From assembly GCA_963763775.1 (NCBI GenBank), contig CAVXPZ010000004.1:576001-640000 (forward strand): a DNA stretch of 64,000 nucleotides, in the 5' to 3' direction. This DNA comes from an uncultured Chloroflexia bacterium. Lineage in GTDB: Bacteria; Chloroflexota; Limnocylindria; Limnocylindrales; CSP1-4. Both the position numbers and the translations under genes were made by a program. Positions 1-64,000 of the stretch are shown one piece after another; the stretch's first letter is position 1, and every line of letters begins with the position of its first letter. Under the pieces are notes generated by a model. The model ran no database searches and had not been told where the DNA came from. It saw nothing but the letters and a program-made list of their open reading frames with translations.

Positions 1-667
1 GCAGCTGGCCGAGACCGATCGGGGTCAGCACGATCGTCCCGCCGAGCGACGCCCACGCCGTCAGCACCAGCGGCGAGTGGCGGCGCAGGAAGCGCGCCCC
101 GAAGGCGGTGTAGAGCGCCCAGCAGAACGCCGCGCCGAGGGTCATCGCGAACCCGACCGGGGACCCCGTGAGCTCGATGCCGACACCACCCGCCACGACG
201 ATGACGACGCCGATGAACGACAGCCCCACGCCGATCCCGCGTTGTCGCGACAGGGTGTCGACCCCGATGGCGGCCGCGATCACGGCGGTCAGGACCGGAG
301 CGGAGGCGATGAGCAGCGCCGAGTCGCCGGCCGGGGTGGTCTGCAGCCCCACGGTCCACAGGATCTGGTACACGCCGAACCCGAGGCCGCCGAGGACGAC
401 GATGCGGATCGCATCCGGGTGGGGCAGTCGGATCGACCCTTCCTGCCAGCGGAGGAACGCGAAGAGGGCGAGCGTCGCCACGGAGTACCGCAGGAACGTG
501 AACGCGACCGGCGGCATGACCGTGATCACGTCCTTGACCACGATGAAGTTCGCGGCCCAGACCACCATCACGCCGAGGACCGCGAGTTCCGCCATGCGGC
601 GGTCGGCAGACGCGCCGACGCCCGCCGGTGGACCGGCGGGCGTCGAGGTCACCTGATCCGTGGCCAC
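1..667 (-). CDS. EamA/DMT family transporter (3' end runs off window)
   Basis: Own translation of the minus strand: ...MAELAVLGVMVVWAANFIVVKDVITVMPPVAFTFLRY...GFGVYQILWTVGLQTTPAGDSALL, a typical EamA repeat. Start (GTG 667 or 652) uncertain. Confidence 0.85.
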   Translation of the reverse strand, partial: MATDQVTSTPAGPPAGVGASADRRMAELAVLGVMVVWAANFIVVKDVITVMPPVAFTFLRYSVATLALFAFLRWQEGSIRLPHPDAIRIVVLGGLGFGVYQILWTVGLQTTPAGDSALLIASAPVLTAVIAAAIGVDTLSRQRGIGVGLSFIGVVIVVAGGVGIELTGSPVGFAMTLGAAFCWALYTAFGARFLRRHSPLVLTAWASLGGTIVLTPIGLGQL

Positions 668-699
668 CGCCGGGTCGGCAGTGGCGTCGACCGAGTCGA

Positions 700-855
700 T
701 CAGACGCCCTCGCTATCGAGTTCGAGGATCTCTTCGTCCGCCTCTTCGGTCAGCTTGAGCCACACGAAGAGGCCCGTGAGCACGGCGAGCGGGATGACGA
801 TGAGCGCCGCCAGGGTGATCCCCAGGGCGACGGCGACGGTCTTGAGGGCCTTCAT
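700..855 (-). CDS. 51-aa single-TM small protein with acidic tail
   Basis: Not in ORF track. MKALKTVAVALGITLAALIVIPLAVLTGLFVWLKLTEEADEEILELDSEGV*, with a GGAGG RBS upstream and GC3-rich codons. Confidence 0.75.
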   Translation of the reverse strand: MKALKTVAVALGITLAALIVIPLAVLTGLFVWLKLTEEADEEILELDSEGV

Positions 856-874
856 GGCACGACCTCCAGTGCGG

Positions 875-1405
875 TTACGACGACGCCGCTGGCTTGGACC
901 CAGGGGCGGGCTCGGGGTAGCGAAGGCTGGGGCCTCTGGCGACCAGCCCGGAGATATCGTCTTTCGTGAACTCGGTCAGCTGATGGTGGTTGCCGCCCTG
1001 GCCGGAGAGCAGCAGGCGGACGACGAAGGCCCCGTCCTGCTCGAAGAAGAACACGTCGCTCGGCTTCTGCTCGTCGATGTAGCGGCCCATCACCCGGAAC
1101 GCCGTCTCGTAGCGCCCGGCGGTGTGCGGCGGCGGAGGTGGTGTCCGGCCCCGGCGGGCGGCGGCCTCTTCCATGAACCGCGCGATGTCGTCGTCGACGA
1201 AGGTCAGCGTCTCCTTGACGAGCGTGCCCATCGTGTCGCTCCAGGTCCCCGAGCTGCTCCCGGAGATGACCAGGCCCTGCACGATGAAGCCATCCGGCGC
1301 CTCGACCAGGAGGACGTCACGCATCCCGCGCTGATCGATGAACGCGCCGATGCTGCGAAAGACCTCCTCGAAGTCCTGGCGTGGACTCCCCTCGTAGATC
1401 CGCAT
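875..1405 (-). CDS. hypothetical protein with internal two-fold repeat
   Basis: MRIYEGSPRQDFEEVFRSIGAFID..., the C-terminal part of ORF 875..2338. GAGGA RBS before ATG 1405. Confidence 0.8.
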   Translation of the reverse strand: MRIYEGSPRQDFEEVFRSIGAFIDQRGMRDVLLVEAPDGFIVQGLVISGSSSGTWSDTMGTLVKETLTFVDDDIARFMEEAAARRGRTPPPPPHTAGRYETAFRVMGRYIDEQKPSDVFFFEQDGAFVVRLLLSGQGGNHHQLTEFTKDDISGLVARGPSLRYPEPAPGSKPAASS

Positions 1406-1422
1406 GCGGGTCAGTTCCTCCG

Positions 1423-2391
1423 TCAGGAACCGGTCGTCCGATCCAGAAGGCCGCGATCCTTGGCGCGGCGCTCGCTGGAACGGAAGATGCCGGTGGCCGC
1501 GAGTGTAACCAGCCCCCCGGTCACGAGCAAGGCGATGACGATGGTCTGACCGTCCGGCGACGCGGTTCCGGTGACACTGGTCCACACACTCCCGGCGCCG
1601 CCGATGCCCGAGGTCCCGCCTGGGAAGACGGCCAGCCGGACGCCCTCGATCCACCATGCCAGTGGGTTCATCAGACCGACGACCTGGAGCGCATCGGGCA
1701 GCACCGCGAGCGGGAAGACGGCGCCGCTCACCAGGAACAGCGCACCGGCGACGGCCTCCGGGTAGTGCCACGCCTCCTGGCGCGTCTGGAGACAGACCGC
1801 GGCCATCAGGACGCCGATGGCGATGATCGACGCGATGCCCAGGGGCATCACGATCAGCAACAACGGCCAGGCGATGGCCGAGACATCGAACTGGACTCCC
1901 AGCAGGAGGACCCCGATCGCGATCGTGATCGTGGCGCCCATCGCGCCGACCGCGATGCGGGCGATGCCCCGCCCGAGCAGCACGACGAGGAAGTCGCTCG
2001 GACTGACGTAGACGTACTTGAGCATCCGATACCGCTCGCGGTCGTCGAGGATCGACCACGCGAGACCGGCGATGCCCGCGAGGACGAACGACCACAGTGC
2101 GGTCCCGACGACGACGAACCCGCGGTAGGCCGGATCGGTGCCACCGCTCACGATGTCCAGGATGACGACGAGGATCAGCGCGGCCGCGACGGGCTTCATG
2201 ACCGAGTAGATGAAGAAGAGGTACGGGTCCGTCCAGTTGGCCTCCATCTGCCAGCCAAGCTGGGCCGCGGTCCGGAAGCTCTGCCATTGCGCCCCGATCC
2301 CCAGGTCCTTGGCACGCGATCGATCGAAGCCACCCCATTCCGGTGATCCGAGACCCGATCCCCCTGGTTCGGCGGCAGGGGTCGCGTTCAT
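1423..2391 (-). CDS. ABC-2 type transporter permease
   Basis: Multi-TM protein with LVSGAVFPLAVLP..NPLAWWIEGVR motif. ATGA overlap with upstream permease. Confidence 0.85.
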   Translation of the reverse strand: MNATPAAEPGGSGLGSPEWGGFDRSRAKDLGIGAQWQSFRTAAQLGWQMEANWTDPYLFFIYSVMKPVAAALILVVILDIVSGGTDPAYRGFVVVGTALWSFVLAGIAGLAWSILDDRERYRMLKYVYVSPSDFLVVLLGRGIARIAVGAMGATITIAIGVLLLGVQFDVSAIAWPLLLIVMPLGIASIIAIGVLMAAVCLQTRQEAWHYPEAVAGALFLVSGAVFPLAVLPDALQVVGLMNPLAWWIEGVRLAVFPGGTSGIGGAGSVWTSVTGTASPDGQTIVIALLVTGGLVTLAATGIFRSSERRAKDRGLLDRTTGS

Positions 2392-3266
2392 TGCCATCGG
2401 AGCGACAGGCGGCCGTCGCGCCGTGCGCGTTGCTCCATGGCCCGCAGCATCCAGCGGGCGGACAGCAGGAAGACGACGGTCATCACGACGAGGATGAGGG
2501 CCTCGATCTCGGGTGATGGCGTCCCGAAGGCGATGTCCCCGTCCGTGAAGGCGAGCTGCCGCATCGCGTCGAGGCCGACCGCGAGTGGGATCACGGCGAT
2601 GGCCAGCGCTCCGAGCATCCCGAGACGCCCGACGGGGAAGCTCAGACCGGATACGAAGTAGACGGGCTCCGTGAAGAGCTCCGTCATCTGCTGTGCCTCG
2701 CGACCCCAGACGAGGAACAGGCTGGCCAGCATCATGCCAAGGCCGTAGAGCGCCGAGAGGGTCAGCACGAAGACCGCGACGAGCAACCACGGCTGCTCGA
2801 TCGAGAAGACGACCTGGAAGACGAGGGAGGCCACGACGAGGATCATCGTCGCGCGCACCGCGCTCATCACCATGCCGCCGAGCGCCATGCCGAACAGGAT
2901 CGCCATGATGTCGATCGGGGCCGCGAAGTAGAGCTCGAGATTGCCCTGGCTCTTCTCCCAATAGAGCTGGCTGGCCATCATCCAGATGACGTTGAGCCAG
3001 AACGCGGTCATCGCTCCCCCAAGGACCACGAACCCGACATATTCCTGCGGCGCCTGGAGCGATCGGTAGACGAAGACGAACGCGGAGGTCGCGAGCAACG
3101 GCAGGAGGAGCTCGAAGAACAGCCACGACGGCTCGCGGAACATCCCGGAGACGCGCGGATAGGCGCGTCCGCCGACCGCCCGAAGGTCAGTGAAGAAGGC
3201 TTGTCGGCGCGTCCAGGTCGCGGCTTCGGCAGGGCTCGCCGTCGGACGGAATTCGTAGACCGACAT
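2388..3266 (-). CDS. ABC-2 type transporter permease
   Basis: MSVYEFRP..., YWEKSQGNLELYFAAP and VSGLSFPV..PLAVGLDAMR motifs. Overlaps the ATPase stop (TGATG). Confidence 0.85.
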   Translation of the reverse strand: MSVYEFRPTASPAEAATWTRRQAFFTDLRAVGGRAYPRVSGMFREPSWLFFELLLPLLATSAFVFVYRSLQAPQEYVGFVVLGGAMTAFWLNVIWMMASQLYWEKSQGNLELYFAAPIDIMAILFGMALGGMVMSAVRATMILVVASLVFQVVFSIEQPWLLVAVFVLTLSALYGLGMMLASLFLVWGREAQQMTELFTEPVYFVSGLSFPVGRLGMLGALAIAVIPLAVGLDAMRQLAFTDGDIAFGTPSPEIEALILVVMTVVFLLSARWMLRAMEQRARRDGRLSLRWQ

Positions 3267-4387
3267 CAGACGATCTCCCGCTCGTCGGGCTCGCCGGGCT
3301 CGTGTGGGGTCGGATCGGCCGTTCGAGCGGATGGCGCGCGATCCTCGGGAGCGCCGGCGCCGTCGGTGCCTCCTTCGTCGTCGAACCCTCGTCCGACGAG
3401 CTCGACGAACACGTCCTCCAGCGACGGCTCCGACTTCTGGAGCGCGAGGATGTGCGAACCGAGACGGGACAGGGCGATGACGACGCCACCAAGGGCGCCG
3501 TCCTCCTCGAGCACGAGATTGAGACTGACGCTCTGGCGATCGGTGGGGCCGCCATCCTCGGCCGTGGGCGCCGCAGAGACGACGCCGGGCAGACGAGCGA
3601 GGTCGGCGATGCTGCCGTCGAGGCGGTCGAGCTCGAGGCGGAAGATCGACTCTCGCTGGACACGCCGCTTCAACGCTTCGGGCGATCCGATCGCCAGGAT
3701 CCGGCCGTGGTCCACGATGGCGATCCGCTCGCAGAGCTCGTCCGCTTCGGCCATGTAGTGCGTGGTCAGGAGGACGGTCCGGCCCGGGACCGCGGCCTTC
3801 CAGGCGATCACCAGCTCGCGAACGGACCGCGCGGCGGCCACGTCCAGCCCGAGCGTCGGCTCGTCGAGGAACAGGATCCACGGGTCGTTGAGGAGTCCTC
3901 GGGCGAAGTTCATCTTCTGGCGCTGCCCGGTGGAGAGCGTGCTGACCCGCTGCTGCGCCTGGTCACTGAAGCCGATCGCCTCGATCAGTTCGTCCACGCG
4001 CCGCCAGCCGTCCTTGCGCGGCAATCCGTAGAACTGGCTGAACATCCAGAGTTGCTCGCGCACGGTCAGGATCCCGTACCCGGACTGCTCGCCGCCCGCG
4101 ACCATGTTCATGATCCTGCGGATCTTCTTGACCTCGGTGGCGACATCGAATCCGAAGATCCTCGCCGTCCCTTCGGTCGGGAGCAGCAGCGTCGAGAGGA
4201 TCTTGATCAAGGTGGTCTTGCCGGCGCCGTTGGGCCCGAGCAGGCCGAAGAACTCGCCTGGCGCGACCTCGAGGTCGACGCCGTCGAGGGCGACGACCGA
4301 TGTCGGCTTGACGTTGTAGACGCGGCGGACGCCACGCGCTTCGATGGCCGGTGGTCCGGACGTGACGGACCCGGGCGAAACGGACAT
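3266..4387 (-). CDS. ABC transporter ATP-binding protein (DrrA-like exporter)
   Basis: Walker A GPNGAGKT, signature LSTGQ, Walker B LFLDEPT, TTHYM. Confidence 0.92.
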   Translation of the reverse strand: MSVSPGSVTSGPPAIEARGVRRVYNVKPTSVVALDGVDLEVAPGEFFGLLGPNGAGKTTLIKILSTLLLPTEGTARIFGFDVATEVKKIRRIMNMVAGGEQSGYGILTVREQLWMFSQFYGLPRKDGWRRVDELIEAIGFSDQAQQRVSTLSTGQRQKMNFARGLLNDPWILFLDEPTLGLDVAAARSVRELVIAWKAAVPGRTVLLTTHYMAEADELCERIAIVDHGRILAIGSPEALKRRVQRESIFRLELDRLDGSIADLARLPGVVSAAPTAEDGGPTDRQSVSLNLVLEEDGALGGVVIALSRLGSHILALQKSEPSLEDVFVELVGRGFDDEGGTDGAGAPEDRAPSARTADPTPHEPGEPDEREIV

Positions 4388-4523
4388 ACGGGTCCCCGGA
4401 AGCGAGCACCTGGAAGGCCCGAAGTCTACCACCCCGTCGTCGCCGAGAGAAGCCCGCGGTCGAATGTCCGGAAGATATCAATCGAACACGGACGGTCGCT
4501 GCCAAGCCCGCCCGGGCGAGGGT

Positions 4524-5468
4524 TCAGCGCTCGGCGAGTCGCGCCGCGAGATCCCCCGCGACGCGGGCGTCGTTGACGATCAGGGCCGTGTTGGCCCGGA
4601 GGGAAGCGCCTTCCGTGAGCGCCGCGATCCTTGCCAGCAGCCACGGGGTCAGCGCCGGGCCGCCGATGCCGGCCGCCGCCGCCTCGACCACGGCCTGCTC
4701 GACGACCGCCCTCGCGACGTCGTCGGGGAGGGCCACGTCCGCCGGGACCGGCACGCAGACGAGCACGGCACCCCCGAGTCCGAGGCCCAGATGCGTCGCC
4801 ACGAGGTCGGCGGCCGCGACGACATCCGCGACGCTCGCCGGTGCCCGAACGCCCGAGGAGCGAGCGTAGAACCCCGGGAGCTCGTCCTGTCCGACGGCCA
4901 CGACCGGGACCCCGCGCGTCTCGAGATACTCGAGCGTCGCGGGAACGTCGAGGATCGCTTTCGGCCCCGCGCACACCACGGCCATCGGGGTCCGGCCGAG
5001 CTCTTCGAGGTCGGACGAGATGTCGAACGTGGGGGCGGACGCTGACCCCGGGACGCCGAGGGCGCCGCGATGGACGCCGCCGATCCCGCCGGTGGCGAAG
5101 ACGCGGATCCCCGCCGCGTGCGCCGCGATCATCGTGGCCGACACGGTCGTGGCCGCCCAGCCGCCAGCGATGATCGCCGCGGCAAGACTGGGCCTTGCCG
5201 CCTTCCGAACCGAGCCTTCAGGGGCGGTCGCCAGCGCCTCGAGGCTCGCCTCGTCGAGGCCGACCAGGAGTCGACCGTCATGGATCGCGACCGTGGCCGG
5301 GGTCGCGCCGGCGTCCCGGACCGCGGCCTCGGAGGCCCGCGCCACCTCGAGGTTCGCGGGATATGGCAGGCCGTGGCTGATCAGCGTGGACTCGAGCGCC
5401 ACGACCGGCCGGCCGGCCGCGAGGGCGGCGCCGACGTCCGTGGCGATGTCGAGTCGGTCGGTGAGCAT
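4524..5468 (-). CDS. psuG: pseudouridine-5'-phosphate glycosidase
   Basis: VVALESTLISHGLPYP, ATTVSATM, VFATGGIGGVHRG, DISSDLEEL, TPWLLARI motifs. Confidence 0.93.
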   Translation of the reverse strand: MLTDRLDIATDVGAALAAGRPVVALESTLISHGLPYPANLEVARASEAAVRDAGATPATVAIHDGRLLVGLDEASLEALATAPEGSVRKAARPSLAAAIIAGGWAATTVSATMIAAHAAGIRVFATGGIGGVHRGALGVPGSASAPTFDISSDLEELGRTPMAVVCAGPKAILDVPATLEYLETRGVPVVAVGQDELPGFYARSSGVRAPASVADVVAAADLVATHLGLGLGGAVLVCVPVPADVALPDDVARAVVEQAVVEAAAAGIGGPALTPWLLARIAALTEGASLRANTALIVNDARVAGDLAARLAER

Positions 5469-5488
5469 CGCGGGCAAGGGTACGTCGG

Positions 5489-6481
5489 TCAGCCGAGCGC
5501 CAGTTCCGGCCGCGCCGCCGTCAGCTGCCGCGCCGCCGCGCGGTGTCCCGCGAGCGCGGCGCGCTGGAGCGATGCGGGCAACGAGCGGCCCGCGGCCCGC
5601 GCGGCGAACCAGCCCACGAGGAACCCCGCATCGAAGGCGTCGCCCGCGCCGGTCGTGTCGGCGGCCGCGATCTGGACCGTCGCGACCTCGAAGCGGAGGG
5701 GCGCGGCATCGGCTCGGGCCAGGACGGTCGCGCCCTTCGGGCCGCGCTTGACGACGGCCACGGCCGCGAACTCGAGCAGACCCTCGATGGCCTGTCCGCC
5801 GAGGAGCGCCTCCGCCTCGGTCGCGGTGGCCAGGATCAGGTCCGGAGCGATGTCGGCGAGGAGGGTGCGTGCGGCGCGACGGCCACCGGCGAGGAGCGGG
5901 CCGATGGAAGCCAGGTCGATGCTGACCATCGCGCCGGCGGCGCGCGCCAGCTCGACGGCTCGGCGGCCCGCTGACCCGAGCGGCTCGCCCAGGAGCGAGT
6001 ACGCGGGCATGTGCAACGCATCGGCGCCGGTGAACCAGCCGGCCTGGAGGTCGTCCGGACGGAGCAGGTCGGCGGCGCCGCGGTCCGCGACGAACGACCG
6101 TTCGCCGTCCGGGCTGACGAGGACCCCGATGCGGCCGGTGCGGGCGCCGGCGACGCGGGCCACGCGTGGCGTCACGTGATCGGCACGGAGCGTGGCCACG
6201 AGCGCGCGGCCCGCGGCGTCGCGCCCGACGGCCGAGATCAGGCTGGACCGTGCCCCGAGACGGCCGAGCCAGCGCGCGGTGTTCGCCGCCGACCCGCCGG
6301 CGACGAGCGCGACATGGCCGGGAACGTCCGTGCCCGCCTCGAGCGATCGCGATGGCGCGAGGACGACGTCGACCATGAGGTCGCCGAGCACCACGATCCG
6401 TGCCGTCCCGCTCGGCGGGCGCCGGGTCGGCCGGTGCGGTCGCTGGGGTCGATGGGGCCGAGGCGGCCGGAGCCGGGGCAT
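5489..6481 (-). CDS. PfkB family carbohydrate kinase (probable pseudouridine kinase)
   Basis: GGSAANTA and DTTGAGDAF PfkB signatures. Directly upstream of psuG. Confidence 0.85.
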   Translation of the reverse strand: MPRLRPPRPHRPQRPHRPTRRPPSGTARIVVLGDLMVDVVLAPSRSLEAGTDVPGHVALVAGGSAANTARWLGRLGARSSLISAVGRDAAGRALVATLRADHVTPRVARVAGARTGRIGVLVSPDGERSFVADRGAADLLRPDDLQAGWFTGADALHMPAYSLLGEPLGSAGRRAVELARAAGAMVSIDLASIGPLLAGGRRAARTLLADIAPDLILATATEAEALLGGQAIEGLLEFAAVAVVKRGPKGATVLARADAAPLRFEVATVQIAAADTTGAGDAFDAGFLVGWFAARAAGRSLPASLQRAALAGHRAAARQLTAARPELALG

Positions 6482-6609
6482 GGACACGATGGTAGCGGCG
6501 GGCGAGGCGGGCCGGGCGGGCCGGGCGGGTCTCACGGCGGACCGCGGAGCCGGACCTACAATGGCCACTCCGACCCTGCCCAGCCGTGCTGCCGGAGTGA
6601 TGACCCTCG
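6482..6609. promoter_or_regulatory. divergent promoter region pfkB/tkt
   Basis: TACAAT (+, 6557-6562) before tkt. TACCAT (-, 6494-6489) 7 nt before the pfkB ATG. Confidence 0.55.
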
Positions 6610-8730
6610 ATGACCACCGTGACCCCCGACCTCGACCGACTCGCCATCGACACCATCCGGACGCTCTCGATCGACGGCGTCCAGCAGGCGAATTCCGGGC
6701 ATCCGGGCGCCCCGATGGGTGCGGCCCCGATGGCCTTCACGATCTGGACCCGGTTCCTGCGGCATGCCCCCACGGACCCGACGTGGCCGGATCGCGACCG
6801 GTTCGTGCTCAGCGCGGGCCACGCGAGCATGTTGCTGTACTCGCTCCTGCACCTGACGGGGTACGACGTCACGCTCGACGACCTCAAGTCGTTCCGCCAG
6901 TGGGGCAGCCGCACCCCCGGCCACCCGGAGTACGGCCTCACCGCGGGCGTCGAGGCGACGACCGGACCGCTGGGCCAGGGACTCTCGAACGCCGTCGGGA
7001 TGGCGATCGCCGAACGGCGCCTGGCCGAGGAGTTCAACCGGGACGGCCACGAGATCGTCGATCACTGGACGTATGTCATCGCCTCTGACGGCGACCTCCA
7101 GGAAGGCATCGCGTCGGAGGCGTGCAGCCTTGCGGGGCACCTCCGGCTCGGCAAGCTCGTGGTGCTCTACGACGACAACCACATCCAGCTCGACGGCCCG
7201 ACGGCGATGGCCTGGTCCGAGGACGTCGTGGCGCGGTTCGCCGCCTACGGCTGGGATGCGCGTCGCGTCGAGGACGGCAACGATGTCGGCGCGATCGAGG
7301 CCGCCATCGAAGCGGCTCGCGCGGATGACCGGCCGAGCCTGATCGCCGTCCGGACGCACATCGGGTTCGGCAGCCCGAACAAGCACGACAGCCAGAAGGC
7401 CCACGGCGCGCCGCTGGGCGCCGACGAGGTCCGCCTCACGAAGGAGGCCTACGGCTGGGACCCGGACAAGACGTTCTACGAGCCCGAGGCCGCACTCGCG
7501 CTGTTCCGCGCCGCCATCCCCGAGGGCGAGCAGCGGGTCGCCGAGTGGACCATCCGGTTCGAGGCGTATGCCGCCGCGCACCCGGATCTCGCCGCGGCCT
7601 TCCGCCGCCGGCAGTCGGGCGAGCTCGCCGACGGCTGGGACGCGGACCTCAAGGTCTACGAGACGGGCTCCGAGGTCGCGACGCGCAACGCGAGCCAGGA
7701 CGCCATCCAGTCCCTCGCCGCCCGTGTCCCCGAGCTCTTCGGCGGCGCCGCGGACCTGTCGGAATCGAACTTGACGGACGTCAAGGGCGAGGCGAACTTC
7801 GAGGCCGACGTGGCCGGCCGCAACCTCCGCTTCGGCGTCCGCGAGCACGCGATGGGCGGGGTCGCCAACGGCATCGCGTATCACGGCGGCTTCATCCCGT
7901 ACGTCGCGACGTTCCTCACGTTCAGCGACTACATGCGCGGATCCGTGCGCCTCTCGGCGCTTGCCGGCCTGCATGTCATCGACGTGTGGACCCACGACTC
8001 CGTGGGTCTCGGCGAGGACGGGCCCACGCACCAGCCGGTCGAGCACTACGCCGCGCTGCGCGCGATCCCGAACCTCTGGTTCATCCGTCCGGGCGACGCG
8101 AACGAGACGGCCGCCGCGTGGGCACTCGCAACCGAACGACGCAACGGGCCGGTGGCGCTCGCGCTGACCCGGCAGAAGCTCCCGACCTTGCCTCGCACGG
8201 ACACATTGGCGCGTGACGGCGTCGCCCGAGGCGGGTACGTGTTGCGCGAGGCGTCGGGCGGGACGCCGTCGCTCATCCTCATCGGGACGGGTTCCGAGCT
8301 CCAGCTGGCGTTCTTCGCGGCCGAGGCGCTCGAGGCCGACGGGATCCCGACGCGGGTCGTCTCGCTCCCGTGCTGGGAGCGTTTCGAGGCCCAGGACGCG
8401 GCCTATCGCGAGGCGGTCCTGCCACCGGCCGTTCGCAAGCGCGTCAGCGTCGAGATCGGGGTCACGCTCGGGTGGGACCGCTGGGTGGGCGACGAGGGCG
8501 CGATCATCGGGCTCGACCACTTCGGCGCGTCCGCACCGGCGGGGACCATCTTCGAGCACTTCGGGTTCACGGTCGAGCGCGTCGCCGACGTCGGCCGCCG
8601 CGTGGTCCGCGAGGGCCTGCGCGGGCGAGTCCCGACGCTGGACGGCGGGCACTTCGGCCACCATCCGACGATCGAGGCCGGCGACGCCGGCGTCAGTCGA
8701 ACAGGCGCGTCGGATCCGGGACACAGCTAG
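6610..8730 (+). CDS. tkt: transketolase
   Basis: [45 protein letters not shown]. Confidence 0.98.
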
Positions 8731-8744
8731 GCCGATCGACCGTG

Positions 8745-8771
8745 GCGCAACGATTTCCGTTGCGCTAGACT
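8745..8771 (+). promoter_or_regulatory. inverted-repeat operator plus -10 box of TA operon
   Basis: GCGCAACG-ATTTC-CGTTGCGC (8745-8765) abutting TAGACT (8766-8771), 6 nt before the antitoxin ATG. Confidence 0.7.
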
Positions 8772-8777
8772 CGGCGC

Positions 8778-9110
8778 ATGGCGATCGCGACCGCGGACCG
8801 CGTCCGCTCCCTGGTCGAGGACTTCGGCGGCCAAGCCGAGGTCGCGCGCGCGCTCGGCGTCGACCGGTCCCGTGTCACCCGCTGGCTGCGCGACGCGGCC
8901 CCGGACGCCGAGAACCGACGCAAGCTCGAGTCGATCGAGTTCGCGATGGCGCGCCTCCTCCAGACCTTCCATCGCGAGACCGCCGTCTCGTGGCTGTACG
9001 GCCTGAACGCGCATCTCGGGGATCGCCGCCCGATCGATCTGCTGGCCGCCGGCCGGGTCTCCGAGGTCCTCGCCGCCATCGAGGCCGAGGAGACCGGCGC
9101 CTACGCCTAG
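8778..9110 (+). CDS. Xre/MbcA/ParS-family antitoxin
   Basis: N-terminal HTH (QAEVARALGVDRSRVTRW) and C-terminal WLYGLNAHLGDRRPIDLL motif. Confidence 0.88.
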   Translation: MAIATADRVRSLVEDFGGQAEVARALGVDRSRVTRWLRDAAPDAENRRKLESIEFAMARLLQTFHRETAVSWLYGLNAHLGDRRPIDLLAAGRVSEVLAAIEAEETGAYA

Positions 9111-9134
9111 CCGCACGGGCTCGCGGATCGGTCG

Positions 9135-9725
9135 ATGACGCTCTATCGCGTCTTCCCATGGGCGCCCCGTCGACTCGTCCGCCCCCTCGACGTGCCGCGC
9201 GAACGGCAAGGCGCGAACCGCCACGACAACCCCGATCGGTACACGGCGCTGTACCTCTCTCGCGAGGCCGAGAGCGCCGTCGCCGAGGCGATCCAGGCCT
9301 TCCGGGGGCGGACCCTCGCCGATGCCGACCTGGAGCGTGTCGACGGTCGCCGCCTCGCCCTGGCCGTCCTCGACGACTCGGCCGTGCCGCCGCTCGTCGA
9401 CCTCGACGACCCCGCGGTGCTGGTCGCCCGGGCGTGGCGCCCGTCTCAGGTCGCGACGCGCCACCGCGAGACCACCCAGGCCATGGCGCGAGCGTTGTTC
9501 GACGACGGAGCGGCCGGCTGCACGTGGTGGTCGGCGCTGGAGGCGTCGTGGACGAACGTGACCTTGTTCGGCGGCCGGGCCGGGCCGCTGGCGCTCGCGG
9601 GACCGGTCGAACCGTTGTCGGTGATGCACCCGAGCCTCATCGCCGCCGCGGACCGTCTCGGGGTCAGGCTGGCGGCGACCCCCCAGACGTCCCCGCCGTC
9701 GCCGACGCCACGATCTCGAGGATGA
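9135..9725 (+). CDS. RES-domain toxin
   Basis: LYRV...NRHDNP...ALYLS...AVAE...WWSA (R, E, S residues). Follows the antitoxin. Confidence 0.85.
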
Positions 9726-10579
9726 ACCTCGGCAGCGCGAAGCTCGCGAGGTGGACCTCCGGCGTGTAGTAGCGGGTGGCGATCCCCGCCGCGGCGAACC
9801 GCGCCTCCAGGGTGGCCGATGGCACGCGCCGCAGGGACGCGTCGTCGGTGCCCCAACCGAACGCCATGAACCCGCCCACGTAGGTCGGCACCGCCCCCAG
9901 GTAGCAGGTCGCATCCGCGAACAGGGCGCTGAACGCGGCCATCGTCCTCGCCAACTCCGGCCCCTGGAAGAACGGGACGCCGTTCTGGGTGACCAGGATC
10001 CCGCCCGGTCGCAGGATCCGGGCGCAATCCGCGTAGAACGACTCGGTGAAGAGCGCTTCGCCCGGCCCGATCGGGTCCGTCGAGTCCACGACGATGAGGT
10101 CGTACCGACCGGCCGTCCCGGCCACGAAGTCCTTCCCGTCGCCCAGGACGATCTCCAGTCGCGGATCGTCGAACGCGCCACGCGACAGCTCCGGCAGGTG
10201 CGTCCGGGAGAGCTCGATCACGCCGGCGTCGAGTTCGGCCATCGTCACGTGCTCGATCGTCCGGTGCTTGAAGAGCTCCTCGATGAGGCCGCCGTCCCCG
10301 CCGCCGACGATCAACACGTCGCGCACGGCGCCGTGGGCCAGGACCGGGACGTGGCTGAGCATCTCGTGATAGACGTACTCGTCGGATGTCGTGAGCTGGG
10401 TCACGCCATCGAGCATCACGAGCGTCCCGAACGCCACGCTGTCCGCGATGACGAGGTGCTGGTGTGCGGTCTCGCTGTCGAAGCGCACCCGCCGGACCTG
10501 GATCGACGTCCGGAACCCGTCGTGCAGGGACTCGGTGAACCACGGGAGATTCGGGGTCGGGGGTATCGGTGGCGGCCAT
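9664..10579 (-). CDS. speE: polyamine aminopropyltransferase (spermidine synthase); probable indel near start
   Basis: [44 protein letters not shown] at 10579 is out of frame with the body across a G/C run at ~10560. Confidence 0.9.
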
Positions 10580-10662
10580 GCGGCGGACTCCAGCTTCGGT
10601 CGGATGGAGCATATGGATATCCGGCACGGACCGGACACCCCGGGAACCGTATGCTTCGGGCG

Positions 10663-11121
10663 ATGCGCATCGGATTCGCCGCCGACCACGCCGGAGCCGC
10701 CCTCAAGGACGAGCTCCTGGGACGTCTGGCGTCGTCCGGCCTCGGGCACGACTGGGTCGACCTGGGCGGTGACGGCTCGGATCCGACCGACGACTATCCC
10801 GACTTCGCCGAGCGGCTCGGCCGCGCCGTGGCCGACGGCCGGGTCGACCGCGGCATCCTGATCTGCGGCTCGGGCGTCGGCGCCAGCGTCGCCGCGAACA
10901 AGATCCGGGGCATCCGCGCCGCGATCTGCCACGACACGTATTCCGCGCACCAGGGCGTGGAACACGACGACATGAACATCCTCACGCTTGGGTCTCGCGT
11001 CATCGGGTCCGAACCGGCCTACGAGATCGCGGTGGCCTTCCTGGGCGCCTCGTTCAGCGGCGAGCCGCGCCACCAGCGGCGGCTCGACAAGGTGCTCGCG
11101 ATCGAGGCGGCCGAAGGCTGA
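10663..11121 (+). CDS. rpiB: ribose-5-phosphate isomerase B
   Basis: [41 protein letters not shown]. Confidence 0.95.
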
Positions 11122-11268
11122 CCCGTCCTCTCGCCGGCCCGTGGGCGCCATCGCGGACCGGCGTACCATGAGCGTCCGCGGTCGAGCCGCTCCGAGTCGA
11201 TCCTCGCGCGTCGCTACCGACCTGTCACCGTCCGTTCACACGCGCATGCCTATCCTTCGGAGGCCACG

Positions 11269-13044
11269 ATGACCGACCCCACCGCGACCGAGACCGACGC
11301 GCCGCGACTCGCGCTTGGCGAGGCCGGCCCGGCGTATGCCGCCGCCGTCGAACGGGCTCGCGCGGAGGAGTGGGTCAACCGGCTGTTCTCGCGCGATGCG
11401 ACCCTGTGGTCCGCCGATCCACGCGTCCAGGAGGCCGTCCTCGACCGCCTCGGCTGGCTCGATGCGCCGGACCATTTCGCGGACCGCACCGCCGGCCTCG
11501 AAGGGTTCGGCGACGCCGTCCTCGAGGAGGGCTACACGACCGCCATCGTCGCGGGCATGGGCGGCAGCAGCCTGGCCCCGGACGTCCTCCACCGCACGTT
11601 CGGCAGCCTCGACGGCTACCTCGCGCTGCGGATCCTCGACTCGACCGATCCGGCGTTCGTGGCGGCGACCCTGGACGACCTCGACCCGCTCCGGACGCTC
11701 GTCCTCATCGCGAGCAAGTCCGGCACGACCACCGAGCCGACCGCGTTCCTCCACGAGACTTGGGCGCGCACCAAGAAGTCGCTCGACGGGATCAAGCACC
11801 ACACCTACGAGGGGCCAGGCGCCTTCTTCGCCGCGATCACGGACCCTGGGTCGAGTCTGGATGCGATCCCCCATCACGACGACTTCCGCGAGCTGTTCCT
11901 CAACCCGCCCGACATCGGCGGGCGGTACTCGGCGCTCACCTACGTCGGCCTGGTGCCGGCCTCGCTGATCGGCCTGGATCTCGACGCCTTGCTCGCCTCG
12001 GCGCACACGATGCTCGGCGCGTGCCGTCAGCCTGATCCGGAGAGCAACCCGGGCGTATCGCTGGGGCTCGCGATCGGCACCCTCGCCACGCAGGGCCGCG
12101 ACAAGCTGACGTTCCTCGCCGACGATGACATCGCGAGCTTCGGCGCGTGGGTCGAGCAGCTCATCGCCGAGAGCACGGGCAAGCGCGGCGTCGGCATCGT
12201 GCCGGTCGACAGCGAGCCCCTGGGCACGGTCGATGCGTACGGTCCGGATCGCGCGTTCGTGCGCATCTCGCTGCTCGATGCGGCCGATGGCGGCCGCGAC
12301 ACCCTCGCCGACGCGCTCGAGGCCGCCGGCCATCCGGTGATCCGCATCGAGCTCGCCGACCCGATCGACCTGGGCGCGGAGTTCGTGCGCTGGGAGGTCG
12401 CCACCGCGATCGCGGGCGTCGTCCTCGGCATCGACCCGTTCGACCAGCCCAACGTGGAGGAGGCCAAACGCCTCACCCACGAGGTCCTGGCCGCCATCGA
12501 GCACGGGCACGAGCCGCCCGCGCCGGCCGCCGCCGTGGCCGAGGGCGACGGGATCGAGGTGTTCGGTGACGCGGCGCTCCGGCTCACGTCGGGCGACGGC
12601 ACGGTCGTCGGCGAGCTCGCCCGCCACCTCGCCCGTCGCAAGGGCAACGCGTATCTCGCGCTCCAGGCGTTCATCGCGCCGACACCGGCCCGCGACGAAG
12701 CCCTGACGCGGATCCGCGCCCTCCTGCGCGACCGGACCGGCCGGGCCACCACGGCCGGCTACGGCCCGCGGTTCCTGCACTCGACCGGCCAGCTCCACAA
12801 GGGCGGCGCGCCGATCGGATGGTTCATCCAGTTGACGGCCGACCATCCGGTCGACCGGCCGATCCCGACGTGGCCGTTCACGTTCGGGCAGCTCATCGAC
12901 GCGCAGGCGGGCGGCGATTTCGCCGCCATCGAGGCGCATGACCTGCCGATCGTCCGGGTCCACCTCGGCGCCGACCCGGACGCCGGTCTGGCCGCCCTGG
13001 AGCGCGCCCTGGCCGCCGCGCTCGACACACACCAGGAGGGCTGA
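11269..13044 (+). CDS. pgi: glucose-6-phosphate isomerase (Tal-Pgi-type PGI domain, stand-alone)
   Basis: GMGGSSL, ASKSGTTTE, DIGGRYSAL, EQLIAESTGK, DPFDQPNVEEAK, GPRFLHSTGQLHKGG. Confidence 0.9.
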   Translation: MTDPTATETDAPRLALGEAGPAYAAAVERARAEEWVNRLFSRDATLWSADPRVQEAVLDRLGWLDAPDHFADRTAGLEGFGDAVLEEGYTTAIVAGMGGSSLAPDVLHRTFGSLDGYLALRILDSTDPAFVAATLDDLDPLRTLVLIASKSGTTTEPTAFLHETWARTKKSLDGIKHHTYEGPGAFFAAITDPGSSLDAIPHHDDFRELFLNPPDIGGRYSALTYVGLVPASLIGLDLDALLASAHTMLGACRQPDPESNPGVSLGLAIGTLATQGRDKLTFLADDDIASFGAWVEQLIAESTGKRGVGIVPVDSEPLGTVDAYGPDRAFVRISLLDAADGGRDTLADALEAAGHPVIRIELADPIDLGAEFVRWEVATAIAGVVLGIDPFDQPNVEEAKRLTHEVLAAIEHGHEPPAPAAAVAEGDGIEVFGDAALRLTSGDGTVVGELARHLARRKGNAYLALQAFIAPTPARDEALTRIRALLRDRTGRATTAGYGPRFLHSTGQLHKGGAPIGWFIQLTADHPVDRPIPTWPFTFGQLIDAQAGGDFAAIEAHDLPIVRVHLGADPDAGLAALERALAAALDTHQEG

Positions 13045-13049
13045 CCCAG

Positions 13050-13955
13050 ATGCGCATCGGCTTCATCGGCCTCGGCCGGATGGGCGCCAACATGGTCCGC
13101 CGGCTCGTCCGCGACGGCCACGAGATCATGGTCTACAACCGGACGCCCGAGAAGTCGCAGGAGATCGAGGGCGAAGGCGAGGGGGCCAAGGCCACGTTCT
13201 CCATCGCGGACCTGGTCGCCTCGCTCGAGAAGCCGCGGGCCGTGTGGGTCATGGTCCCGGCGGGCGACGCCACCGAAGCGCAGATCGACGAGCTGCTGGA
13301 ACACCTCGAGCCGGGTGACACGATCATCGACGGCGGCAACACGAACTTCCACGACGACGTCCGACGGCACGAGGCGCTCAAGGCGAAGGGGATCGGCTAC
13401 ATCGACGCGGGCACGTCGGGCGGCATCTGGGGCCTCCAGGTCGGGTACTGCCTGATGGTCGGCGGCGACGAGGCGACCGTGAAGCCCCTCGAGCCGATCT
13501 TCACGACCCTCGCTCCGCAGGGCGGCTACCTCCATGTCGGGGGGCCGGGTGCCGGCCACTACGTGAAGATGGTCCACAACGGCATCGAGTACGGCCTGAT
13601 GCAGGCGTACGCCGAGGGCTTCGAGATCATGCATGCGAGCGACTACGAGCTCGATCTCGCGGGGATCTCGGAGCTGTGGATGCAGGGCTCGGTGGTGCGG
13701 TCGTGGCTGCTGGAGCTCGCCGGGCGAGCGTTCCGCGCGAACGGCCCGGACCTCGAGCATCTCAAGGGCTTCGTCGCCGACTCGGGCGAGGGCCGTTGGA
13801 CCGTCCAGGAAGCGATCGACCACGACGTCCCGGCGCCGGTCATCACGCTGTCGCTGCTGACCCGCTTCCGGTCGCGCCAGGACGACTCCTACGGGGCCAA
13901 GGTCCTCGCCGCGCTCCGCAACGAGTTCGGTGGGCACGCGGTGAAGACCGAGTAG
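13050..13955 (+). CDS. gnd: 6-phosphogluconate dehydrogenase, decarboxylating (short form)
   Basis: GLGRMG, DGGN, DAGTSGG, KMVHNGIEYG, DSGEGRWT, LRNEFGGH. Confidence 0.96.
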   Translation: MRIGFIGLGRMGANMVRRLVRDGHEIMVYNRTPEKSQEIEGEGEGAKATFSIADLVASLEKPRAVWVMVPAGDATEAQIDELLEHLEPGDTIIDGGNTNFHDDVRRHEALKAKGIGYIDAGTSGGIWGLQVGYCLMVGGDEATVKPLEPIFTTLAPQGGYLHVGGPGAGHYVKMVHNGIEYGLMQAYAEGFEIMHASDYELDLAGISELWMQGSVVRSWLLELAGRAFRANGPDLEHLKGFVADSGEGRWTVQEAIDHDVPAPVITLSLLTRFRSRQDDSYGAKVLAALRNEFGGHAVKTE

Positions 13956-13962
13956 GCCGGAC

Positions 13963-15696
13963 GTGGCCAAGACCCTGACGCCCGAGAAGGCGACGCCGGT
14001 CGAGGCGCCATCGCCGACCGCGCCCGAGATGAGCCCGGCGATCCCGCCCGAGGTCCTCGAGCCCCTCCCCGAGCAGCCGGCACGGCCGGCACCGCGGGGC
14101 AAGGACGTGCCGCGGACGATGAAGGACCTGCGGCTCTCCCGCGCCGGCAAGCGCGCCTCGCGCGCCAAGCCCGCGACCAACGTCCTGCGCGAAGGGCTCC
14201 GCCTCGAGCGTGTCCCGGACCCAAGCGTGCTCGTGCTCATGGGCGCGACCGGCGACCTCGCCCACCGAAAGGTCATCCCCGCGCTCTACCAGCTCTGGCG
14301 GACCAACCTGCTGCCGCACGAGTTCATGATCGTGGCCGTCGGCCGGCGACCCTACGACGACGAGACCTTCCGGGCCGAGATCCGGGCGTCACTCGAACAG
14401 TTCAGCCGGGTCAAGCCGATCGACGCCAACGCCTGGCGGACCTTCGCTGCGCGGCTGCTCTACCACCGAATGGACTTCTCGGACGCCACCGCGTTCGACG
14501 CGCTGGCGGAACGCCTCGAGACGATCGACGAGGAGCACGGTACCCACGGCAACCGGCTCTTCTACCTGGCGACCCAGCCGTCGCAGTTCGCTGAGATCGT
14601 CGGTCAGCTCGGGCGCGTCGGCCTCGACCACGAGACGCATGACGGCGGCTGGCGGCGGATCGTCATCGAGAAGCCGTTCGGGCACGACCTGGAGTCGGCC
14701 AAGAAGCTCAACCGCGAGGTCGGCAAGGTCTTCCGCGAGTCGCAGGTCTACCGCATCGACCACTACCTGGGCAAGGAGACCGTGCGGAACCTGCTGGTCT
14801 TCCGCTTCGGCAACGGCATCTTCGAGCCGCTCTGGAACCGCCGGTACGTCGACCACGTGCAGATCACGGTGGCCGAGTCGATCGGCATCGAGAACCGCGG
14901 CGCCTTCTACGAGGAGACCGGGGCGGTCCGCGACGTCCTCCAGAACCACCTGCTCCAGCTCGTGAGCCTCATCGCGATGGAGCCACCCGCGACCTTCGAT
15001 GCCGACGCGTTGCGCGACGAGAAGGTCAAGGTCCTGCGGGCGATCCAGACCGACCCCGCCAACGCCGCGGTCGACGTGGTCCGCGGCCAGTACGGGCCGG
15101 GCTGGGTGTCGGCCATCAAGGTCCCCGGCTACCGGGCGGAGGAGGACGTCGATCCGGCTTCGGAGACCGAGACGTTCATCGCGGCACGCCTCACGATCGA
15201 CGATTGGCGGTGGTCCGGCGTCCCGTTCTACGTCCGAACGGGCAAACGGCTCCCGAAGCGCGCGACGGAGATCGCGATCCAGTACCGCGAGGTCCCGCAC
15301 CGCCTCTTCCGCGACGCGGCCGTGGATCCCGACCCGAACCTGCTCGTCATCCGCGTCCAGCCGGACGAGGGGATCATGCTGCGGTTCGGGGCGAAGGTGC
15401 CGGGCCTCGGGATGGACGTGCGCGCGGTGACGATGGACTTCACCTACGGCTCGGCGTTCAGCGTCGACTCGCCCGACGCGTACGAGACGCTGATCCTCGA
15501 TGCCCTCCAGGGCGACGCGTCGCTGTTCACCCGTGCGGACGAGGTCGAGCAGGCGTGGGGCATCGTCGACCCGATCATCGACGCGTGGGCGGACGAGCCC
15601 GCACCGAACCTGCCCAACTACGACGCCGGCACGTGGGGCCCGGCCGAGGCCGACGAGCTCCTCGAACGCGACGGTCGTCGCTGGCGGCGGATCTAG
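13963..15696 (+). CDS. zwf: glucose-6-phosphate 1-dehydrogenase
   Basis: GATGDLA, EKPFG, YRIDHYLGKE, DVLQNHLLQ. Has a Pro-rich N-terminal extension. Confidence 0.97.
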   Translation: MAKTLTPEKATPVEAPSPTAPEMSPAIPPEVLEPLPEQPARPAPRGKDVPRTMKDLRLSRAGKRASRAKPATNVLREGLRLERVPDPSVLVLMGATGDLAHRKVIPALYQLWRTNLLPHEFMIVAVGRRPYDDETFRAEIRASLEQFSRVKPIDANAWRTFAARLLYHRMDFSDATAFDALAERLETIDEEHGTHGNRLFYLATQPSQFAEIVGQLGRVGLDHETHDGGWRRIVIEKPFGHDLESAKKLNREVGKVFRESQVYRIDHYLGKETVRNLLVFRFGNGIFEPLWNRRYVDHVQITVAESIGIENRGAFYEETGAVRDVLQNHLLQLVSLIAMEPPATFDADALRDEKVKVLRAIQTDPANAAVDVVRGQYGPGWVSAIKVPGYRAEEDVDPASETETFIAARLTIDDWRWSGVPFYVRTGKRLPKRATEIAIQYREVPHRLFRDAAVDPDPNLLVIRVQPDEGIMLRFGAKVPGLGMDVRAVTMDFTYGSAFSVDSPDAYETLILDALQGDASLFTRADEVEQAWGIVDPIIDAWADEPAPNLPNYDAGTWGPAEADELLERDGRRWRRI

Positions 15697-15708
15697 GGCG
15701 GGCGAGCC

Positions 15709-16959
15709 GTGGCCATCGACGTCCAGATGCCGATCGGGGAGCCCGTGCTGCGCTTCACGGCGCGTGCCCACAGCATCGCCGAGATCGAGGCGCAGCTCGC
15801 CAGGATGTGGGCCGCCCAGGACCTGACGACCACCGTGGACGGCGAGCCGGCGCGCCACATCGCCGCGCGGACGAGCGTGATGAACCTCGTCGTCATCGCG
15901 CGGAGCCAGGAGATCGCCGCGCACTCCGCCGCGACGATCCAGGCCCTGACCGGGCGCCTCCCGTCGCGGACGATGATCATCGACTCGGCCGACGCGGACG
16001 GCCCGTCGTGGCTGGACGCCCGGGTCGAGGCGCACTGCGTCCTGCCGCGCGAGGACGCCCCCGAGACCTGCGCCGAGATGATCCACGTGACGTGCGGCGG
16101 CGAGTCGGGCCGCCATCTCGCCGCGATCGCGACGCCGCTCATCCTCCACGACCTGCCGGTCACGGTGTGGTGGCCGGGCGAGCCGCCGCTCGAGCGAGCA
16201 CCGGCGCACGAGCTGCTCGATGTCGCCGACCGCCTCGTCGTGGACGGCTCCACCTGGAGCGGTGACGGGCTCGGCCGGCTCGGCGAGCTGGCCACCCTGC
16301 TCGACACGACGCGGCTCGCGATCAGCGATTTCGCCCTCGTCCGACAGTCCCGCTGGCGCGAGGCGATCGCCTCGGTGTTCGACGATCCGGACTTCCTGCC
16401 CTACCTGCGCTCGCTCCGGCGGATCGCGGTCACGTACGCGACCCATGACGAGACGGGGTCGCCCGCGGCGACGAACCTCGTGAAGCCCGTGTACCACGTC
16501 GGGTGGCTCGCGTCACGACTCGGGTTGACCGTCGTCAGGCCGCTCACGCCGGTGGCGGGTCCGGCGTCCGCGACGCCGGCCAAGGTGTCGCGCGGCCCGA
16601 ACGCCAAGGCCGTCGTGGGCCGGGGCCTCGCCGCCACCCTGTCCGACGGTCGCGGGGAGGTTGGCGTCGTCATCCGGCCTCACGTCTCCGCCATGCCCGC
16701 GGGCACGACCCTGCGCGTCGAGCTGCTCGCCGAGCGCCGCGGCTCGGAGCTCCGGGCCGACGTGACGGCCGAGGCCGAGGCCGTCCACGTCCGAGTGTGG
16801 CAGGACGGCGTCGAGGCCCTCGACCGGGCATTCATGGCGCCGCGGCGGACCGAGGTGGAGCTGCTCGCCGAGGCGATCGAGGCCACCGGTCGGGACCCCG
16901 TGGCCGACGGGGCCCTGCGATCGGCCGCCGCCATCACGGCCAACGCGGTCCACCGGTGA
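15709..16959 (+). CDS. opcA: glucose-6-phosphate dehydrogenase assembly protein OpcA
   Basis: PSRTMII, PLILHDLPVTVWWPG, DRLVVDGS, WREAIASVFD. Lies between zwf and pgl. Confidence 0.88.
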   Translation: MAIDVQMPIGEPVLRFTARAHSIAEIEAQLARMWAAQDLTTTVDGEPARHIAARTSVMNLVVIARSQEIAAHSAATIQALTGRLPSRTMIIDSADADGPSWLDARVEAHCVLPREDAPETCAEMIHVTCGGESGRHLAAIATPLILHDLPVTVWWPGEPPLERAPAHELLDVADRLVVDGSTWSGDGLGRLGELATLLDTTRLAISDFALVRQSRWREAIASVFDDPDFLPYLRSLRRIAVTYATHDETGSPAATNLVKPVYHVGWLASRLGLTVVRPLTPVAGPASATPAKVSRGPNAKAVVGRGLAATLSDGRGEVGVVIRPHVSAMPAGTTLRVELLAERRGSELRADVTAEAEAVHVRVWQDGVEALDRAFMAPRRTEVELLAEAIEATGRDPVADGALRSAAAITANAVHR

Positions 16960-17756
16960 ACGACCCCGAGGTCGTCGTCGTCGCCGACCCGGCCGCGGCT
17001 GCTGCCGAGGCGGTCACCCGCACCATCCACGCGCTGCGCGAGGGGGTCGAGGCGCGCGGGCGGGCCGATTGGGCCACGACCGGCGGGTCGTCCCCGATCG
17101 GGCTGTACCGACGGCTGCTCGAGCACGAGATGCTGGACGAGGTCCCGTGGTCGCGCGTCCACGTCTGGTGGGGCGACGATCGGTATGTCCCGCGCGACCA
17201 CCCGGCCTCGAACGTGAAGCCGTTCGACGACGTGATGCTCGGCATCGCGGCGGCCGAGGAGGGCACCGCCGGCGGACCGATCGGGATCCCCATCCCGCTC
17301 GAGCAGGTCCACCCATGGCCGACGGGCGAGGCGATCGGCGCGGCGCGCGGGGCGGCCTGGTGCGCGGCCACGCTGGCGGACGAGCTGCGCGCGAACGGCC
17401 CCGCCCCGATCGATGGCTGGCCGGCGTTCGACCTGCTGATCCTCGGCGCGGGTTCCGACGGCCACACGCTGTCGGTCTTCCCGGGCTCCCCGGCGCTGAC
17501 CTCCACGGACCTGGCGATGGCGATCCCGGCCCCGACCCACATCGAGCCGCACATCGAGCGCGTGACGCTCAACCCGGCGGTGATCGGCGTGGCGCGGCAC
17601 GTGTTAGTGCTCGCGACCGGCGCCCCGAAGGCGATGATCCTGGGACGGATCTTCGGCCCGGTGTGGGACCCGGCGCAGTGGCCGGCCCAACTGGCCCGCA
17701 CCGCCAACGCGACGTGGATCCTCGACGAGGCGTGCGCCGCGGGGCTCGCCCGCTGA
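16956..17756 (+). CDS. pgl: 6-phosphogluconolactonase
   Basis: TGGSSP, WWGDDRYVP..HPASN, DLLILGAGSDGHTLSVFP, ERVTL. GTGA overlap with opcA. Confidence 0.92.
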   Translation: MNDPEVVVVADPAAAAAEAVTRTIHALREGVEARGRADWATTGGSSPIGLYRRLLEHEMLDEVPWSRVHVWWGDDRYVPRDHPASNVKPFDDVMLGIAAAEEGTAGGPIGIPIPLEQVHPWPTGEAIGAARGAAWCAATLADELRANGPAPIDGWPAFDLLILGAGSDGHTLSVFPGSPALTSTDLAMAIPAPTHIEPHIERVTLNPAVIGVARHVLVLATGAPKAMILGRIFGPVWDPAQWPAQLARTANATWILDEACAAGLAR

Positions 17757-18244
17757 CCGCGCCGGACCCGACCCCAGGTGCGCCGGCCGCCGCGGACGAC
17801 CTGGTCATCCGCCGAGCCACGGTCGACGACGGTCCGGGGGTCGGAGACGTCCTGCTCGACTCGTGGCGCGCCACATTCGACTTCCCCGGAGTCCATCCGG
17901 ACGACGACGTCCGCCGCTGGGTCGTGGCGACCCTCATCCCGACCACGGAATCCTGGGTGGCGGTCGGACCGGGCGGTGCCGTCGTCGGCGTGCTGTCGCT
18001 CTCGGAGACCATGATCGATCAGCTCTACCTGGCCCCGGACTGGATCGGCCGGGGGCTCGGGTCGCGGCTGCTCGAGCTCGCCAAGGCCCGCCGCCCCGAC
18101 GGCCTGGACCTGTACTGCTTCCAGGTCAACGCCCGAGCGCGCCGCTTCTACGAGGACCGCGGGTTCACCGCGATCGCCTTCGGCGACGGCTCCGGCAACG
18201 AGGAACGCCAGCCCGACATCCGGTACGCGTGGCGCCCATCGTGA
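17753..18244 (+). CDS. GNAT family N-acetyltransferase
   Basis: IDQLYLAPDWIGRGLGSRLL and LYCFQVNARARRFYEDRGF. Start uncertain (CTG overlapping the pgl stop). Confidence 0.85.
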   Translation: MTAPDPTPGAPAAADDLVIRRATVDDGPGVGDVLLDSWRATFDFPGVHPDDDVRRWVVATLIPTTESWVAVGPGGAVVGVLSLSETMIDQLYLAPDWIGRGLGSRLLELAKARRPDGLDLYCFQVNARARRFYEDRGFTAIAFGDGSGNEERQPDIRYAWRPS

Positions 18245-19092
18245 GCGGCGCCGGTCCGCGCCCGGCGGCCGCCGAACCGTCGCTCGTCGCGACCTCGGCG
18301 GACGGCACCCGGGTCGCGATCTTCCGATCCGGTCGGGTCGACCGGCCGCCGCTGCTCCTGGTCCACGGGACCACCGCGGATCACACGGCGTTCCGGGCGC
18401 TCGCGCCGGCGCTGGCCGGGTCGTTCGACCTCTACGCGATCGACCGGCGGGGCCGCGGCGCGTCGAGCGACACGCTCCCGTACGCCATCGGGCGCGAGTT
18501 CGAGGACCTGGTCGGGGTGGCGCAGCTCGTCGCGTCGGCGCGCGGGACCGACACCGTGGATGTCTTCGGGCACTCGTACGGCGGTCGCTGTGCGCTCGGT
18601 GCCGCGCTGCGCATGGACGTGATCGGCCGCGTGATCTGCTACGAGGGCGCCCCGTCACCGCCTGGCACGACGTACCACCCCGACGGCCTGGACGCCGACC
18701 TCGCTGCGCGGTCGGCCGCCGGCGACCTCGACGGCGTCATGGCCACGTTCATGCGCCGCGTCGTCGGGATGACCGACGACGAGTTGACCGCCTATCGAGC
18801 GAACCCGGTCTGGCCGACCCGCGTCGCGGCAGCCTCGACCATCGTCCGCGAGCTCGCGGCCGAGACCGACCCGGCGGCGTCGCTCGAGGCGTTGGGCGCG
18901 GTCCGGCAACCGGTGCTCCAGATCCTCGGCGGAGCCAGCCTCAGCGCGTTCCAGGACGCGACGACGGCGCTCGACGACCGCCTCGCCGACGGCCGGGTCG
19001 TCGAGATCCCCGGCGCCAAGCACGCGGCCCACCACACGCACGTCGACGCGGTCGCGGCGGCGATCCTCGACTTCCTCCAGCCACGTGACTGA
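18241..19092 (+). CDS. alpha/beta hydrolase
   Basis: LLLVHG, DRRGRGAS, GHSYGG nucleophile elbow, C-terminal His. Confidence 0.88.
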   Translation: MSGAGPRPAAAEPSLVATSADGTRVAIFRSGRVDRPPLLLVHGTTADHTAFRALAPALAGSFDLYAIDRRGRGASSDTLPYAIGREFEDLVGVAQLVASARGTDTVDVFGHSYGGRCALGAALRMDVIGRVICYEGAPSPPGTTYHPDGLDADLAARSAAGDLDGVMATFMRRVVGMTDDELTAYRANPVWPTRVAAASTIVRELAAETDPAASLEALGAVRQPVLQILGGASLSAFQDATTALDDRLADGRVVEIPGAKHAAHHTHVDAVAAAILDFLQPRD

Positions 19093-19182
19093 CCAGGTGT
19101 CGCCTCGGCCGGGTCGTGCGAGCCTGAGCGAGAGGGGCCATCCGGCCCTACCGTCTCGGGGGTCCTCGGCTACCATCCCCGC

Positions 19183-20301
19183 ATGACCGACGCGCCCGCT
19201 GCGCCCACCGCCGACGCCCGACCGTACTCGCCCGGGCTGGCCGGGGTCGTCGCCGGCGAGACCGCCCTGTGCATGATCGACGGCGAGGCCGGCCGGCTCC
19301 TGTACCGCGGCTATCGCATCGGCGACATCGTGGAACGCGGCACGTACGGCGCGGTCGCGAACCTCCTCTGGACCGGCGACTGGGACCCCGCCCATCACCT
19401 CGCGACGGGCCCCGTCCCGCCCGAGGTCCTCACGGTCCTGCGGGCGCTGCCGACCACGACCAAGCCCATGGACGCCCTTCGGACCGCCGTGTCGACCTGG
19501 GGCGCGGTCACCGACTTGGCCTGGCCGCCGACCGTCGAGCAGGCCCGAGCGCTGACATCGGCGTCACCGTCGATGCTGGCGGCGTTCGCCCGGATCCGAC
19601 AGGGTCTCGAACCGATCGAGCCAGACCCCTCGCTCGATCTCGTCACCGGGTTCCTCTACCAGCTGAAGGGGGTCGTGCCCGACGCCGGGACGGCGAAGGC
19701 GCTCGATGCGTACTTCATGGTCGGCGCGGAGCACAGCTTCAACGCGTCGACCTTCACGGCGCGCGTGATCATCTCGACGCGGTCGGATATCGCGTCCGCC
19801 GTCGCCGGGGCGATCGGCACGATGAAGGGACCGCTCCATGGCGGGGCGCCGACCGAGGTGGTCGACCAGCTCGCTCAGATCGGCTCCCCCGAACGCGCCG
19901 AGGCCTGGCTCAACGAGGCGCTCGACCGCAAGGAGCGGTTGATGGGCTTCGGGCACCGCGTCTATCGGGCGTACGACCCGCGAGCGGCGGCGCTGCGCAA
20001 GGTCGCCGAGTCGATGCCGAACCCGCCGGACTGGCTCCAGATGGCGATCGCCGTGGAGGACACCGCGCTCCGGGTCCTCGCCGAGCGGCACCCCGAGCGG
20101 GCGCTCAAGACGAACGTCGAGTACTACGCGGCCCCGGTGCTGCTGGGCGTGGGCCTCTCCCCGGACCTGTTCCCGGCGACGTTCTCGCTGGCGCGCCACG
20201 CCGGCTGGACCGCGCACACCCTCGAACAGAGCGCCGAGGACCGGCTCATCCGCCCCGACGTCCGCTATGTCGGCCCGCCGGAGCGCGACCTCCCGGCCTG
20301 A
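19183..20301 (+). CDS. citrate/2-methylcitrate synthase
   Basis: GLAGVVAGET, LLYRGY, EHSFNAST, GPLHGGA, MGFGHRVY..DPR. Confidence 0.93.
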   Translation: MTDAPAAPTADARPYSPGLAGVVAGETALCMIDGEAGRLLYRGYRIGDIVERGTYGAVANLLWTGDWDPAHHLATGPVPPEVLTVLRALPTTTKPMDALRTAVSTWGAVTDLAWPPTVEQARALTSASPSMLAAFARIRQGLEPIEPDPSLDLVTGFLYQLKGVVPDAGTAKALDAYFMVGAEHSFNASTFTARVIISTRSDIASAVAGAIGTMKGPLHGGAPTEVVDQLAQIGSPERAEAWLNEALDRKERLMGFGHRVYRAYDPRAAALRKVAESMPNPPDWLQMAIAVEDTALRVLAERHPERALKTNVEYYAAPVLLGVGLSPDLFPATFSLARHAGWTAHTLEQSAEDRLIRPDVRYVGPPERDLPA

Positions 20302-20311
20302 CGCCGGCCGT

Positions 20312-21316
20312 CTACAGGTAACCGCGCCGCCGGAAGTAGACGACGAGCAGGACGAGCAGGATGGCCATGAACAGCATGATGCCGACGAATGCGACCGGCT
20401 CGCCCTGGCCGGGAACGGGGACGTTCATCCCGAAGATGCTCGCGATGAGCGTCAGGGGGAGCAGCACCACGCTGACCGCGGTCAGCACCCGGAACGAGTC
20501 GTTCAGGCGGTGTGACAGCACGGACTCGTTGGTCGACTCGAGGCCCTCGATCACTTCCTTGTAGTTCTCGAGCGTGTCCCAGATCCGCTCGGCCGCGTCC
20601 GAGATATCGTCGAAGTAGATCTCCAGCTCGTCCTGGAGGTACTGCTGCTTGGTCCGCTCGAGGTCGCGCAGGACGGCGCGCTGGGGGCGGACGATCTTGC
20701 GGAAGTTGATGATCTCCTGCTTCGTGTCGGACAGCGAGCGCACGATCTCCGACGAGCGACCCTCGAAGATGTCGTCCTCGAGCCGGTCCAGCTTGAGCCC
20801 GACCTTGCGGAGCATCGGGAACGACGCGTCGACGCAGGCGTCGACGATCTTGTAGAGCAGGTAGCCCGAGCCCTTCGCGAAGGTCGCCTCGCGGAGATCG
20901 GCCTTCTCGCGGTATCGCTCGAACATCGCCGTCAGTGGCGGGAGTGCGATGTTCGGCAGCGTGATCAGGTAGTCGGGACCCAGGAACAGGTCCAGCTCGG
21001 CGGTCAGGATGCGCGCCTGGTCTTTGTCGTAGAGCGGGAAGTGCAGGATGATGAAGACGTAGTCGTCGTACTGGTCGAGCTTCGGGCGGTTGTTCCGGGA
21101 GTACACGTCCTCGAAGTCGAGAGGGTGGAACGCGAAGTTCTCCTCCAGCCAGTCGCGGTCGGCGATCCGCGGCGACTCGATGTGGATCCACCGGAGCCCG
21201 GCCGTCTCGATGATCTCGGGCGCCGCGATATCCGCCGGCAGGTCCGAGTCGGCGGATCCGGAGATCCGTCGAGACCGCGGTCGGGGCAGCGGGCGAGGCA
21301 GGGCGATGCTTGGCAC
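20312..21316 (-). CDS. corA: CorA family Mg/Co transporter
   Basis: FHPLDFED, RPKLDQYDDY, FGMNV motif, two C-terminal TMs. Confidence 0.92.
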   Translation of the reverse strand: MPSIALPRPLPRPRSRRISGSADSDLPADIAAPEIIETAGLRWIHIESPRIADRDWLEENFAFHPLDFEDVYSRNNRPKLDQYDDYVFIILHFPLYDKDQARILTAELDLFLGPDYLITLPNIALPPLTAMFERYREKADLREATFAKGSGYLLYKIVDACVDASFPMLRKVGLKLDRLEDDIFEGRSSEIVRSLSDTKQEIINFRKIVRPQRAVLRDLERTKQQYLQDELEIYFDDISDAAERIWDTLENYKEVIEGLESTNESVLSHRLNDSFRVLTAVSVVLLPLTLIASIFGMNVPVPGQGEPVAFVGIMLFMAILLVLLVVYFRRRGYL

Positions 21317-21443
21317 CGCGACAGGATAGACCCCCTCCCCCGGCCCGGAACCCGTACGGAGGGGCCATGGCGTGCGTGTCAGCCGCGAGGCGGCGGCGCA
21401 GCGAGCCGATGACGCCGGGCTCGCCCCGGCCCGGGCCGGCTGA

Positions 21444-22713
21444 TCAGGCCGTGGCGACCGCCCCCGTCGACGGACGTCGGCGCAGCGCGATGACGCCGGC
21501 CCCCGCCAGGAAGACCAGACCGCCCACGACGAACGGCGCGGTCGCGCCGCCTTGCGAGGCGACGAGCGCGCCGGCCGCTGGTCCGATGATCCCTGCGGCG
21601 TAGAGCGGCAGGTAGACGAGGTTCAGGGTCGCGGACCGCCGCTCCGCCGGGACCTCCATCGCCAGCAGGCCGAAGATCATCGCCGTCACCGTGGCCGTGG
21701 ACGCGCCGAGGACGACCGCGAGCACGGCGAGTCCCGGCACCGCCGGCATGAGCGGCATGAGCAGGAGCGCCGTCCCCGCCCCGGCCAGCGCCGAGATGAG
21801 GACCGGCCGGAATCCGACCCGGTCGCCCAGGAGCCCACCCAGCGGCGAGACCAGGGCGCCGACCAGCGCCGCCGTCCCCATGACCAGCCCGATCGCCGAC
21901 GCGAGACCCGGTCCGGGACCCGACGAGCGCCTCGACGAGGACGGGGATGTACGGCCGGCTCATCTGCGTGCCGAGGTACGCGAAGCCGAAGATCACGAAG
22001 ATCCGGCGGACGGCAGGATCGCGAAGGGCACCGCGGACGGCGCCGAGCGCGAGCTCGAGGATGCCACCCGTCGGCACGACCTCGGGTCGAACCTCCTTCG
22101 AGCCGAACCACACCAGGCAGGCCGTCCCGATCGACAGCAGCGCCGAGAACCAGAACACGCCGTCGAACGACCAGCCCAGGCCGTCGATCAACACGCCCGC
22201 GAGGACCGGCCCGACGGCGAACCCGATCGGCCCCGACGAGCCGAAGACCGCGATGGTCACACCGAGTCGCCGAAGGGGCGTGACGTCGCGGATGCCCGCC
22301 AGCATCACGCCGGTGTTCCCGAGCTGGAAGCCGATCAACAGCATCGAGAGCGCGAGCTGCCACGGCTCGCGGGAGAGCGCCACGCACGCGAACACGACGG
22401 CCTCGACCAGGCAGCTCCGGACGATCACGGCCTTGCGGCTGTACTTGTCGGCCCAGACGCCCCAGAGCGGGACCAGCGGCATCCCGACGACGAAGATCAG
22501 CGCACTGAACAGGCCGATGAACGCGAGCCGCTCGTCGTGCGGAACGCCCATCTTCGTGAGGTACGCCGGCAGCAGGGCGTAGATCTGGCTGACGCCGAGG
22601 CCCTCCACCATCGAGGTGATCCAGAACACGACGACGAGCACTCGCCAGTCCTGGGCCGGATGGTTCGGGTGGGCGCTCGGGGTGGGCGCGGTCGTCGCGC
22701 CGGTGTCGGGCAT
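21444..22713 (-). CDS. MFS transporter (frameshift ~21910)
   Basis: WGVWADKYSRK motif A in the N-half and GLLGDRVGFR in the C-half, which lies in another frame. Confidence 0.85.
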
Positions 22714-23092
22714 CCGGCGAAGCCTACCGGACCTCGGCGCCGACCACCGGGACGGCATCGGACGCACGAAAGCGCCCGAAGGAACTGGTGGATCCGACCG
22801 TTCGACGGGTCCGCTGGCTCCGAACAAGTCCGGAGTCTTCGGTCGCCGCCGGGTCCCTCGCTCGCTGGCCTTGCGGCCCTCGAACCTGGTTCCCGGGACC
22901 GTCCTGAGGATCGCTCCCCTGACCGGTCTGGCGGTTCGTACCTGCCCCTTCGGGCAAGACGAAATGTACGGGCGGGGGCCTATCGGCCACAACGGGCTTA
23001 TCCACGAACTTCGGTGAAACCGCTCGACCCTTATCCCCGAAGTTCTCAACGTTGTGGATGAGTTGTGGATACTCACCGGGGAGGTGTCACTG

Positions 23093-23961
23093 ATGGCCCG
23101 CTTGCTGGCTCGACTCGTGGTCATGAACGACGGCTGGGCGCGGCCGTTCGGCGACTTCAACCACCGATGGCTGTCCGCGCTCTTCCGGCCGATGCCGGCG
23201 GTCCGCGACCTCCTGAACGGGCGTTGGCTGGGCCACCCGCTGCACGCGGCACTCACCGACCTCCCGATCGGGCTGTTGCTCGGCGTGGTCGCCCTCGACG
23301 TCCTCGGCCAGCCGGGGGCGGCAGACATCGCCCTCGTCCTGGTGGTCCTGACGATGGTCGCGGCCGCCGTCACGGGCGCGGCGGACTACTCGGACACCGA
23401 TGGGACGGCGCGCACCCGCGCCACGCTGCACGCGACGCTGATGGTCGTGGCGCTCCTGCTGCTGCTCGTGTCGCTCGGGCTTCGAGCCGGCGGTTCGAGC
23501 GATCGGACCATCCCGGTGGGGCTCGACCTCGTCGCGTTCCTGATCGTGTCGGCCGGGGCGTTCGTCGGCGGGGACGTCGTCTACGTGCTGGGCAACATGG
23601 TCAGCCGGCACGCGTTCCGGGGCGCGGGGCGAAGTGGATCCGCCTGGACCTCGGATCCCTGTCGGACCTTTCGGCGCTGCCCGAGGCGTCACCCACCAAG
23701 TTCAAGGCCGGGATCAACGACCTGGTCGTCGTCCGGATCGGCGACACGATCCATGCGATGCACGCCGTCTGCGCCCACGCGGGCGGGCCCCTGGAGAAGG
23801 GGACGGTCGTGGACGGCTGCCTCCAGTGTCCCTGGCACGGGGCCCGGTATCGCCTCGCGGACGGCCACGTGATGCGCGGCCCCTCGCTGTACGACCAGCC
23901 GGCGTACGACATCCGAGCAGCCGAGGGCGGCGGCTACGAGGTCCGGCGCGCGACGGCATAG
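23093..23961 (+). CDS. DUF2231-like membrane domain + Rieske [2Fe-2S] protein (frameshift ~23628)
   Basis: LNGRWLGHPLHAALTDLPIG TM domain, then CAHAGGPL...CPWHG in the next frame. Confidence 0.85.
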
Positions 23962-25364
23962 GCGGCGAGGGCCCGAGTCCTCGCCTCGGCATGGTCGACG
24001 ATCGGCCACGGATAGTCGACGCCGAGCCGGCATCGCGCCTCGGCCTGCTCCTCCGCCGTCAGCAGCCACGGTTCGTGGATCTGCCCGTTCGGAACCGTGG
24101 CGAGCTCGGGGACCCAGCGTCGGACGTACGCCCCGTCGGGGTCCGACCGGCGCCCCTGCGCGACCGGGTTGAAGATCCGGAAGTACGGCTGCGGGTCCGT
24201 GCCGGTCGAGGCGCACCACTGCCAACCGCCGTTGTTCGAGGCGACGTCGCCGTCGACGAGATGACGCATGAAGTGCGCCTCCCCGACGCGCCAGTCGACC
24301 AGCAGGTCTTTCGTCAGGAACGACGCCACGACCATGCGGGCACGGTTCGGCATCCAGCCCGTCGCGAGGAGCTCGCGCATCGCGGCGTCGACGAACGGGT
24401 AGCCGGTCCGGCCGGTCCGCCACGCCTCGATCGCGGTCGAGTCGGTCGACCACGCCATCGAGTCGAACGCCGCGCGGGATGACCGACGGCGCACATCCGG
24501 GCGGTGGAACAGGACGTGCGCGTAGAACTCGCGCCACACGAGCTCGTTGAGGAAGGCATGGCGCCCGTCGCCGTCGCCGACGGCCCGCTCGACGACCTCG
24601 AGCGCGGAGAGCGATCCGAGGTGCAGGTCCGCCGACAGCCGGGAGGTCCCGTTCGGGCGGTCGGACCGGTCGCGCGAGCCGGCATACGTCTCGAGGCCGG
24701 TGGCCAGCCACCGATCCAGCCGCGCGCGGGCGGCGGCCTCGCCAGGAAGCGGTAACGCGGCGAGGTCGGCGGTCGGCCCCTCGCCGAGCCCCAGGTCCGA
24801 CACCGATGGGATGCGACCCGGCGCCAGGCCGTGGTCGGGAAGGTGTGTCGGCGCGGCCAGGACGGCTCGGCGAGGCTGTGCCTCCCAGGCACGCCGGAAC
24901 GGCGAGTAGACCCGGAACGGGCCACCGAGCGCGGTCGAGACCTCCTCGGGCTCATGGACCAGCACGCCCGGCTCCTCGCGGAGCGCCGCACCGACCCGCG
25001 CGAGCGCGGCGGCGACCGCGCGGTCCCGCGCCCGGCCGTACGGCGCGTAGTCGCGCGAGACGAACACGTCCGTCGCGCCGATGTCCGCGGCGAGCGCGGG
25101 CACGACCTCCCGGGGGTCGCCGACCCGGACGACGAGCGGCGCACCGACGGCCGCCAGGTCCGCCGCCAGGACCCGGACGGTCTCGAGCAGGAACCAGGTC
25201 CGATTCGGGCTCGCGAACCGGCCGTGGACGAGCCGCGGATCCACGACGAACAACGGGACGACGGCTCGGCCGTCCGTCGCGGCGGTCGTCAACGCGGGAT
25301 GGTCGTGGAGGCGGAGGTCGCGGCGGAACCACACGATCGCCGGGCGCTCGATGGGCATCACCAT
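23934..25364 (-). CDS. phrB: deoxyribodipyrimidine photolyase
   Basis: WFRRDLRLHDHPAL, TSRLS, ELVWREFY, GRTGYPFVDAAMR, ASNNGGWQW, YFRIFNP. Confidence 0.95.
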   Translation of the reverse strand: MVMPIERPAIVWFRRDLRLHDHPALTTAATDGRAVVPLFVVDPRLVHGRFASPNRTWFLLETVRVLAADLAAVGAPLVVRVGDPREVVPALAADIGATDVFVSRDYAPYGRARDRAVAAALARVGAALREEPGVLVHEPEEVSTALGGPFRVYSPFRRAWEAQPRRAVLAAPTHLPDHGLAPGRIPSVSDLGLGEGPTADLAALPLPGEAAARARLDRWLATGLETYAGSRDRSDRPNGTSRLSADLHLGSLSALEVVERAVGDGDGRHAFLNELVWREFYAHVLFHRPDVRRRSSRAAFDSMAWSTDSTAIEAWRTGRTGYPFVDAAMRELLATGWMPNRARMVVASFLTKDLLVDWRVGEAHFMRHLVDGDVASNNGGWQWCASTGTDPQPYFRIFNPVAQGRRSDPDGAYVRRWVPELATVPNGQIHEPWLLTAEEQAEARCRLGVDYPWPIVDHAEARTRALAAYAVARRTS

Positions 25365-25405
25365 CCCATTCGGACGAGCCCTCCCGACGGACGCATCATC
25401 TGCGG

Positions 25406-25930
25406 GTGCATCCCATCGAGATCCCGGACCCGTCGCTCGTCGTGCTGATCGGCGCGGCCGGGTCGGGCAAGTCGACGTTCGCCGCCCGCCATTTCGCGCC
25501 GGACGAGGTCCTCTCGTCCGACACGTTCCGGCGGATGCTGAGCGGCGACGAGGCGGACCAGCGGGCGTCCGGCCTGGCGTTCCGCCGCCTGCACGAGGAG
25601 CTGGCGCGGCGTCTGGCGCGCCGCGAGTTGACGGTGGTCGATGCGACCAACGTCACGCCGCATGCCCGGCGCGTGCTCCTGGCCCGAGCCGGCGACGCGC
25701 AGGTGCCGACGGTGGCCGTCGTGCTGGACCTGCCCGCTGCCGTCGTCCACGCCCAGAACCGAAGCCGGGCGAACCGGGTCGTGCCGGTCGATGTGGTGGA
25801 ACGTCACCTGGACGGCTTGCGGGTCACCATCGCCTCGGGCCGGCTGGACTCGGAGGGGTTCGCGGCCATCTACCGCCTCGACGGCTCGGTCCGGCTGGAC
25901 GAGGTCAGGATCGTCCGTCGGCGGGGATGA
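25406..25930 (+). CDS. AAA_33 / polynucleotide-kinase-like P-loop protein
   Basis: SLVVLIGAAGSGKSTFAARHF..LSSD..R and LTVVDATN. Confidence 0.85.
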   Translation: MHPIEIPDPSLVVLIGAAGSGKSTFAARHFAPDEVLSSDTFRRMLSGDEADQRASGLAFRRLHEELARRLARRELTVVDATNVTPHARRVLLARAGDAQVPTVAVVLDLPAAVVHAQNRSRANRVVPVDVVERHLDGLRVTIASGRLDSEGFAAIYRLDGSVRLDEVRIVRRRG

Positions 25931-26252
25931 CGATACGGCCGAAGGGCCGCGCGCGGAGCTCCACCCAGATCCCGTTCCGTAGGTAGATGTCGTCGCCGAC
26001 GATCGCGATCGCCTCGGCTTCGCTCGCGGCCCGGACCAGCAGCACGGACATGGAGAGGTCGCTGAACGCCCCGGCCTCCACGTAGGTCCCGTCGCTCAGC
26101 CGGCGCGAGATCCCTGCCAGGTGCTCGGGGCGGAACGGCACGCGTGCCTCGGCGGCGTCCGGGGCGAGGGTGGCCTCGACCAGCCAGACGACCTCCGTGG
26201 TCGCCGCCGGGGTGGGGGTGGGGTGGTTCGCGGCTGGCTCGATGGCGTCCAT
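25905..26252 (-). CDS. YciI family protein
   Basis: RVPFRPEHL, AGAF, DIYLRNGIW..RPF. Confidence 0.75.
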   Translation of the reverse strand: MDAIEPAANHPTPTPAATTEVVWLVEATLAPDAAEARVPFRPEHLAGISRRLSDGTYVEAGAFSDLSMSVLLVRAASEAEAIAIVGDDIYLRNGIWVELRARPFGRIVIPADGRS

Positions 26253-26262
26253 ATCCGGCAGT

Positions 26263-27120
26263 CTAGGCGTTGCCGATGCCGATCAGTGCGACGGCGACCG
26301 CGGCCAGCGCGATGCCGACGGCGTGCGATCGCGTGACGCGCTCGTGCAGGACGGTGGCGGCCAGGATGACCGTCGTGACGGGATAGAGGGACGAGACGAC
26401 GGCCGCCACGGCCAGCGTGCCGGCCTGCAGGGCGAGCAGGTAGAACGCGTTCCCCGCCATGTCCGCGACGCCGATGCCGACGATCGCGGGGACCAGGGCT
26501 CGTGGGGGGCGCCACGCCGCTCGGGTCGCGGCGATCACGCCGATCAGGAGCACGGCCTCGGTCCCGCGGATGATCGCGAGGTCCCCGTAGACGTGGCCGG
26601 CGTCGAGCCGTGAGATGAGGATGCTGAAGCACCCGATGGCGCTCCCCGACAGCAGTGCCAGCCCGAGCCCGCTCCGCCCGCCGCCCTCGTCCTGGACGCG
26701 GCTCACGAGCAGGACGGCGAGCAGGGCCAGGACGATCCCGACGAGCACGATGGTCGCCGGAGGACCCTCGAGGACGATCCCCGCGATCACCGGGATCGAA
26801 GCCCCAAGCACGCCGGTGACCGGCGCGACGATCCCCATCCGGCCGACCGCGAGACCCCGGTACAACGCGGTGATGCCCACCACGCCCACGGCGCCGGCGG
26901 CCACGGCCAGGACGAGGTCCTTGGCCACCGGGAGGGATTCCTGTCCGGCGACCGAGAAGGCCACGGCGATCGCCATCCCGACGAGCTGGGAGATCAGGAC
27001 GACTCCGAAGACCGCGGCGCGGCGGCTCATGAGCCCGCCCCCGAAGTCGCCGGCCCCCCAGGAGAGCGCCGAGGCCAGGCCGAGGACGACCGTCGCGATC
27101 CCGGGATCGAGCCCGGTCAG
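26263..27120 (-). CDS. EamA/DMT family transporter
   Basis: LASALSWGAGDFGGG, YRGLAVGRMGIVAP, SSLYPVTT..LHERV. Start uncertain. Confidence 0.88.
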   Translation of the reverse strand: MTGLDPGIATVVLGLASALSWGAGDFGGGLMSRRAAVFGVVLISQLVGMAIAVAFSVAGQESLPVAKDLVLAVAAGAVGVVGITALYRGLAVGRMGIVAPVTGVLGASIPVIAGIVLEGPPATIVLVGIVLALLAVLLVSRVQDEGGGRSGLGLALLSGSAIGCFSILISRLDAGHVYGDLAIIRGTEAVLLIGVIAATRAAWRPPRALVPAIVGIGVADMAGNAFYLLALQAGTLAVAAVVSSLYPVTTVILAATVLHERVTRSHAVGIALAAVAVALIGIGNA

Positions 27121-29297
27121 GCCACGACCTCGTCGGGGGCCGGCTGGTCGTCGACGGCCGTGGGGCCGGGGAGCTCGACGATCGCGTCGGCCGCGCTGTC
27201 GTACCGATCCGAGGTCGTGAGATAGATGACCTGGAAATCGGTCGCCACGGCGCGGATGAGCTCGAGCGCGCGCGTCGCACGGCCGTCGTCGAGCGTCACG
27301 AACGGGTCGTCGAAGATCAGCGGCGGCCGCCGGTCGCCGGTCACGAGGCGGACGAGGCCGAGGCGCGCGGTGAGGTAGACCAGGTCGAGCGTGCCCTGGC
27401 TGAGCGAGGTGACCTTCACCCAGTCGCGCTTCTCGGGGGCTCGGACCTCGATGTCGAGCGTCTTGTCGTCGATCCGGACGTGGCGGTAGCGGCCGGCGGT
27501 CGCGATCCCCAGGTCCTTCAGCATCCGCTGCTCGAGGTACCGCGTGGCCGACTTCATCGTGGCCTGCTCCGCGTCCTCGATCGAGCGCAGCGTCGTCTCG
27601 TAGACGCGGTTCCGCCGCTGGAGTGCGGCCAGCTGTTCCTTCCAGGTCGCGAGCCGTTCGGCCTGGCCGGCGACCTGCTCCGCGTCGACCGGGTTGGCCT
27701 CGACGCGTGCCCGGGCGTTCGCCTCGTCGTCCCTGGCGTGCTCGAGCGCGGCCTCCTGGTCGCGGACCTCGACCTCGAGGCGCTCCCGGGCGCGTGGCTC
27801 CTTGGCGATCGGCCCGAGGTGCTCGATCGCACTCGTCTTCTGCTCGATCTCGAGGGCCGCCGCGTCGCGCGTGACCCCGAGGGTCTCGGGGGGCTCCTTC
27901 CCGACGAGGCCGTCGAGCTGCGCCGTGAGGCGGTCGATCTGGCCGACGTGGGCCTCCTCGCGGGCGAGCAGGTCCTCGACGGCGGCCAGGTTCTCGAGCC
28001 CGAACGTCCCGAGCCGACGGGCGATCTCCTGGTCCACCTGGAAGAGCTCCGCCTCCATCTCGGACTTGCCGCGCAGCCGACGGTCGATCTCGACATCGCG
28101 CAGCTCGGCCTGGGTCTTGGAGCCCCGTCGCAGCCGGTACGCGACGAACGCGAGCACGACGCCGATGACGGCGACGATCGCCCCCACGATCGACGGGATG
28201 ATCCCGAGGTTGACGACGCCGGCAGCGCTGAGGACCAGCGGGGCGATCGCGAGGATCAGGCCGAACACGATGAGCGGGATCGACCACGTCCGGTACGGCT
28301 TCCACACGCGCTCCGGAGCGACCTCGAAGTTGACGTTGACCTCGCCCGCGAGGGCGGCGCGAAGCTCGCGTCCGCGCACGTCGAGCGTCCGGAGGCGCTC
28401 CACACCCGCCCGAAGCACCGGCAGCGGATTGGGCGACGGGTGCGTGGTGGCGAGCCGGCCGAGTTCCTCGTTGACCTCGACCGCCTGGCGGAAGCGGTCG
28501 TAGCGCTGCTGCGCAGTGTCGCGCTCGGCGACCAGTCGCTCGGCTTGCCGGGCCTTCTCGAGGAGGGCGCGCCGTTCGACCAAGGCGGTCTCGGCGTCGG
28601 CGCGGCGGGCCAGGGCCGCGTTCAGCGTGTCGCGGTCCTGGGCCAATTGCGCCAGCTGGCTGTCGCCCAGGTCGACACTGGCCTGTGTCTGGGCGACGGC
28701 CGCCTCGGCCACCTTGAGTCGACCGGGGTTCTTGTCGCCCTTCGTCGTCAGGTCATGGAGGGCCTTCTCGAGCTTCTTCTTGGCCTGGCTCGTCCCGCGG
28801 TCGGCGCCGCTGATCGACGCCTGGAGGCGGTCGCGCAGGGCGGCCTCGTCGCGGGCGAGATCGGCGAGCTCGTGGTGGCGGACCGAGGCGGTCGACCGGA
28901 AGAACGCCTCGGTCGGGATACCGGTGAGCTCGGCGAGCACCTGGTCGGCGAGGGCGGGGTCGGTGATGGACTGGCCGTCGTAGTCGAGTCGGACCGTCCC
29001 CTTGGTCCCCGCGAACGTCTTCTCGAGCTGACCGGGCTTGGTGACGCCGTCCTCGTCCTCGTCGAAATCGATGACGACGACGCTCGGCACCTCGTCCGCC
29101 GCGTCCCAGGGCCGCAACGCACTCATGTCGCTCGCCGCGCTGGTGACGCGGCGGGTCAGGGCCAGCTCAAGGGACCGCTGGATCGTGGACTTCCCGGCTT
29201 CGTTCGGGCCGCGGACGATCGTGAGACCGGGTGCCAGGTCGATCGCGAGGTCGCGGTAGCGGCGGAAGTCCCGCAGCTGGATCCGGCGGATCCTCAC
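27117..29297 (-). CDS. SMC/SbcC(YhaN)-like ATPase with central TM segments
   Basis: Walker A GPNEAGKST, long coiled coils, signature LSQGT, Walker B PLIFDDPF. Confidence 0.88.
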   Translation of the reverse strand: MRIRRIQLRDFRRYRDLAIDLAPGLTIVRGPNEAGKSTIQRSLELALTRRVTSAASDMSALRPWDAADEVPSVVVIDFDEDEDGVTKPGQLEKTFAGTKGTVRLDYDGQSITDPALADQVLAELTGIPTEAFFRSTASVRHHELADLARDEAALRDRLQASISGADRGTSQAKKKLEKALHDLTTKGDKNPGRLKVAEAAVAQTQASVDLGDSQLAQLAQDRDTLNAALARRADAETALVERRALLEKARQAERLVAERDTAQQRYDRFRQAVEVNEELGRLATTHPSPNPLPVLRAGVERLRTLDVRGRELRAALAGEVNVNFEVAPERVWKPYRTWSIPLIVFGLILAIAPLVLSAAGVVNLGIIPSIVGAIVAVIGVVLAFVAYRLRRGSKTQAELRDVEIDRRLRGKSEMEAELFQVDQEIARRLGTFGLENLAAVEDLLAREEAHVGQIDRLTAQLDGLVGKEPPETLGVTRDAAALEIEQKTSAIEHLGPIAKEPRARERLEVEVRDQEAALEHARDDEANARARVEANPVDAEQVAGQAERLATWKEQLAALQRRNRVYETTLRSIEDAEQATMKSATRYLEQRMLKDLGIATAGRYRHVRIDDKTLDIEVRAPEKRDWVKVTSLSQGTLDLVYLTARLGLVRLVTGDRRPPLIFDDPFVTLDDGRATRALELIRAVATDFQVIYLTTSDRYDSAADAIVELPGPTAVDDQPAPDEVVA

Positions 29298-30463
29298 AGC
29301 GACACCTCGTGCCCGGCCAAGAGCAATCGGCCGAGGCGCAGGGCATCGCGCAGCTCCGCCGCCTCGTCCTTGCGATCCCCCGCCTCGAGCTCGGTGATGC
29401 GGGCCTCGAGCATGCGGATGAAGGACCCGGCGACGGTATCGGGCGACGGCAAGGCCCCCTCGGTCAGCGCCGGCATCGACGTGTCGCGGACGCGGACCTT
29501 CAGGAAGGCGAGCGAGAGCGCTCCCTCGATCTCGTCGATATCGAGGTCGAGCTCGTCGGGACGCACCCCGACGATCCGGGCGTGCAGCACGAGGTCCGGA
29601 TCACCCCGCTTTGCGAGGCTCGCGACGAGGACGGGCTGGCTCACGATCGTGGCGGCGTCGACCTGGACGCGCTCGAAGCGGGTCTTGCCGACCTGGCGCT
29701 GGTCGATCCTGACGGTGCGCTTGCCCGCGACCTCATCGAGTTCGACCAGGAGGACCTTGCCCGCGCGGTCCTGGTCGAGGGCGACGGCTTCGGGTGCGCC
29801 GGCGTAGGCGTAGGCGACGGTCCCCGCCTTGCCCTCCTGGGCGGCGTGCCAGTGGCCGAGGGCGAGATAGTCGAGACCGCTCGAGGCGATCTCCTCGGCG
29901 GTGACCACGACCTCGTCGCGGTCGGTCTTGCCGGGGATGGCGATCGAGCCGTGGACCATGCCGATCCGCCAGACCGTGTCGGCCGGGTCGCCCGCCAGAT
30001 CGAGGCCCTTGAGCGGACTCTCGGGCGCCCGCTTCGTCGCGAAGACGCGGGCGTGGATCACGGACTTGAGCGCCGGGATGACGATCCGTGGCGTGTCCGG
30101 CGTGACCACGGTGACGAGGTCGTCGTCGGGCGTGCTCCCGGACATCGCCTTCAGGTCGTACGCGCGGTAGATCGAGGCGCGGTCGTACACGTCATGGGTG
30201 CCCGGGATGACGACCGTGCGGATGCGAGCCTCGGCCAGTCGCGTCAGCTCGGCGGCGACGCGCTCGACGGACCGCCGCGGCTGCACGTTGGAGTCGAAGA
30301 GGTCGCCGGCGATGAGGACGAGGTCGACCTTCTCGGCGAGGGCGAGGTCGACGGTGGTCCTGAAGGCGGCGAACTGTCGCTCGCGTTGGGCGGACGCCTG
30401 CTCGCCGAGGTCGTCGTGACGCGCGCCGAGATGGACGTCTGCGGTGTGGATGATCCGTAGCAT
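29294..30463 (-). CDS. Mre11/SbcD(YhaO)-like metallophosphoesterase exonuclease
   Basis: HTADVHLG, IAGDLFD, PGTHD, HG, YLALGHWH. Translationally coupled to the ATPase. Confidence 0.9.
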   Translation of the reverse strand: MLRIIHTADVHLGARHDDLGEQASAQRERQFAAFRTTVDLALAEKVDLVLIAGDLFDSNVQPRRSVERVAAELTRLAEARIRTVVIPGTHDVYDRASIYRAYDLKAMSGSTPDDDLVTVVTPDTPRIVIPALKSVIHARVFATKRAPESPLKGLDLAGDPADTVWRIGMVHGSIAIPGKTDRDEVVVTAEEIASSGLDYLALGHWHAAQEGKAGTVAYAYAGAPEAVALDQDRAGKVLLVELDEVAGKRTVRIDQRQVGKTRFERVQVDAATIVSQPVLVASLAKRGDPDLVLHARIVGVRPDELDLDIDEIEGALSLAFLKVRVRDTSMPALTEGALPSPDTVAGSFIRMLEARITELEAGDRKDEAAELRDALRLGRLLLAGHEVSL

Positions 30464-30919
30464 CCGGTCTTGCGGCGGGCCTCCCTGGTCGACACGGTCC
30501 GGACGGTGCGGCCGGGGCTGCCGCTCGCTCGGCCCGACGGCCGGACGCTCGGCGGTTGACGTGCGAGCGAGGCGCCCCCATGACTCCTCGCTCGCCACCC
30601 CGATCCTTGCTCGCCATTGTGACAGGTACGGTGTCACGGTGGCCGGCCGATCCGGGGTCGCCGCGGGCCGCGCCGACACGAGCCGCACGTTGCGAGCGGG
30701 CGGCGCCCGGGTCGCGATCCGGGCCCGGAAAGCTCGAATCCGCAGGCCGTCGTAGAATTCGCCGCCTACCACCCGGTGCGCCCCGCCACAGGGACTCCAT
30801 ATCGGCACCTAGGGTCGCGCGGCCCCGGCTCACTCGCCAACTCGCTCGCCCCGTCCGTCGATGCGGCTGCCCTCGGGACGCTCGAATCCCGCCGCGCCCA
30901 CGGCTTCTCGGAGGAGCAA

Positions 30920-31258
30920 GTGACCTACGTCGATCGGACCCTGAGCTGCGTCGACTGTGGGGTGGATTTCATCCATTCCGCCGCCGACCAGGAGTACTAC
31001 GTACAGAAGGGGTTCACCAGCGAGCCGAAGCGATGCACGAGCTGCCGGGCCAGCCGACGTGCCGCCCGCGACGGCGGGGATGACATGCGGGCCATCGGCG
31101 GCCCGCGCGGCTACGAGCGCGGGGACGACCGTCCGTCGCGCGAGTACTTCGCCGTCCTCTGCTCGTCGTGCGGCAACCAGGCGCAGGTGCCGTTCAAGCC
31201 GCGCATGGACCGTCCGGTCTACTGCTCGGATTGCTTCCGGACCGTCCGCCCGGACTGA
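30920..31258 (+). CDS. zinc-ribbon (CxxC-x17-CxxC) domain protein
   Basis: DRTLSCVDCG..F..DQEYY..KGF..EPKRCTSCR and CSSCG..VPFKP..RPVYCSDCF. GGAGGAG RBS. Confidence 0.9.
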   Translation: MTYVDRTLSCVDCGVDFIHSAADQEYYVQKGFTSEPKRCTSCRASRRAARDGGDDMRAIGGPRGYERGDDRPSREYFAVLCSSCGNQAQVPFKPRMDRPVYCSDCFRTVRPD

Positions 31259-31407
31259 GTCCACGTCGCTCGCCGGGGTGGGGCGAGCGGCACGTTCCCG
31301 ACAGCCGCGCCGGGGTGGGGCGCGGCGGGTCGGACGGCAAGGGTACCGACGTGCCGGGTACCTCCGGGGGAGTGCCGGGGTCCTCGATGCGCTCGACGCT
31401 ACCCGAC

Positions 31408-31632
31408 ATGACGAAGCGATGGCTCTCGGCCGTCCTCTGGCTCTATGCCGGATGGTGGCTCGGCAACTTCATCTCGGACGCCACGGGCATCAGCGAGCTG
31501 TTCGGTCCGGCCCTCGGGACGGCCCTCGCGGTGCTGATCGCCGGCGATCCGTTCCACGTCGTCTGGCCTCGCCCGGCCCGGGTGAGCCAGCCGGCTTCGA
31601 CGCCCCAGCGCACGGCGCCCGGCGCCATCTGA
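31408..31632 (+). CDS. small two-TM membrane protein
   Basis: MTKRWLSAVLWLYAGWWLGNF...GPALGTALAVLIAGDP. Ends at a terminator. Confidence 0.65.
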   Translation: MTKRWLSAVLWLYAGWWLGNFISDATGISELFGPALGTALAVLIAGDPFHVVWPRPARVSQPASTPQRTAPGAI

Positions 31633-31634
31633 TC

Positions 31635-31667
31635 GAAGGACCGACGTCCCACGGACGCCGGTCCTTC
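31635..31667. terminator. hairpin between convergent genes
   Basis: GAAGGACCG-A-CGTCC-cac-GGACG-C-CGGTCCTTC. Confidence 0.7.
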
Positions 31668-31671
31668 CGTT

Positions 31672-32379
31672 TCAGACCCGGAAGACGTCGCCGGCGCGAT
31701 GCCGTTCGCGGCGTCGGCCGCGCCACACCGTCACGCGCGCGGCCCCGTGGACCTGCCACGACCCGTCGCGACCGATGACCGCGGTCTCCTCGTCGATCCC
31801 CAGCACGACCGACCCGCGCGGCGCCTGCAAGGCGACGAGCGCGGACATCGGCTCGGGCCACGCGTCGTAGTGCGGGACGACCGACGTCCCCGGCGCGAAC
31901 CCGAGGCCTGATCGCCAGCGCAGCGGCCACGGCATGAGGCGAAGCCGGAAGTCGAACGTGTGCCCGGCGAGGACCATCGCGCCGGCCGAGCAGCCGGCCA
32001 GGACCGCGCCGCGATCGTGGGCATCGAGGAGCGCCCCGCCGACCAGGCTGCCGTCGAGGACGCGCAGCAGGTAGTCGGGCTTCCCGCCCGACAGGTAGAT
32101 GAGGTCGGCCTCGCCGATCGCCTGCGCGTGGGCCGCGTCGTCGGCATCGTCGCGATCGCGGACGAGGACCGGCTCGACCTCGGCCCCCAGCTCCCCGAAG
32201 TGCGCGACGCCCATCGAGGCCCAGCGGGCGAAGACGTCTTCGCCATCGGGATAGGACGCGGTCGGGACGATGGCGACGCGTGGGCGCGGACGACCGGTGG
32301 CCGCGAGCAACTCGAGGTCGAAATCGGCCATCCCAGGGAGGAATTCACCGGCGCCCACGAGCGCCACAGGTCCGGGCAC
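31672..32379 (-). CDS. peptidase S51/cyanophycinase-like type 1 glutamine amidotransferase fold protein
   Basis: LVGAGEF, IVPTAS, IYLSGG, AGCSAGAM, VPHYD, GIDEETA. Confidence 0.85.
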   Translation of the reverse strand: MPGPVALVGAGEFLPGMADFDLELLAATGRPRPRVAIVPTASYPDGEDVFARWASMGVAHFGELGAEVEPVLVRDRDDADDAAHAQAIGEADLIYLSGGKPDYLLRVLDGSLVGGALLDAHDRGAVLAGCSAGAMVLAGHTFDFRLRLMPWPLRWRSGLGFAPGTSVVPHYDAWPEPMSALVALQAPRGSVVLGIDEETAVIGRDGSWQVHGAARVTVWRGRRRERHRAGDVFRV

Positions 32380-32453
32380 GCGCAGAGTCTAGTCGCGGTG
32401 CCCGAGATCGCGCCGCGGCGTGTCCCGGGCGTCGCGTGCCACACTGACCGGCG

Positions 32454-34053
32454 ATGACCAGCCGACAGCGATGGACCCTCGTCGCGACCATCATCGGTTC
32501 GGGTGTCGTCTTCCTCGACGGGACCATCGTCAACGTCGCCCTCAAGAGCATCGGGCAGCAGCTGCCGGCCACGGCGATGTCGCCGTTCGAGGGCCAGACG
32601 TACATCGTCAGCGGCTATCTCGCGGTCCTCGCGGCCCTGCTGATCCTGTCGGGCGCCCTGTCCGACCACTACGGCCGGCGACGCATGTACGTGATCGGCC
32701 TCACCGGGTTCGCCGGGACGTCGGCCCTGTGCGGCCTGGCGCCGACCCTCGAGTGGCTGGTGGTCTTCCGGCTCCTCCAGGGCGCGACCGGCGCGCTGCT
32801 CGTGCCCGGGTCCCTGTCGCTGATCACCCACGCCTTCGACGGCGCCTCGCGGGCCCGGGCGTTCGGCGTCTGGGCGTCCGCCACGTCGGCGCTCACGCTC
32901 CTGGGGCCGATCGTCGGCGGGACCATCGTCGACACGATCGGCTGGCGGTTCGCGTTCCTGCTCAACATCCCGTTCATCATCGCGGCCCTCTGGGCGACGA
33001 TCCGGCACGTCGCCGAGTCGCGCGACGAGGAGGCCGAGGGGCGGTTCGACTGGCTCGGGGCCCTGGTCGCCGCCCTCGCGATCGGCGGGCTGTCCTTCGG
33101 CCTCATCCGCGGCGAGCAGCAGCGATGGTCCGACGCGCTGGCGTGGATCGCGATCGCCGTCGGCGTCGTGGCGCTCATCGCGTTCCCGATCCTCATGGCG
33201 ACCCGATCCCATCCCCTCGTCCCGCTCGGGTTGTTCCGGTCGCGCGCCTTCGCGACGATCAACCTCGCGACGTTCTTCATCTACGGCGCGCTCTACGGGA
33301 ACCTCATCTTCCAGGGCCTGCTGCTCCAGGGCGTGCTCGGGTACACGGCCATGGCCGCGGGCGCCATCGGCGTGCCGGCGGGGATCCTGCTCACGGTGTT
33401 GTCGGCGCGTGTGGGCACGATCGCCGGCCGTCGCGGGCCGCGCGGCTTCCTGCTCGCGGGCCCGATGCTGATGGCGATGGGCACGCTCTGGTGGGCGAGG
33501 ATCCCGACCCACTCGGTGCCGTGGCAGGCCGCGATCGCCGCGCCGTCCACGCTGATCCCGCCGGCCGACCTCTTCATCGACGTCCTGCCGGCCGTGCTGC
33601 TCAACGGCCTCGGGATCTCGCTCGTCGTCGCGCCGCTCACGAGCACGCTGATGGGCTCGATCCCGGGCCGGTTCTCCGGGTCTTGGCTCGGCGATCAACA
33701 ACTCGATCTCGCGCGTCGGGCAGCCGCTCCTCGGGGCGCTGATCTTCGTCGCGATGAGCGCGGTCTACTACGCCTCGCTCGGCGCCGCCGCGCCGGGCCT
33801 CGACACGGACTCGGCGGCCGTCCGGACCGCCTACTCGCCGCTGAACCCTGCCCCGGTCGGCGCGACGCCGATGGAGGCGGTCGCGTCCAACGAGGCCTCG
33901 ATCGCCGCCTTCCACCTCGCGATGCTCGTGACCGCGAGCCTGCTGATCGCCGGCGGCCTGATCTCGTGGTTCGGGCTCCGCGAACGACGCCGTCCGGTCG
34001 GCGCGGAGAGCAGCGCCATCGCCGCGACCGGCGAACCGGCCGCGCTGGGCTGA
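32454..34053 (+). CDS. DHA2-type MFS efflux transporter (frameshift ~33680)
   Basis: LDGTIVNVAL, GALSDHYGRRR, WRFAFLLNIP. C-terminus continues in ORF 33754..34053. Confidence 0.87.
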
Positions 34054-34060
34054 CGCCTCG

Positions 34061-34609
34061 TCAGTCGCGGACCCGGAAGGGCTCGCCGTGGCCGGGGATG
34101 ACGATGTCGACGGCGGCCAGCACCCGCGCCCGGCCGGCCTCGATGGCCGCCTGGTCCGACCCCAGCGGGTCGATCTCGGGCGTCCGGTCCGCGTGCCACC
34201 AGAGGTGCGTGAGGGCGTACGTCGCGTCGTCGGCGCGGACGATCAGCGTCGCGTCCTCCTCGGTGTGCCCGGGCGTGAGCCAGAGCTCGGTGTTCGGGGA
34301 GAGGTGGTAGCCGTCGCCGTCGTGGTCGAGCCACAGGTCGTCGCGATAGCGGGCCCAGAAGTCCACGACCTCGGCGTTGGGGAACAGCGCGATGTTGATC
34401 GTGTGATCCGGGTGGTGGTGGCTCAGGAAGACGTGGGTCACCGCCTCGGGCGCGACGCCGAGGGCCGCGAGCGGGTCGAGGATGCGCGCCCGGTTGGCAA
34501 CCATGCCCGGGTCGGCGACGATGAGGGCGTCACCGTCCTTGATCAGGGAGACGCTGCTGCCCACGCGGTCGTGGGCGTAGCCGGCCTGGAGCAGATGCAG
34601 GGTCGTCAT
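34061..34609 (-). CDS. MBL-fold metallo-hydrolase
   Basis: SHHHPDH, TPGHT, IPGHG. Confidence 0.85.
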   Translation of the reverse strand: MTTLHLLQAGYAHDRVGSSVSLIKDGDALIVADPGMVANRARILDPLAALGVAPEAVTHVFLSHHHPDHTINIALFPNAEVVDFWARYRDDLWLDHDGDGYHLSPNTELWLTPGHTEEDATLIVRADDATYALTHLWWHADRTPEIDPLGSDQAAIEAGRARVLAAVDIVIPGHGEPFRVRD

Positions 34610-34712
34610 GGCCGGTGATGCTACCCCGTCGCACGGGGCGGGATTCCCCGGGCCCGACCAGCGGGCCGATGCGAGACTCCAGCCGCCCGACCACCACCTC
34701 CGGAGGAGCCGA

Positions 34713-36369
34713 ATGACCCTCGACGCCCATGCCGACCTGGTCCTGACCGGTGGCCGGGTGGCCACGATGGACGCCGCCCGCAGCTGGGCCAGCGCGATCG
34801 CGGTCCGCGACGGTCGGATCGTCGCCGTCGGATCGGACACGGCCGTCCGGCTGGCGATCGGGGCTCGCACGCGGGTGATCCAGTTGCGCGGGCGGACGGT
34901 CACCCCCGGGTTCCAGGACGCCCACGTCCATCCCGGTCGGCGGGGGTCTCGAGATGCTTCGCGTCGACCTCAACGGCCACGTCGTCAAGTCCGACTACCC
35001 GCCGATCATCGCGGCCTACGCGTCGACCCACCCGGACGCGGCGTGGATCCTCGGCGGCGGGTGGTACATGGCCGCGTTCGAGCACGGGGCGCCGCGCCGC
35101 GAGGACCTCGACGCCATCGTGTCCGACCGGCCGGCGTTCATCAGCAGCCGCGACGGCCACAGTGCGTGGGTCAACTCGAAGGCGCTGGCACTCGCCGGTG
35201 TCACCGCGGAGACCGCCGATCCGGGCGACGGCCGGATCGAGCGCGACCCCGACGGCTCGCCCAGCGGCACGCTCCATGAAGGGGCGATGGACCTCGTCGG
35301 TCGACACGTCCCGGAGGACTCGCCATCGGAGCTCATCGAAGGCCTGCGCCTCGGGCAGCGCTATCTGCACAGCCTCGGCATCACCGCCTGGCAGGACGCC
35401 ATCGTGGGAAAGGACGAGGAGGAGCTCGCCTACGTCGCGCTGGCCTCGAACGGCGAGCTGACGGGCCGCGTCATCGGCGCCCTCTGGTGGGAGCACGACC
35501 GCGGCGCCGAGCAGATCGAGGAGTTCGTGGAGCGCCGCCGATCCACGGCCGTGGGGCGCTACGCGCCGACGAGCGTGAAGCTGATGATGGACGGCGTCCT
35601 CGAGAACTTCACGGGCTCGATGCTGGACCCGTATCTCGACGAGCACGGGCAGCCGACGGAGAACCGGGGCCTGCGCCAGATCGACCCCGAGGGCTTGCGG
35701 ACGTGGGTGCCGCGCCTCGATGCCCTCGGGTTCCAGCCGCACTTCCACGCCATCGGCGACCGCGCGGTGCGCGACTCCCTCGACGCGGTGGCGGCCGCAC
35801 GCGAGGCGAACGGCCTGTCGGACACCCGGCCGCACATCGCGCACATCCAGGTGATCCACCCCGACGACATCCCGCGGTTCCGACAGCTCGGCGTCGCGGC
35901 CAACGCCCAGCCGCTGTGGGCAGCCCGCGAAGACCAGATGGACGTGCTGACGATCCCATTCCTGGGCGAGCCGCGCTGGCGCTGGCAGTACCCGTTCCGC
36001 TCGCTCCGAGCGGCCGGCGCGGTGCTGGCGATGGGGTCGGACTGGAGCGTCTCGAGCGCGAACCCCCTGCTCGAGATGGAGATCGCCGTCGAGCGGGTCT
36101 ACCGCGAACCCGCGGGTGATCGCGGCGTGTTCCTCCCCGAGGAGCGCATCGAGCTCATCGACGCGCTCGCCGCATTCACCTCCGGCTCGGCGTACGTGAA
36201 TCACCTCGACGCGGTCACGGGCACGATCGAGGTGGGCAAGGATGCCGACCTGGCCGTGCTGGATCGCGACCTGTTCGACCGCGGGGCGGGGGCCATCGGC
36301 GAGGCCCGGGTCGTCGGCACCTTCGTCGAGGGTCAGGCCGTGTACGAGGATCCCGCGCTCGAGGCGTGA
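34713..36369 (+). CDS. amidohydrolase (YtcJ/Amidohydro_3 type; frameshift ~34935)
   Basis: PGFQDAHVH, DGHSAWVNS, HAIGDRA, GSDW, GKDADLAVLD. Confidence 0.88.
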
Positions 36370-36513
36370 GGCGGGCGCCGTCGCGAAGCCGCGCCGGCAT
36401 GGACACATGACGATGTCGAAATGAGGGCGGACGTCCGTGTCCGCTCGCGCGCCACGGGGCGATGCTCTCCCTGCACCCGATGAGATGGGTGACAGAAAGG
36501 AGAGATCGAACCA

Positions 36514-36723
36514 ATGAACGCCTACGCGATCTTCGCCGTCAACGAGCACCTGGAGTTCCTCCTCGCCGACGCCGCCCGCAACCGCGCCAACCACGTGGCC
36601 AAGCCCAGCGTCCGAGTCCGGATCGCCAAGGCGGTCGACAAGGTTCGCCTCAGCGTCGCGACATCGACGTACGAGACGAGCTCGATCCTCCCGAAGCTCG
36701 ACGACTATCCCTACCGGGGCTGA
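36514..36723 (+). CDS. 69-aa small hypothetical protein
   Basis: AGAAAGGAGA RBS, GC3-rich codons, followed by a terminator. Confidence 0.75.
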   Translation: MNAYAIFAVNEHLEFLLADAARNRANHVAKPSVRVRIAKAVDKVRLSVATSTYETSSILPKLDDYPYRG

Positions 36724-36759
36724 GCCTCCTCCCTCCGCCCCGACCCTCCTCCCTCCGAT

Positions 36760-36799
36760 ACACGAAGACCTCCGCTTCCCCCGGCGGAGGTCTTCGTGT
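36760..36799. terminator. 16-bp stem hairpin between convergent genes
   Basis: ACACGAAGACCTCCGC ... GCGGAGGTCTTCGTGT. Confidence 0.8.
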
Positions 36800-36837
36800 G
36801 CCCGCCGCACCGGCATGACGCACGCCCAGGCCCGCAC

Positions 36838-37414
36838 CTAGGCGAGGTCGGCGGGCTCGTCGATGTCGCGGAGCGTCCCGCCGTCCGGGTCGTCCTCCCG
36901 CCAGACTTCCTCCGGGATCGCCACGAGCGAGAGCGCCATCGGCAACGCCCGAAGCCGACGTTCCCCCGCCGCGAGCAGGGCCTCGGCGGCGGCCGACGCG
37001 GCGGCGCGGCGCACGGCCAGCGGCAGCGGGCGGAGGTCCCCGCCAGCCTCCAGCAGCGCGGCGTCTGCCTTGGCAAGCCCGTCGACGAGGCGCTGCAGGA
37101 CGGCCGGTGCCATCGATGGCATGTCGCCGCCGACGACGATGACGACATCCGCGTCGGTCGCCGCGAGACCTGCGGCGACCCCGGCCAGCGGGCCTTCGAA
37201 CGGCCTCGAGTCGTGGACGAGCCGGGCGCCGGCCGGGAGGTCCCGATCCACACCCGGCGGCACGACGACGACGATGTCGTCCGCGAGGCCGGTGACCGCA
37301 TCGATCGCGCGCTCGAGCATCGGCCGGCCATCGATCGGCTCGGCCAGCTTGTCGCGGCCGAACCGCGACGACCGGCCGCCCGCGAGGACGATGGCCGCCG
37401 ACCCGGTCGGTCAC
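36838..37414 (-). CDS. mobA: molybdenum cofactor guanylyltransferase (start out of frame)
   Basis: AIVLAGGRSSRFGRDK, GPLAGV, GGDMP, DIDEPADL. GTG at 37414 is in the selB frame. Confidence 0.85.
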
Positions 37415-39229
37415 GGCGGCGCTGACCCGGTCCGGCGCCCTCGGTCCGGGGACGTGCCCGTCGGGGGTCCGGCGGAGGACGCCGCGGCGGTCGAGGTCCT
37501 CGAGGATCGCCATCACGTACTTCCGGCTCGTGCCGGTCGCGTCGCGGTACGCCGCGGGGGTGAGCGGCGCCTGGCGCGCCATCTCGAGCGCCCGATCGGT
37601 GAGGTCGCGGTACGTCGTTCCCGCATAGGCGAGGTCCGGCTCGAGGACCACGATGCGACCGGACCGCTCGAGGGCGCGGACGGCGTCCGGCGGGCAGCCG
37701 CTGGCCCGAGCGGCCTCCGCGAGTCTCGGCGGCGACGGGACGGCCAGGGCGGCCTCCAGCCGGTCCATCGCCGCGAGCAGGCCCGGGTCCGGCGCCGCCG
37801 CGGCGACGCCCGCCGGGCGCAGGCGGTCGCCGTCCCGGACCAGCGTCCCCGCGGTGACGAGGCCGTCGATCACGGCCGTCGCGGCGGTGCCGGCTTCGTC
37901 GCGCGTGCTCGTAGCCGACCGGCGGATCGAACGGACCACCACCGGACGGAGCGAGGCCAGCGTCACGTCGCCCGTGACGTGCTCGGTGGCGGCCTGGGCC
38001 GCCGACGCCTCGACGTCGGGCGCGAGCCGGAGCTGGCGGTCCACCAGGCGCAGGCCGTGGAGCTCCAACGTCGCGGACGCCACCGCGTCGCGATCGCCGC
38101 GCGCCAGGGCGGCCGCCAGGACCTCGACCCTCGCCGACGTCTGGCGACGGCGCGACACGCCGCGAGCCGGCTGCGGATCGAGCACGATCCCGCCGACGAC
38201 CGGGTCTGCGCCGCTCGACCGGCGAAGGACGAACCGGTCGCCCGCAGCCGCGGCGATGGGCTCTGCCAGGCGCAGGATCGCGGCGGCCGAGGCGTCGGCG
38301 AGGTCGATCGCGTCACGGCCACTGCGGCCCACGGCCGCGTCGACGGCTGCCGTCCCGAGGTGGAGCCGGGCGCGCGCCCGGTCGGCCATCGGTCGGGCGA
38401 GCCGCACGAGGAGGCGCGACGTCTCGACGACCGCCGGGTCGGTCGTGAGCACGACGCCGCGGTGCAGGCGCTCGAGCTCGGTGCCCGCGACGTTGAGGGC
38501 CGTCCGCCCCTCCGGGGCGGTGTCGACGGAACCTCCGTGCACCTGGATCTCGCGGATCCGGACGGACCCGTCGTCAGGGACCACCCGAAGCGCCTCGCCC
38601 CCCGACAGCGGTCCGCCTCGGAGCGATCCGGTCACCACCACTCCACGGCCTTTGACGTGGAACACGCGGTCGATCGCCAGTCGGGGCCCGCGGGCGACAC
38701 CAGGCGATCCGCGGCGTTCGACCCGGTCCCGGACGTCGCGCAACGCGAACCGGAGCTCGCCCAGACCCACGCCGGTCACCGATGAAGCCGGGATCACCGG
38801 GGCGCCGGCCAGCGATGAGCCGGCGACGAGCCGCCCGACCTCGGCGACGACCTCGTCCACACGACCGGGGTCGACGGCATCGATCTTGGTGACGACGATG
38901 ATCCCGGGCTCGACCCCGAGCGCGTCGAGGAGCGCGAGGTGCTCCCGGGTCTGCGCCCGGACCCCGTCGTCGGCCGCGACGACCAGGAGCGCGGCGTCGA
39001 TCTCGCCCGCTCCGACGAGCATGTTGCCGACCAGTCGGTCGTGCCCGGGAACGTCGACGAAGTCGAGCTCGGTGCCATCGTCGAAGGCGAGGTGCGCGTA
39101 CCCGACGTCGATCGTCATCCCGCGTCGCCGCTCTTCCGGAAGCCGGTCGGCGTCGATGCCGGTCAGGGCACGCAGGAGGGTCGTCTTGCCGTGGTCGATG
39201 TGCCCGGCCGTGCCGACGACGACGGTCAT
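37415..39229 (-). CDS. selB: selenocysteine-specific elongation factor (3' end ambiguous)
   Basis: GTAGHIDHGKT, DRLPEERRRGMTID, DVPGH, C-terminal TSRKYVMAILEDLDR winged helix. No stop at the expected position. Confidence 0.93.
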
Positions 39230-40596
39230 GCGCGGGCGGCGAGGGCCCGCTCGACCGCACCGGCCAGCGCGGCGTCCTCGTCCGGATCGACGGTCCGCAG
39301 ATCGAGCACGACCCGGTCGTCGACGATGTGCCCGATGACGATCGGCGTTCCGAGCCGGAGGGCGGCCAGGAGCCGTGTCGCGGAGCGGGCGGAGAGGCCC
39401 AGCCCCCAGGACGGCAGTGTCTCGCCGGGCAGCGACCCGCCGCCGATCGTCGAGACACAGGCGATGGCCCCGCAGCGATCCGCCGGCACGGCGAGCCTCG
39501 CCACCATCGCCTCGGCGCGCTCGCGCACCTGCGCCTCCGTGGTGCTGATCATCCGCCAGACCGGGATGTCCGTCGTCGCCCGCCCGGCCCGGTACGACCC
39601 GAGCGTGAGCGCGACCGCGGCCATCGTGACCTTGTCCGGCCGCATGGCCCGGGCGAACGGGTCGCGGCGGATCCTCGTGATGAGGTCGGCGCGACCCACG
39701 ATGAAGCCGGCCTGGGGTCCCCCGACGAGCTTGTCGCCGCTGAACGTCACGATGTCAGCGCCAGCGGCGAGCCGCTCGCTCGGGAGCGGCTCGTGCGCCA
39801 GACCGAATGCCGCCGTGTCGAGGAGCGCGCCGCTGCCCAGGTCGTCGATGACGATCGCCCCGTACCGGTGGGCGATCTCCGCGACCGCCACGGGATCGGG
39901 CGTCTCGGTGAAGCCGGCCATCGTGAAGTTCGACGGGTGGACGCGCAGGACCACCGAGGCGCGCCGCTCGGCGAGCGGCGCCTCGAAGTCACCGGCGCTC
40001 GTCCGATTCGTCGTGCCGACCTCGATGAGCTTCGCGCCCGCCCGGCGGATGATGTCCGGGATCCGAACGCCCCCACCGATCTCGACCAGTTCGCCGCGGG
40101 ACACGACGATCGCGCCGGCACGCCCGGCGAGGCCGACGGCGAGGGCCAACGCGGCCGCGTTGTTGTTGGTGACGATCGCGTCCTCGGCACCGGTCAGGGC
40201 CACGAGGTGGTCCTCCGCGATCCGGGCCCGGGGCCCTCGCCGGCCGGATGTGCGATCGAGCTCAAGGAGCAGATAGTCGGTCGCGATGGCGGCGGCACCG
40301 GCCGCAGCGCCATCGGGCCATGGTGCCCGCCCCAGGTTCGTGTGGATGATCACGCCGGTCGCGTTGATGACGGGTCGGACACCGGCGCTGGCGAAGCCGT
40401 CCAGACGCGACCGGGCATCGTCGGCGAGCTCGGCGATCCCGCGCGGCGCCGCGTGCTCGGCCAGCCGGGCGCGCTCATCGGCGATGACCGCCCGGACGAT
40501 CGCGACCAACGCGGCGTCGTCCGTCGCCGGCGCGTCAGCTCGCACGACGGCCAGCACGCGCTCGACGCTCGGTGGCCGCGGGGGCGTGGCGGTCAC
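39226..40596 (-). CDS. selA: L-seryl-tRNA(Sec) selenium transferase
   Basis: VINATGVIIHTNLGRAP, NNNAAA, SRGELVEIGG, EVGTTNRT, HPSNF, DLGSG, FSGDKLVGGPQAG. Confidence 0.97.
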   Translation of the reverse strand: MTATPPRPPSVERVLAVVRADAPATDDAALVAIVRAVIADERARLAEHAAPRGIAELADDARSRLDGFASAGVRPVINATGVIIHTNLGRAPWPDGAAAGAAAIATDYLLLELDRTSGRRGPRARIAEDHLVALTGAEDAIVTNNNAAALALAVGLAGRAGAIVVSRGELVEIGGGVRIPDIIRRAGAKLIEVGTTNRTSAGDFEAPLAERRASVVLRVHPSNFTMAGFTETPDPVAVAEIAHRYGAIVIDDLGSGALLDTAAFGLAHEPLPSERLAAGADIVTFSGDKLVGGPQAGFIVGRADLITRIRRDPFARAMRPDKVTMAAVALTLGSYRAGRATTDIPVWRMISTTEAQVRERAEAMVARLAVPADRCGAIACVSTIGGGSLPGETLPSWGLGLSARSATRLLAALRLGTPIVIGHIVDDRVVLDLRTVDPDEDAALAGAVERALAARA

Positions 40597-41204
40597 CGGT
40601 GCCCGCCGTCCACGGCCGGGCTCGTCGCGATCATGTCGATGACGTGCCAGTGCTTCGGGCCGGAGACGGCCTCGCCGTCCTCCTCGCGTTCGTCGAACCA
40701 GACCACGTCCAGGCCCGTCAGCAGGTCCGATGCCGCGTCGCGGTCGAGGAACGTCATCGTCGGATCGGTGTGCCAGGTGTCGTGCGGTCCGAACACGTTG
40801 ACCGCCACGAGCCCGTTCGGCCGCAGCGCCGCGAGGATGCTCGCCCAGGTGCGAGCGAAGGCCGTCGGGACCTGGAACGGCAGGCTGAAGCCCGCGTAGA
40901 TCAGGTCCGCCGGCGAGAGGTCCGCCGACTCGAGGGTCGCCGTGGCCAGGCGCAGCCGCGAGGCCGCGTCGGCAGGGACCCGATCGCGGATGATGCGGGC
41001 CGACGCCGGTTCGGCATCGACGGCGAGGACGTCCCAGCCGCGCTCGAGCAGCGCGAGGGTCTCGGTGCCGTCGCCCGCGCCAAGGTCGATCGCGGATCCC
41101 GGCGCCCGATCGCCCCAGACCGCCATCGCCCGGTCGAACAGCGGCCGCGTCGTCCGGCCCACCATCGCGGCGTAGAAGCGGTCCCAGTCCCGTCCGATCG
41201 CCAA
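40593..41204 (-). CDS. class I SAM-dependent methyltransferase (TehB-like)
   Basis: AIDLGAGDG motif I, GWDVLAVD, SLPF, KHWHV. TTG start with AGGAG RBS; GTGA-coupled to selA. Confidence 0.87.
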   Translation of the reverse strand: MAIGRDWDRFYAAMVGRTTRPLFDRAMAVWGDRAPGSAIDLGAGDGTETLALLERGWDVLAVDAEPASARIIRDRVPADAASRLRLATATLESADLSPADLIYAGFSLPFQVPTAFARTWASILAALRPNGLVAVNVFGPHDTWHTDPTMTFLDRDAASDLLTGLDVVWFDEREEDGEAVSGPKHWHVIDMIATSPAVDGGHR

Positions 41205-41225
41205 GGTCGTGCTTCTCCTGTGGGC

Positions 41226-41265
41226 TGGCGGGAGCGCGTGGGAGTCGAACCCACCGCGCCGCGCC
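41226..41265 (-). repeat. att-site copy: 3' 40 nt of tRNA-Sec
   Basis: tggcgggagcgcgtgggagtcgaacccaccgcgccgcgcc, identical to 53693-53732. Confidence 0.95.
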
Positions 41266-41438
41266 CGTGGTCATTGACGTTCGTCGCGCGCCGCGTTGGA
41301 ACCTGACCGAACATACCCGACACAGGCCCGCCGGCCAAGACCCACAACAACGCCGACGACGTCTGCTTCAGCTGGCGCGTTGTCGTCGGCTGAGGCCATC
41401 ATCCGATCGACGACGCGAGACGATGAAGGAGCCACCCG

Positions 41439-42284
41439 ATGGAGACCGTCGCACTGAACAACGGGGTCGAGATGCCGATCCTCGGCTTCGGCGTCTTCCA
41501 GATCCCCGACGACCAGACCGAGCGGGCGGTCAGCGACGCCCTTGCGGCGGGCTACCGGTCGCTCGACACCGCGGCCGCGTACCGGAACGAAGCAGCCGTC
41601 GGACGAGCGGTCGCCAGCAGCGGCATCGCCCGCGAGGACCTGTTCATCACGACCAAGGTGTGGGTCCAGGACGCGGGTGAGGCGCACACCAGGCGGGCGT
41701 TCGACCGGTCCCTGCAGCGGCTCAGCCTGGACTTCGTCGACCTCTACCTGATCCACCAGCCGTTCGGCGACTACTACAGCGAGTGGCGGGCCATGCAGGA
41801 CCTCTACCGAGAGGGCCGCACTCGCGCCATCGGTGTCGCGAACTTCCACATGGACCGACTCGTCGACCTGATCGAGCAGAACGAGATCGTTCCCGCGATC
41901 AACCAGATCGAGACCCATCCGTTCTTCCAGCGAGCCGAGGACCACGAGTCCATGCGAGCTCGTGGGGTGCAGCACGAGGCTTGGGCCCAGTTCGCCGAGG
42001 GTCGCAACGATCTGTTCGCCGACCCGACCTTGAGCTCGATCGGGCAGGCGCACGGCAAGACGGTGGGTCAGGTGGTCCTTCGCTGGCTCGTCCAGCGCGG
42101 CATCGTCGTCATCCCGAAGTCGGTGCGGCCCGACCGGATGCGGGAGAACCTCGATGTCTTCGACTTCGACCTCACCGACGAGGAGATGGGGCGTGTGGCG
42201 ACACTGGACACGGGGTCGACGCTCTTCTTCGACCACCGCGACCCGAACCAGGCGAGCCGGCTCGGCACGATCCGCGTCGACTGA
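41439..42284 (+). CDS. aldo/keto reductase (2,5-DKG reductase-like)
   Basis: [38 protein letters not shown]. Confidence 0.93.
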
Positions 42285-42331
42285 CTCCGGCCTCCGCGAA
42301 AGAGGTTGCCTAGTCGCTCCCGGCCGTGGGT

Positions 42332-42387
42332 TCGTCCGCCCTGGTGACGCCCGCGGAGGAGGCTGCGGGCGTCACCGGGATGGACGA
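42332..42387. terminator. long hairpin between convergent genes
   Basis: TCGTCCGCCCTGGTGACGCCCGCGG ... CTGCGGGCGTCACCGGGATGGACGA. Confidence 0.7.
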
Positions 42388-42392
42388 CAAGG

Positions 42393-43182
42393 TCAACTGA
42401 TCGTGTCCCAGAAGTCCGCGACCACCGCGGCCGTGGCCTCAGGGCGATCCTCGTTCGGACAATGCCCGGCGTCAGGGATGACCGTGACCGGCGCTTCGAG
42501 CTCGCGGGCCATCTGGTCCTGCATCGCCAACGGCCACGCGTCGTCGTTCTCGCCGTAGACGACGTGGACGGGCAACCCCGTGGCGCGCACCTGCTCAACG
42601 ATGGATGGCTCGGTCAGCAGGTGCTGTGCGTGCGTGACGACCGAACGAGGGTCACTCATCGCCCATCGCCGTTTGAGCACCTCGTACCTGGCGCTCTTGC
42701 GAGCCTCCGCGTCGCGACTGGGGTCCCAGGCATCTTGCATCGACTGGGTGGAGAGGACGTCGATGATGTCGGTCAGGTCGGCCAACCCGAACCGGCCTTG
42801 CGGGCCGCTGCAGAAGAGCGTCAGTGACGCCCAGAGGTCGGGCACCATCACCGCGGCCCGCTGCGCGACCAGGCCCCCGAAGGAATGACCGAGCAGGTGC
42901 GGTCGCGCGAGGTCGAACCGTCAGCCAAGGCGATCGCGTCACGCGCCAGCGAGGCGATCGTGTACGCGTCTTCGCGTTGGCTATGTGCCGATTCGTGCTG
43001 ACCTCGGTTGTCGGCGACGACGACTCGATAGCCTCGCGCTGCCAGGAGCGGGCCGACTTCCGCGAAGTCCTCCTTGCTTCCCGTGTAGCCATGGATCAAG
43101 AGGGCGTCGCCGCGGTGCTGCGCGGGTGGTCGTAGAGCTCGACGGCCAACGGCTCCCCCTGGACCACCACGGATCTCGCCAT
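42393..43182 (-). CDS. alpha/beta hydrolase (frameshifts ~42920, ~43100)
   Basis: IHGYTGSKEDF, DNRGQHES, GHSFGG (shifted frame), YGEND, AGHCPN, spread over three frames. Confidence 0.8.
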
Positions 43183-43186
43183 CGGA

Positions 43187-45574
43187 TCAGACGCCCCGGC
43201 CGGTGAGCGCGGCCGGATCGGTGCGCTCGGCCGACGGCTCCGTGCGCACGGAGCCCAGGAGTTCCTTGAGGCGGGCCTCGGGGTCAGGTCCGCCGGCGGG
43301 TGCGGCGAACTCGAGCAGATCGCGGAGGGGCATCGCACTGAAATAGCTGTGGAAGTGCGGATCGAGGTCGTCGGGATCGGTCACAGCCTCCCCGAAGACC
43401 CCGCCGAGGATCGGGGCCAGCGACCGAACCAACGCCAGGGCTGCCGGCCGTCCGGCGGCGTCCCCGAGCCAGTCTTGCAGCGGAGACATGTCGGTCAGCG
43501 TGGACGACACCGGCGCCGACTCGACCACCGTCACGGGCACGACGGCATGGAGCGCGGCAGACGAGGATCCGATCAGGATCTCGAAGTCACCGCCCTCCGT
43601 CACCCAGTCGTGCCGGCGAGGATCCCAGAACGCGAACGCTCGCGGATCAAGGCGCACGTCCACCGCCCGTGTCTCGCCAGGCTCGAGGCGCACCTTGGCA
43701 AATCCACGAAGCTCCTTCTCCGGACGCCGCACGGACGCGTCGACATCGCGCACGTACACCTGCACGACGTCACTCCCTGCACGGCCGCCGGTGTTGGTGA
43801 CATCGACGGTGACGGTGACGGCGTCGACGTCCAGGAAGGTCCTTGCCGATGCGCGCGCCTGGGCATAGCCGAATGTCGTGTACGACAGGCCGTAGCCGAA
43901 CGGGAAGGCCACCGGCAGATCCCGCCCCTCGTACCAGCGATAGCCGATGTACAGCCCCTCGCCATAGCCGACCCGGTCCGCGTCACCCGGGAAGTCGAGG
44001 TACGCGGGGGTGTCCTCCAGCCGAAGCGGGAACGTCTCGGCGAGGCGTCCGGACGGGTTGACGACGCCGAACAGGATGTCCGCGACCGCGCCGCCCGCAG
44101 CCTGGCCCGAATACCACGCCTCGAGGACTGCGGCCGCGCCGTCGATCCACGGTGTCACGGTGACGGCGGAACCATTGAACAGGACCACGACCGTCCGAGG
44201 TTGCGCGCCACAGACGGCACGGATGAGCGTCACGTGATGCGGCGGGAGGTCCAGGTCCACCCGATCGCTGCCTTCCGATTCCTTCGTGACCGGCATCGCC
44301 ACGAAGACGACGGCGATGTCCGAGTCGGTGGCGGCCGCGACCGCGGCGGCCACGAGGTCGGGCCGCTCCATCTCTCCGTCGTCATAGCCTTCGGAGTACG
44401 AGGTCTCGGCGTCGCCGGCAAGCCGACGCAGTTCGTCGATCGGGACGTCGACGTGTGTCGGCGTGATCTGCGAGCTGCCGCCACCCTGGATCCGGGGCTC
44501 CTTGGCCGCTCGTCCGATGACCGCGATCCGCCCGCCACCGGAGAGCGGGAGCACGCCGTCGTTCTTGAGCAGGACCATACCGTCGGCGGCGATCCGCCTC
44601 GCGAGGGCGTGATGCGCGGCCGCGTCGAACGAGCCGCCCTTCGGCGTTGCCGACGCCCGCGAGATCACGCGCAGGACACGCAGCGCCGCGCCGTCGACGA
44701 TCTCCTCGTCGAGGGCGCCGGCATCGACCGCATCGATGACCGAACGCACGCGCCGGGGCCGCGGGCCTGGCATCTCGAGGTCGGTACCGGCCGCCAGGGC
44801 GCTTGGACGATCGTGGACGGCCGCCCAGTCCGAGACCACGAACCCGTCGAACCCCCACTCGGACCGGAGCACGTCCGTCAGGAGACCTCGGTGCTCCGAT
44901 GCATAGACACCGTTGATCCGGTTGTAGGCGCACATGACGGTCCATGGCTTGGCTGTCTTGACAGCGTGCTCGAAGGCCGGCAGGTACACCTCGCGGAGCG
45001 TGCGCTCGTCGACTTCGGCGCTGACCGACATCCGGCGCGTCTCCTGGTTGTTGACGGCCAGATGCTTCAGCGACGCCCCGATCCCGAGCGACTGCACGCC
45101 GTCGATCCATCCGACGGCGAGGCGCCCGGCCAGGAAGGGATCCTCCGAGAAGTATTCGAAGTTCCGACCACAGAGCGGCGACCGCTTCATGTTGACGCCG
45201 GGTCCGAGGACGACGTCGACCTCCAGGGCGATCGCCTCGCGCCCGATCGCCTGGCCCATCTCGCGCACAAGGTCCGGATCCCACGTGGCAGCGGTGCTCG
45301 AGGCCGTCGGGAAGCAGGTCGCGGCGGTCGCGCCGAACGCCATCGACCCCGTGGAATGCGTGCGCCGCACCCCGTGGGGGCCGTCAGCCATCCGCAGCGA
45401 CGGCAGGCCGAGACGGGGCACGGCCGCGGTCGTCCACGCGGAGTCGCCCGTCAGCAGCGTCGCCTTCTCCTCGAGGGTCATCTCGGCGAGATGGCCCCGC
45501 GCGATCGCGTCGACGCTCGCCGAGGCGGACGTCGCGTCGGGTGATCGGTCCCGGGTCTCGCCATCGACCGTCAT
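43187..45574 (-). CDS. GH3 beta-glucosidase
   Basis: ADGPHGVR, GRNFEYFSEDP, KHLAVNNQE, VVSDW nucleophile, FPFGYGLSYT, Fn3-like domain. No signal peptide. Confidence 0.95.
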   Translation of the reverse strand: MTVDGETRDRSPDATSASASVDAIARGHLAEMTLEEKATLLTGDSAWTTAAVPRLGLPSLRMADGPHGVRRTHSTGSMAFGATAATCFPTASSTAATWDPDLVREMGQAIGREAIALEVDVVLGPGVNMKRSPLCGRNFEYFSEDPFLAGRLAVGWIDGVQSLGIGASLKHLAVNNQETRRMSVSAEVDERTLREVYLPAFEHAVKTAKPWTVMCAYNRINGVYASEHRGLLTDVLRSEWGFDGFVVSDWAAVHDRPSALAAGTDLEMPGPRPRRVRSVIDAVDAGALDEEIVDGAALRVLRVISRASATPKGGSFDAAAHHALARRIAADGMVLLKNDGVLPLSGGGRIAVIGRAAKEPRIQGGGSSQITPTHVDVPIDELRRLAGDAETSYSEGYDDGEMERPDLVAAAVAAATDSDIAVVFVAMPVTKESEGSDRVDLDLPPHHVTLIRAVCGAQPRTVVVLFNGSAVTVTPWIDGAAAVLEAWYSGQAAGGAVADILFGVVNPSGRLAETFPLRLEDTPAYLDFPGDADRVGYGEGLYIGYRWYEGRDLPVAFPFGYGLSYTTFGYAQARASARTFLDVDAVTVTVDVTNTGGRAGSDVVQVYVRDVDASVRRPEKELRGFAKVRLEPGETRAVDVRLDPRAFAFWDPRRHDWVTEGGDFEILIGSSSAALHAVVPVTVVESAPVSSTLTDMSPLQDWLGDAAGRPAALALVRSLAPILGGVFGEAVTDPDDLDPHFHSYFSAMPLRDLLEFAAPAGGPDPEARLKELLGSVRTEPSAERTDPAALTGRGV

Positions 45575-48281
45575 GGCGCCACGGTCGAGACGAGGGCCGG
45601 GCGGGTCACCTCGATCGTGTGCCGGCCGGGTGCCAGCACTGACGTCAGCCTGGGGTCTCCCACCAGCCGCCGTCCGTCCACGACCACCTCCGACGAAGGG
45701 CCGGATGGCGGGTCGAACACGCCGGTGGTCCCGAATGGCAGATCGACGACGGCCGAGAACGACTCGCCCGCGACACGCCAGGCGATCGACACCGGGCCCT
45801 GTGGGGCGTCGAGCGAGGCCGTGCAGGCGGTGATCGACTCGTCGGGGCGTGGCGCCACGATGACGCGGCGGTACCCGGGGCTCGAGATATCTGGCGCCAG
45901 ACCCGCGACGGTGCGGTAGATCCAGTCGACGACGGCGCCATAGGCGTAGTGGTTGAAGGACAGCATCTGGCCACCCTCGCCGCCGCCTTCCACGCCAGGC
46001 ACGGGCGCCATGACGCCAGGATGGATGGATCCGTCCGGGCGGATGGCGTCCCAGCGCTCCCAGACCGTCGTCGCTCCGCGAGTGACCTGATACAGCCAGG
46101 ATGGCGCCTCGCGACAGAGGAGCGCGAGATACGCCTCCTCGAGGTGCCCGGTCGCGGCCAGGGCCGGGAGCACCAAGGGCGTCCCGAGGAACCCCGTCGC
46201 AACCCGCCCTTGTTCGGCTTTCACGAGCGCGGCCAGGGTGTCACCGATGCGCTGCCGCTCATCGTCCGGGACCAGCCCGAACTGGATCGCGACGGCGCAG
46301 CCCGTCTGATTCGAGGCCACGTGCTCGTGCCAACGGGCCCACGTCGCCGACCCGACCGCCCGGGCGATGCCCTCATAGCGAGCGGCATCCGCCGGTTCCC
46401 CGATGAGCGAGGCAGCGCGCGCCGTGAGGCGTGCGCTGTGGGCGAAGAAGGCATTGGCCAGGAAGGTGGGATCCGTCCTGGCCTCCCAGGGACGATCGGG
46501 CGGAGCCGTCGGATCCAGCCAGTCGCCGAACTGGAAGCCGTCGGGCAGCAAGCCGTTCGTGCCACACCGACCAAGGAGGGATCCGATCCAACCACGCATG
46601 CTCGGGTACTGGTCGCGCACGACGGTGACATCGCCGTAGGACTCGTAGACGGCCCACGGCACGATCGTGGCCGCGTCCCCCCAGCCCGCTCGCCCGAACC
46701 GCGCCTCGCCTTGCAGCACGACATCCGGGACCACGGAGGGCACCCCCATCACCGGGTCCTGGTCGAACGCCAGATCGCGCAACCAGCTTGCCCAGAACGA
46801 CTGTGCGTCGAACAGGGTGCAGGCGGTCGACGCGAAGGCCTGGGCGTCCCCGGTCCAACCGAGACGCTCGTCCCGTTGCGGGCAATCCGTCGGGACCGAG
46901 ACGAAGTTGTCCCGCTGCGACCAGACGACGTTCTCGTGGAATCGGTTCAGGTCCGCGTCGGAGGACTCGAACGTGCCTCGCCGCGGGGTCGCGCTGCTGA
47001 TCGCCACGTGCGCGGCATCGATGACCTCCGCATCGGTCTCGATCTCCGCGTAGCGAAAGCCATGGAACGTGAACATCGGCTCGAGGACGACAGTCTGGTC
47101 ATCGGCGAGGAGGTAGGTATCGGTCGCCTTGGCCGTTCGGAGGGAGAGAGTGTGCAGCGATCCGTCCGGCTCGAGTACCTCGGCGTGGCGCACCGTGACG
47201 CACTGGTCGCGTCGGCCTCGGACGGTGATCCGCACGTGGCCGGTCATGTTCTGACCCCCATCAGTGCGAAACAGCCCGGGCCGAACCTCGACCGGCGACA
47301 CTGGGATCGAGGCGACGACGCGGACCGGCGGAGCGATGCGAGGCTCGAGGATCCGACTGTCGAACGGCACCTCCGCGGCGTGGGCCCATGACGCGTCGTC
47401 GAACCCCGGCAGCTCCCAGCCGCCCTGCTCCTCACGGAGGTCGATCTCCGCCCCGTCGTACATGTCCGCGGCCCGGATCGCGCCCGTCGACGCTCGCCAT
47501 CGACCGTCCGTCGGGACCGTGAGGGCCCGACCGTCTTCCAGGTCGACTTCGAGTTGGGCGAACAAGGCCACATCGGTGCCGTAGCGAGCCCGCCCGCCGT
47601 CAGGTCCCCATCCGAGGCGACCTCGATACCAGCCGTCGCCCACCACACCCGTGATGACGTTGTCACCGATGCGAAGCAGGTCGGTCACGTCGTACGCCTC
47701 GACCAGGAGACGATCGCGATAGGCGGTCCATCCCGGGGCGAGGATGTCCTCGGAGACGGGGCGACCATTGATGGCCATCGAAAGGACCCCATGCGCGGTC
47801 GCGTAGAGCCGTGCGCGGCGGGGAGGCCCGGGACATCGAATGTCCGTCGCAGCAGTGGCGGCGGTGCCTGCCGAGCTCGGCCGGGGTCGTCGGGGATCGT
47901 GATCCCGGTCGCCGTCCAATCGCTCGACTGGAGCAGCCCCGCCTCGATCCGAAGCGTCGAACTCCAATCGGACCATCCGGTGTCGGTCCGGATCCGGACC
48001 CGGTAGTGGCGGACCTCCCGACTCTCGAGTGGTGCGCCGGGGGCCGCGACCGCGACCTGGTCATCCGAGTCCACGACGCCGGTCGTGGCCAGCCCTTCCT
48101 CGAAGGCGGGGGTCGAGGCGGACTGGACCTCGTACGAGAGCTGCCGGAGGCCCTGGTTCGATGTCGAGACCTGCCAGGTCAAGCGGATGGGATCGGTGCC
48201 GGCGACCAGGACGGACGTCGGGATCTGGCTGACGAGACGCGTGACGACGGCGCTCGGGGGCGTCGTTCGAGTCGAAGTCAC
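45571..48281 (-). CDS. GH78 alpha-L-rhamnosidase (frameshift ~47815)
   Basis: LAPGWTAY, FTFHGFRY, PTDCPQRDERLGWTGD, FGDWLDP, GATTVWERWD, SFNHYAYG. Confidence 0.93.
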
Positions 48282-48312
48282 TGGCGCGGCACCTCGGGCG
48301 AGTGGGAGTGGA

Positions 48313-49130
48313 TCAGCCTTTGACCGCGCCTGCCGTCATGCCCGAGACGATCTGGCGCTGGAAGAAGATGAACATGATCAGCGGTGGGATCGTGATGACG
48401 ACCACGTCCGCGAAGAGCAGGTTCCAGCGAGTAGGAACTGGCTTATGAAGTTGAACAACGTCAGCTGCACGGTCACGTTCTCGTTCCCGGGCAGGAAGTA
48501 GAGCGGGTCGGCGAAGTCGTTGTAGATGGCAACCGACAGACGACGATCACCGTGATGATGGCCGGCCGCAGGAGCGGGAAGATCACGATGGAGAAGAACC
48601 GCAACGGCGACGCGCCATCCATGAGCGCGGCCTCGTCGATCTCACTCGGGATGACCGCCATGAAGGCCACGAAGATCAGGGTCGCGAAGGGCAGCGCGAA
48701 GGCGACCTCGACCATGATCAGCCCGAGGAGCGTCTTGTAGAGACCAAGCCCCTGCAGCAGGAAGATCGTCGGCACGACGGCCGGAGGGATGATGAGCCCC
48801 GCGAGCAAGAGGGAACTGACCAGTGCCGCGACCCGATCGCGCCGTCGCTGCATCACGAAGGCGACCAGCGACGCGAGCAAGACCGTGATCGCGACCGAGC
48901 CGACGGTCAGGATCAGGCTGTTCCACAGCGCCAGGATCATGAGGCCGTTCCGCACGCTCAGGACGGCCCGGATGTTCTCGATCAACTGCAAGTTGCTCGG
49001 CCAAGCGAACTCGAGGGAGACGCCTCGGCCGGGTCTTGGCCGCCGTCAGGACGATGAAGATGAATGGCACGACAAAACGACGATGCCGATCGACGAGCGC
49101 GACGACGTCGACCCAGTAGCGCCGGGCCAC
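48313..49130 (-). CDS. carbohydrate ABC transporter permease (frameshifted)
   Basis: IPSEIDEAALMDGAS EAA loop. Fragments in several frames. Confidence 0.85.
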
Positions 49131-49142
49131 GACGAGCGGCCC

Positions 49143-49984
49143 TCACAGCTCAATCTCCCGCTTGGAAGAACCGCATCAGCGGATAGACGAGGATCGTGAC
49201 GAGAATGAACAGGACCACATTGCCGGCGGTCGACAGGCCATAGAACCCCGCCTGATACTCCTTGTAGATCACCGAGGTGAGCACGTCCGATGGCGAAGCC
49301 GGGACCGCCGTGGGTCATGGTCCAGATCAGGTCGAACGACCGCAGCCCGCCGATAAACGACAGCAGGATGACCGTGAACGTCGCGTTGCGGGCCAGGGGA
49401 ATGATGACGTAGCGGAACTTCACCCAGGTCCCGCCCTCGAGCCGGGCGGCTTCGAAGTACTCCACCGGGATCGACAGGATGCCGGCGATGAAGATCACCG
49501 TCGCGATGCCGACGCCCTTCCAGACGTCGACCAGCGCCACCGAGAGCAGCGCGAGGTCCGGATTGCCCAGCCAGTCCGGGTGCGGGGAGCCCGACGAGCG
49601 CCGAGGGTCGGTGTTGATGAGCCCCACGGACGGCTGCATCAGCGTGGCGAACGTGATCCCGACGGCAACGGTGCTGACGAGCACCGGGAAGAAGATGATG
49701 CGAGCGGAGCCCCGAGCGCGGATCCTGGAGGTGAGCAGCATCGCCAGCGGCAGCCGAGGATGACCTTTGAGCCCGCTCGTGAGCACGGCATAGATGAGCG
49801 TGTTGCGCAGCCCGCCGATGAGCTGGGGTCGCTCCAGGAACTCGCCGAAGTTGTCGAGTCCGATGAACGTCGCATCGAACAGCGTCCAGCGGGTCAGGCT
49901 GAAGTAGAACGCGAGCGCGGTCGGCACGAGGAAGAACACGCCGAACACGAGACCTGCCGGGAAGATAAAACCATGGGGGTACAT
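49143..49984 (-). CDS. carbohydrate ABC transporter permease (frameshifted; start uncertain)
   Basis: FIGLDNF, WKGVG, SIPVEYFEAARLEG, SFDLIWTMTHGGPG. Confidence 0.85.
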
Positions 49985-50118
49985 GGACGTCCGCGGCGCT
50001 CGGTTCGACCTCTGGCGCGCGGGGCGATGCTCGCGGGCGCGTTCGGAGACGTGAACGGCCGGCCGTGACCGGTCGACCGTCCCTCGGTGGACTGGCGCGT
50101 CGCGTCCAGTCCAGGAAC

Positions 50119-51500
50119 TTACCAGCCCGGCAGACCGAGCTGCTTGGCCTGCTTCTCAACATCCTTGTCGTAGGTCGCGCCGTCCGTCGGCGTCATCTGG
50201 CCGGTTCCGACGGCAACGGAGATCTGCTCGAGGGACGGACCCTTCACCGGCGAGAGGAACTCAAGCGCCGGCGTGCGGCGTTGCCGGATCGATGTAGCGG
50301 CGAGGTCCTTCACGGCGGGAAGGACGTTGTCGGGCAGCTTCGCGCCCTTGATGACGTACGGGCCTGGGGGCGGACTTCGCGGCGGTTGCTGCGTCGACGC
50401 CGGCAGTCGGAGGCGATGAACGCCAGGAAATCCTTGGCCTCGGCGAGGTTCTTGCTGTCGTCTTCGGGATGTAGGTCCCGGCGGGCATCCAGATCGTCGC
50501 GCCAGTTCTTGGCGGCATCCGTGCCGGGCAGCGCGAAGAAGCCGATGTCGTTCACCTGGCATCGGGCGAGTTGGTCGCGATGGTCGAGAGCGCAAAGGAC
50601 AGCATCGGGTACTGGGCGCCCTTGCCGTCGGCGAGCAGCTTCAAGCCTTGGTCGAAGTCGTGGTCGCGAAGTCCTTCTGATACCAGCCCTTCTCGAAGCC
50701 CTCCTGCAGATAGCTGAAGCCGGCCATCGCCGCAGGGGTCGTCGGCGTACTTGGCCTTGTTGGCGGTGTAGTCGGCGGCGAAGTTCGGGACGGCCTGCGC
50801 GACGTTGTAGTAGTCGGCGAGCACGAACAGCTGGGAGGTCCAGTCGTCGGCCGTAGGTGGCAATGACCGGCGCGATACCGGCCGCCTTGATCTTGTCGTT
50901 GTTGGCTTCGAACTCAGCCCAGGTCTTGGGCACGCTCAGCCCGTTGCTGCGTAGATCTTCTTGTTGTAGAGGATACCGCCGCCCATCGCCGTGCCGACTC
51001 GGCACGCCGAAGATCTGCCCGTTCTGCGACACGGTCGGGAGGAACGAGTCGACGATGTTGGCGATGAACGGCTCCTTCGGAGGTCGACGAGCGTGTCGGT
51101 CGGGTGCAGGGCCTGGAGCAGCGAGCCGGAGTTGTACCAGAAGATATCCGTCATGTCGCCCGTCGCAAGGCGTCGTCTTGACGAGGTTGTCGCCTTCGGT
51201 GCCGCCCGGCCGGCTCTCGACGTTGATGGTCACGTTGGGATGCATCGCCGTGTAGGCGTCGGCGAGCGCTTTGGCCGAGCTGCTGGTTCGCCTGCGATCG
51301 TCGACCAGGTACTTCAGCGTGACAGCCGCGGCCGATGGCTCGGGCGTCGCGGTCGGTGCGGCCACGGACGCGGCAGCCGTCGCGGCGGCCGACGCGGCCG
51401 CGCTCGGTGACGCATTCCCCCCGCTACTGCTGCAGGCGCTGACGGCCAGCGCCGTCATCGCAGTGAGGACGATCGCTCGCCTCATTCGTGTGAGATCCAT
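50119..51500 (-). CDS. sugar ABC transporter substrate-binding lipoprotein (many frameshifts)
   Basis: Lipobox LAVSAC, RPGGTEGDNLVKT, DIFWYNSGSLL, PKTWAEF, C-terminal AKQLGLPGW. Confidence 0.85.
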
Positions 51501-51620
51501 GGACTTCCTCCTCATTGGCCATCTGCCTCGGTCGGCGCGACCCAGCTCGTCGCGCACGTCCGTCCCCAGGCGCTTCTCAGTTCGTCGTGTGCGGATCGCG
51601 CTGATCCTCCTTCCTCGTCC

Positions 51621-52535
51621 TCAACGGAGTGACGATGACGTCGACGTGGGCGTGTCTCCGTGACCCCGGTCGACTCGGGTGGACCCGGTGGACACGCTCT
51701 CGACCGCCGGATCGGTGGCGGAGGGCACGAGCCAGATCTCGATGCCGCCCGCCTCCGGGGCCGTGACCATGGATGCAGGGGCTGCCCGATCCGAGATGAC
51801 GCCCGTCAGTTCCTCGGTCCGGCAGAAGGTCGCGAAGGCCGTGTGGCCCCACTTGGTGTGGTCGACGATGGCGATGACCTGGCGAGCCGCCTCGACCATC
51901 GACCGTTTGATCTGGGCTTCCTCCTCTGTGGCGTCGGAGAGGCCCGTCTCGAAGGTGAACCCGGCGGCGCCAACGAACGCGGTCTGGACGTTGATCCGGT
52001 CGAAGACGCCCGCGCCGATAGTCCCGACCACCGAGAGGGCCTCCCAGCGGACCCACCCGCCCGGGAGGACGACCGCGATCCCCGGACAGCCGGCCAGCTC
52101 GGAGGCGATCCGCAGGCCGTTCGTCACGACCGTCAGGTGGTTCCAGCTGCCTCGAGCGCGGATCGCGCGGGCGAGGTGGAGCCCGGTCGTACTGGCGTCG
52201 ATCGCGATGCACTCGCCATCGTTGACCCGCGTCGCGGCGGCGGCCCCGATGGCGGCCTTCTCGGTGCGCCGCAGGCGCTCGCGGACGTCGAACGACCCCT
52301 CGGACGGCCGCGCGGTGGAGGTGATGGCGCCGCCATGCGCCCGCGTGACACGTCCGTCGGCCGCGAGGGCGGCGAGGTCCTTGCGGATGGTCTGACGAGA
52401 CACGCCGAACCGGTCGCTCAAGTCGCCGACGCGGACTCGACCGTGCGCATCGACGAGCCGGGCGATAGCCTGCCGGCGCTCGCTCGAGAATGCGTCGGGG
52501 CCGCGTGGATGCTGGCTGGCGAGGGCGTCGGTCAT
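51621..52535 (-). CDS. DeoR/GlpR family transcriptional regulator
   Basis: ERRQAI..LSDRFGVSRQTIRKDL, HGGA, EKAAIG, IDASTT, VVTNGL. Confidence 0.92.
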   Translation of the reverse strand: MTDALASQHPRGPDAFSSERRQAIARLVDAHGRVRVGDLSDRFGVSRQTIRKDLAALAADGRVTRAHGGAITSTARPSEGSFDVRERLRRTEKAAIGAAAATRVNDGECIAIDASTTGLHLARAIRARGSWNHLTVVTNGLRIASELAGCPGIAVVLPGGWVRWEALSVVGTIGAGVFDRINVQTAFVGAAGFTFETGLSDATEEEAQIKRSMVEAARQVIAIVDHTKWGHTAFATFCRTEELTGVISDRAAPASMVTAPEAGGIEIWLVPSATDPAVESVSTGSTRVDRGHGDTPTSTSSSLR

Positions 52536-52732
52536 GCGCGGGACCTCGATGATCGCCGGCGATCCATCGATCGACCTCCATCGCCGAGCCGGCTCATCTC
52601 CGGCCGGTCGTCGTCGCCCGAAGATAGGGATGCGCCCGATATCGAAGTTGGCAATGGTTGTCGGGAGGTTGCACAATCTTGCGGATGTCCGATGGTGTGA
52701 AACGAAGGCGCTCCGAACGCAACCTTTGGCAC

Positions 52733-53647
52733 ATGGAGCCAGGGGATGCGCGTCCCGACGCGTCCTCCCATCCACACCCGCTGATCGAGCCGGGTAGCGT
52801 GGTCGGCCTCTGGCTGGTCGACCATCTGCCGGTGGTCCATCCCCACGACCACGCGTTCTACGAGATGGCGCTCGTGCTCAGCGGGAGCGGGTTCCACGTC
52901 TGCGGGGAGAGCGAGGAGCCGGTCCGGGCCGGCACCGTGGTCTTCGTCCCGCCGGGAGTCGCGCACGGCTACCGAGGGTGCCGCGAGATGCAGGTCTACA
53001 ACTGCTTCTTCCGGGCGGAGCTGGCCGAGTTCGAGCTCCTCTGGGCGGCCCGCGACGACGCGCTTGGGGCCCTGTTCGAACGCAGCGGGACCAAGCGCCT
53101 CCAGGACGACCACGTCGTGATCCAGGTGGACTCCGCGGCCTTCGAGCAATGCATCCGTGAGCTCGACGTGATCCGGTACGAGGATCCAGCCGAGCGGAGC
53201 CACGCGCGCCAGATCGGCCATCTGCTGCTCGCCCTGGATCTGATCGCCCGGCACGGCCGGCGATACGGGACGGCGCCCAGCGAACGGCGGCTCGCGACCC
53301 CGCCCGTCGTCGCGGCCGTCCTCGATGCCTTCGACGGCGACCTTGCCCGGCACTGGACGCTCGCCGACCTGAGCACTGAGGCCTTCGTCGGCTCCTTCCA
53401 TCTCGCCCACGAGTTCAAGCGCTGGATGGGCGTCTCCCCGATGGCGTACCTCGCGCAGTTGCGCGCGAAACGGGCGGGCATCCTACTGGCCGGGACCGAC
53501 GACTCGATCGCCTCGATCGGCCGCGCCGTCGGTTGGCCGGAGCCTGCCGCGTTCTCGCGACAGTTCTCGAAGGCGTTCGGGATCAGCCCACGCGAGTTCC
53601 GACGCCGTCGCGCGGTGCAGCACGCCGATGAGGCCGTCCCGAGCTGA
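52733..53647 (+). CDS. AraC family regulator (RhaS/RhaR-like cupin + HTH)
   Basis: HDHAFYEMALVLSGSGFH cupin and FKRWMGVSP...FSRQFSKAFGISPREFR. Confidence 0.9.
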   Translation: MEPGDARPDASSHPHPLIEPGSVVGLWLVDHLPVVHPHDHAFYEMALVLSGSGFHVCGESEEPVRAGTVVFVPPGVAHGYRGCREMQVYNCFFRAELAEFELLWAARDDALGALFERSGTKRLQDDHVVIQVDSAAFEQCIRELDVIRYEDPAERSHARQIGHLLLALDLIARHGRRYGTAPSERRLATPPVVAAVLDAFDGDLARHWTLADLSTEAFVGSFHLAHEFKRWMGVSPMAYLAQLRAKRAGILLAGTDDSIASIGRAVGWPEPAAFSRQFSKAFGISPREFRRRRAVQHADEAVPS

Positions 53648-53692
53648 CCAGCTGAGCCCGAGTGGAAGACCTCGGTCCGGCGAGGTCCGGCG

Positions 53693-53789
53693 TGGCGGGA
53701 GCGCGTGGGAGTCGAACCCACCGCGCCGCGCCGAGCGCCGCGCCACTGGTTTTGAAGACCAGGGGACCCACCGGGACCCGACCGCTCCC
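53693..53789 (-). tRNA. selC: tRNA-Sec (UCA)
   Basis: 97 nt. GGGAGCG acceptor, CTGGT-CT TCA AA-ACCAG anticodon arm, long variable arm, GTGGG-TTCGACT-CCCAC T arm, encoded G-CCA. Adjacent to selD. Confidence 0.96.
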
Positions 53790-53843
53790 GCCGCCGATGG
53801 TAGCGCGGCCGGGGTCGGCCGCCGTGCCGCGTATCATCGGTCG

Positions 53844-54921
53844 ATGACGACGCTCGAGGCCCTCCCGCCGAACCCGATCCGCCTGACCGACCTCACCGAC
53901 TGCGGCGGCTGTGCCGCGAAACTGGGCGCCGATCTCCTCGCGGATGCGCTCAGCGGTCTCGGCGCGGAAGCGGCCGCGGACCCGGACGCGGCCCTGATCG
54001 CGGGGCTGAACCCGCCGGACGACGCCGCCGCCTACCGCGTCTCCGACGACCTCGCGATCATCGGCACGCTGGACTTCTTCCCACCCCTGGTCGACGACCC
54101 GCGGACGTTCGGCGAGATCGCCGCGGCCAATGCCTTGTCCGACGTCTTCGCGATGGGTGGCCGCGTGCTGTTCGCCCTCTCGATCGCGGCGTTCCCGGAG
54201 GAGCTACCGCGGGACGTGCTGGCGGAGATCTTCGGCGGGGCGTCCTCGAAGGTCCGCGAGGCCGGCGGGACGCTGGCCGGTGGCCACACGATCCGCGACC
54301 CGGAGCCCAAGTACGGGCTCGCGGTCGTCGGGGCGGCCCACCCGGATCGACTCCTCCGCAAGGGCGGCGCTCGGCCCGGCGACCAGCTCATCCTGACCAA
54401 GCGGCTCGGGACGGGCGTGCTCGTCTCGGGATCGCGTCAGGGCAAGACGCGGTCGGCGGATCTCGACGGCGCCATCGACCAGATGCGGACGCTCAACCGC
54501 GCCGCGTCCGAGGTCCTCGTGGCCGCGGGCATCGCGGCGGCAACGGACGTCACCGGGTTCGGGCTGCTCGGCCATGGGCTGGAGATGGCCCGAGGCGCGG
54601 GCGTCCGGTTCGTCTTCGAGGCTTCGGCCCTTCCGGCGCTGGACGGGGCGCTCGACGTCGCCGCGGCCGGCGTCGAGACCGGCGGGGCCGCCCACAACCG
54701 GCGGTTCGTGCTGCCGGCGCTGACGGTCGGGCCGGGCGTCCCGGCAGAGCATCGTCACGCTGGCGCACGACCCGCAGACCTCGGGCGGCCTGCTGGCGGC
54801 GATCGCGCCGGAGCGGCTCGCCGCCGTCGAGGCGGACCTCGACGCCCGCGGGGTCAGCCACTGGCGGATCGGGCACGTCGAAGCCGGTGACCCGGGCGTG
54901 GCACTCGTCCAGGCGGCCTGA
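53844..54921 (+). CDS. selD: selenide, water dikinase (Cys form; frameshift ~54750)
   Basis: DCGGCAAK, PDDAAAY, LDFFPP, AANALSDVFAMGG, GGHT, TDVTGFGLLGH. DPQTSGGLL is in the shifted frame. Confidence 0.95.
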
Positions 54922-54929
54922 CGATCGCG

Positions 54930-55664
54930 GTGGAGATCGCGACCGGCGTCCGGCGCATCGGGACCGGCCGCGTCAATGTCTACCTGATCGACGAACCCGG
55001 CGGGATCACGGTCGTCGATGCCGGGCTGCCGGCGTCATACGGCGATCTCATGACGGAGCTGGCCGCGATGGGCCGGTCCATCGCGGACGTGCGGGCGGTG
55101 GTGCTCACGCACGCCCACAGCGACCACATCGGGTTCGCCGAGCGCATCCGCCGCGACGACGGCGTCCCGATCGAGATCCACGAGGCCGATGCCGCGCTCG
55201 CGCGCGGCGAGGCGAAGCAGAAGAACGAGGGCGGCGGGCCGATGCGGCCGATCCCCCTCGTGTCGTTCCTGCTCTTCGCGATGCGCCGCGGGGGTCTGCG
55301 GACGCCACGGATCACGGAAGTCTCGACGTTCGGCGACGGGGCGACGCTCGACGTACCGGGCTCGCCCCGAGTGATCCACGTCCCCGGCCACACCGCCGGC
55401 AGTGCCGCGCTCCACCTGCCGGACCGTGACGCCATCGTGGTCGGCGATGCGTTCGTGACGCTCAACGTCATGAGCGGCTCCACCGGACCGCAGCTCTTCC
55501 CGAACTTCAACGCCGACAACCGTCAGGCGGTGGCCTCGCTCGCGCGCTTCGACGGGATCGAGGCCAGGCACGTCCTGCCCGGCCACGGCGAACCGTGGTC
55601 GGGAGGCATGTCGGAGGCCCTGCGCCTCGTCCGCGCGTCGATCCCCGAGGGCTTCGGCGCCTGA
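54930..55664 (+). CDS. MBL-fold metallo-hydrolase
   Basis: THAHSDHIG, PGHTAG, VGD, PGHG. Confidence 0.88.
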   Translation: MEIATGVRRIGTGRVNVYLIDEPGGITVVDAGLPASYGDLMTELAAMGRSIADVRAVVLTHAHSDHIGFAERIRRDDGVPIEIHEADAALARGEAKQKNEGGGPMRPIPLVSFLLFAMRRGGLRTPRITEVSTFGDGATLDVPGSPRVIHVPGHTAGSAALHLPDRDAIVVGDAFVTLNVMSGSTGPQLFPNFNADNRQAVASLARFDGIEARHVLPGHGEPWSGGMSEALRLVRASIPEGFGA

Positions 55665-55667
55665 CGC

Positions 55668-56414
55668 CTAGGCCGTCGTCGCGTCGTCGTCGGCGAGGAG
55701 CCGGTACAGGTCGCGGCGCGCGTCGGTGAGGACCTTGCGGGCCGCGCCGTTCGCCGCCGGCGACCCGATGCGGGTCACCTGCATCGCGGCGATGCCGAGC
55801 TCACGGGCGAGCCCGCGAAGGTCGTCGCCGCCTTCGCGTCGGGTCCAGGCGGGCTCCGCCGGGATCGCGGCGGCGGCCGTCCGGCCAGCCTCGGTCAGCG
55901 CGAAGGTCTTGCGACCGTCGCGGTCCTCCACGACGACGAGGCCCTCGTCCTCGAGCTGCTGGAGCGTGGGGTAGACGGAACCCGCACTCGGGTTCCAGCG
56001 GCCGCCGCTCCGGGCGCCGAGTTCCTGCATGACCTGGTAGCCGTGCATCGGCTGCTCGGCGAGCAGGCCGAGGATGGCGTCGCGGATCGCGCCGCGGCGC
56101 ATCTGGAGCCGCACGCCGTGCGGCCGCGGTGGTCCGCCGTGACCCGGGCGACGGCCGCGGTCGCCGTGACGTCCTTCGTCGCGGTGTCCGCTGTCATCGT
56201 GGCCCGCGAGGCCGCGCATGCGGCGGCGCCCCGGGACCTCCACCGACAGGGCGAAGTCGGGCCGCCGTCGGCGCCCCGGCTCGCGAAGCCCTTCGGCGTC
56301 GATGGGGTGGTGGTGGATGGGATGCGGTCCGCCTCGATGCGGTCCGCGGTCGGTTCGGTCGATCACTCGTTGATCTCTCTCTGTTGGATGTGCGGCGACT
56401 CGCACGTGGTTCAT
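55668..56414 (-). CDS. PadR family transcriptional regulator
   Basis: RGAIRDAILGLLAEQPMHGYQVM..WNPSAGSVYPTLQQLEDEGLV. His/Arg/Gly-rich N-terminus. Confidence 0.88.
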   Translation of the reverse strand: MNHVRVAAHPTERDQRVIDRTDRGPHRGGPHPIHHHPIDAEGLREPGRRRRPDFALSVEVPGRRRMRGLAGHDDSGHRDEGRHGDRGRRPGHGGPPRPHGVRLQMRRGAIRDAILGLLAEQPMHGYQVMQELGARSGGRWNPSAGSVYPTLQQLEDEGLVVVEDRDGRKTFALTEAGRTAAAAIPAEPAWTRREGGDDLRGLARELGIAAMQVTRIGSPAANGAARKVLTDARRDLYRLLADDDATTA

Positions 56415-56426
56415 GTCGCGCTATCA

Positions 56427-56436
56427 CGATATATCG
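56427..56436. promoter_or_regulatory. palindromic operator, probably PadR autoregulation
   Basis: Perfect AT-rich palindrome CGATATATCG 12 nt upstream of the PadR ATG, in a divergent intergenic region. Confidence 0.6.
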
Positions 56437-56515
56437 AGATACATCGATTGTCAATGCCCGTTTCATGTGGGCGAACGGCCCTCCCCCGCCTCACCGCAGA
56501 CGCTACCGTGGCGCC

Positions 56516-57025
56516 ATGCACCCGGATCCAAGCGACGAGCAGCCGACCGAGCGCGCGACGCGGGTCGACGGTGCCCGGTTCGGTCACGTGAATGTGACCT
56601 CTCATGACTGGCGACGTCTCGCCAGGTTCTACGCCGATGTCTTCGGGATGGAACCCGTGGGTCCGGAGCGGGACATCGCCGGCGCCGACCTCGACCGGGC
56701 GACCGGTCTCGTCGGGGCCCACCTTCGCGGGATCCACCTTCGCCTGCCGGGTGGCGGCAACGATGGACCCACTCTCGAGATCTTCAGCTACGACACCATG
56801 GCGCCCGACCCGGGGCCGCCCACGCCCGACCGGGCCGGCTGGGGCCACATCGCCTTGATGGTCGCGGACGTGGCCGCCGCCCGCGACGCCGTGATCGCCG
56901 CCGGCGGCGCGACCGCCGGTGATGCCGTCACCATGGCGACGAAGGATGGCCGCCGCCTGACGTGGTGCTACGTCAAGGACCCGGACGACAACCTCCTCGA
57001 GCTCCAGACCTGGCACGCCGACTGA
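56516..57025 (+). CDS. VOC/glyoxalase family protein
   Basis: FGHVNV..FYADVFG, LEIFSY, GHIALMV, YVKDPDDNLLEL. Confidence 0.85.
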   Translation: MHPDPSDEQPTERATRVDGARFGHVNVTSHDWRRLARFYADVFGMEPVGPERDIAGADLDRATGLVGAHLRGIHLRLPGGGNDGPTLEIFSYDTMAPDPGPPTPDRAGWGHIALMVADVAAARDAVIAAGGATAGDAVTMATKDGRRLTWCYVKDPDDNLLELQTWHAD

Positions 57026-57101
57026 CGATGGACCTCGGTGCAGCCCGGCGGATCCCTCCGGCGCTACACTCGGCGGGTCGTCGCTCCGCAGGAGGCCACC
57101 C

Positions 57102-59015
57102 GTGGCGAAACCCTACGTTCGACTGACCCAGCCCCTCGTCCGCGACACGAAGGGCGGCGAGTTGCGTCCCGCGACCTGGGACGAAGCGCTCGCTCGGACC
57201 GTCGCCGGGTTCGAGGCCGCGAAGGCGGCCCACGGCCCGACGACATTCGGCACCTTCAGCTGCTCGAAGGCGACCAACGAGGTCAACTTCGCGGCACAGA
57301 AGTTCAGCCGAACGGTCCTGGGCAGTAACAACATCGACAGCTGCAACCGGACCTGACACGCCCCGAGCGTCGCCGGTCTGGCGACCGTCTTCGGTGCCGG
57401 TGGCGGCACAAGTTCATATCGTGAGGTCGAGGACACCGATCTGATCGTCCTCTGGGGCAGCAATGCCCGCGAGACGCATCCGATCTTCTTCCACCACGTG
57501 CTGCGCGGCATCAACAACGGTGCCCGCCTCTACGCGGTCGACCCACGGCGCACGTCGTCCGCCGAATGGGCCGATGGATGGCTCGGGCTGGACGTCGGCT
57601 CGGATATCGCGCTCGCCAACGCGATCGGGCGCGAGATCATCGCGGCCGGATTGGAGAACCGCGAGTTCATCGACCGTGCGACCGTCGACTTCGAGGCGTA
57701 CAAAGCCAAGGTCGAGTCCTACACGCTCGAGTACGCCGAGCGCGAGACCGGCGTCCCCGCCGAGTCGATCCGCGAGCTCGCGCATGCCTTCGCGACCGCG
57801 CCGCGGGCCATGATCTGCTGGACGCTCGGGATCACCGAGCACCACAACGCCGTCGACAACGTCCTCGCGCTCATCTCGCTCGTCCTGCTGACCGGCCACG
57901 TCGGCCGCTACGGGAGCGGCGTCAACCCACTCCGCGGCCAGAACAACGTCCAGGGCGGCGGCGACATGGGCGCCCTCCCCGACCGGCTGCCCGGCTTCCA
58001 GCACGTGGAGAACGACGAGCTGCGGGCCAAGTTCGATGCCGAGTGGGGCGTCCCGGTCCCGCCGCAGCGCGGCTGGCATCTCTCGGGCATGTTCGATGCG
58101 ATGGAGCGCGGCGATCTGACGGCCGTGTACTGCATCGGCGAGAACCCCGTCCAGTCCGAGGCCGACCAGAAGCGCGCCATCGCCCTCCTCGAAGGCCTCG
58201 ACTTCCTCGTGGTCCAGGACCTGTTCCTCACCAAGACGGCAGCCCTGGCCGACGTGGTCCTGCCCGCGACGGCGGCCTGGGCCGAGAGCGACGGCACGGT
58301 CACGAACTCCGAGCGGCGAGTCCAGCGCGTGCGGGCCGCCGTGGCACCGCCCGAGGGCGCGCGTGACGATCTCGCGATCGTCTTCGACCTCGCCAACCGG
58401 ATGGGCGCGGCCTGGGGCGACGCGGACCCCGAGAAGGTGTGGGACGAGGTCCGGCGGCTGTCCCCGGTCCATGCCGGGATGAGCTACGAGCGCCTCGAGC
58501 GCGAGGGCGGGCTCCAGTGGCCGTGCTACGACCTCGACCATCCGGGCGAGATGTTCCTGCACAGCCGCCTTTGGGAGGACCCGGTGCCCGGCAACCGCGT
58601 GCCGTTCGTCCCGGTCGACCACGATCCGCCGGTCGACCGCCTCGACGCGGACTTCCCGATCCGCCTGACGACCGGTCGCCGGCTCGACTCGTACAACACC
58701 GGCGTCCAGACGGCGGGCTACACGTCGCCGCTGCGACGCGGCGAGTCGCTGGACATCTCGCCGGAGGATGCCGCGCGGATCGGGCTCGTCGACGGCGAGG
58801 TGGTCCGGGTCGTGTCGCGACGTGGCCAGGTCGAGGTGGGCATCCGGATCGACGAGTCGCTGCGTCCGGGGCTGACCTTCATGACGATGCATTTCCAGGA
58901 CGAGGTCGCGGTCAACCTCCTGACGATCGACGCCACGGACCCGAAGTCGGGCACGGCCGAGTTCAAGGCCACGGCCATCCGCATCGAGAAGCTCGCGACG
59001 CCGATCCCCGCCTGA
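57102..59015 (+). CDS. selenocysteine-containing FdhF-like molybdopterin oxidoreductase (UGA=Sec at 57354-57356)
   Basis: ORFs 57102..57356 and 57498..59015 are in one frame. NNIDSCNRT-U-HAPSVAGL matches E. coli FdhF NNVDCCARV-U-HGPSVAGL; LRGQNNVQG and ADVVLPA..ESDGTVTNSERRVQ are present. Confidence 0.92.
57369..57385 (+). promoter_or_regulatory. bacterial SECIS element
   Basis: GTCGCC-GGTCT-GGCGAC hairpin 12 nt after the UGA, at the same position and with the same GGTCT loop as the E. coli fdhF SECIS. Confidence 0.85.
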
Positions 59016-59112
59016 GCGGCGCGCATGTTCACACGGCGCTGATGTGAGGCGCCGGCTCCGGTGAGACCATGGTGACGTCCGGACTCGGACGACCGCAGAT
59101 CGAGGAGCCATG

Positions 59113-59433
59113 ATGGCCAAGTACCTGTTCCACGGTTCGTACACGCAGACCGGCATCCAGGGCGTGCTCAAGGATGGCGGGACGGGTCGGCGCAAGGCCG
59201 TGGACGCGCTCGCCGCGAGCCTGGGCGGCCGCGTCGAGTCCATGTACTGGGCCTTCGGCTCGGATGACTTCTACGTCATCGCCGACCTCCCCGACCATGC
59301 CACCGCGGCCGCACTGGCCGCCACCACCGGCGGCACCGGCGCCGTGAGCATCAGCACGGTCGTGCTGCTGACCGCCGAAGACCTCGATGCGGCGGTCAAG
59401 CTCCATCCCGACTATCGAGCGCCGGGCGCCTGA
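59113..59433 (+). CDS. GYD domain protein
   Basis: KYLFHGSYT..G..G, ASLGGRVESMYWAFGSDDFYVI, C-terminal YRAPG. Confidence 0.85.
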   Translation: MAKYLFHGSYTQTGIQGVLKDGGTGRRKAVDALAASLGGRVESMYWAFGSDDFYVIADLPDHATAAALAATTGGTGAVSISTVVLLTAEDLDAAVKLHPDYRAPGA

Positions 59434-59435
59434 CG

Positions 59436-60433
59436 TTGGCGCCGGCCCTCGCCCACGACCTTCGCGAGGTCGACGCCGTCGAGGCGACGATCCTCGTCGA
59501 CAGCTCGATCGACATCCTGTTGCCGTCGGGCGGGCCGGCCCGACGGCCGCCGCTGGCCGAGGACTGGTCGGAACGCGATCAGCTCCGGGCGGAACACGGC
59601 TACGGCCTGCTACTCCGGACGCGGACCGGCGACACGTGGCGGACCGTGCTCTACGACGTCGGCCTCGGGCGTGACACGCTGCTCTGGAATGCCGCCATCC
59701 TCGGCTCGACCTGACGGCCGCCGAGGCCATCGTCGTCAGCCACGGCCACGCCGACCATCACGGCGGCCTCGAGGGCGCGGTCCGGTCCCGCGGGCGCGGC
59801 GGGCTCCCGATCGTGCTGCACCCCGACGCGCTCCTCGATCGGCGCGTCGTCTTCCCGACCGGGGTGACGATCTCGATGCCGCCACCGTCCACGAACGACG
59901 TCGAGCGAGAAGGTGGCCGCGTCCTCGCGGAGCCGGGACCGTCACTCTGGGCGGACGACTCGATGCTGGTGTCCGGCCAGGTGGCGAGGACGACCGACTT
60001 CGAGAGGGGCTTCCCGCTCCAGCAGCGCCGGGACGGCGACGGCTGGACGCCCGACACCTGGATCTGGGACGACCAGAACGTGGTCGTCAACGTCCGCGGT
60101 CGCGGGCTCGTGGTGTTCAGCAGCTGCTCGCACGCCGGATCGGTGAACGTGCTCCGAAACGCGGTCGCGACGACGGGCGTGGAGCGAGTCCATGCGTTCG
60201 TCGGCGGGATGCACCTGACGGGCGGGCTGTTCGAATCCATCATCCCGGCTACCCTCGATGCCATCGAGACGATCGGTCCGGACTACGTCGTCCCCGGGCA
60301 CTGCACCGGGTATCGCGCACTGGCCGAGATCGTGACCCGATTCCCGGAGCGGTACATCGCCTCGTCGGTCGGGACCCGGCTGACCTTCGAGGCACCGCGA
60401 GCGACAGCCGACGAATTCACCCGGTCGGGGTGA
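59436..60433 (+). CDS. MBL-fold hydrolase (dihydropteroate-precursor-synthase-like; frameshift ~59706)
   Basis: AEHG, LYDVG, SHGHADHHGG (shifted frame), CSHAG, GGMHL, PGHCTG. Confidence 0.82.
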
Positions 60434-60485
60434 CGCCACCCGGGCCTCGGCCCGACACTATCTGCGTACGGAGGTGATATCGACC

Positions 60486-61437
60486 ATGGCAACCAAGCCG
60501 CGCTCCACGACCAAGACCACGGCCGCGAAGGCGAAGGCGCCCGCGGCGAAGGCCAAGCCCGCCAGCACGAAGGCGAAGCCCGCCACCGCCAAGGCGACCG
60601 CGAAGACGACCGCCAAGACGACCGCCAAGACCGCGAGGCGATCCGCCGCGCAGGACACGGCCGAGATGGCCGAGGCCGTCTCGAAGGCCGAAGCTCGCGA
60701 CGGTGCCCGGCGCGTCGTCGCCGGCATGGACGTCGTCGAGGCCGCTGCCGGCGCGGCGGCCGCGGGCCGCGAGATCACCATCGAGGGCGCCGAGGACCTG
60801 ACGCGAGGGGCCGACCAGGTGGCCGTCGCTGAGCGCGTGTCCGCCCTGAGCGACGTGGTCGCGGCGGCTGGGATCACCGATGTCGCCGAGGGTGCCGAGC
60901 TCGTCTCGACGTCCGAGGACATCGCGCTGCTCGGCGCCGTGGTCGGGGCCATCAGCGAGGACGACCTCGAACGCGGACTGGAGATCGCGCGGGTCGGCGG
61001 CGAGCTCAACGCCGCCTCGGCTGTCGTGGCGCGCATCGGCATGCCCGTGCTCGCCGCGTTCCTCGCCGATCGCGGCGACCAACTGCTCGGCGTGTCCGTG
61101 GACACGATCGTCCGAGCCGGCGGCACACGGGCCATCGCCCGCGCGCTCGGCCGAGACCAGCGACAAGGTCCAGGCGCTCGGCGAGCTCGAGGAGGCCGAG
61201 GGCATCGTCCGCCTGGCCGCCGCCGAAGGCCTCGCCGAGCGGAGCGAGGAGCTGGCCGATTCCGGCGCCGCACTCGCCTATCAGGGGTACGAAGAGGTCC
61301 AGGTCGGCGAGGCCGTCCGCGAGACCGCGGTCGAGGTCGGCGCGGCCGGGCTGGCCGAGGCCGGCGAGGGCATGGAGGAGATCGGCTCCGCCGGCGCCCT
61401 CGAAGACGTCTCGAAGCAGCTCAAGCGCAAGAAGTAG
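60486..61437 (+). CDS. hypothetical protein: K/A/T-rich N-tail plus acidic helical domain (frameshift ~61150)
   Basis: GGAGGT RBS. ORF 60474.. joined to the C-terminal part of 60880..61437. Confidence 0.7.
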
Positions 61438-61452
61438 CGTTCGGGTCCATCG

Positions 61453-61911
61453 ATGCCGATGGATCCCGGGACGACCGGGGACGGACTCGTCGTCGTCGGT
61501 CCTGACGGCGGCGACGCCTTCCCGAGCCTCGACGTCGTGCGCAAGGCGACAGCCGCCGCGACGGGCGGCTGGGGTGTCGTCGTCGTGACCGGCTACCCCG
61601 GCGAGGGCGGGACGACGCATGCTCATGACGGCGAGGCGGAGGCGTTCTTCGTCCTCGATGGCCCGATCGACCTGCTCGGCGCCGAGAGCGTCACGCGCCT
61701 GGAGACTGGGTCGTTCGTGCTGGTCCCGCCAGGGGTCGAGCACGGCCTCCGCATGGTCGGCGACGGCGTCTCACGCTGGCTCGCGATCTGGCCCTCGGCC
61801 CTCGACGGGTTCCCGGAGGCCGCCGAAGCCGCAGCGGCAGACGACGTCGGGCCGGAAGCCCTGGCCGCCCTGCGCGGCCGCCACGGGATCATCCCAGGCC
61901 GGATCCGATAG
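61453..61911 (+). CDS. cupin domain protein
   Basis: HAHDGEAEAFFVLDG and GSFVLVPPGVEHG. Confidence 0.8.
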   Translation: MPMDPGTTGDGLVVVGPDGGDAFPSLDVVRKATAAATGGWGVVVVTGYPGEGGTTHAHDGEAEAFFVLDGPIDLLGAESVTRLETGSFVLVPPGVEHGLRMVGDGVSRWLAIWPSALDGFPEAAEAAAADDVGPEALAALRGRHGIIPGRIR

Positions 61912-61932
61912 CCGCGATCCGTTTCGCCCGCC

Positions 61933-62610
61933 TCAGTCGACGCCGCGCTCGATGAGGCCGGACTCGTAGGCGAAGATCACCGCCTCGACGCGGTCGCGGA
62001 CGCCGAGTTTCGAGAACAGGCTCGAGACGTGCGTCTTGACGGTCGCCTCGCCGATGACCAGCCGATCGGCGATGTCCGCGTTCGAGAGCCCGCGCGCGAC
62101 CAGCACGAGGACCTCACGCTCGCGCGCCGAGAGGCGTTCGAGGGCGCGTCGGGCGTCCGTTGGAGCCATCCGGGTCGCGAACGAGTCGATCACCCGACGG
62201 GTCACCGACGGCGAAAGGAGCGCGTCCCCGCGAGCGACCACCCGGATCGCCTCCACGAGGTCATCAGCCGGGGCGTTCTTCAGGAGGAAGCCACTCGCGC
62301 CCGCCTGGAGGGCCCCGAACACGTACTCGTCGACATCGAAGGTGGTAAGCACGATCACGCGTGGCCCTTCGCCGGTCGCCACGATCCGCCGAGTCGCCTC
62401 GATGCCGTCGAGCCCGGGCATCTGGACGTCCATCAACACGATGTCGGGCCGCCGCCAGTGCACGACCTCGACGGCCTCGACGCCCGTCCCCGCCTCGCCG
62501 ACCACCTCGATGCCCGGCTCGGACTCGAGGAGGAGCCGGAGACCGGACCGGATCATGGCCTGGTCGTCGACGAGGACGACCCGGATCTTGTCGTGAGTCT
62601 CCTGGGTCAC
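61933..62610 (-). CDS. NarL/LuxR family response regulator
   Basis: LVDDQ, DIVLMDVQMP, LSAREREVL..GLSNADIA..TVKTHV. Confidence 0.95.
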   Translation of the reverse strand: MTQETHDKIRVVLVDDQAMIRSGLRLLLESEPGIEVVGEAGTGVEAVEVVHWRRPDIVLMDVQMPGLDGIEATRRIVATGEGPRVIVLTTFDVDEYVFGALQAGASGFLLKNAPADDLVEAIRVVARGDALLSPSVTRRVIDSFATRMAPTDARRALERLSAREREVLVLVARGLSNADIADRLVIGEATVKTHVSSLFSKLGVRDRVEAVIFAYESGLIERGVD

Positions 62611-63467
62611 GTCGGCCGCCTCGCCGCTGCCTCGACGGCGCCCGGAGCCGCTGGAGCGCCATCGATCGGGATGCGCGCGCGCACGTCGAAACCGCCGTCC
62701 GGGGTCGGGCCGGCGTCGAGCGCCCCACCGAAGACCGCGACGCGTTCACGCATCCCGCGGAGCCCGAACCCGGGACCCGCGCCGACGTCCGAGGCTCGAC
62801 CGGTCGAGTTCGCGACACGGACGACGAGGACCCGATCGACGACCCTGATCTCCCCGTCGACGCGTGCCCCGGCCGCGTGGCGGACCGCGTTGGTCAGCGC
62901 CTCCTGGACGATCCGGTACGCGACCTGGCCGATCGCGCGATCCGCCTGGATGGCGCTCACCGACGGATCCACCGCGATGGTGGCGTCGAGGCCGGCCGTG
63001 CGGAAGTCGTCGATCAGCGCCGGGAGATCCGCAAGGCCCGGGTCCGGGGCCATCGGCCGGGCGTCGTCCGGCGCTCGGAGCGCCTCGAGCATGCGCCGCA
63101 GGTCGGCGTTCGCGCCGCGAGCCGCCTCCTCGACATGGCCGAGCGCGGCTCGGGCGGCGGCGGGGTCTCGCTCCATGGCGCGGGCGGCCGCGGCCGCTTG
63201 CAGACCGATCGCGGCCACTTTCGACGCGACCGTGTCGTGGAGGTCACGCGCGATCTCGATCCGCCGCTGCAACAGCTCCTCGCGGATGGCCGCGTCGCGT
63301 CGCTCGCGACGGCGGATCACGACCCAGACGAAGACGCCCGTGACGAGGCCGAGGCTGATGCCGCGGAGCAGCCCGTCCTCGTCGGTGCCCCATTGCCAGA
63401 GCGACACCGCGAGCACGGCCAGGCCGACGATCGCCGGCACGGCGGGAGCAGGGACACGGCGGTCCAT
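62607..63467 (-). CDS. HisKA_3 sensor histidine kinase
   Basis: IARDLHD, YRIVQEALTNAVRHA, GFGLRGMRERV. Two N-terminal TMs. Confidence 0.9.
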   Translation of the reverse strand: MDRRVPAPAVPAIVGLAVLAVSLWQWGTDEDGLLRGISLGLVTGVFVWVVIRRRERRDAAIREELLQRRIEIARDLHDTVASKVAAIGLQAAAAARAMERDPAAARAALGHVEEAARGANADLRRMLEALRAPDDARPMAPDPGLADLPALIDDFRTAGLDATIAVDPSVSAIQADRAIGQVAYRIVQEALTNAVRHAAGARVDGEIRVVDRVLVVRVANSTGRASDVGAGPGFGLRGMRERVAVFGGALDAGPTPDGGFDVRARIPIDGAPAAPGAVEAAARRPT

Positions 63468-63476
63468 CGAGGTAGC

Positions 63477-64000
63477 CTACCGTGCCACGGGGGTCGCGAG
63501 GACCGACCCGACGCCCTCCGGCATCGCCACCAGGGGCTGCCGCTGGCGGCGGATCCGGAGGAGGCCGTCGGTCACCCGGAAGACCAGGACCGCCGCGAGG
63601 ACGACGCCGAGGTCGACCCGGAGGAGACCCGGCCACGGCCCCAGCCATCCCGGGATCACGAACAGGATCGCGAACGGCACGAAGACGTCGAGGTAGACGC
63701 GGAGCGCGCCCAGGCCGACGCGGACCACCGGGTGGGCGCGACGGCCGCGCGGGGCGAACCGTGGGGACCGCGCGAGACCGATCAACGACCGCGACTGGAG
63801 GACGAGCGCGATCAGCAGCACCACGTCCAGCGCCGGGTAGAGGAGCTCGATCGTGCCCGCCGGTTCGCGACCGAGCAGCATCGAGACGACGCCGAGACCG
63901 ATGGTGTCCGGCTTGTGGAGCAGCTCGTAGATCGGACTCGTGCCGTTGAGCAGCACCGCGACACCAAGACCGTGATCGGGCACGATCGCGGCCACGGCGG
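63477..64000 (-). CDS. C-terminal part of probable serine hydrolase with three TM helices (partial)
   Basis: IVPDHGLGVAVLLN (beta-lactamase-family end) followed by hydrophobic helices. Only the C-terminus is visible. Confidence 0.55.
   Translation of the reverse strand, partial: AVAAIVPDHGLGVAVLLNGTSPIYELLHKPDTIGLGVVSMLLGREPAGTIELLYPALDVVLLIALVLQSRSLIGLARSPRFAPRGRRAHPVVRVGLGALRVYLDVFVPFAILFVIPGWLGPWPGLLRVDLGVVLAAVLVFRVTDGLLRIRRQRQPLVAMPEGVGSVLATPVAR

Follow-up and report, generated by a model that had tools for sequence, protein, structure and literature searches.

A sugar-use island at the tRNA-Sec gene selC, likely a decayed tRNA island with a secondarily shifted boundary

The window analyzed here is a whole stretch of 64,000 nt from the genome, designated G000, of a soil-type bacterium; other G numbers denote family genomes compared with it, and L087 denotes an unrelated organism. 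A 12.5-kb insert with nine sugar-use cargo genes lies at selC in the window, between the tRNA-Sec gene and the MTase-selA-selB-mobA genes, and selD is located head-to-head upstream of selC (Table 1). The predicted role of these genes is the uptake and hydrolysis of glycosides containing rhamnose or glucose. The GC content of the insert is 68.2%, that of the genome is 71.3 ± 1.4%, and the island is present as a single copy in its own genome.

The insert is flanked by an exact direct repeat (41226-41265 and 53693-53732, 40/40), which the first-pass annotation had described as the 3′ end of tRNA-Sec. It corresponds to tRNA positions 58-97 and begins with the final base in the loop of the variable arm; the first-pass annotation had likewise placed its start in this loop. 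The two copies are the only ones in the genome, and the pair is the sole exact direct repeat of more than 20 nt within the window. The insert between the copies is 12,427 bp long, and the interior plus one copy is 12,467 bp long. The stop codon of the AraC gene is 45 nt away from the CCA, the distance stated earlier. Removal of one copy and the interior was computed to join selC directly to MTase-selA-selB-mobA, as had been proposed. The same order is found in G078 and G181, where the MTase gene is immediately behind intact selC; the MTase gene is not present in the empty sites of the genus. Such empty sites, which the first-pass annotation had suggested looking for, are common: selA is less than 300 nt from selC in 53 of the 60 family loci that hold both genes. 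Thus, the locus is an insertion at selC with an intact tRNA gene, a displaced fragment, nine cargo genes, no recombinase, and empty sites in relatives.

Table 1. Features of the selC locus and the insert (positions within the window).
Feature	Position	Strand	Basis
mobA-like NTP transferase; 5′ part in other frame; MobA below cut-off	36838..37320	-	NCBIfam
selB; 3′ end frameshifted, limit approximate	37400..39229	-	TIGR00475 over cut-off
selA	39226..40596	-	TIGR00474 over cut-off
SAM-dependent methyltransferase (MTase); outside repeat, stop overlaps selA start	40593..41204	-	gene map
Displaced selC 3′ fragment, positions 58-97, 40/40 identical	41226..41265	-	repeat search
Probable decayed copy of positions 33-45 of the tRNA, covering the anticodon loop and the 3′ strand of the stem	41266..41279	-	motif and profile scoring
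Putative outward promoter: -35-like 41338-41333, 17-nt spacer, TAnnnT -10-like 41315-41310	41310..41338	-	by eye
Aldo-keto reductase, DkgA-like (below cut-off)	41439..42284	+	Pfam/NCBIfam
Alpha/beta hydrolase, split over two frames	42393..43182	-	Pfam
GH3 glycoside hydrolase	43187..45574	-	Pfam/NCBIfam
GH78 family (alpha-L-rhamnosidase); Ig domain at the N terminus lies in other frame	45571..48335	-	Pfam/NCBIfam
Two ABC sugar permeases, frameshifted, limits approximate	48381..49984	-	Pfam
ABC solute-binding protein, several frames, limits approximate	50122..51557	-	Pfam
DeoR-family regulator, start approximate	51621..52535	-	Pfam
AraC-family regulator, start approximate; convergent to selC, with 45 nt between its stop codon and the CCA	52733..53647	+	Pfam
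selC, tRNA-Sec (TCA), intact; 3′ 40 nt (53693-53732) are the proximal repeat copy	53693..53789	-	ARAGORN and repeat search
selD, divergent from selC (head-to-head, upstream), 3′ end frameshifted	53844..54890	+	TIGR00476 over cut-off

No recombinase, transposase, or relaxase was found by a Pfam scan of all 106 six-frame stop-to-stop frames of at least 75 aa in 41000-54000, in line with the first-pass annotation, and the same scan gave no replication gene inside the insert. In the rest of the genome, PF00589 matches occur on contig C1 only, where two non-Xer recombinases are both situated in a low-GC block at the contig end, and PF07508 has zero matches. Cognate tyrosine recombinases, which the first-pass annotation had proposed to look for at the selC loci of relatives, did not appear either: none of the eight complete selC inserts (G000, G020, G012:C9, G298, G503, G520, G097, and G353; genomes searched whole) contains an integrase or a remnant. 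The selC 3′ pattern had no match among viral contigs. In L087, an integrase is located behind an anticodon-loop selC fragment, but it has no match at E 1e-25 among 401 family genomes. The original integrase is therefore inferred and was not itself seen.

The starting positions of selC fragments in the family bear on where that integrase would have acted. Five of the nine informative fragments (G020, G012:C9, G205, G298, and G520) start at the anticodon loop. The count leaves aside G219, G279, G395, and G448, whose double matches resemble either distinct sel loci or the ends of contigs; G124, truncated where its contig ends; and G491, which has a full-length degenerate copy. A pattern search requiring an anticodon-loop start gave 12 matches, a number unusable as a frequency, and the junction alignments made by MAFFT and a global method had badly placed gaps and are not counted as evidence.

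G503 and G520 are the most direct comparison. They have a 6.2-kb island in common (87% identity), and both have tandem arrays at selC. The G520 fragment is an exact copy of positions 33-97 (65/65), whereas the G503 fragment begins at position 58. The 57-nt spacer of G503 aligns to the first 65 nt of the G520 spacer (0 of 2,000 shuffles), and therefore about 95 nt were deleted in G503 to give the boundary at 58. An attP arm shared by G000 and G503 in their upstream sequences was considered and was dropped once the G503 spacer had been aligned with that of G520.

In the window, the fragment differs from the tRNA at five positions, all in the 5′ part. A decayed copy of positions 33-45 probably extends the displaced fragment to 41279, judging from the motif and profile scores. 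In post hoc tests, an equal score was obtained for 91 of 20,000 random 20-mers, and the profile score was reached by 19 of 50,000 random 35-mers. This trace likely came to abut the 40-bp block when one 12-nt unit of the tandem repeat internal to the variable arm was lost. With the 10-nt tandem repeat in this arm, position 58 is the expected end point of slips. The anticodon-loop (A) subsite is seen in five of the nine informative family fragments, and the window shows the decayed 33-45 trace alone. Where a tRNA arm contains a tandem repeat, the position at which exact identity starts can mislead as to the site of crossover, G503 and G520 being the direct case.

The cassette of the window is also found in relatives. 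In G020, it lies at selC with 83% identity over 8.3 kb, the fragment starts from position 33, and selA is directly behind. In G431, it lies behind a tRNA-Cys fragment and a second fragment was not found beyond the cassette, and in G366 no tRNA adjoins AraC. The aldo-keto reductase gene is not present in the G020, G431, or G366 loci examined. Identity to G020 and G431 at fourfold sites is 62-72% for AraC, DeoR, GH78, GH3, and one permease, compared with 46-57% for genes of the sel region and 53-68% in a set of four core genes; one frameshifted permease has no excess (51-54%). In the selA tree, G000 and G020 are not sisters, and the selD tree does not settle their placement. The fourfold-site excess and the selA tree suggest an older origin and a horizontal spread of the cassette. 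Because G000 and G020 have different selC-AraC junctions, a single shared insertion is not proven.

Islands at selC are familiar in enterobacteria, where LEE, PAI I, and phiR73 mark the gene as an insertion hotspot, as it is here. Those islands usually keep an integrase or a remnant and short 3′-end repeats, and selC is not known to lie directly upstream of selA in enterobacteria. The insert in the window, unlike them, has neither integrase nor remnant and is in a selC ahead of selA-selB. Among the classes of tDNA-integrated elements, Islander islands (PMC4383910) require an integrase, range from 2 to 200 kb, and have their crossover at a recognized subsite, A (anticodon loop) or J. The insert resembles them in its size, its intact tRNA gene with a same-orientation 3′ fragment downstream at the other flank, the empty sites in relatives (53/60, and selC-MTase-selA in G078 and G181), and the anticodon-loop start of related family fragments. 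It differs in that exact identity now begins at 58 after decay and that no tyrosine integrase is in the element; therefore, it is not a strict Islander island and behaves like the remnant of one. CIMEs are a named class of integrase-less elements that keep att sites (PMC5704250). The insert likewise has no integration or transfer genes (frames of at least 75 aa) and may at least partly keep its att sites, and its relatives G503 and G520 show tandem accretion at the same site. Unlike a CIME, its distal att is decayed in the 5′ part, with the 3′ 40 nt exact, and no parent ICE or IME was found. An IME would carry its own recombinase plus a relaxase or oriT; neither a recombinase nor a relaxase was found here. 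The tycheposon-derived islands of Prochlorococcus (bioRxiv 10.1101/2020.12.28.424599) similarly place nutrient-use cargo and partial tRNA copies beside tRNA genes, and most have no active element; their tandem units are parted by partial tRNAs. Tycheposons themselves have a site-specific recombinase, often with replication genes, and the selC insert has neither; the likeness is one of layout.

Taking these together, we put at roughly 0.7 the probability that the insert is a genomic island in selC and the decayed, CIME-like remnant of an element placed at the anticodon loop by a tyrosine integrase that has since likely been deleted. An integrase-bearing element would have recombined at the anticodon loop, leaving a 33-97 fragment at the far end. 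A deletion would then have removed the integrase end up to AraC, and the fragment would have decayed with loss of one variable-arm repeat unit of 12 nt, so that exact identity appears to begin at 58. The 3′ 40 nt may have been kept identical through gene conversion with selC or through selection. The first-pass annotation was right that this is a true insertion without an integrase, and integrase deletion is the simplest of its readings. The integrase beside the anticodon-loop fragment in L087 counts for the decayed remnant. Counting against it are the lack of integrases in the eight inserts and an exactness beyond neutral decay: 65/65 in G520 has about a 1% chance under 6.5% divergence, and several fragments exceed the neutral-decay expectation. 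On the same side stand the confinement of the five changes in the window's fragment to its 5′ part, the post hoc nature of the 33-45 tests, the differing selC-AraC junctions, the permease with no excess identity, and the tRNA settings of the cassette in G431 and G366.

Because several repeats are exact and yet none of the eight inserts has an integrase, there is room for spread through tRNA homology, which we regard as unlikely. An ancient integrase event would have been followed by uptake of linear selC-cargo-fragment DNA, with two RecA crossovers inside the near-invariant tRNA gene. The 3′ part of the fragment would then become the recipient's own and the 5′ part would stay old or foreign. 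This route is compatible with the decayed remnant. The G020 fragment fits, having 5′ alleles (positions 43 and 51) of another clade and a 3′ part of the host gene, but gene conversion should give the same pattern, and in G298 and G205 the rare alleles of the host run along the whole fragment, which is what simple integration and decay predict. The tRNA-Sec gene is 97-100% identical over much of the genus, versus 68-78% for selA and selB, and the cassette is common to non-sister lineages. However, about 30% of fourfold sites differ between copies of the cassette, which means that the transfer was not recent, and crossovers within 40-50 bp are inefficient. ComEC (PF03772) is in five of five genomes searched but 10 of 14 control genomes have it too, and it is therefore no sign of competence. 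A slightly more doubtful extension is that selC serves the family as an integrase-free cassette socket, filled by natural transformation with both crossovers in the tRNA gene, each block having an outward promoter for selA-selB. If this route were true, metabolic cassettes would cross species boundaries by tRNA homology alone, and island finders requiring an integrase would miss them.

Improbable, in our judgment, is a cassette still excised and moved, in cis or in trans, by the integrase of another element. The exact 40-bp repeat, the tandem arrays in G503 and G520, and non-Xer tyrosine recombinases in most genomes of the genus (45 genomes) would agree with it, as would the described CIME-ICE co-transfer (PMC5704250). 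The anticodon-loop portion required by an integrase of this kind is, however, decayed in the window, the insert has no relaxase or replication gene, the genome's own two non-Xer recombinases are confined to the C1 block, and viral contigs lack the selC 3′ pattern. The variable-arm crossover proposed at first, as a new integrase subsite in tRNA-Sec, is very improbable and largely refuted. G000 and G503, with unrelated cargo, are both exact from 58, and the literature search found no paper linking variable arm, attB, integrase, tRNA, and crossover, and nothing relevant on a variable-arm integration site or selC anticodon-loop islands. Such a class would have a native variable-arm start and no anticodon-loop ancestry; instead, 58 was reached in G503 by deletion from the site that G520 keeps, the window retains its decayed 33-45 trace, and the tandem repeat makes 58 the expected slip end. 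The usual integrase crossover spacer is 7 bp, and a crossover centered on the arm loop would accordingly begin identity near 54, not 58. The selC island is thus likely an ordinary decayed tRNA island whose odd boundary reflects a later deletion, not a new kind of insertion site. That the repeat joined unrelated DNA during assembly is hardly credible. The assembly does have many frameshifts, and 11 public runs contained no more than 10% of the sampled words, with short pieces from four and none crossing a junction. But the same cassette lies between selC and selA in G020, an independent genome, the island is single-copy, and long reads, whose use the 4 contigs and the indels suggest, would not be misled by a repeat of 40 bp.

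The expression of the selenocysteine genes behind the insert should also be considered. The putative promoter at the far end of the island is directed through the displaced fragment into MTase-selA-selB-mobA. It agrees with the consensus at 8 of 12 positions, too few for the scanner's threshold, and the promoter and terminator scan of 40900-42500 detected nothing. This promoter-like motif probably keeps selA-selB expressed; it would likely drive MTase-selA-selB-mobA, so that selenoproteins would still be made while the island is present. Excision, suggested earlier as the step restoring the sel operon, is likely unnecessary, because selC is intact, the motif points into MTase-selA, and the formate dehydrogenase gene retains its in-frame TGA. 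The selC gene is a busy insertion site in the family despite its position directly ahead of selA-selB, and an outward promoter of their own seems to come with its inserts.

The two copies of the repeat bounding the island are identical at 40 of 40 bases. They form the sole exact direct repeat longer than 20 nt within the window, and the 3.3-Mb genome contains just these two copies. The ARAGORN placement of the tRNA-Sec gene (selC) assigns the repeat to tRNA positions 58–97, in agreement with the first-pass annotation, which had equated it with the tRNA 3′ end. The interior between the copies is 12,427 bp with a GC content of 68.2%, against 71.3 ± 1.4% for genome windows of island size (264 windows, eight about as low as the island). 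Pfam assigns the cargo as aldo-keto reductase, alpha/beta hydrolase, GH3, GH78, two ABC permeases, solute-binding protein, DeoR, and AraC. No mobility gene is found inside the island among all 106 six-frame frames of at least 75 aa, so the earlier statement that integrase, transposase, and relaxase are missing holds. Upstream, selC is flanked by selD, head-to-head, and the downstream flank of the island is MTase-selA-selB-mobA. The island at selC is real and old, and it has no integrase. Frameshifts are seen in selB, selD, the ABC genes, GH78, and the hydrolase; since similar breaks also occur outside the island, this suggests sequencing indels rather than decay. Public sequencing runs matched at best a 0.10 share of the stretch, and four runs gave no junction-spanning piece.

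Coordinates of the features discussed
Feature	Sequence	Position	Strand	Method
40-bp repeat, displaced copy	window	41226-41265		
40-bp repeat, copy in selC	window	53693-53732		
tRNA-SeC (selC)	window	53693-53789	minus	ARAGORN
In-frame TGA, formate dehydrogenase alpha gene	window	57354-57356		
Region with frameshifts	window	36800-55000		
Low-GC end	own genome, contig C1	about 1559000 to contig end		
tRNA-Gly(CCC) partial copies	own genome, contig C1 (L114)	1522718-1534884		
Second AraC allele and tRNA-Gln(CTG) fragment	G020, contig C5 end (L033)	11830-12396		
Two full tRNA-Sec copies	G097 (L046)	10872-13609		

The relatives' genomes (the family) do contain the empty sites for which a search had been proposed. 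At 53 of the 60 loci holding selC and selA, in a sample partly picked for double matches and with contig-split islands outside the count, selA lies less than 300 nt behind the tRNA. The ribosome-binding site at empty sites mostly comes right after the CCA. The MTase is absent from the empty sites of the window's own genus (none in nine congeners), and the predicted empty order, selC-MTase-selA-selB-mobA, is intact in G078 and G181 from other genera. Different cargos, also proposed for comparison, occur at selC, such as a LacI-ABC island in G503 and G520. The unpublished genomes G140, G409, and G196 are counted only in family-wide search tallies and underlie none of the conclusions.

The start points of the displaced tRNA fragments should be noted, since the first-pass annotation had proposed a possible crossover site in the variable arm. 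Islander (PMC4383910) distinguishes subsites in the anticodon loop (A) from those in the T loop or at the junction (J), and counts 2,083 A and 1,836 J islands. Among the nine informative selC fragments in the family, five start at the anticodon loop (G020, G012:C9, G205, G298, and G520), two at position 58 (the window and G503), and two in the T arm (G216 and G446). The LacI-ABC island common to G503 and G520 is 6.2 kb at 87% identity, and the downstream DNA is shared too. The G520 fragment is an exact copy of tRNA 33–97. In G503, the 57-nt spacer aligns to the opening 65 nt of the longer G520 spacer (score reached by 0 of 2,000 shuffles), after which the sequence passes straight to the repeat block. 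Boundary 58 in G503 thus results from a deletion, although this genome had at first seemed to favour a variable-arm site. Within the window, a 14-nt stretch upstream of the block aligns to tRNA 33–45 once one 12-nt arm tandem-repeat unit is removed; in post hoc tests, the score was matched by 91 of 20,000 random genome 20-mers, and a profile from four other fragments was reached by 19 of 50,000 random 35-mers. A variable-arm crossover is therefore very improbable. A literature search for such a site or for islands of this lineage, with most subscription papers outside its reach, found nothing relevant, and passages in PMC9897764 and PMC11389934 had nothing specific to add. At tRNA position 39 or 40, where the anticodon loop ends, the fragments of the window, G020, G012:C9, G298, and G205 differ from their own intact genes; that of G520 has no such difference. 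The differences may be attP-derived sequence or changes locking the island.

The suggested search of selC loci for cognate tyrosine recombinases came back empty: with the genomes searched whole, PF00589 is found in none of the eight complete selC inserts, which hold metabolic and regulatory cargo only (Pfam, GC3-filtered frames). Integrases are present in the genus at sites other than selC. The window's own genome has no PF07508 match and six PF00589 matches, all on contig C1, namely an apparently XerC/XerD-like pair, so named because it is found genus-wide, plus two genes that belong to a low-GC block. This block, at the end of C1, has GC down to 0.52–0.60 and holds the genome's two non-Xer tyrosine recombinases; it may be foreign or bin contamination. 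In a locus outside the family (L087), a PF00589 integrase lies directly behind an anticodon-loop selC fragment, showing that elements of this arrangement exist. The record L083 carries a selC fragment close to those of the window's family. Viral contigs gave no match to the selC 3′ pattern.

The missing integrases, together with exact repeats (40/40 in the window and G503, each against its own gene; 65/65 in G520, an outcome expected in about 1% of cases at 6.5% divergence), would also fit cassette exchange through tRNA homology with no integrase. This route is unlikely. ComEC is present in all five genomes searched, and 10 of 14 controls have it as well. In the G020 fragment, the 5′ part carries another clade's alleles and the 3′ part equals the host gene. 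Three processes could each account for the exactness and this mosaic: gene conversion, selection acting on the selA leader, or recombination within the tRNA without an integrase. The integrase-less island fails strict Islander membership because an integrase is required there. It agrees with CIMEs, as described in PMC5704250, in lacking integration and transfer genes and keeping putative att remnants. It also resembles Prochlorococcus islands, which, according to bioRxiv 10.1101/2020.12.28.424599, are mostly material without an active element and in which partial tRNAs mark older events.

The same cassette is found in relatives. AraC-DeoR-ABC-GH78 lies between selC and selA in G020 (83% identity over 8.3 kb, on two contigs overlapping in AraC). 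In G431, of another genus, the cassette with GH3 (84% over 10.5 kb) lies just behind a tRNA-Cys fragment, and in G366 it lies at the start of a contig, where AraC has no neighbouring tRNA. At fourfold sites, AraC, DeoR, GH78, GH3, and one permease are 62–72% identical to their counterparts in G020 and G431, compared with 46–57% for sel-region genes and 53–68% for four core genes; the second, frameshifted permease gives 51–54%. In the selA tree, strongly supported groups join G020 to G353 and G031, and the window's genome to G015 and G007. The selB tree again groups G020 with G353 and G031, and selD does not settle either placement. The identities and the selA and selB trees indicate that the cassette moved sideways, long ago. 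One contig end of G020 switches to a second, G366-like AraC allele and then to a tRNA-Gln(CTG) 3′ fragment. It is probably chimeric, and hints at a tRNA-Gln island that likewise contains the cassette or its AraC.

The island probably does not break selenocysteine synthesis. selC is intact, and the formate dehydrogenase alpha gene retains an in-frame TGA where selenocysteine is usually encoded; selA and selB are thus likely required by the genome. In seven of the eight fragments examined (six of seven with G503 and G520 as one), a TAnnnT motif precedes the block by no more than roughly 100 nt (104 nt in G520). Among 687 control windows of 75 nt taken upstream of genes, 8% contain the motif; because this control includes operon-internal genes, it flatters the contrast. 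In the window, a 17-nt spacer separates the motif from a −35-like box, with 8/12 consensus matches, under the scanner cut-off. Judging from these motifs, the island end may function as a promoter.

Other tRNA arrays and sel loci were observed. Three upstream copies of the 5′ part of tRNA-Gly(CCC) on C1 look like a tandem array of 5′-fragment islands; two are positions 1–40, ending in the anticodon loop, one is longer and degenerate, and PF00589 has no match among them. The two tRNA-Sec copies of G097, both ahead of selA, are separated by 2.6 kb, and the frames scanned between them gave no Pfam match. In G431 (L057, L035), tRNA-Gln(CTG) carries a tandem array with two 3′ fragments, tRNA-Cys has an insert of 2.8 kb, and a weak integrase piece lies upstream of a tRNA-Val fragment. 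Contig C9 of G012 (L030-L031) carries a second, divergent sel locus with an 18.7-kb island encoding TRAP transporter and dehydroquinate genes; it falls outside the genus group in the selA and selB trees, and thus may be contamination or a transfer.
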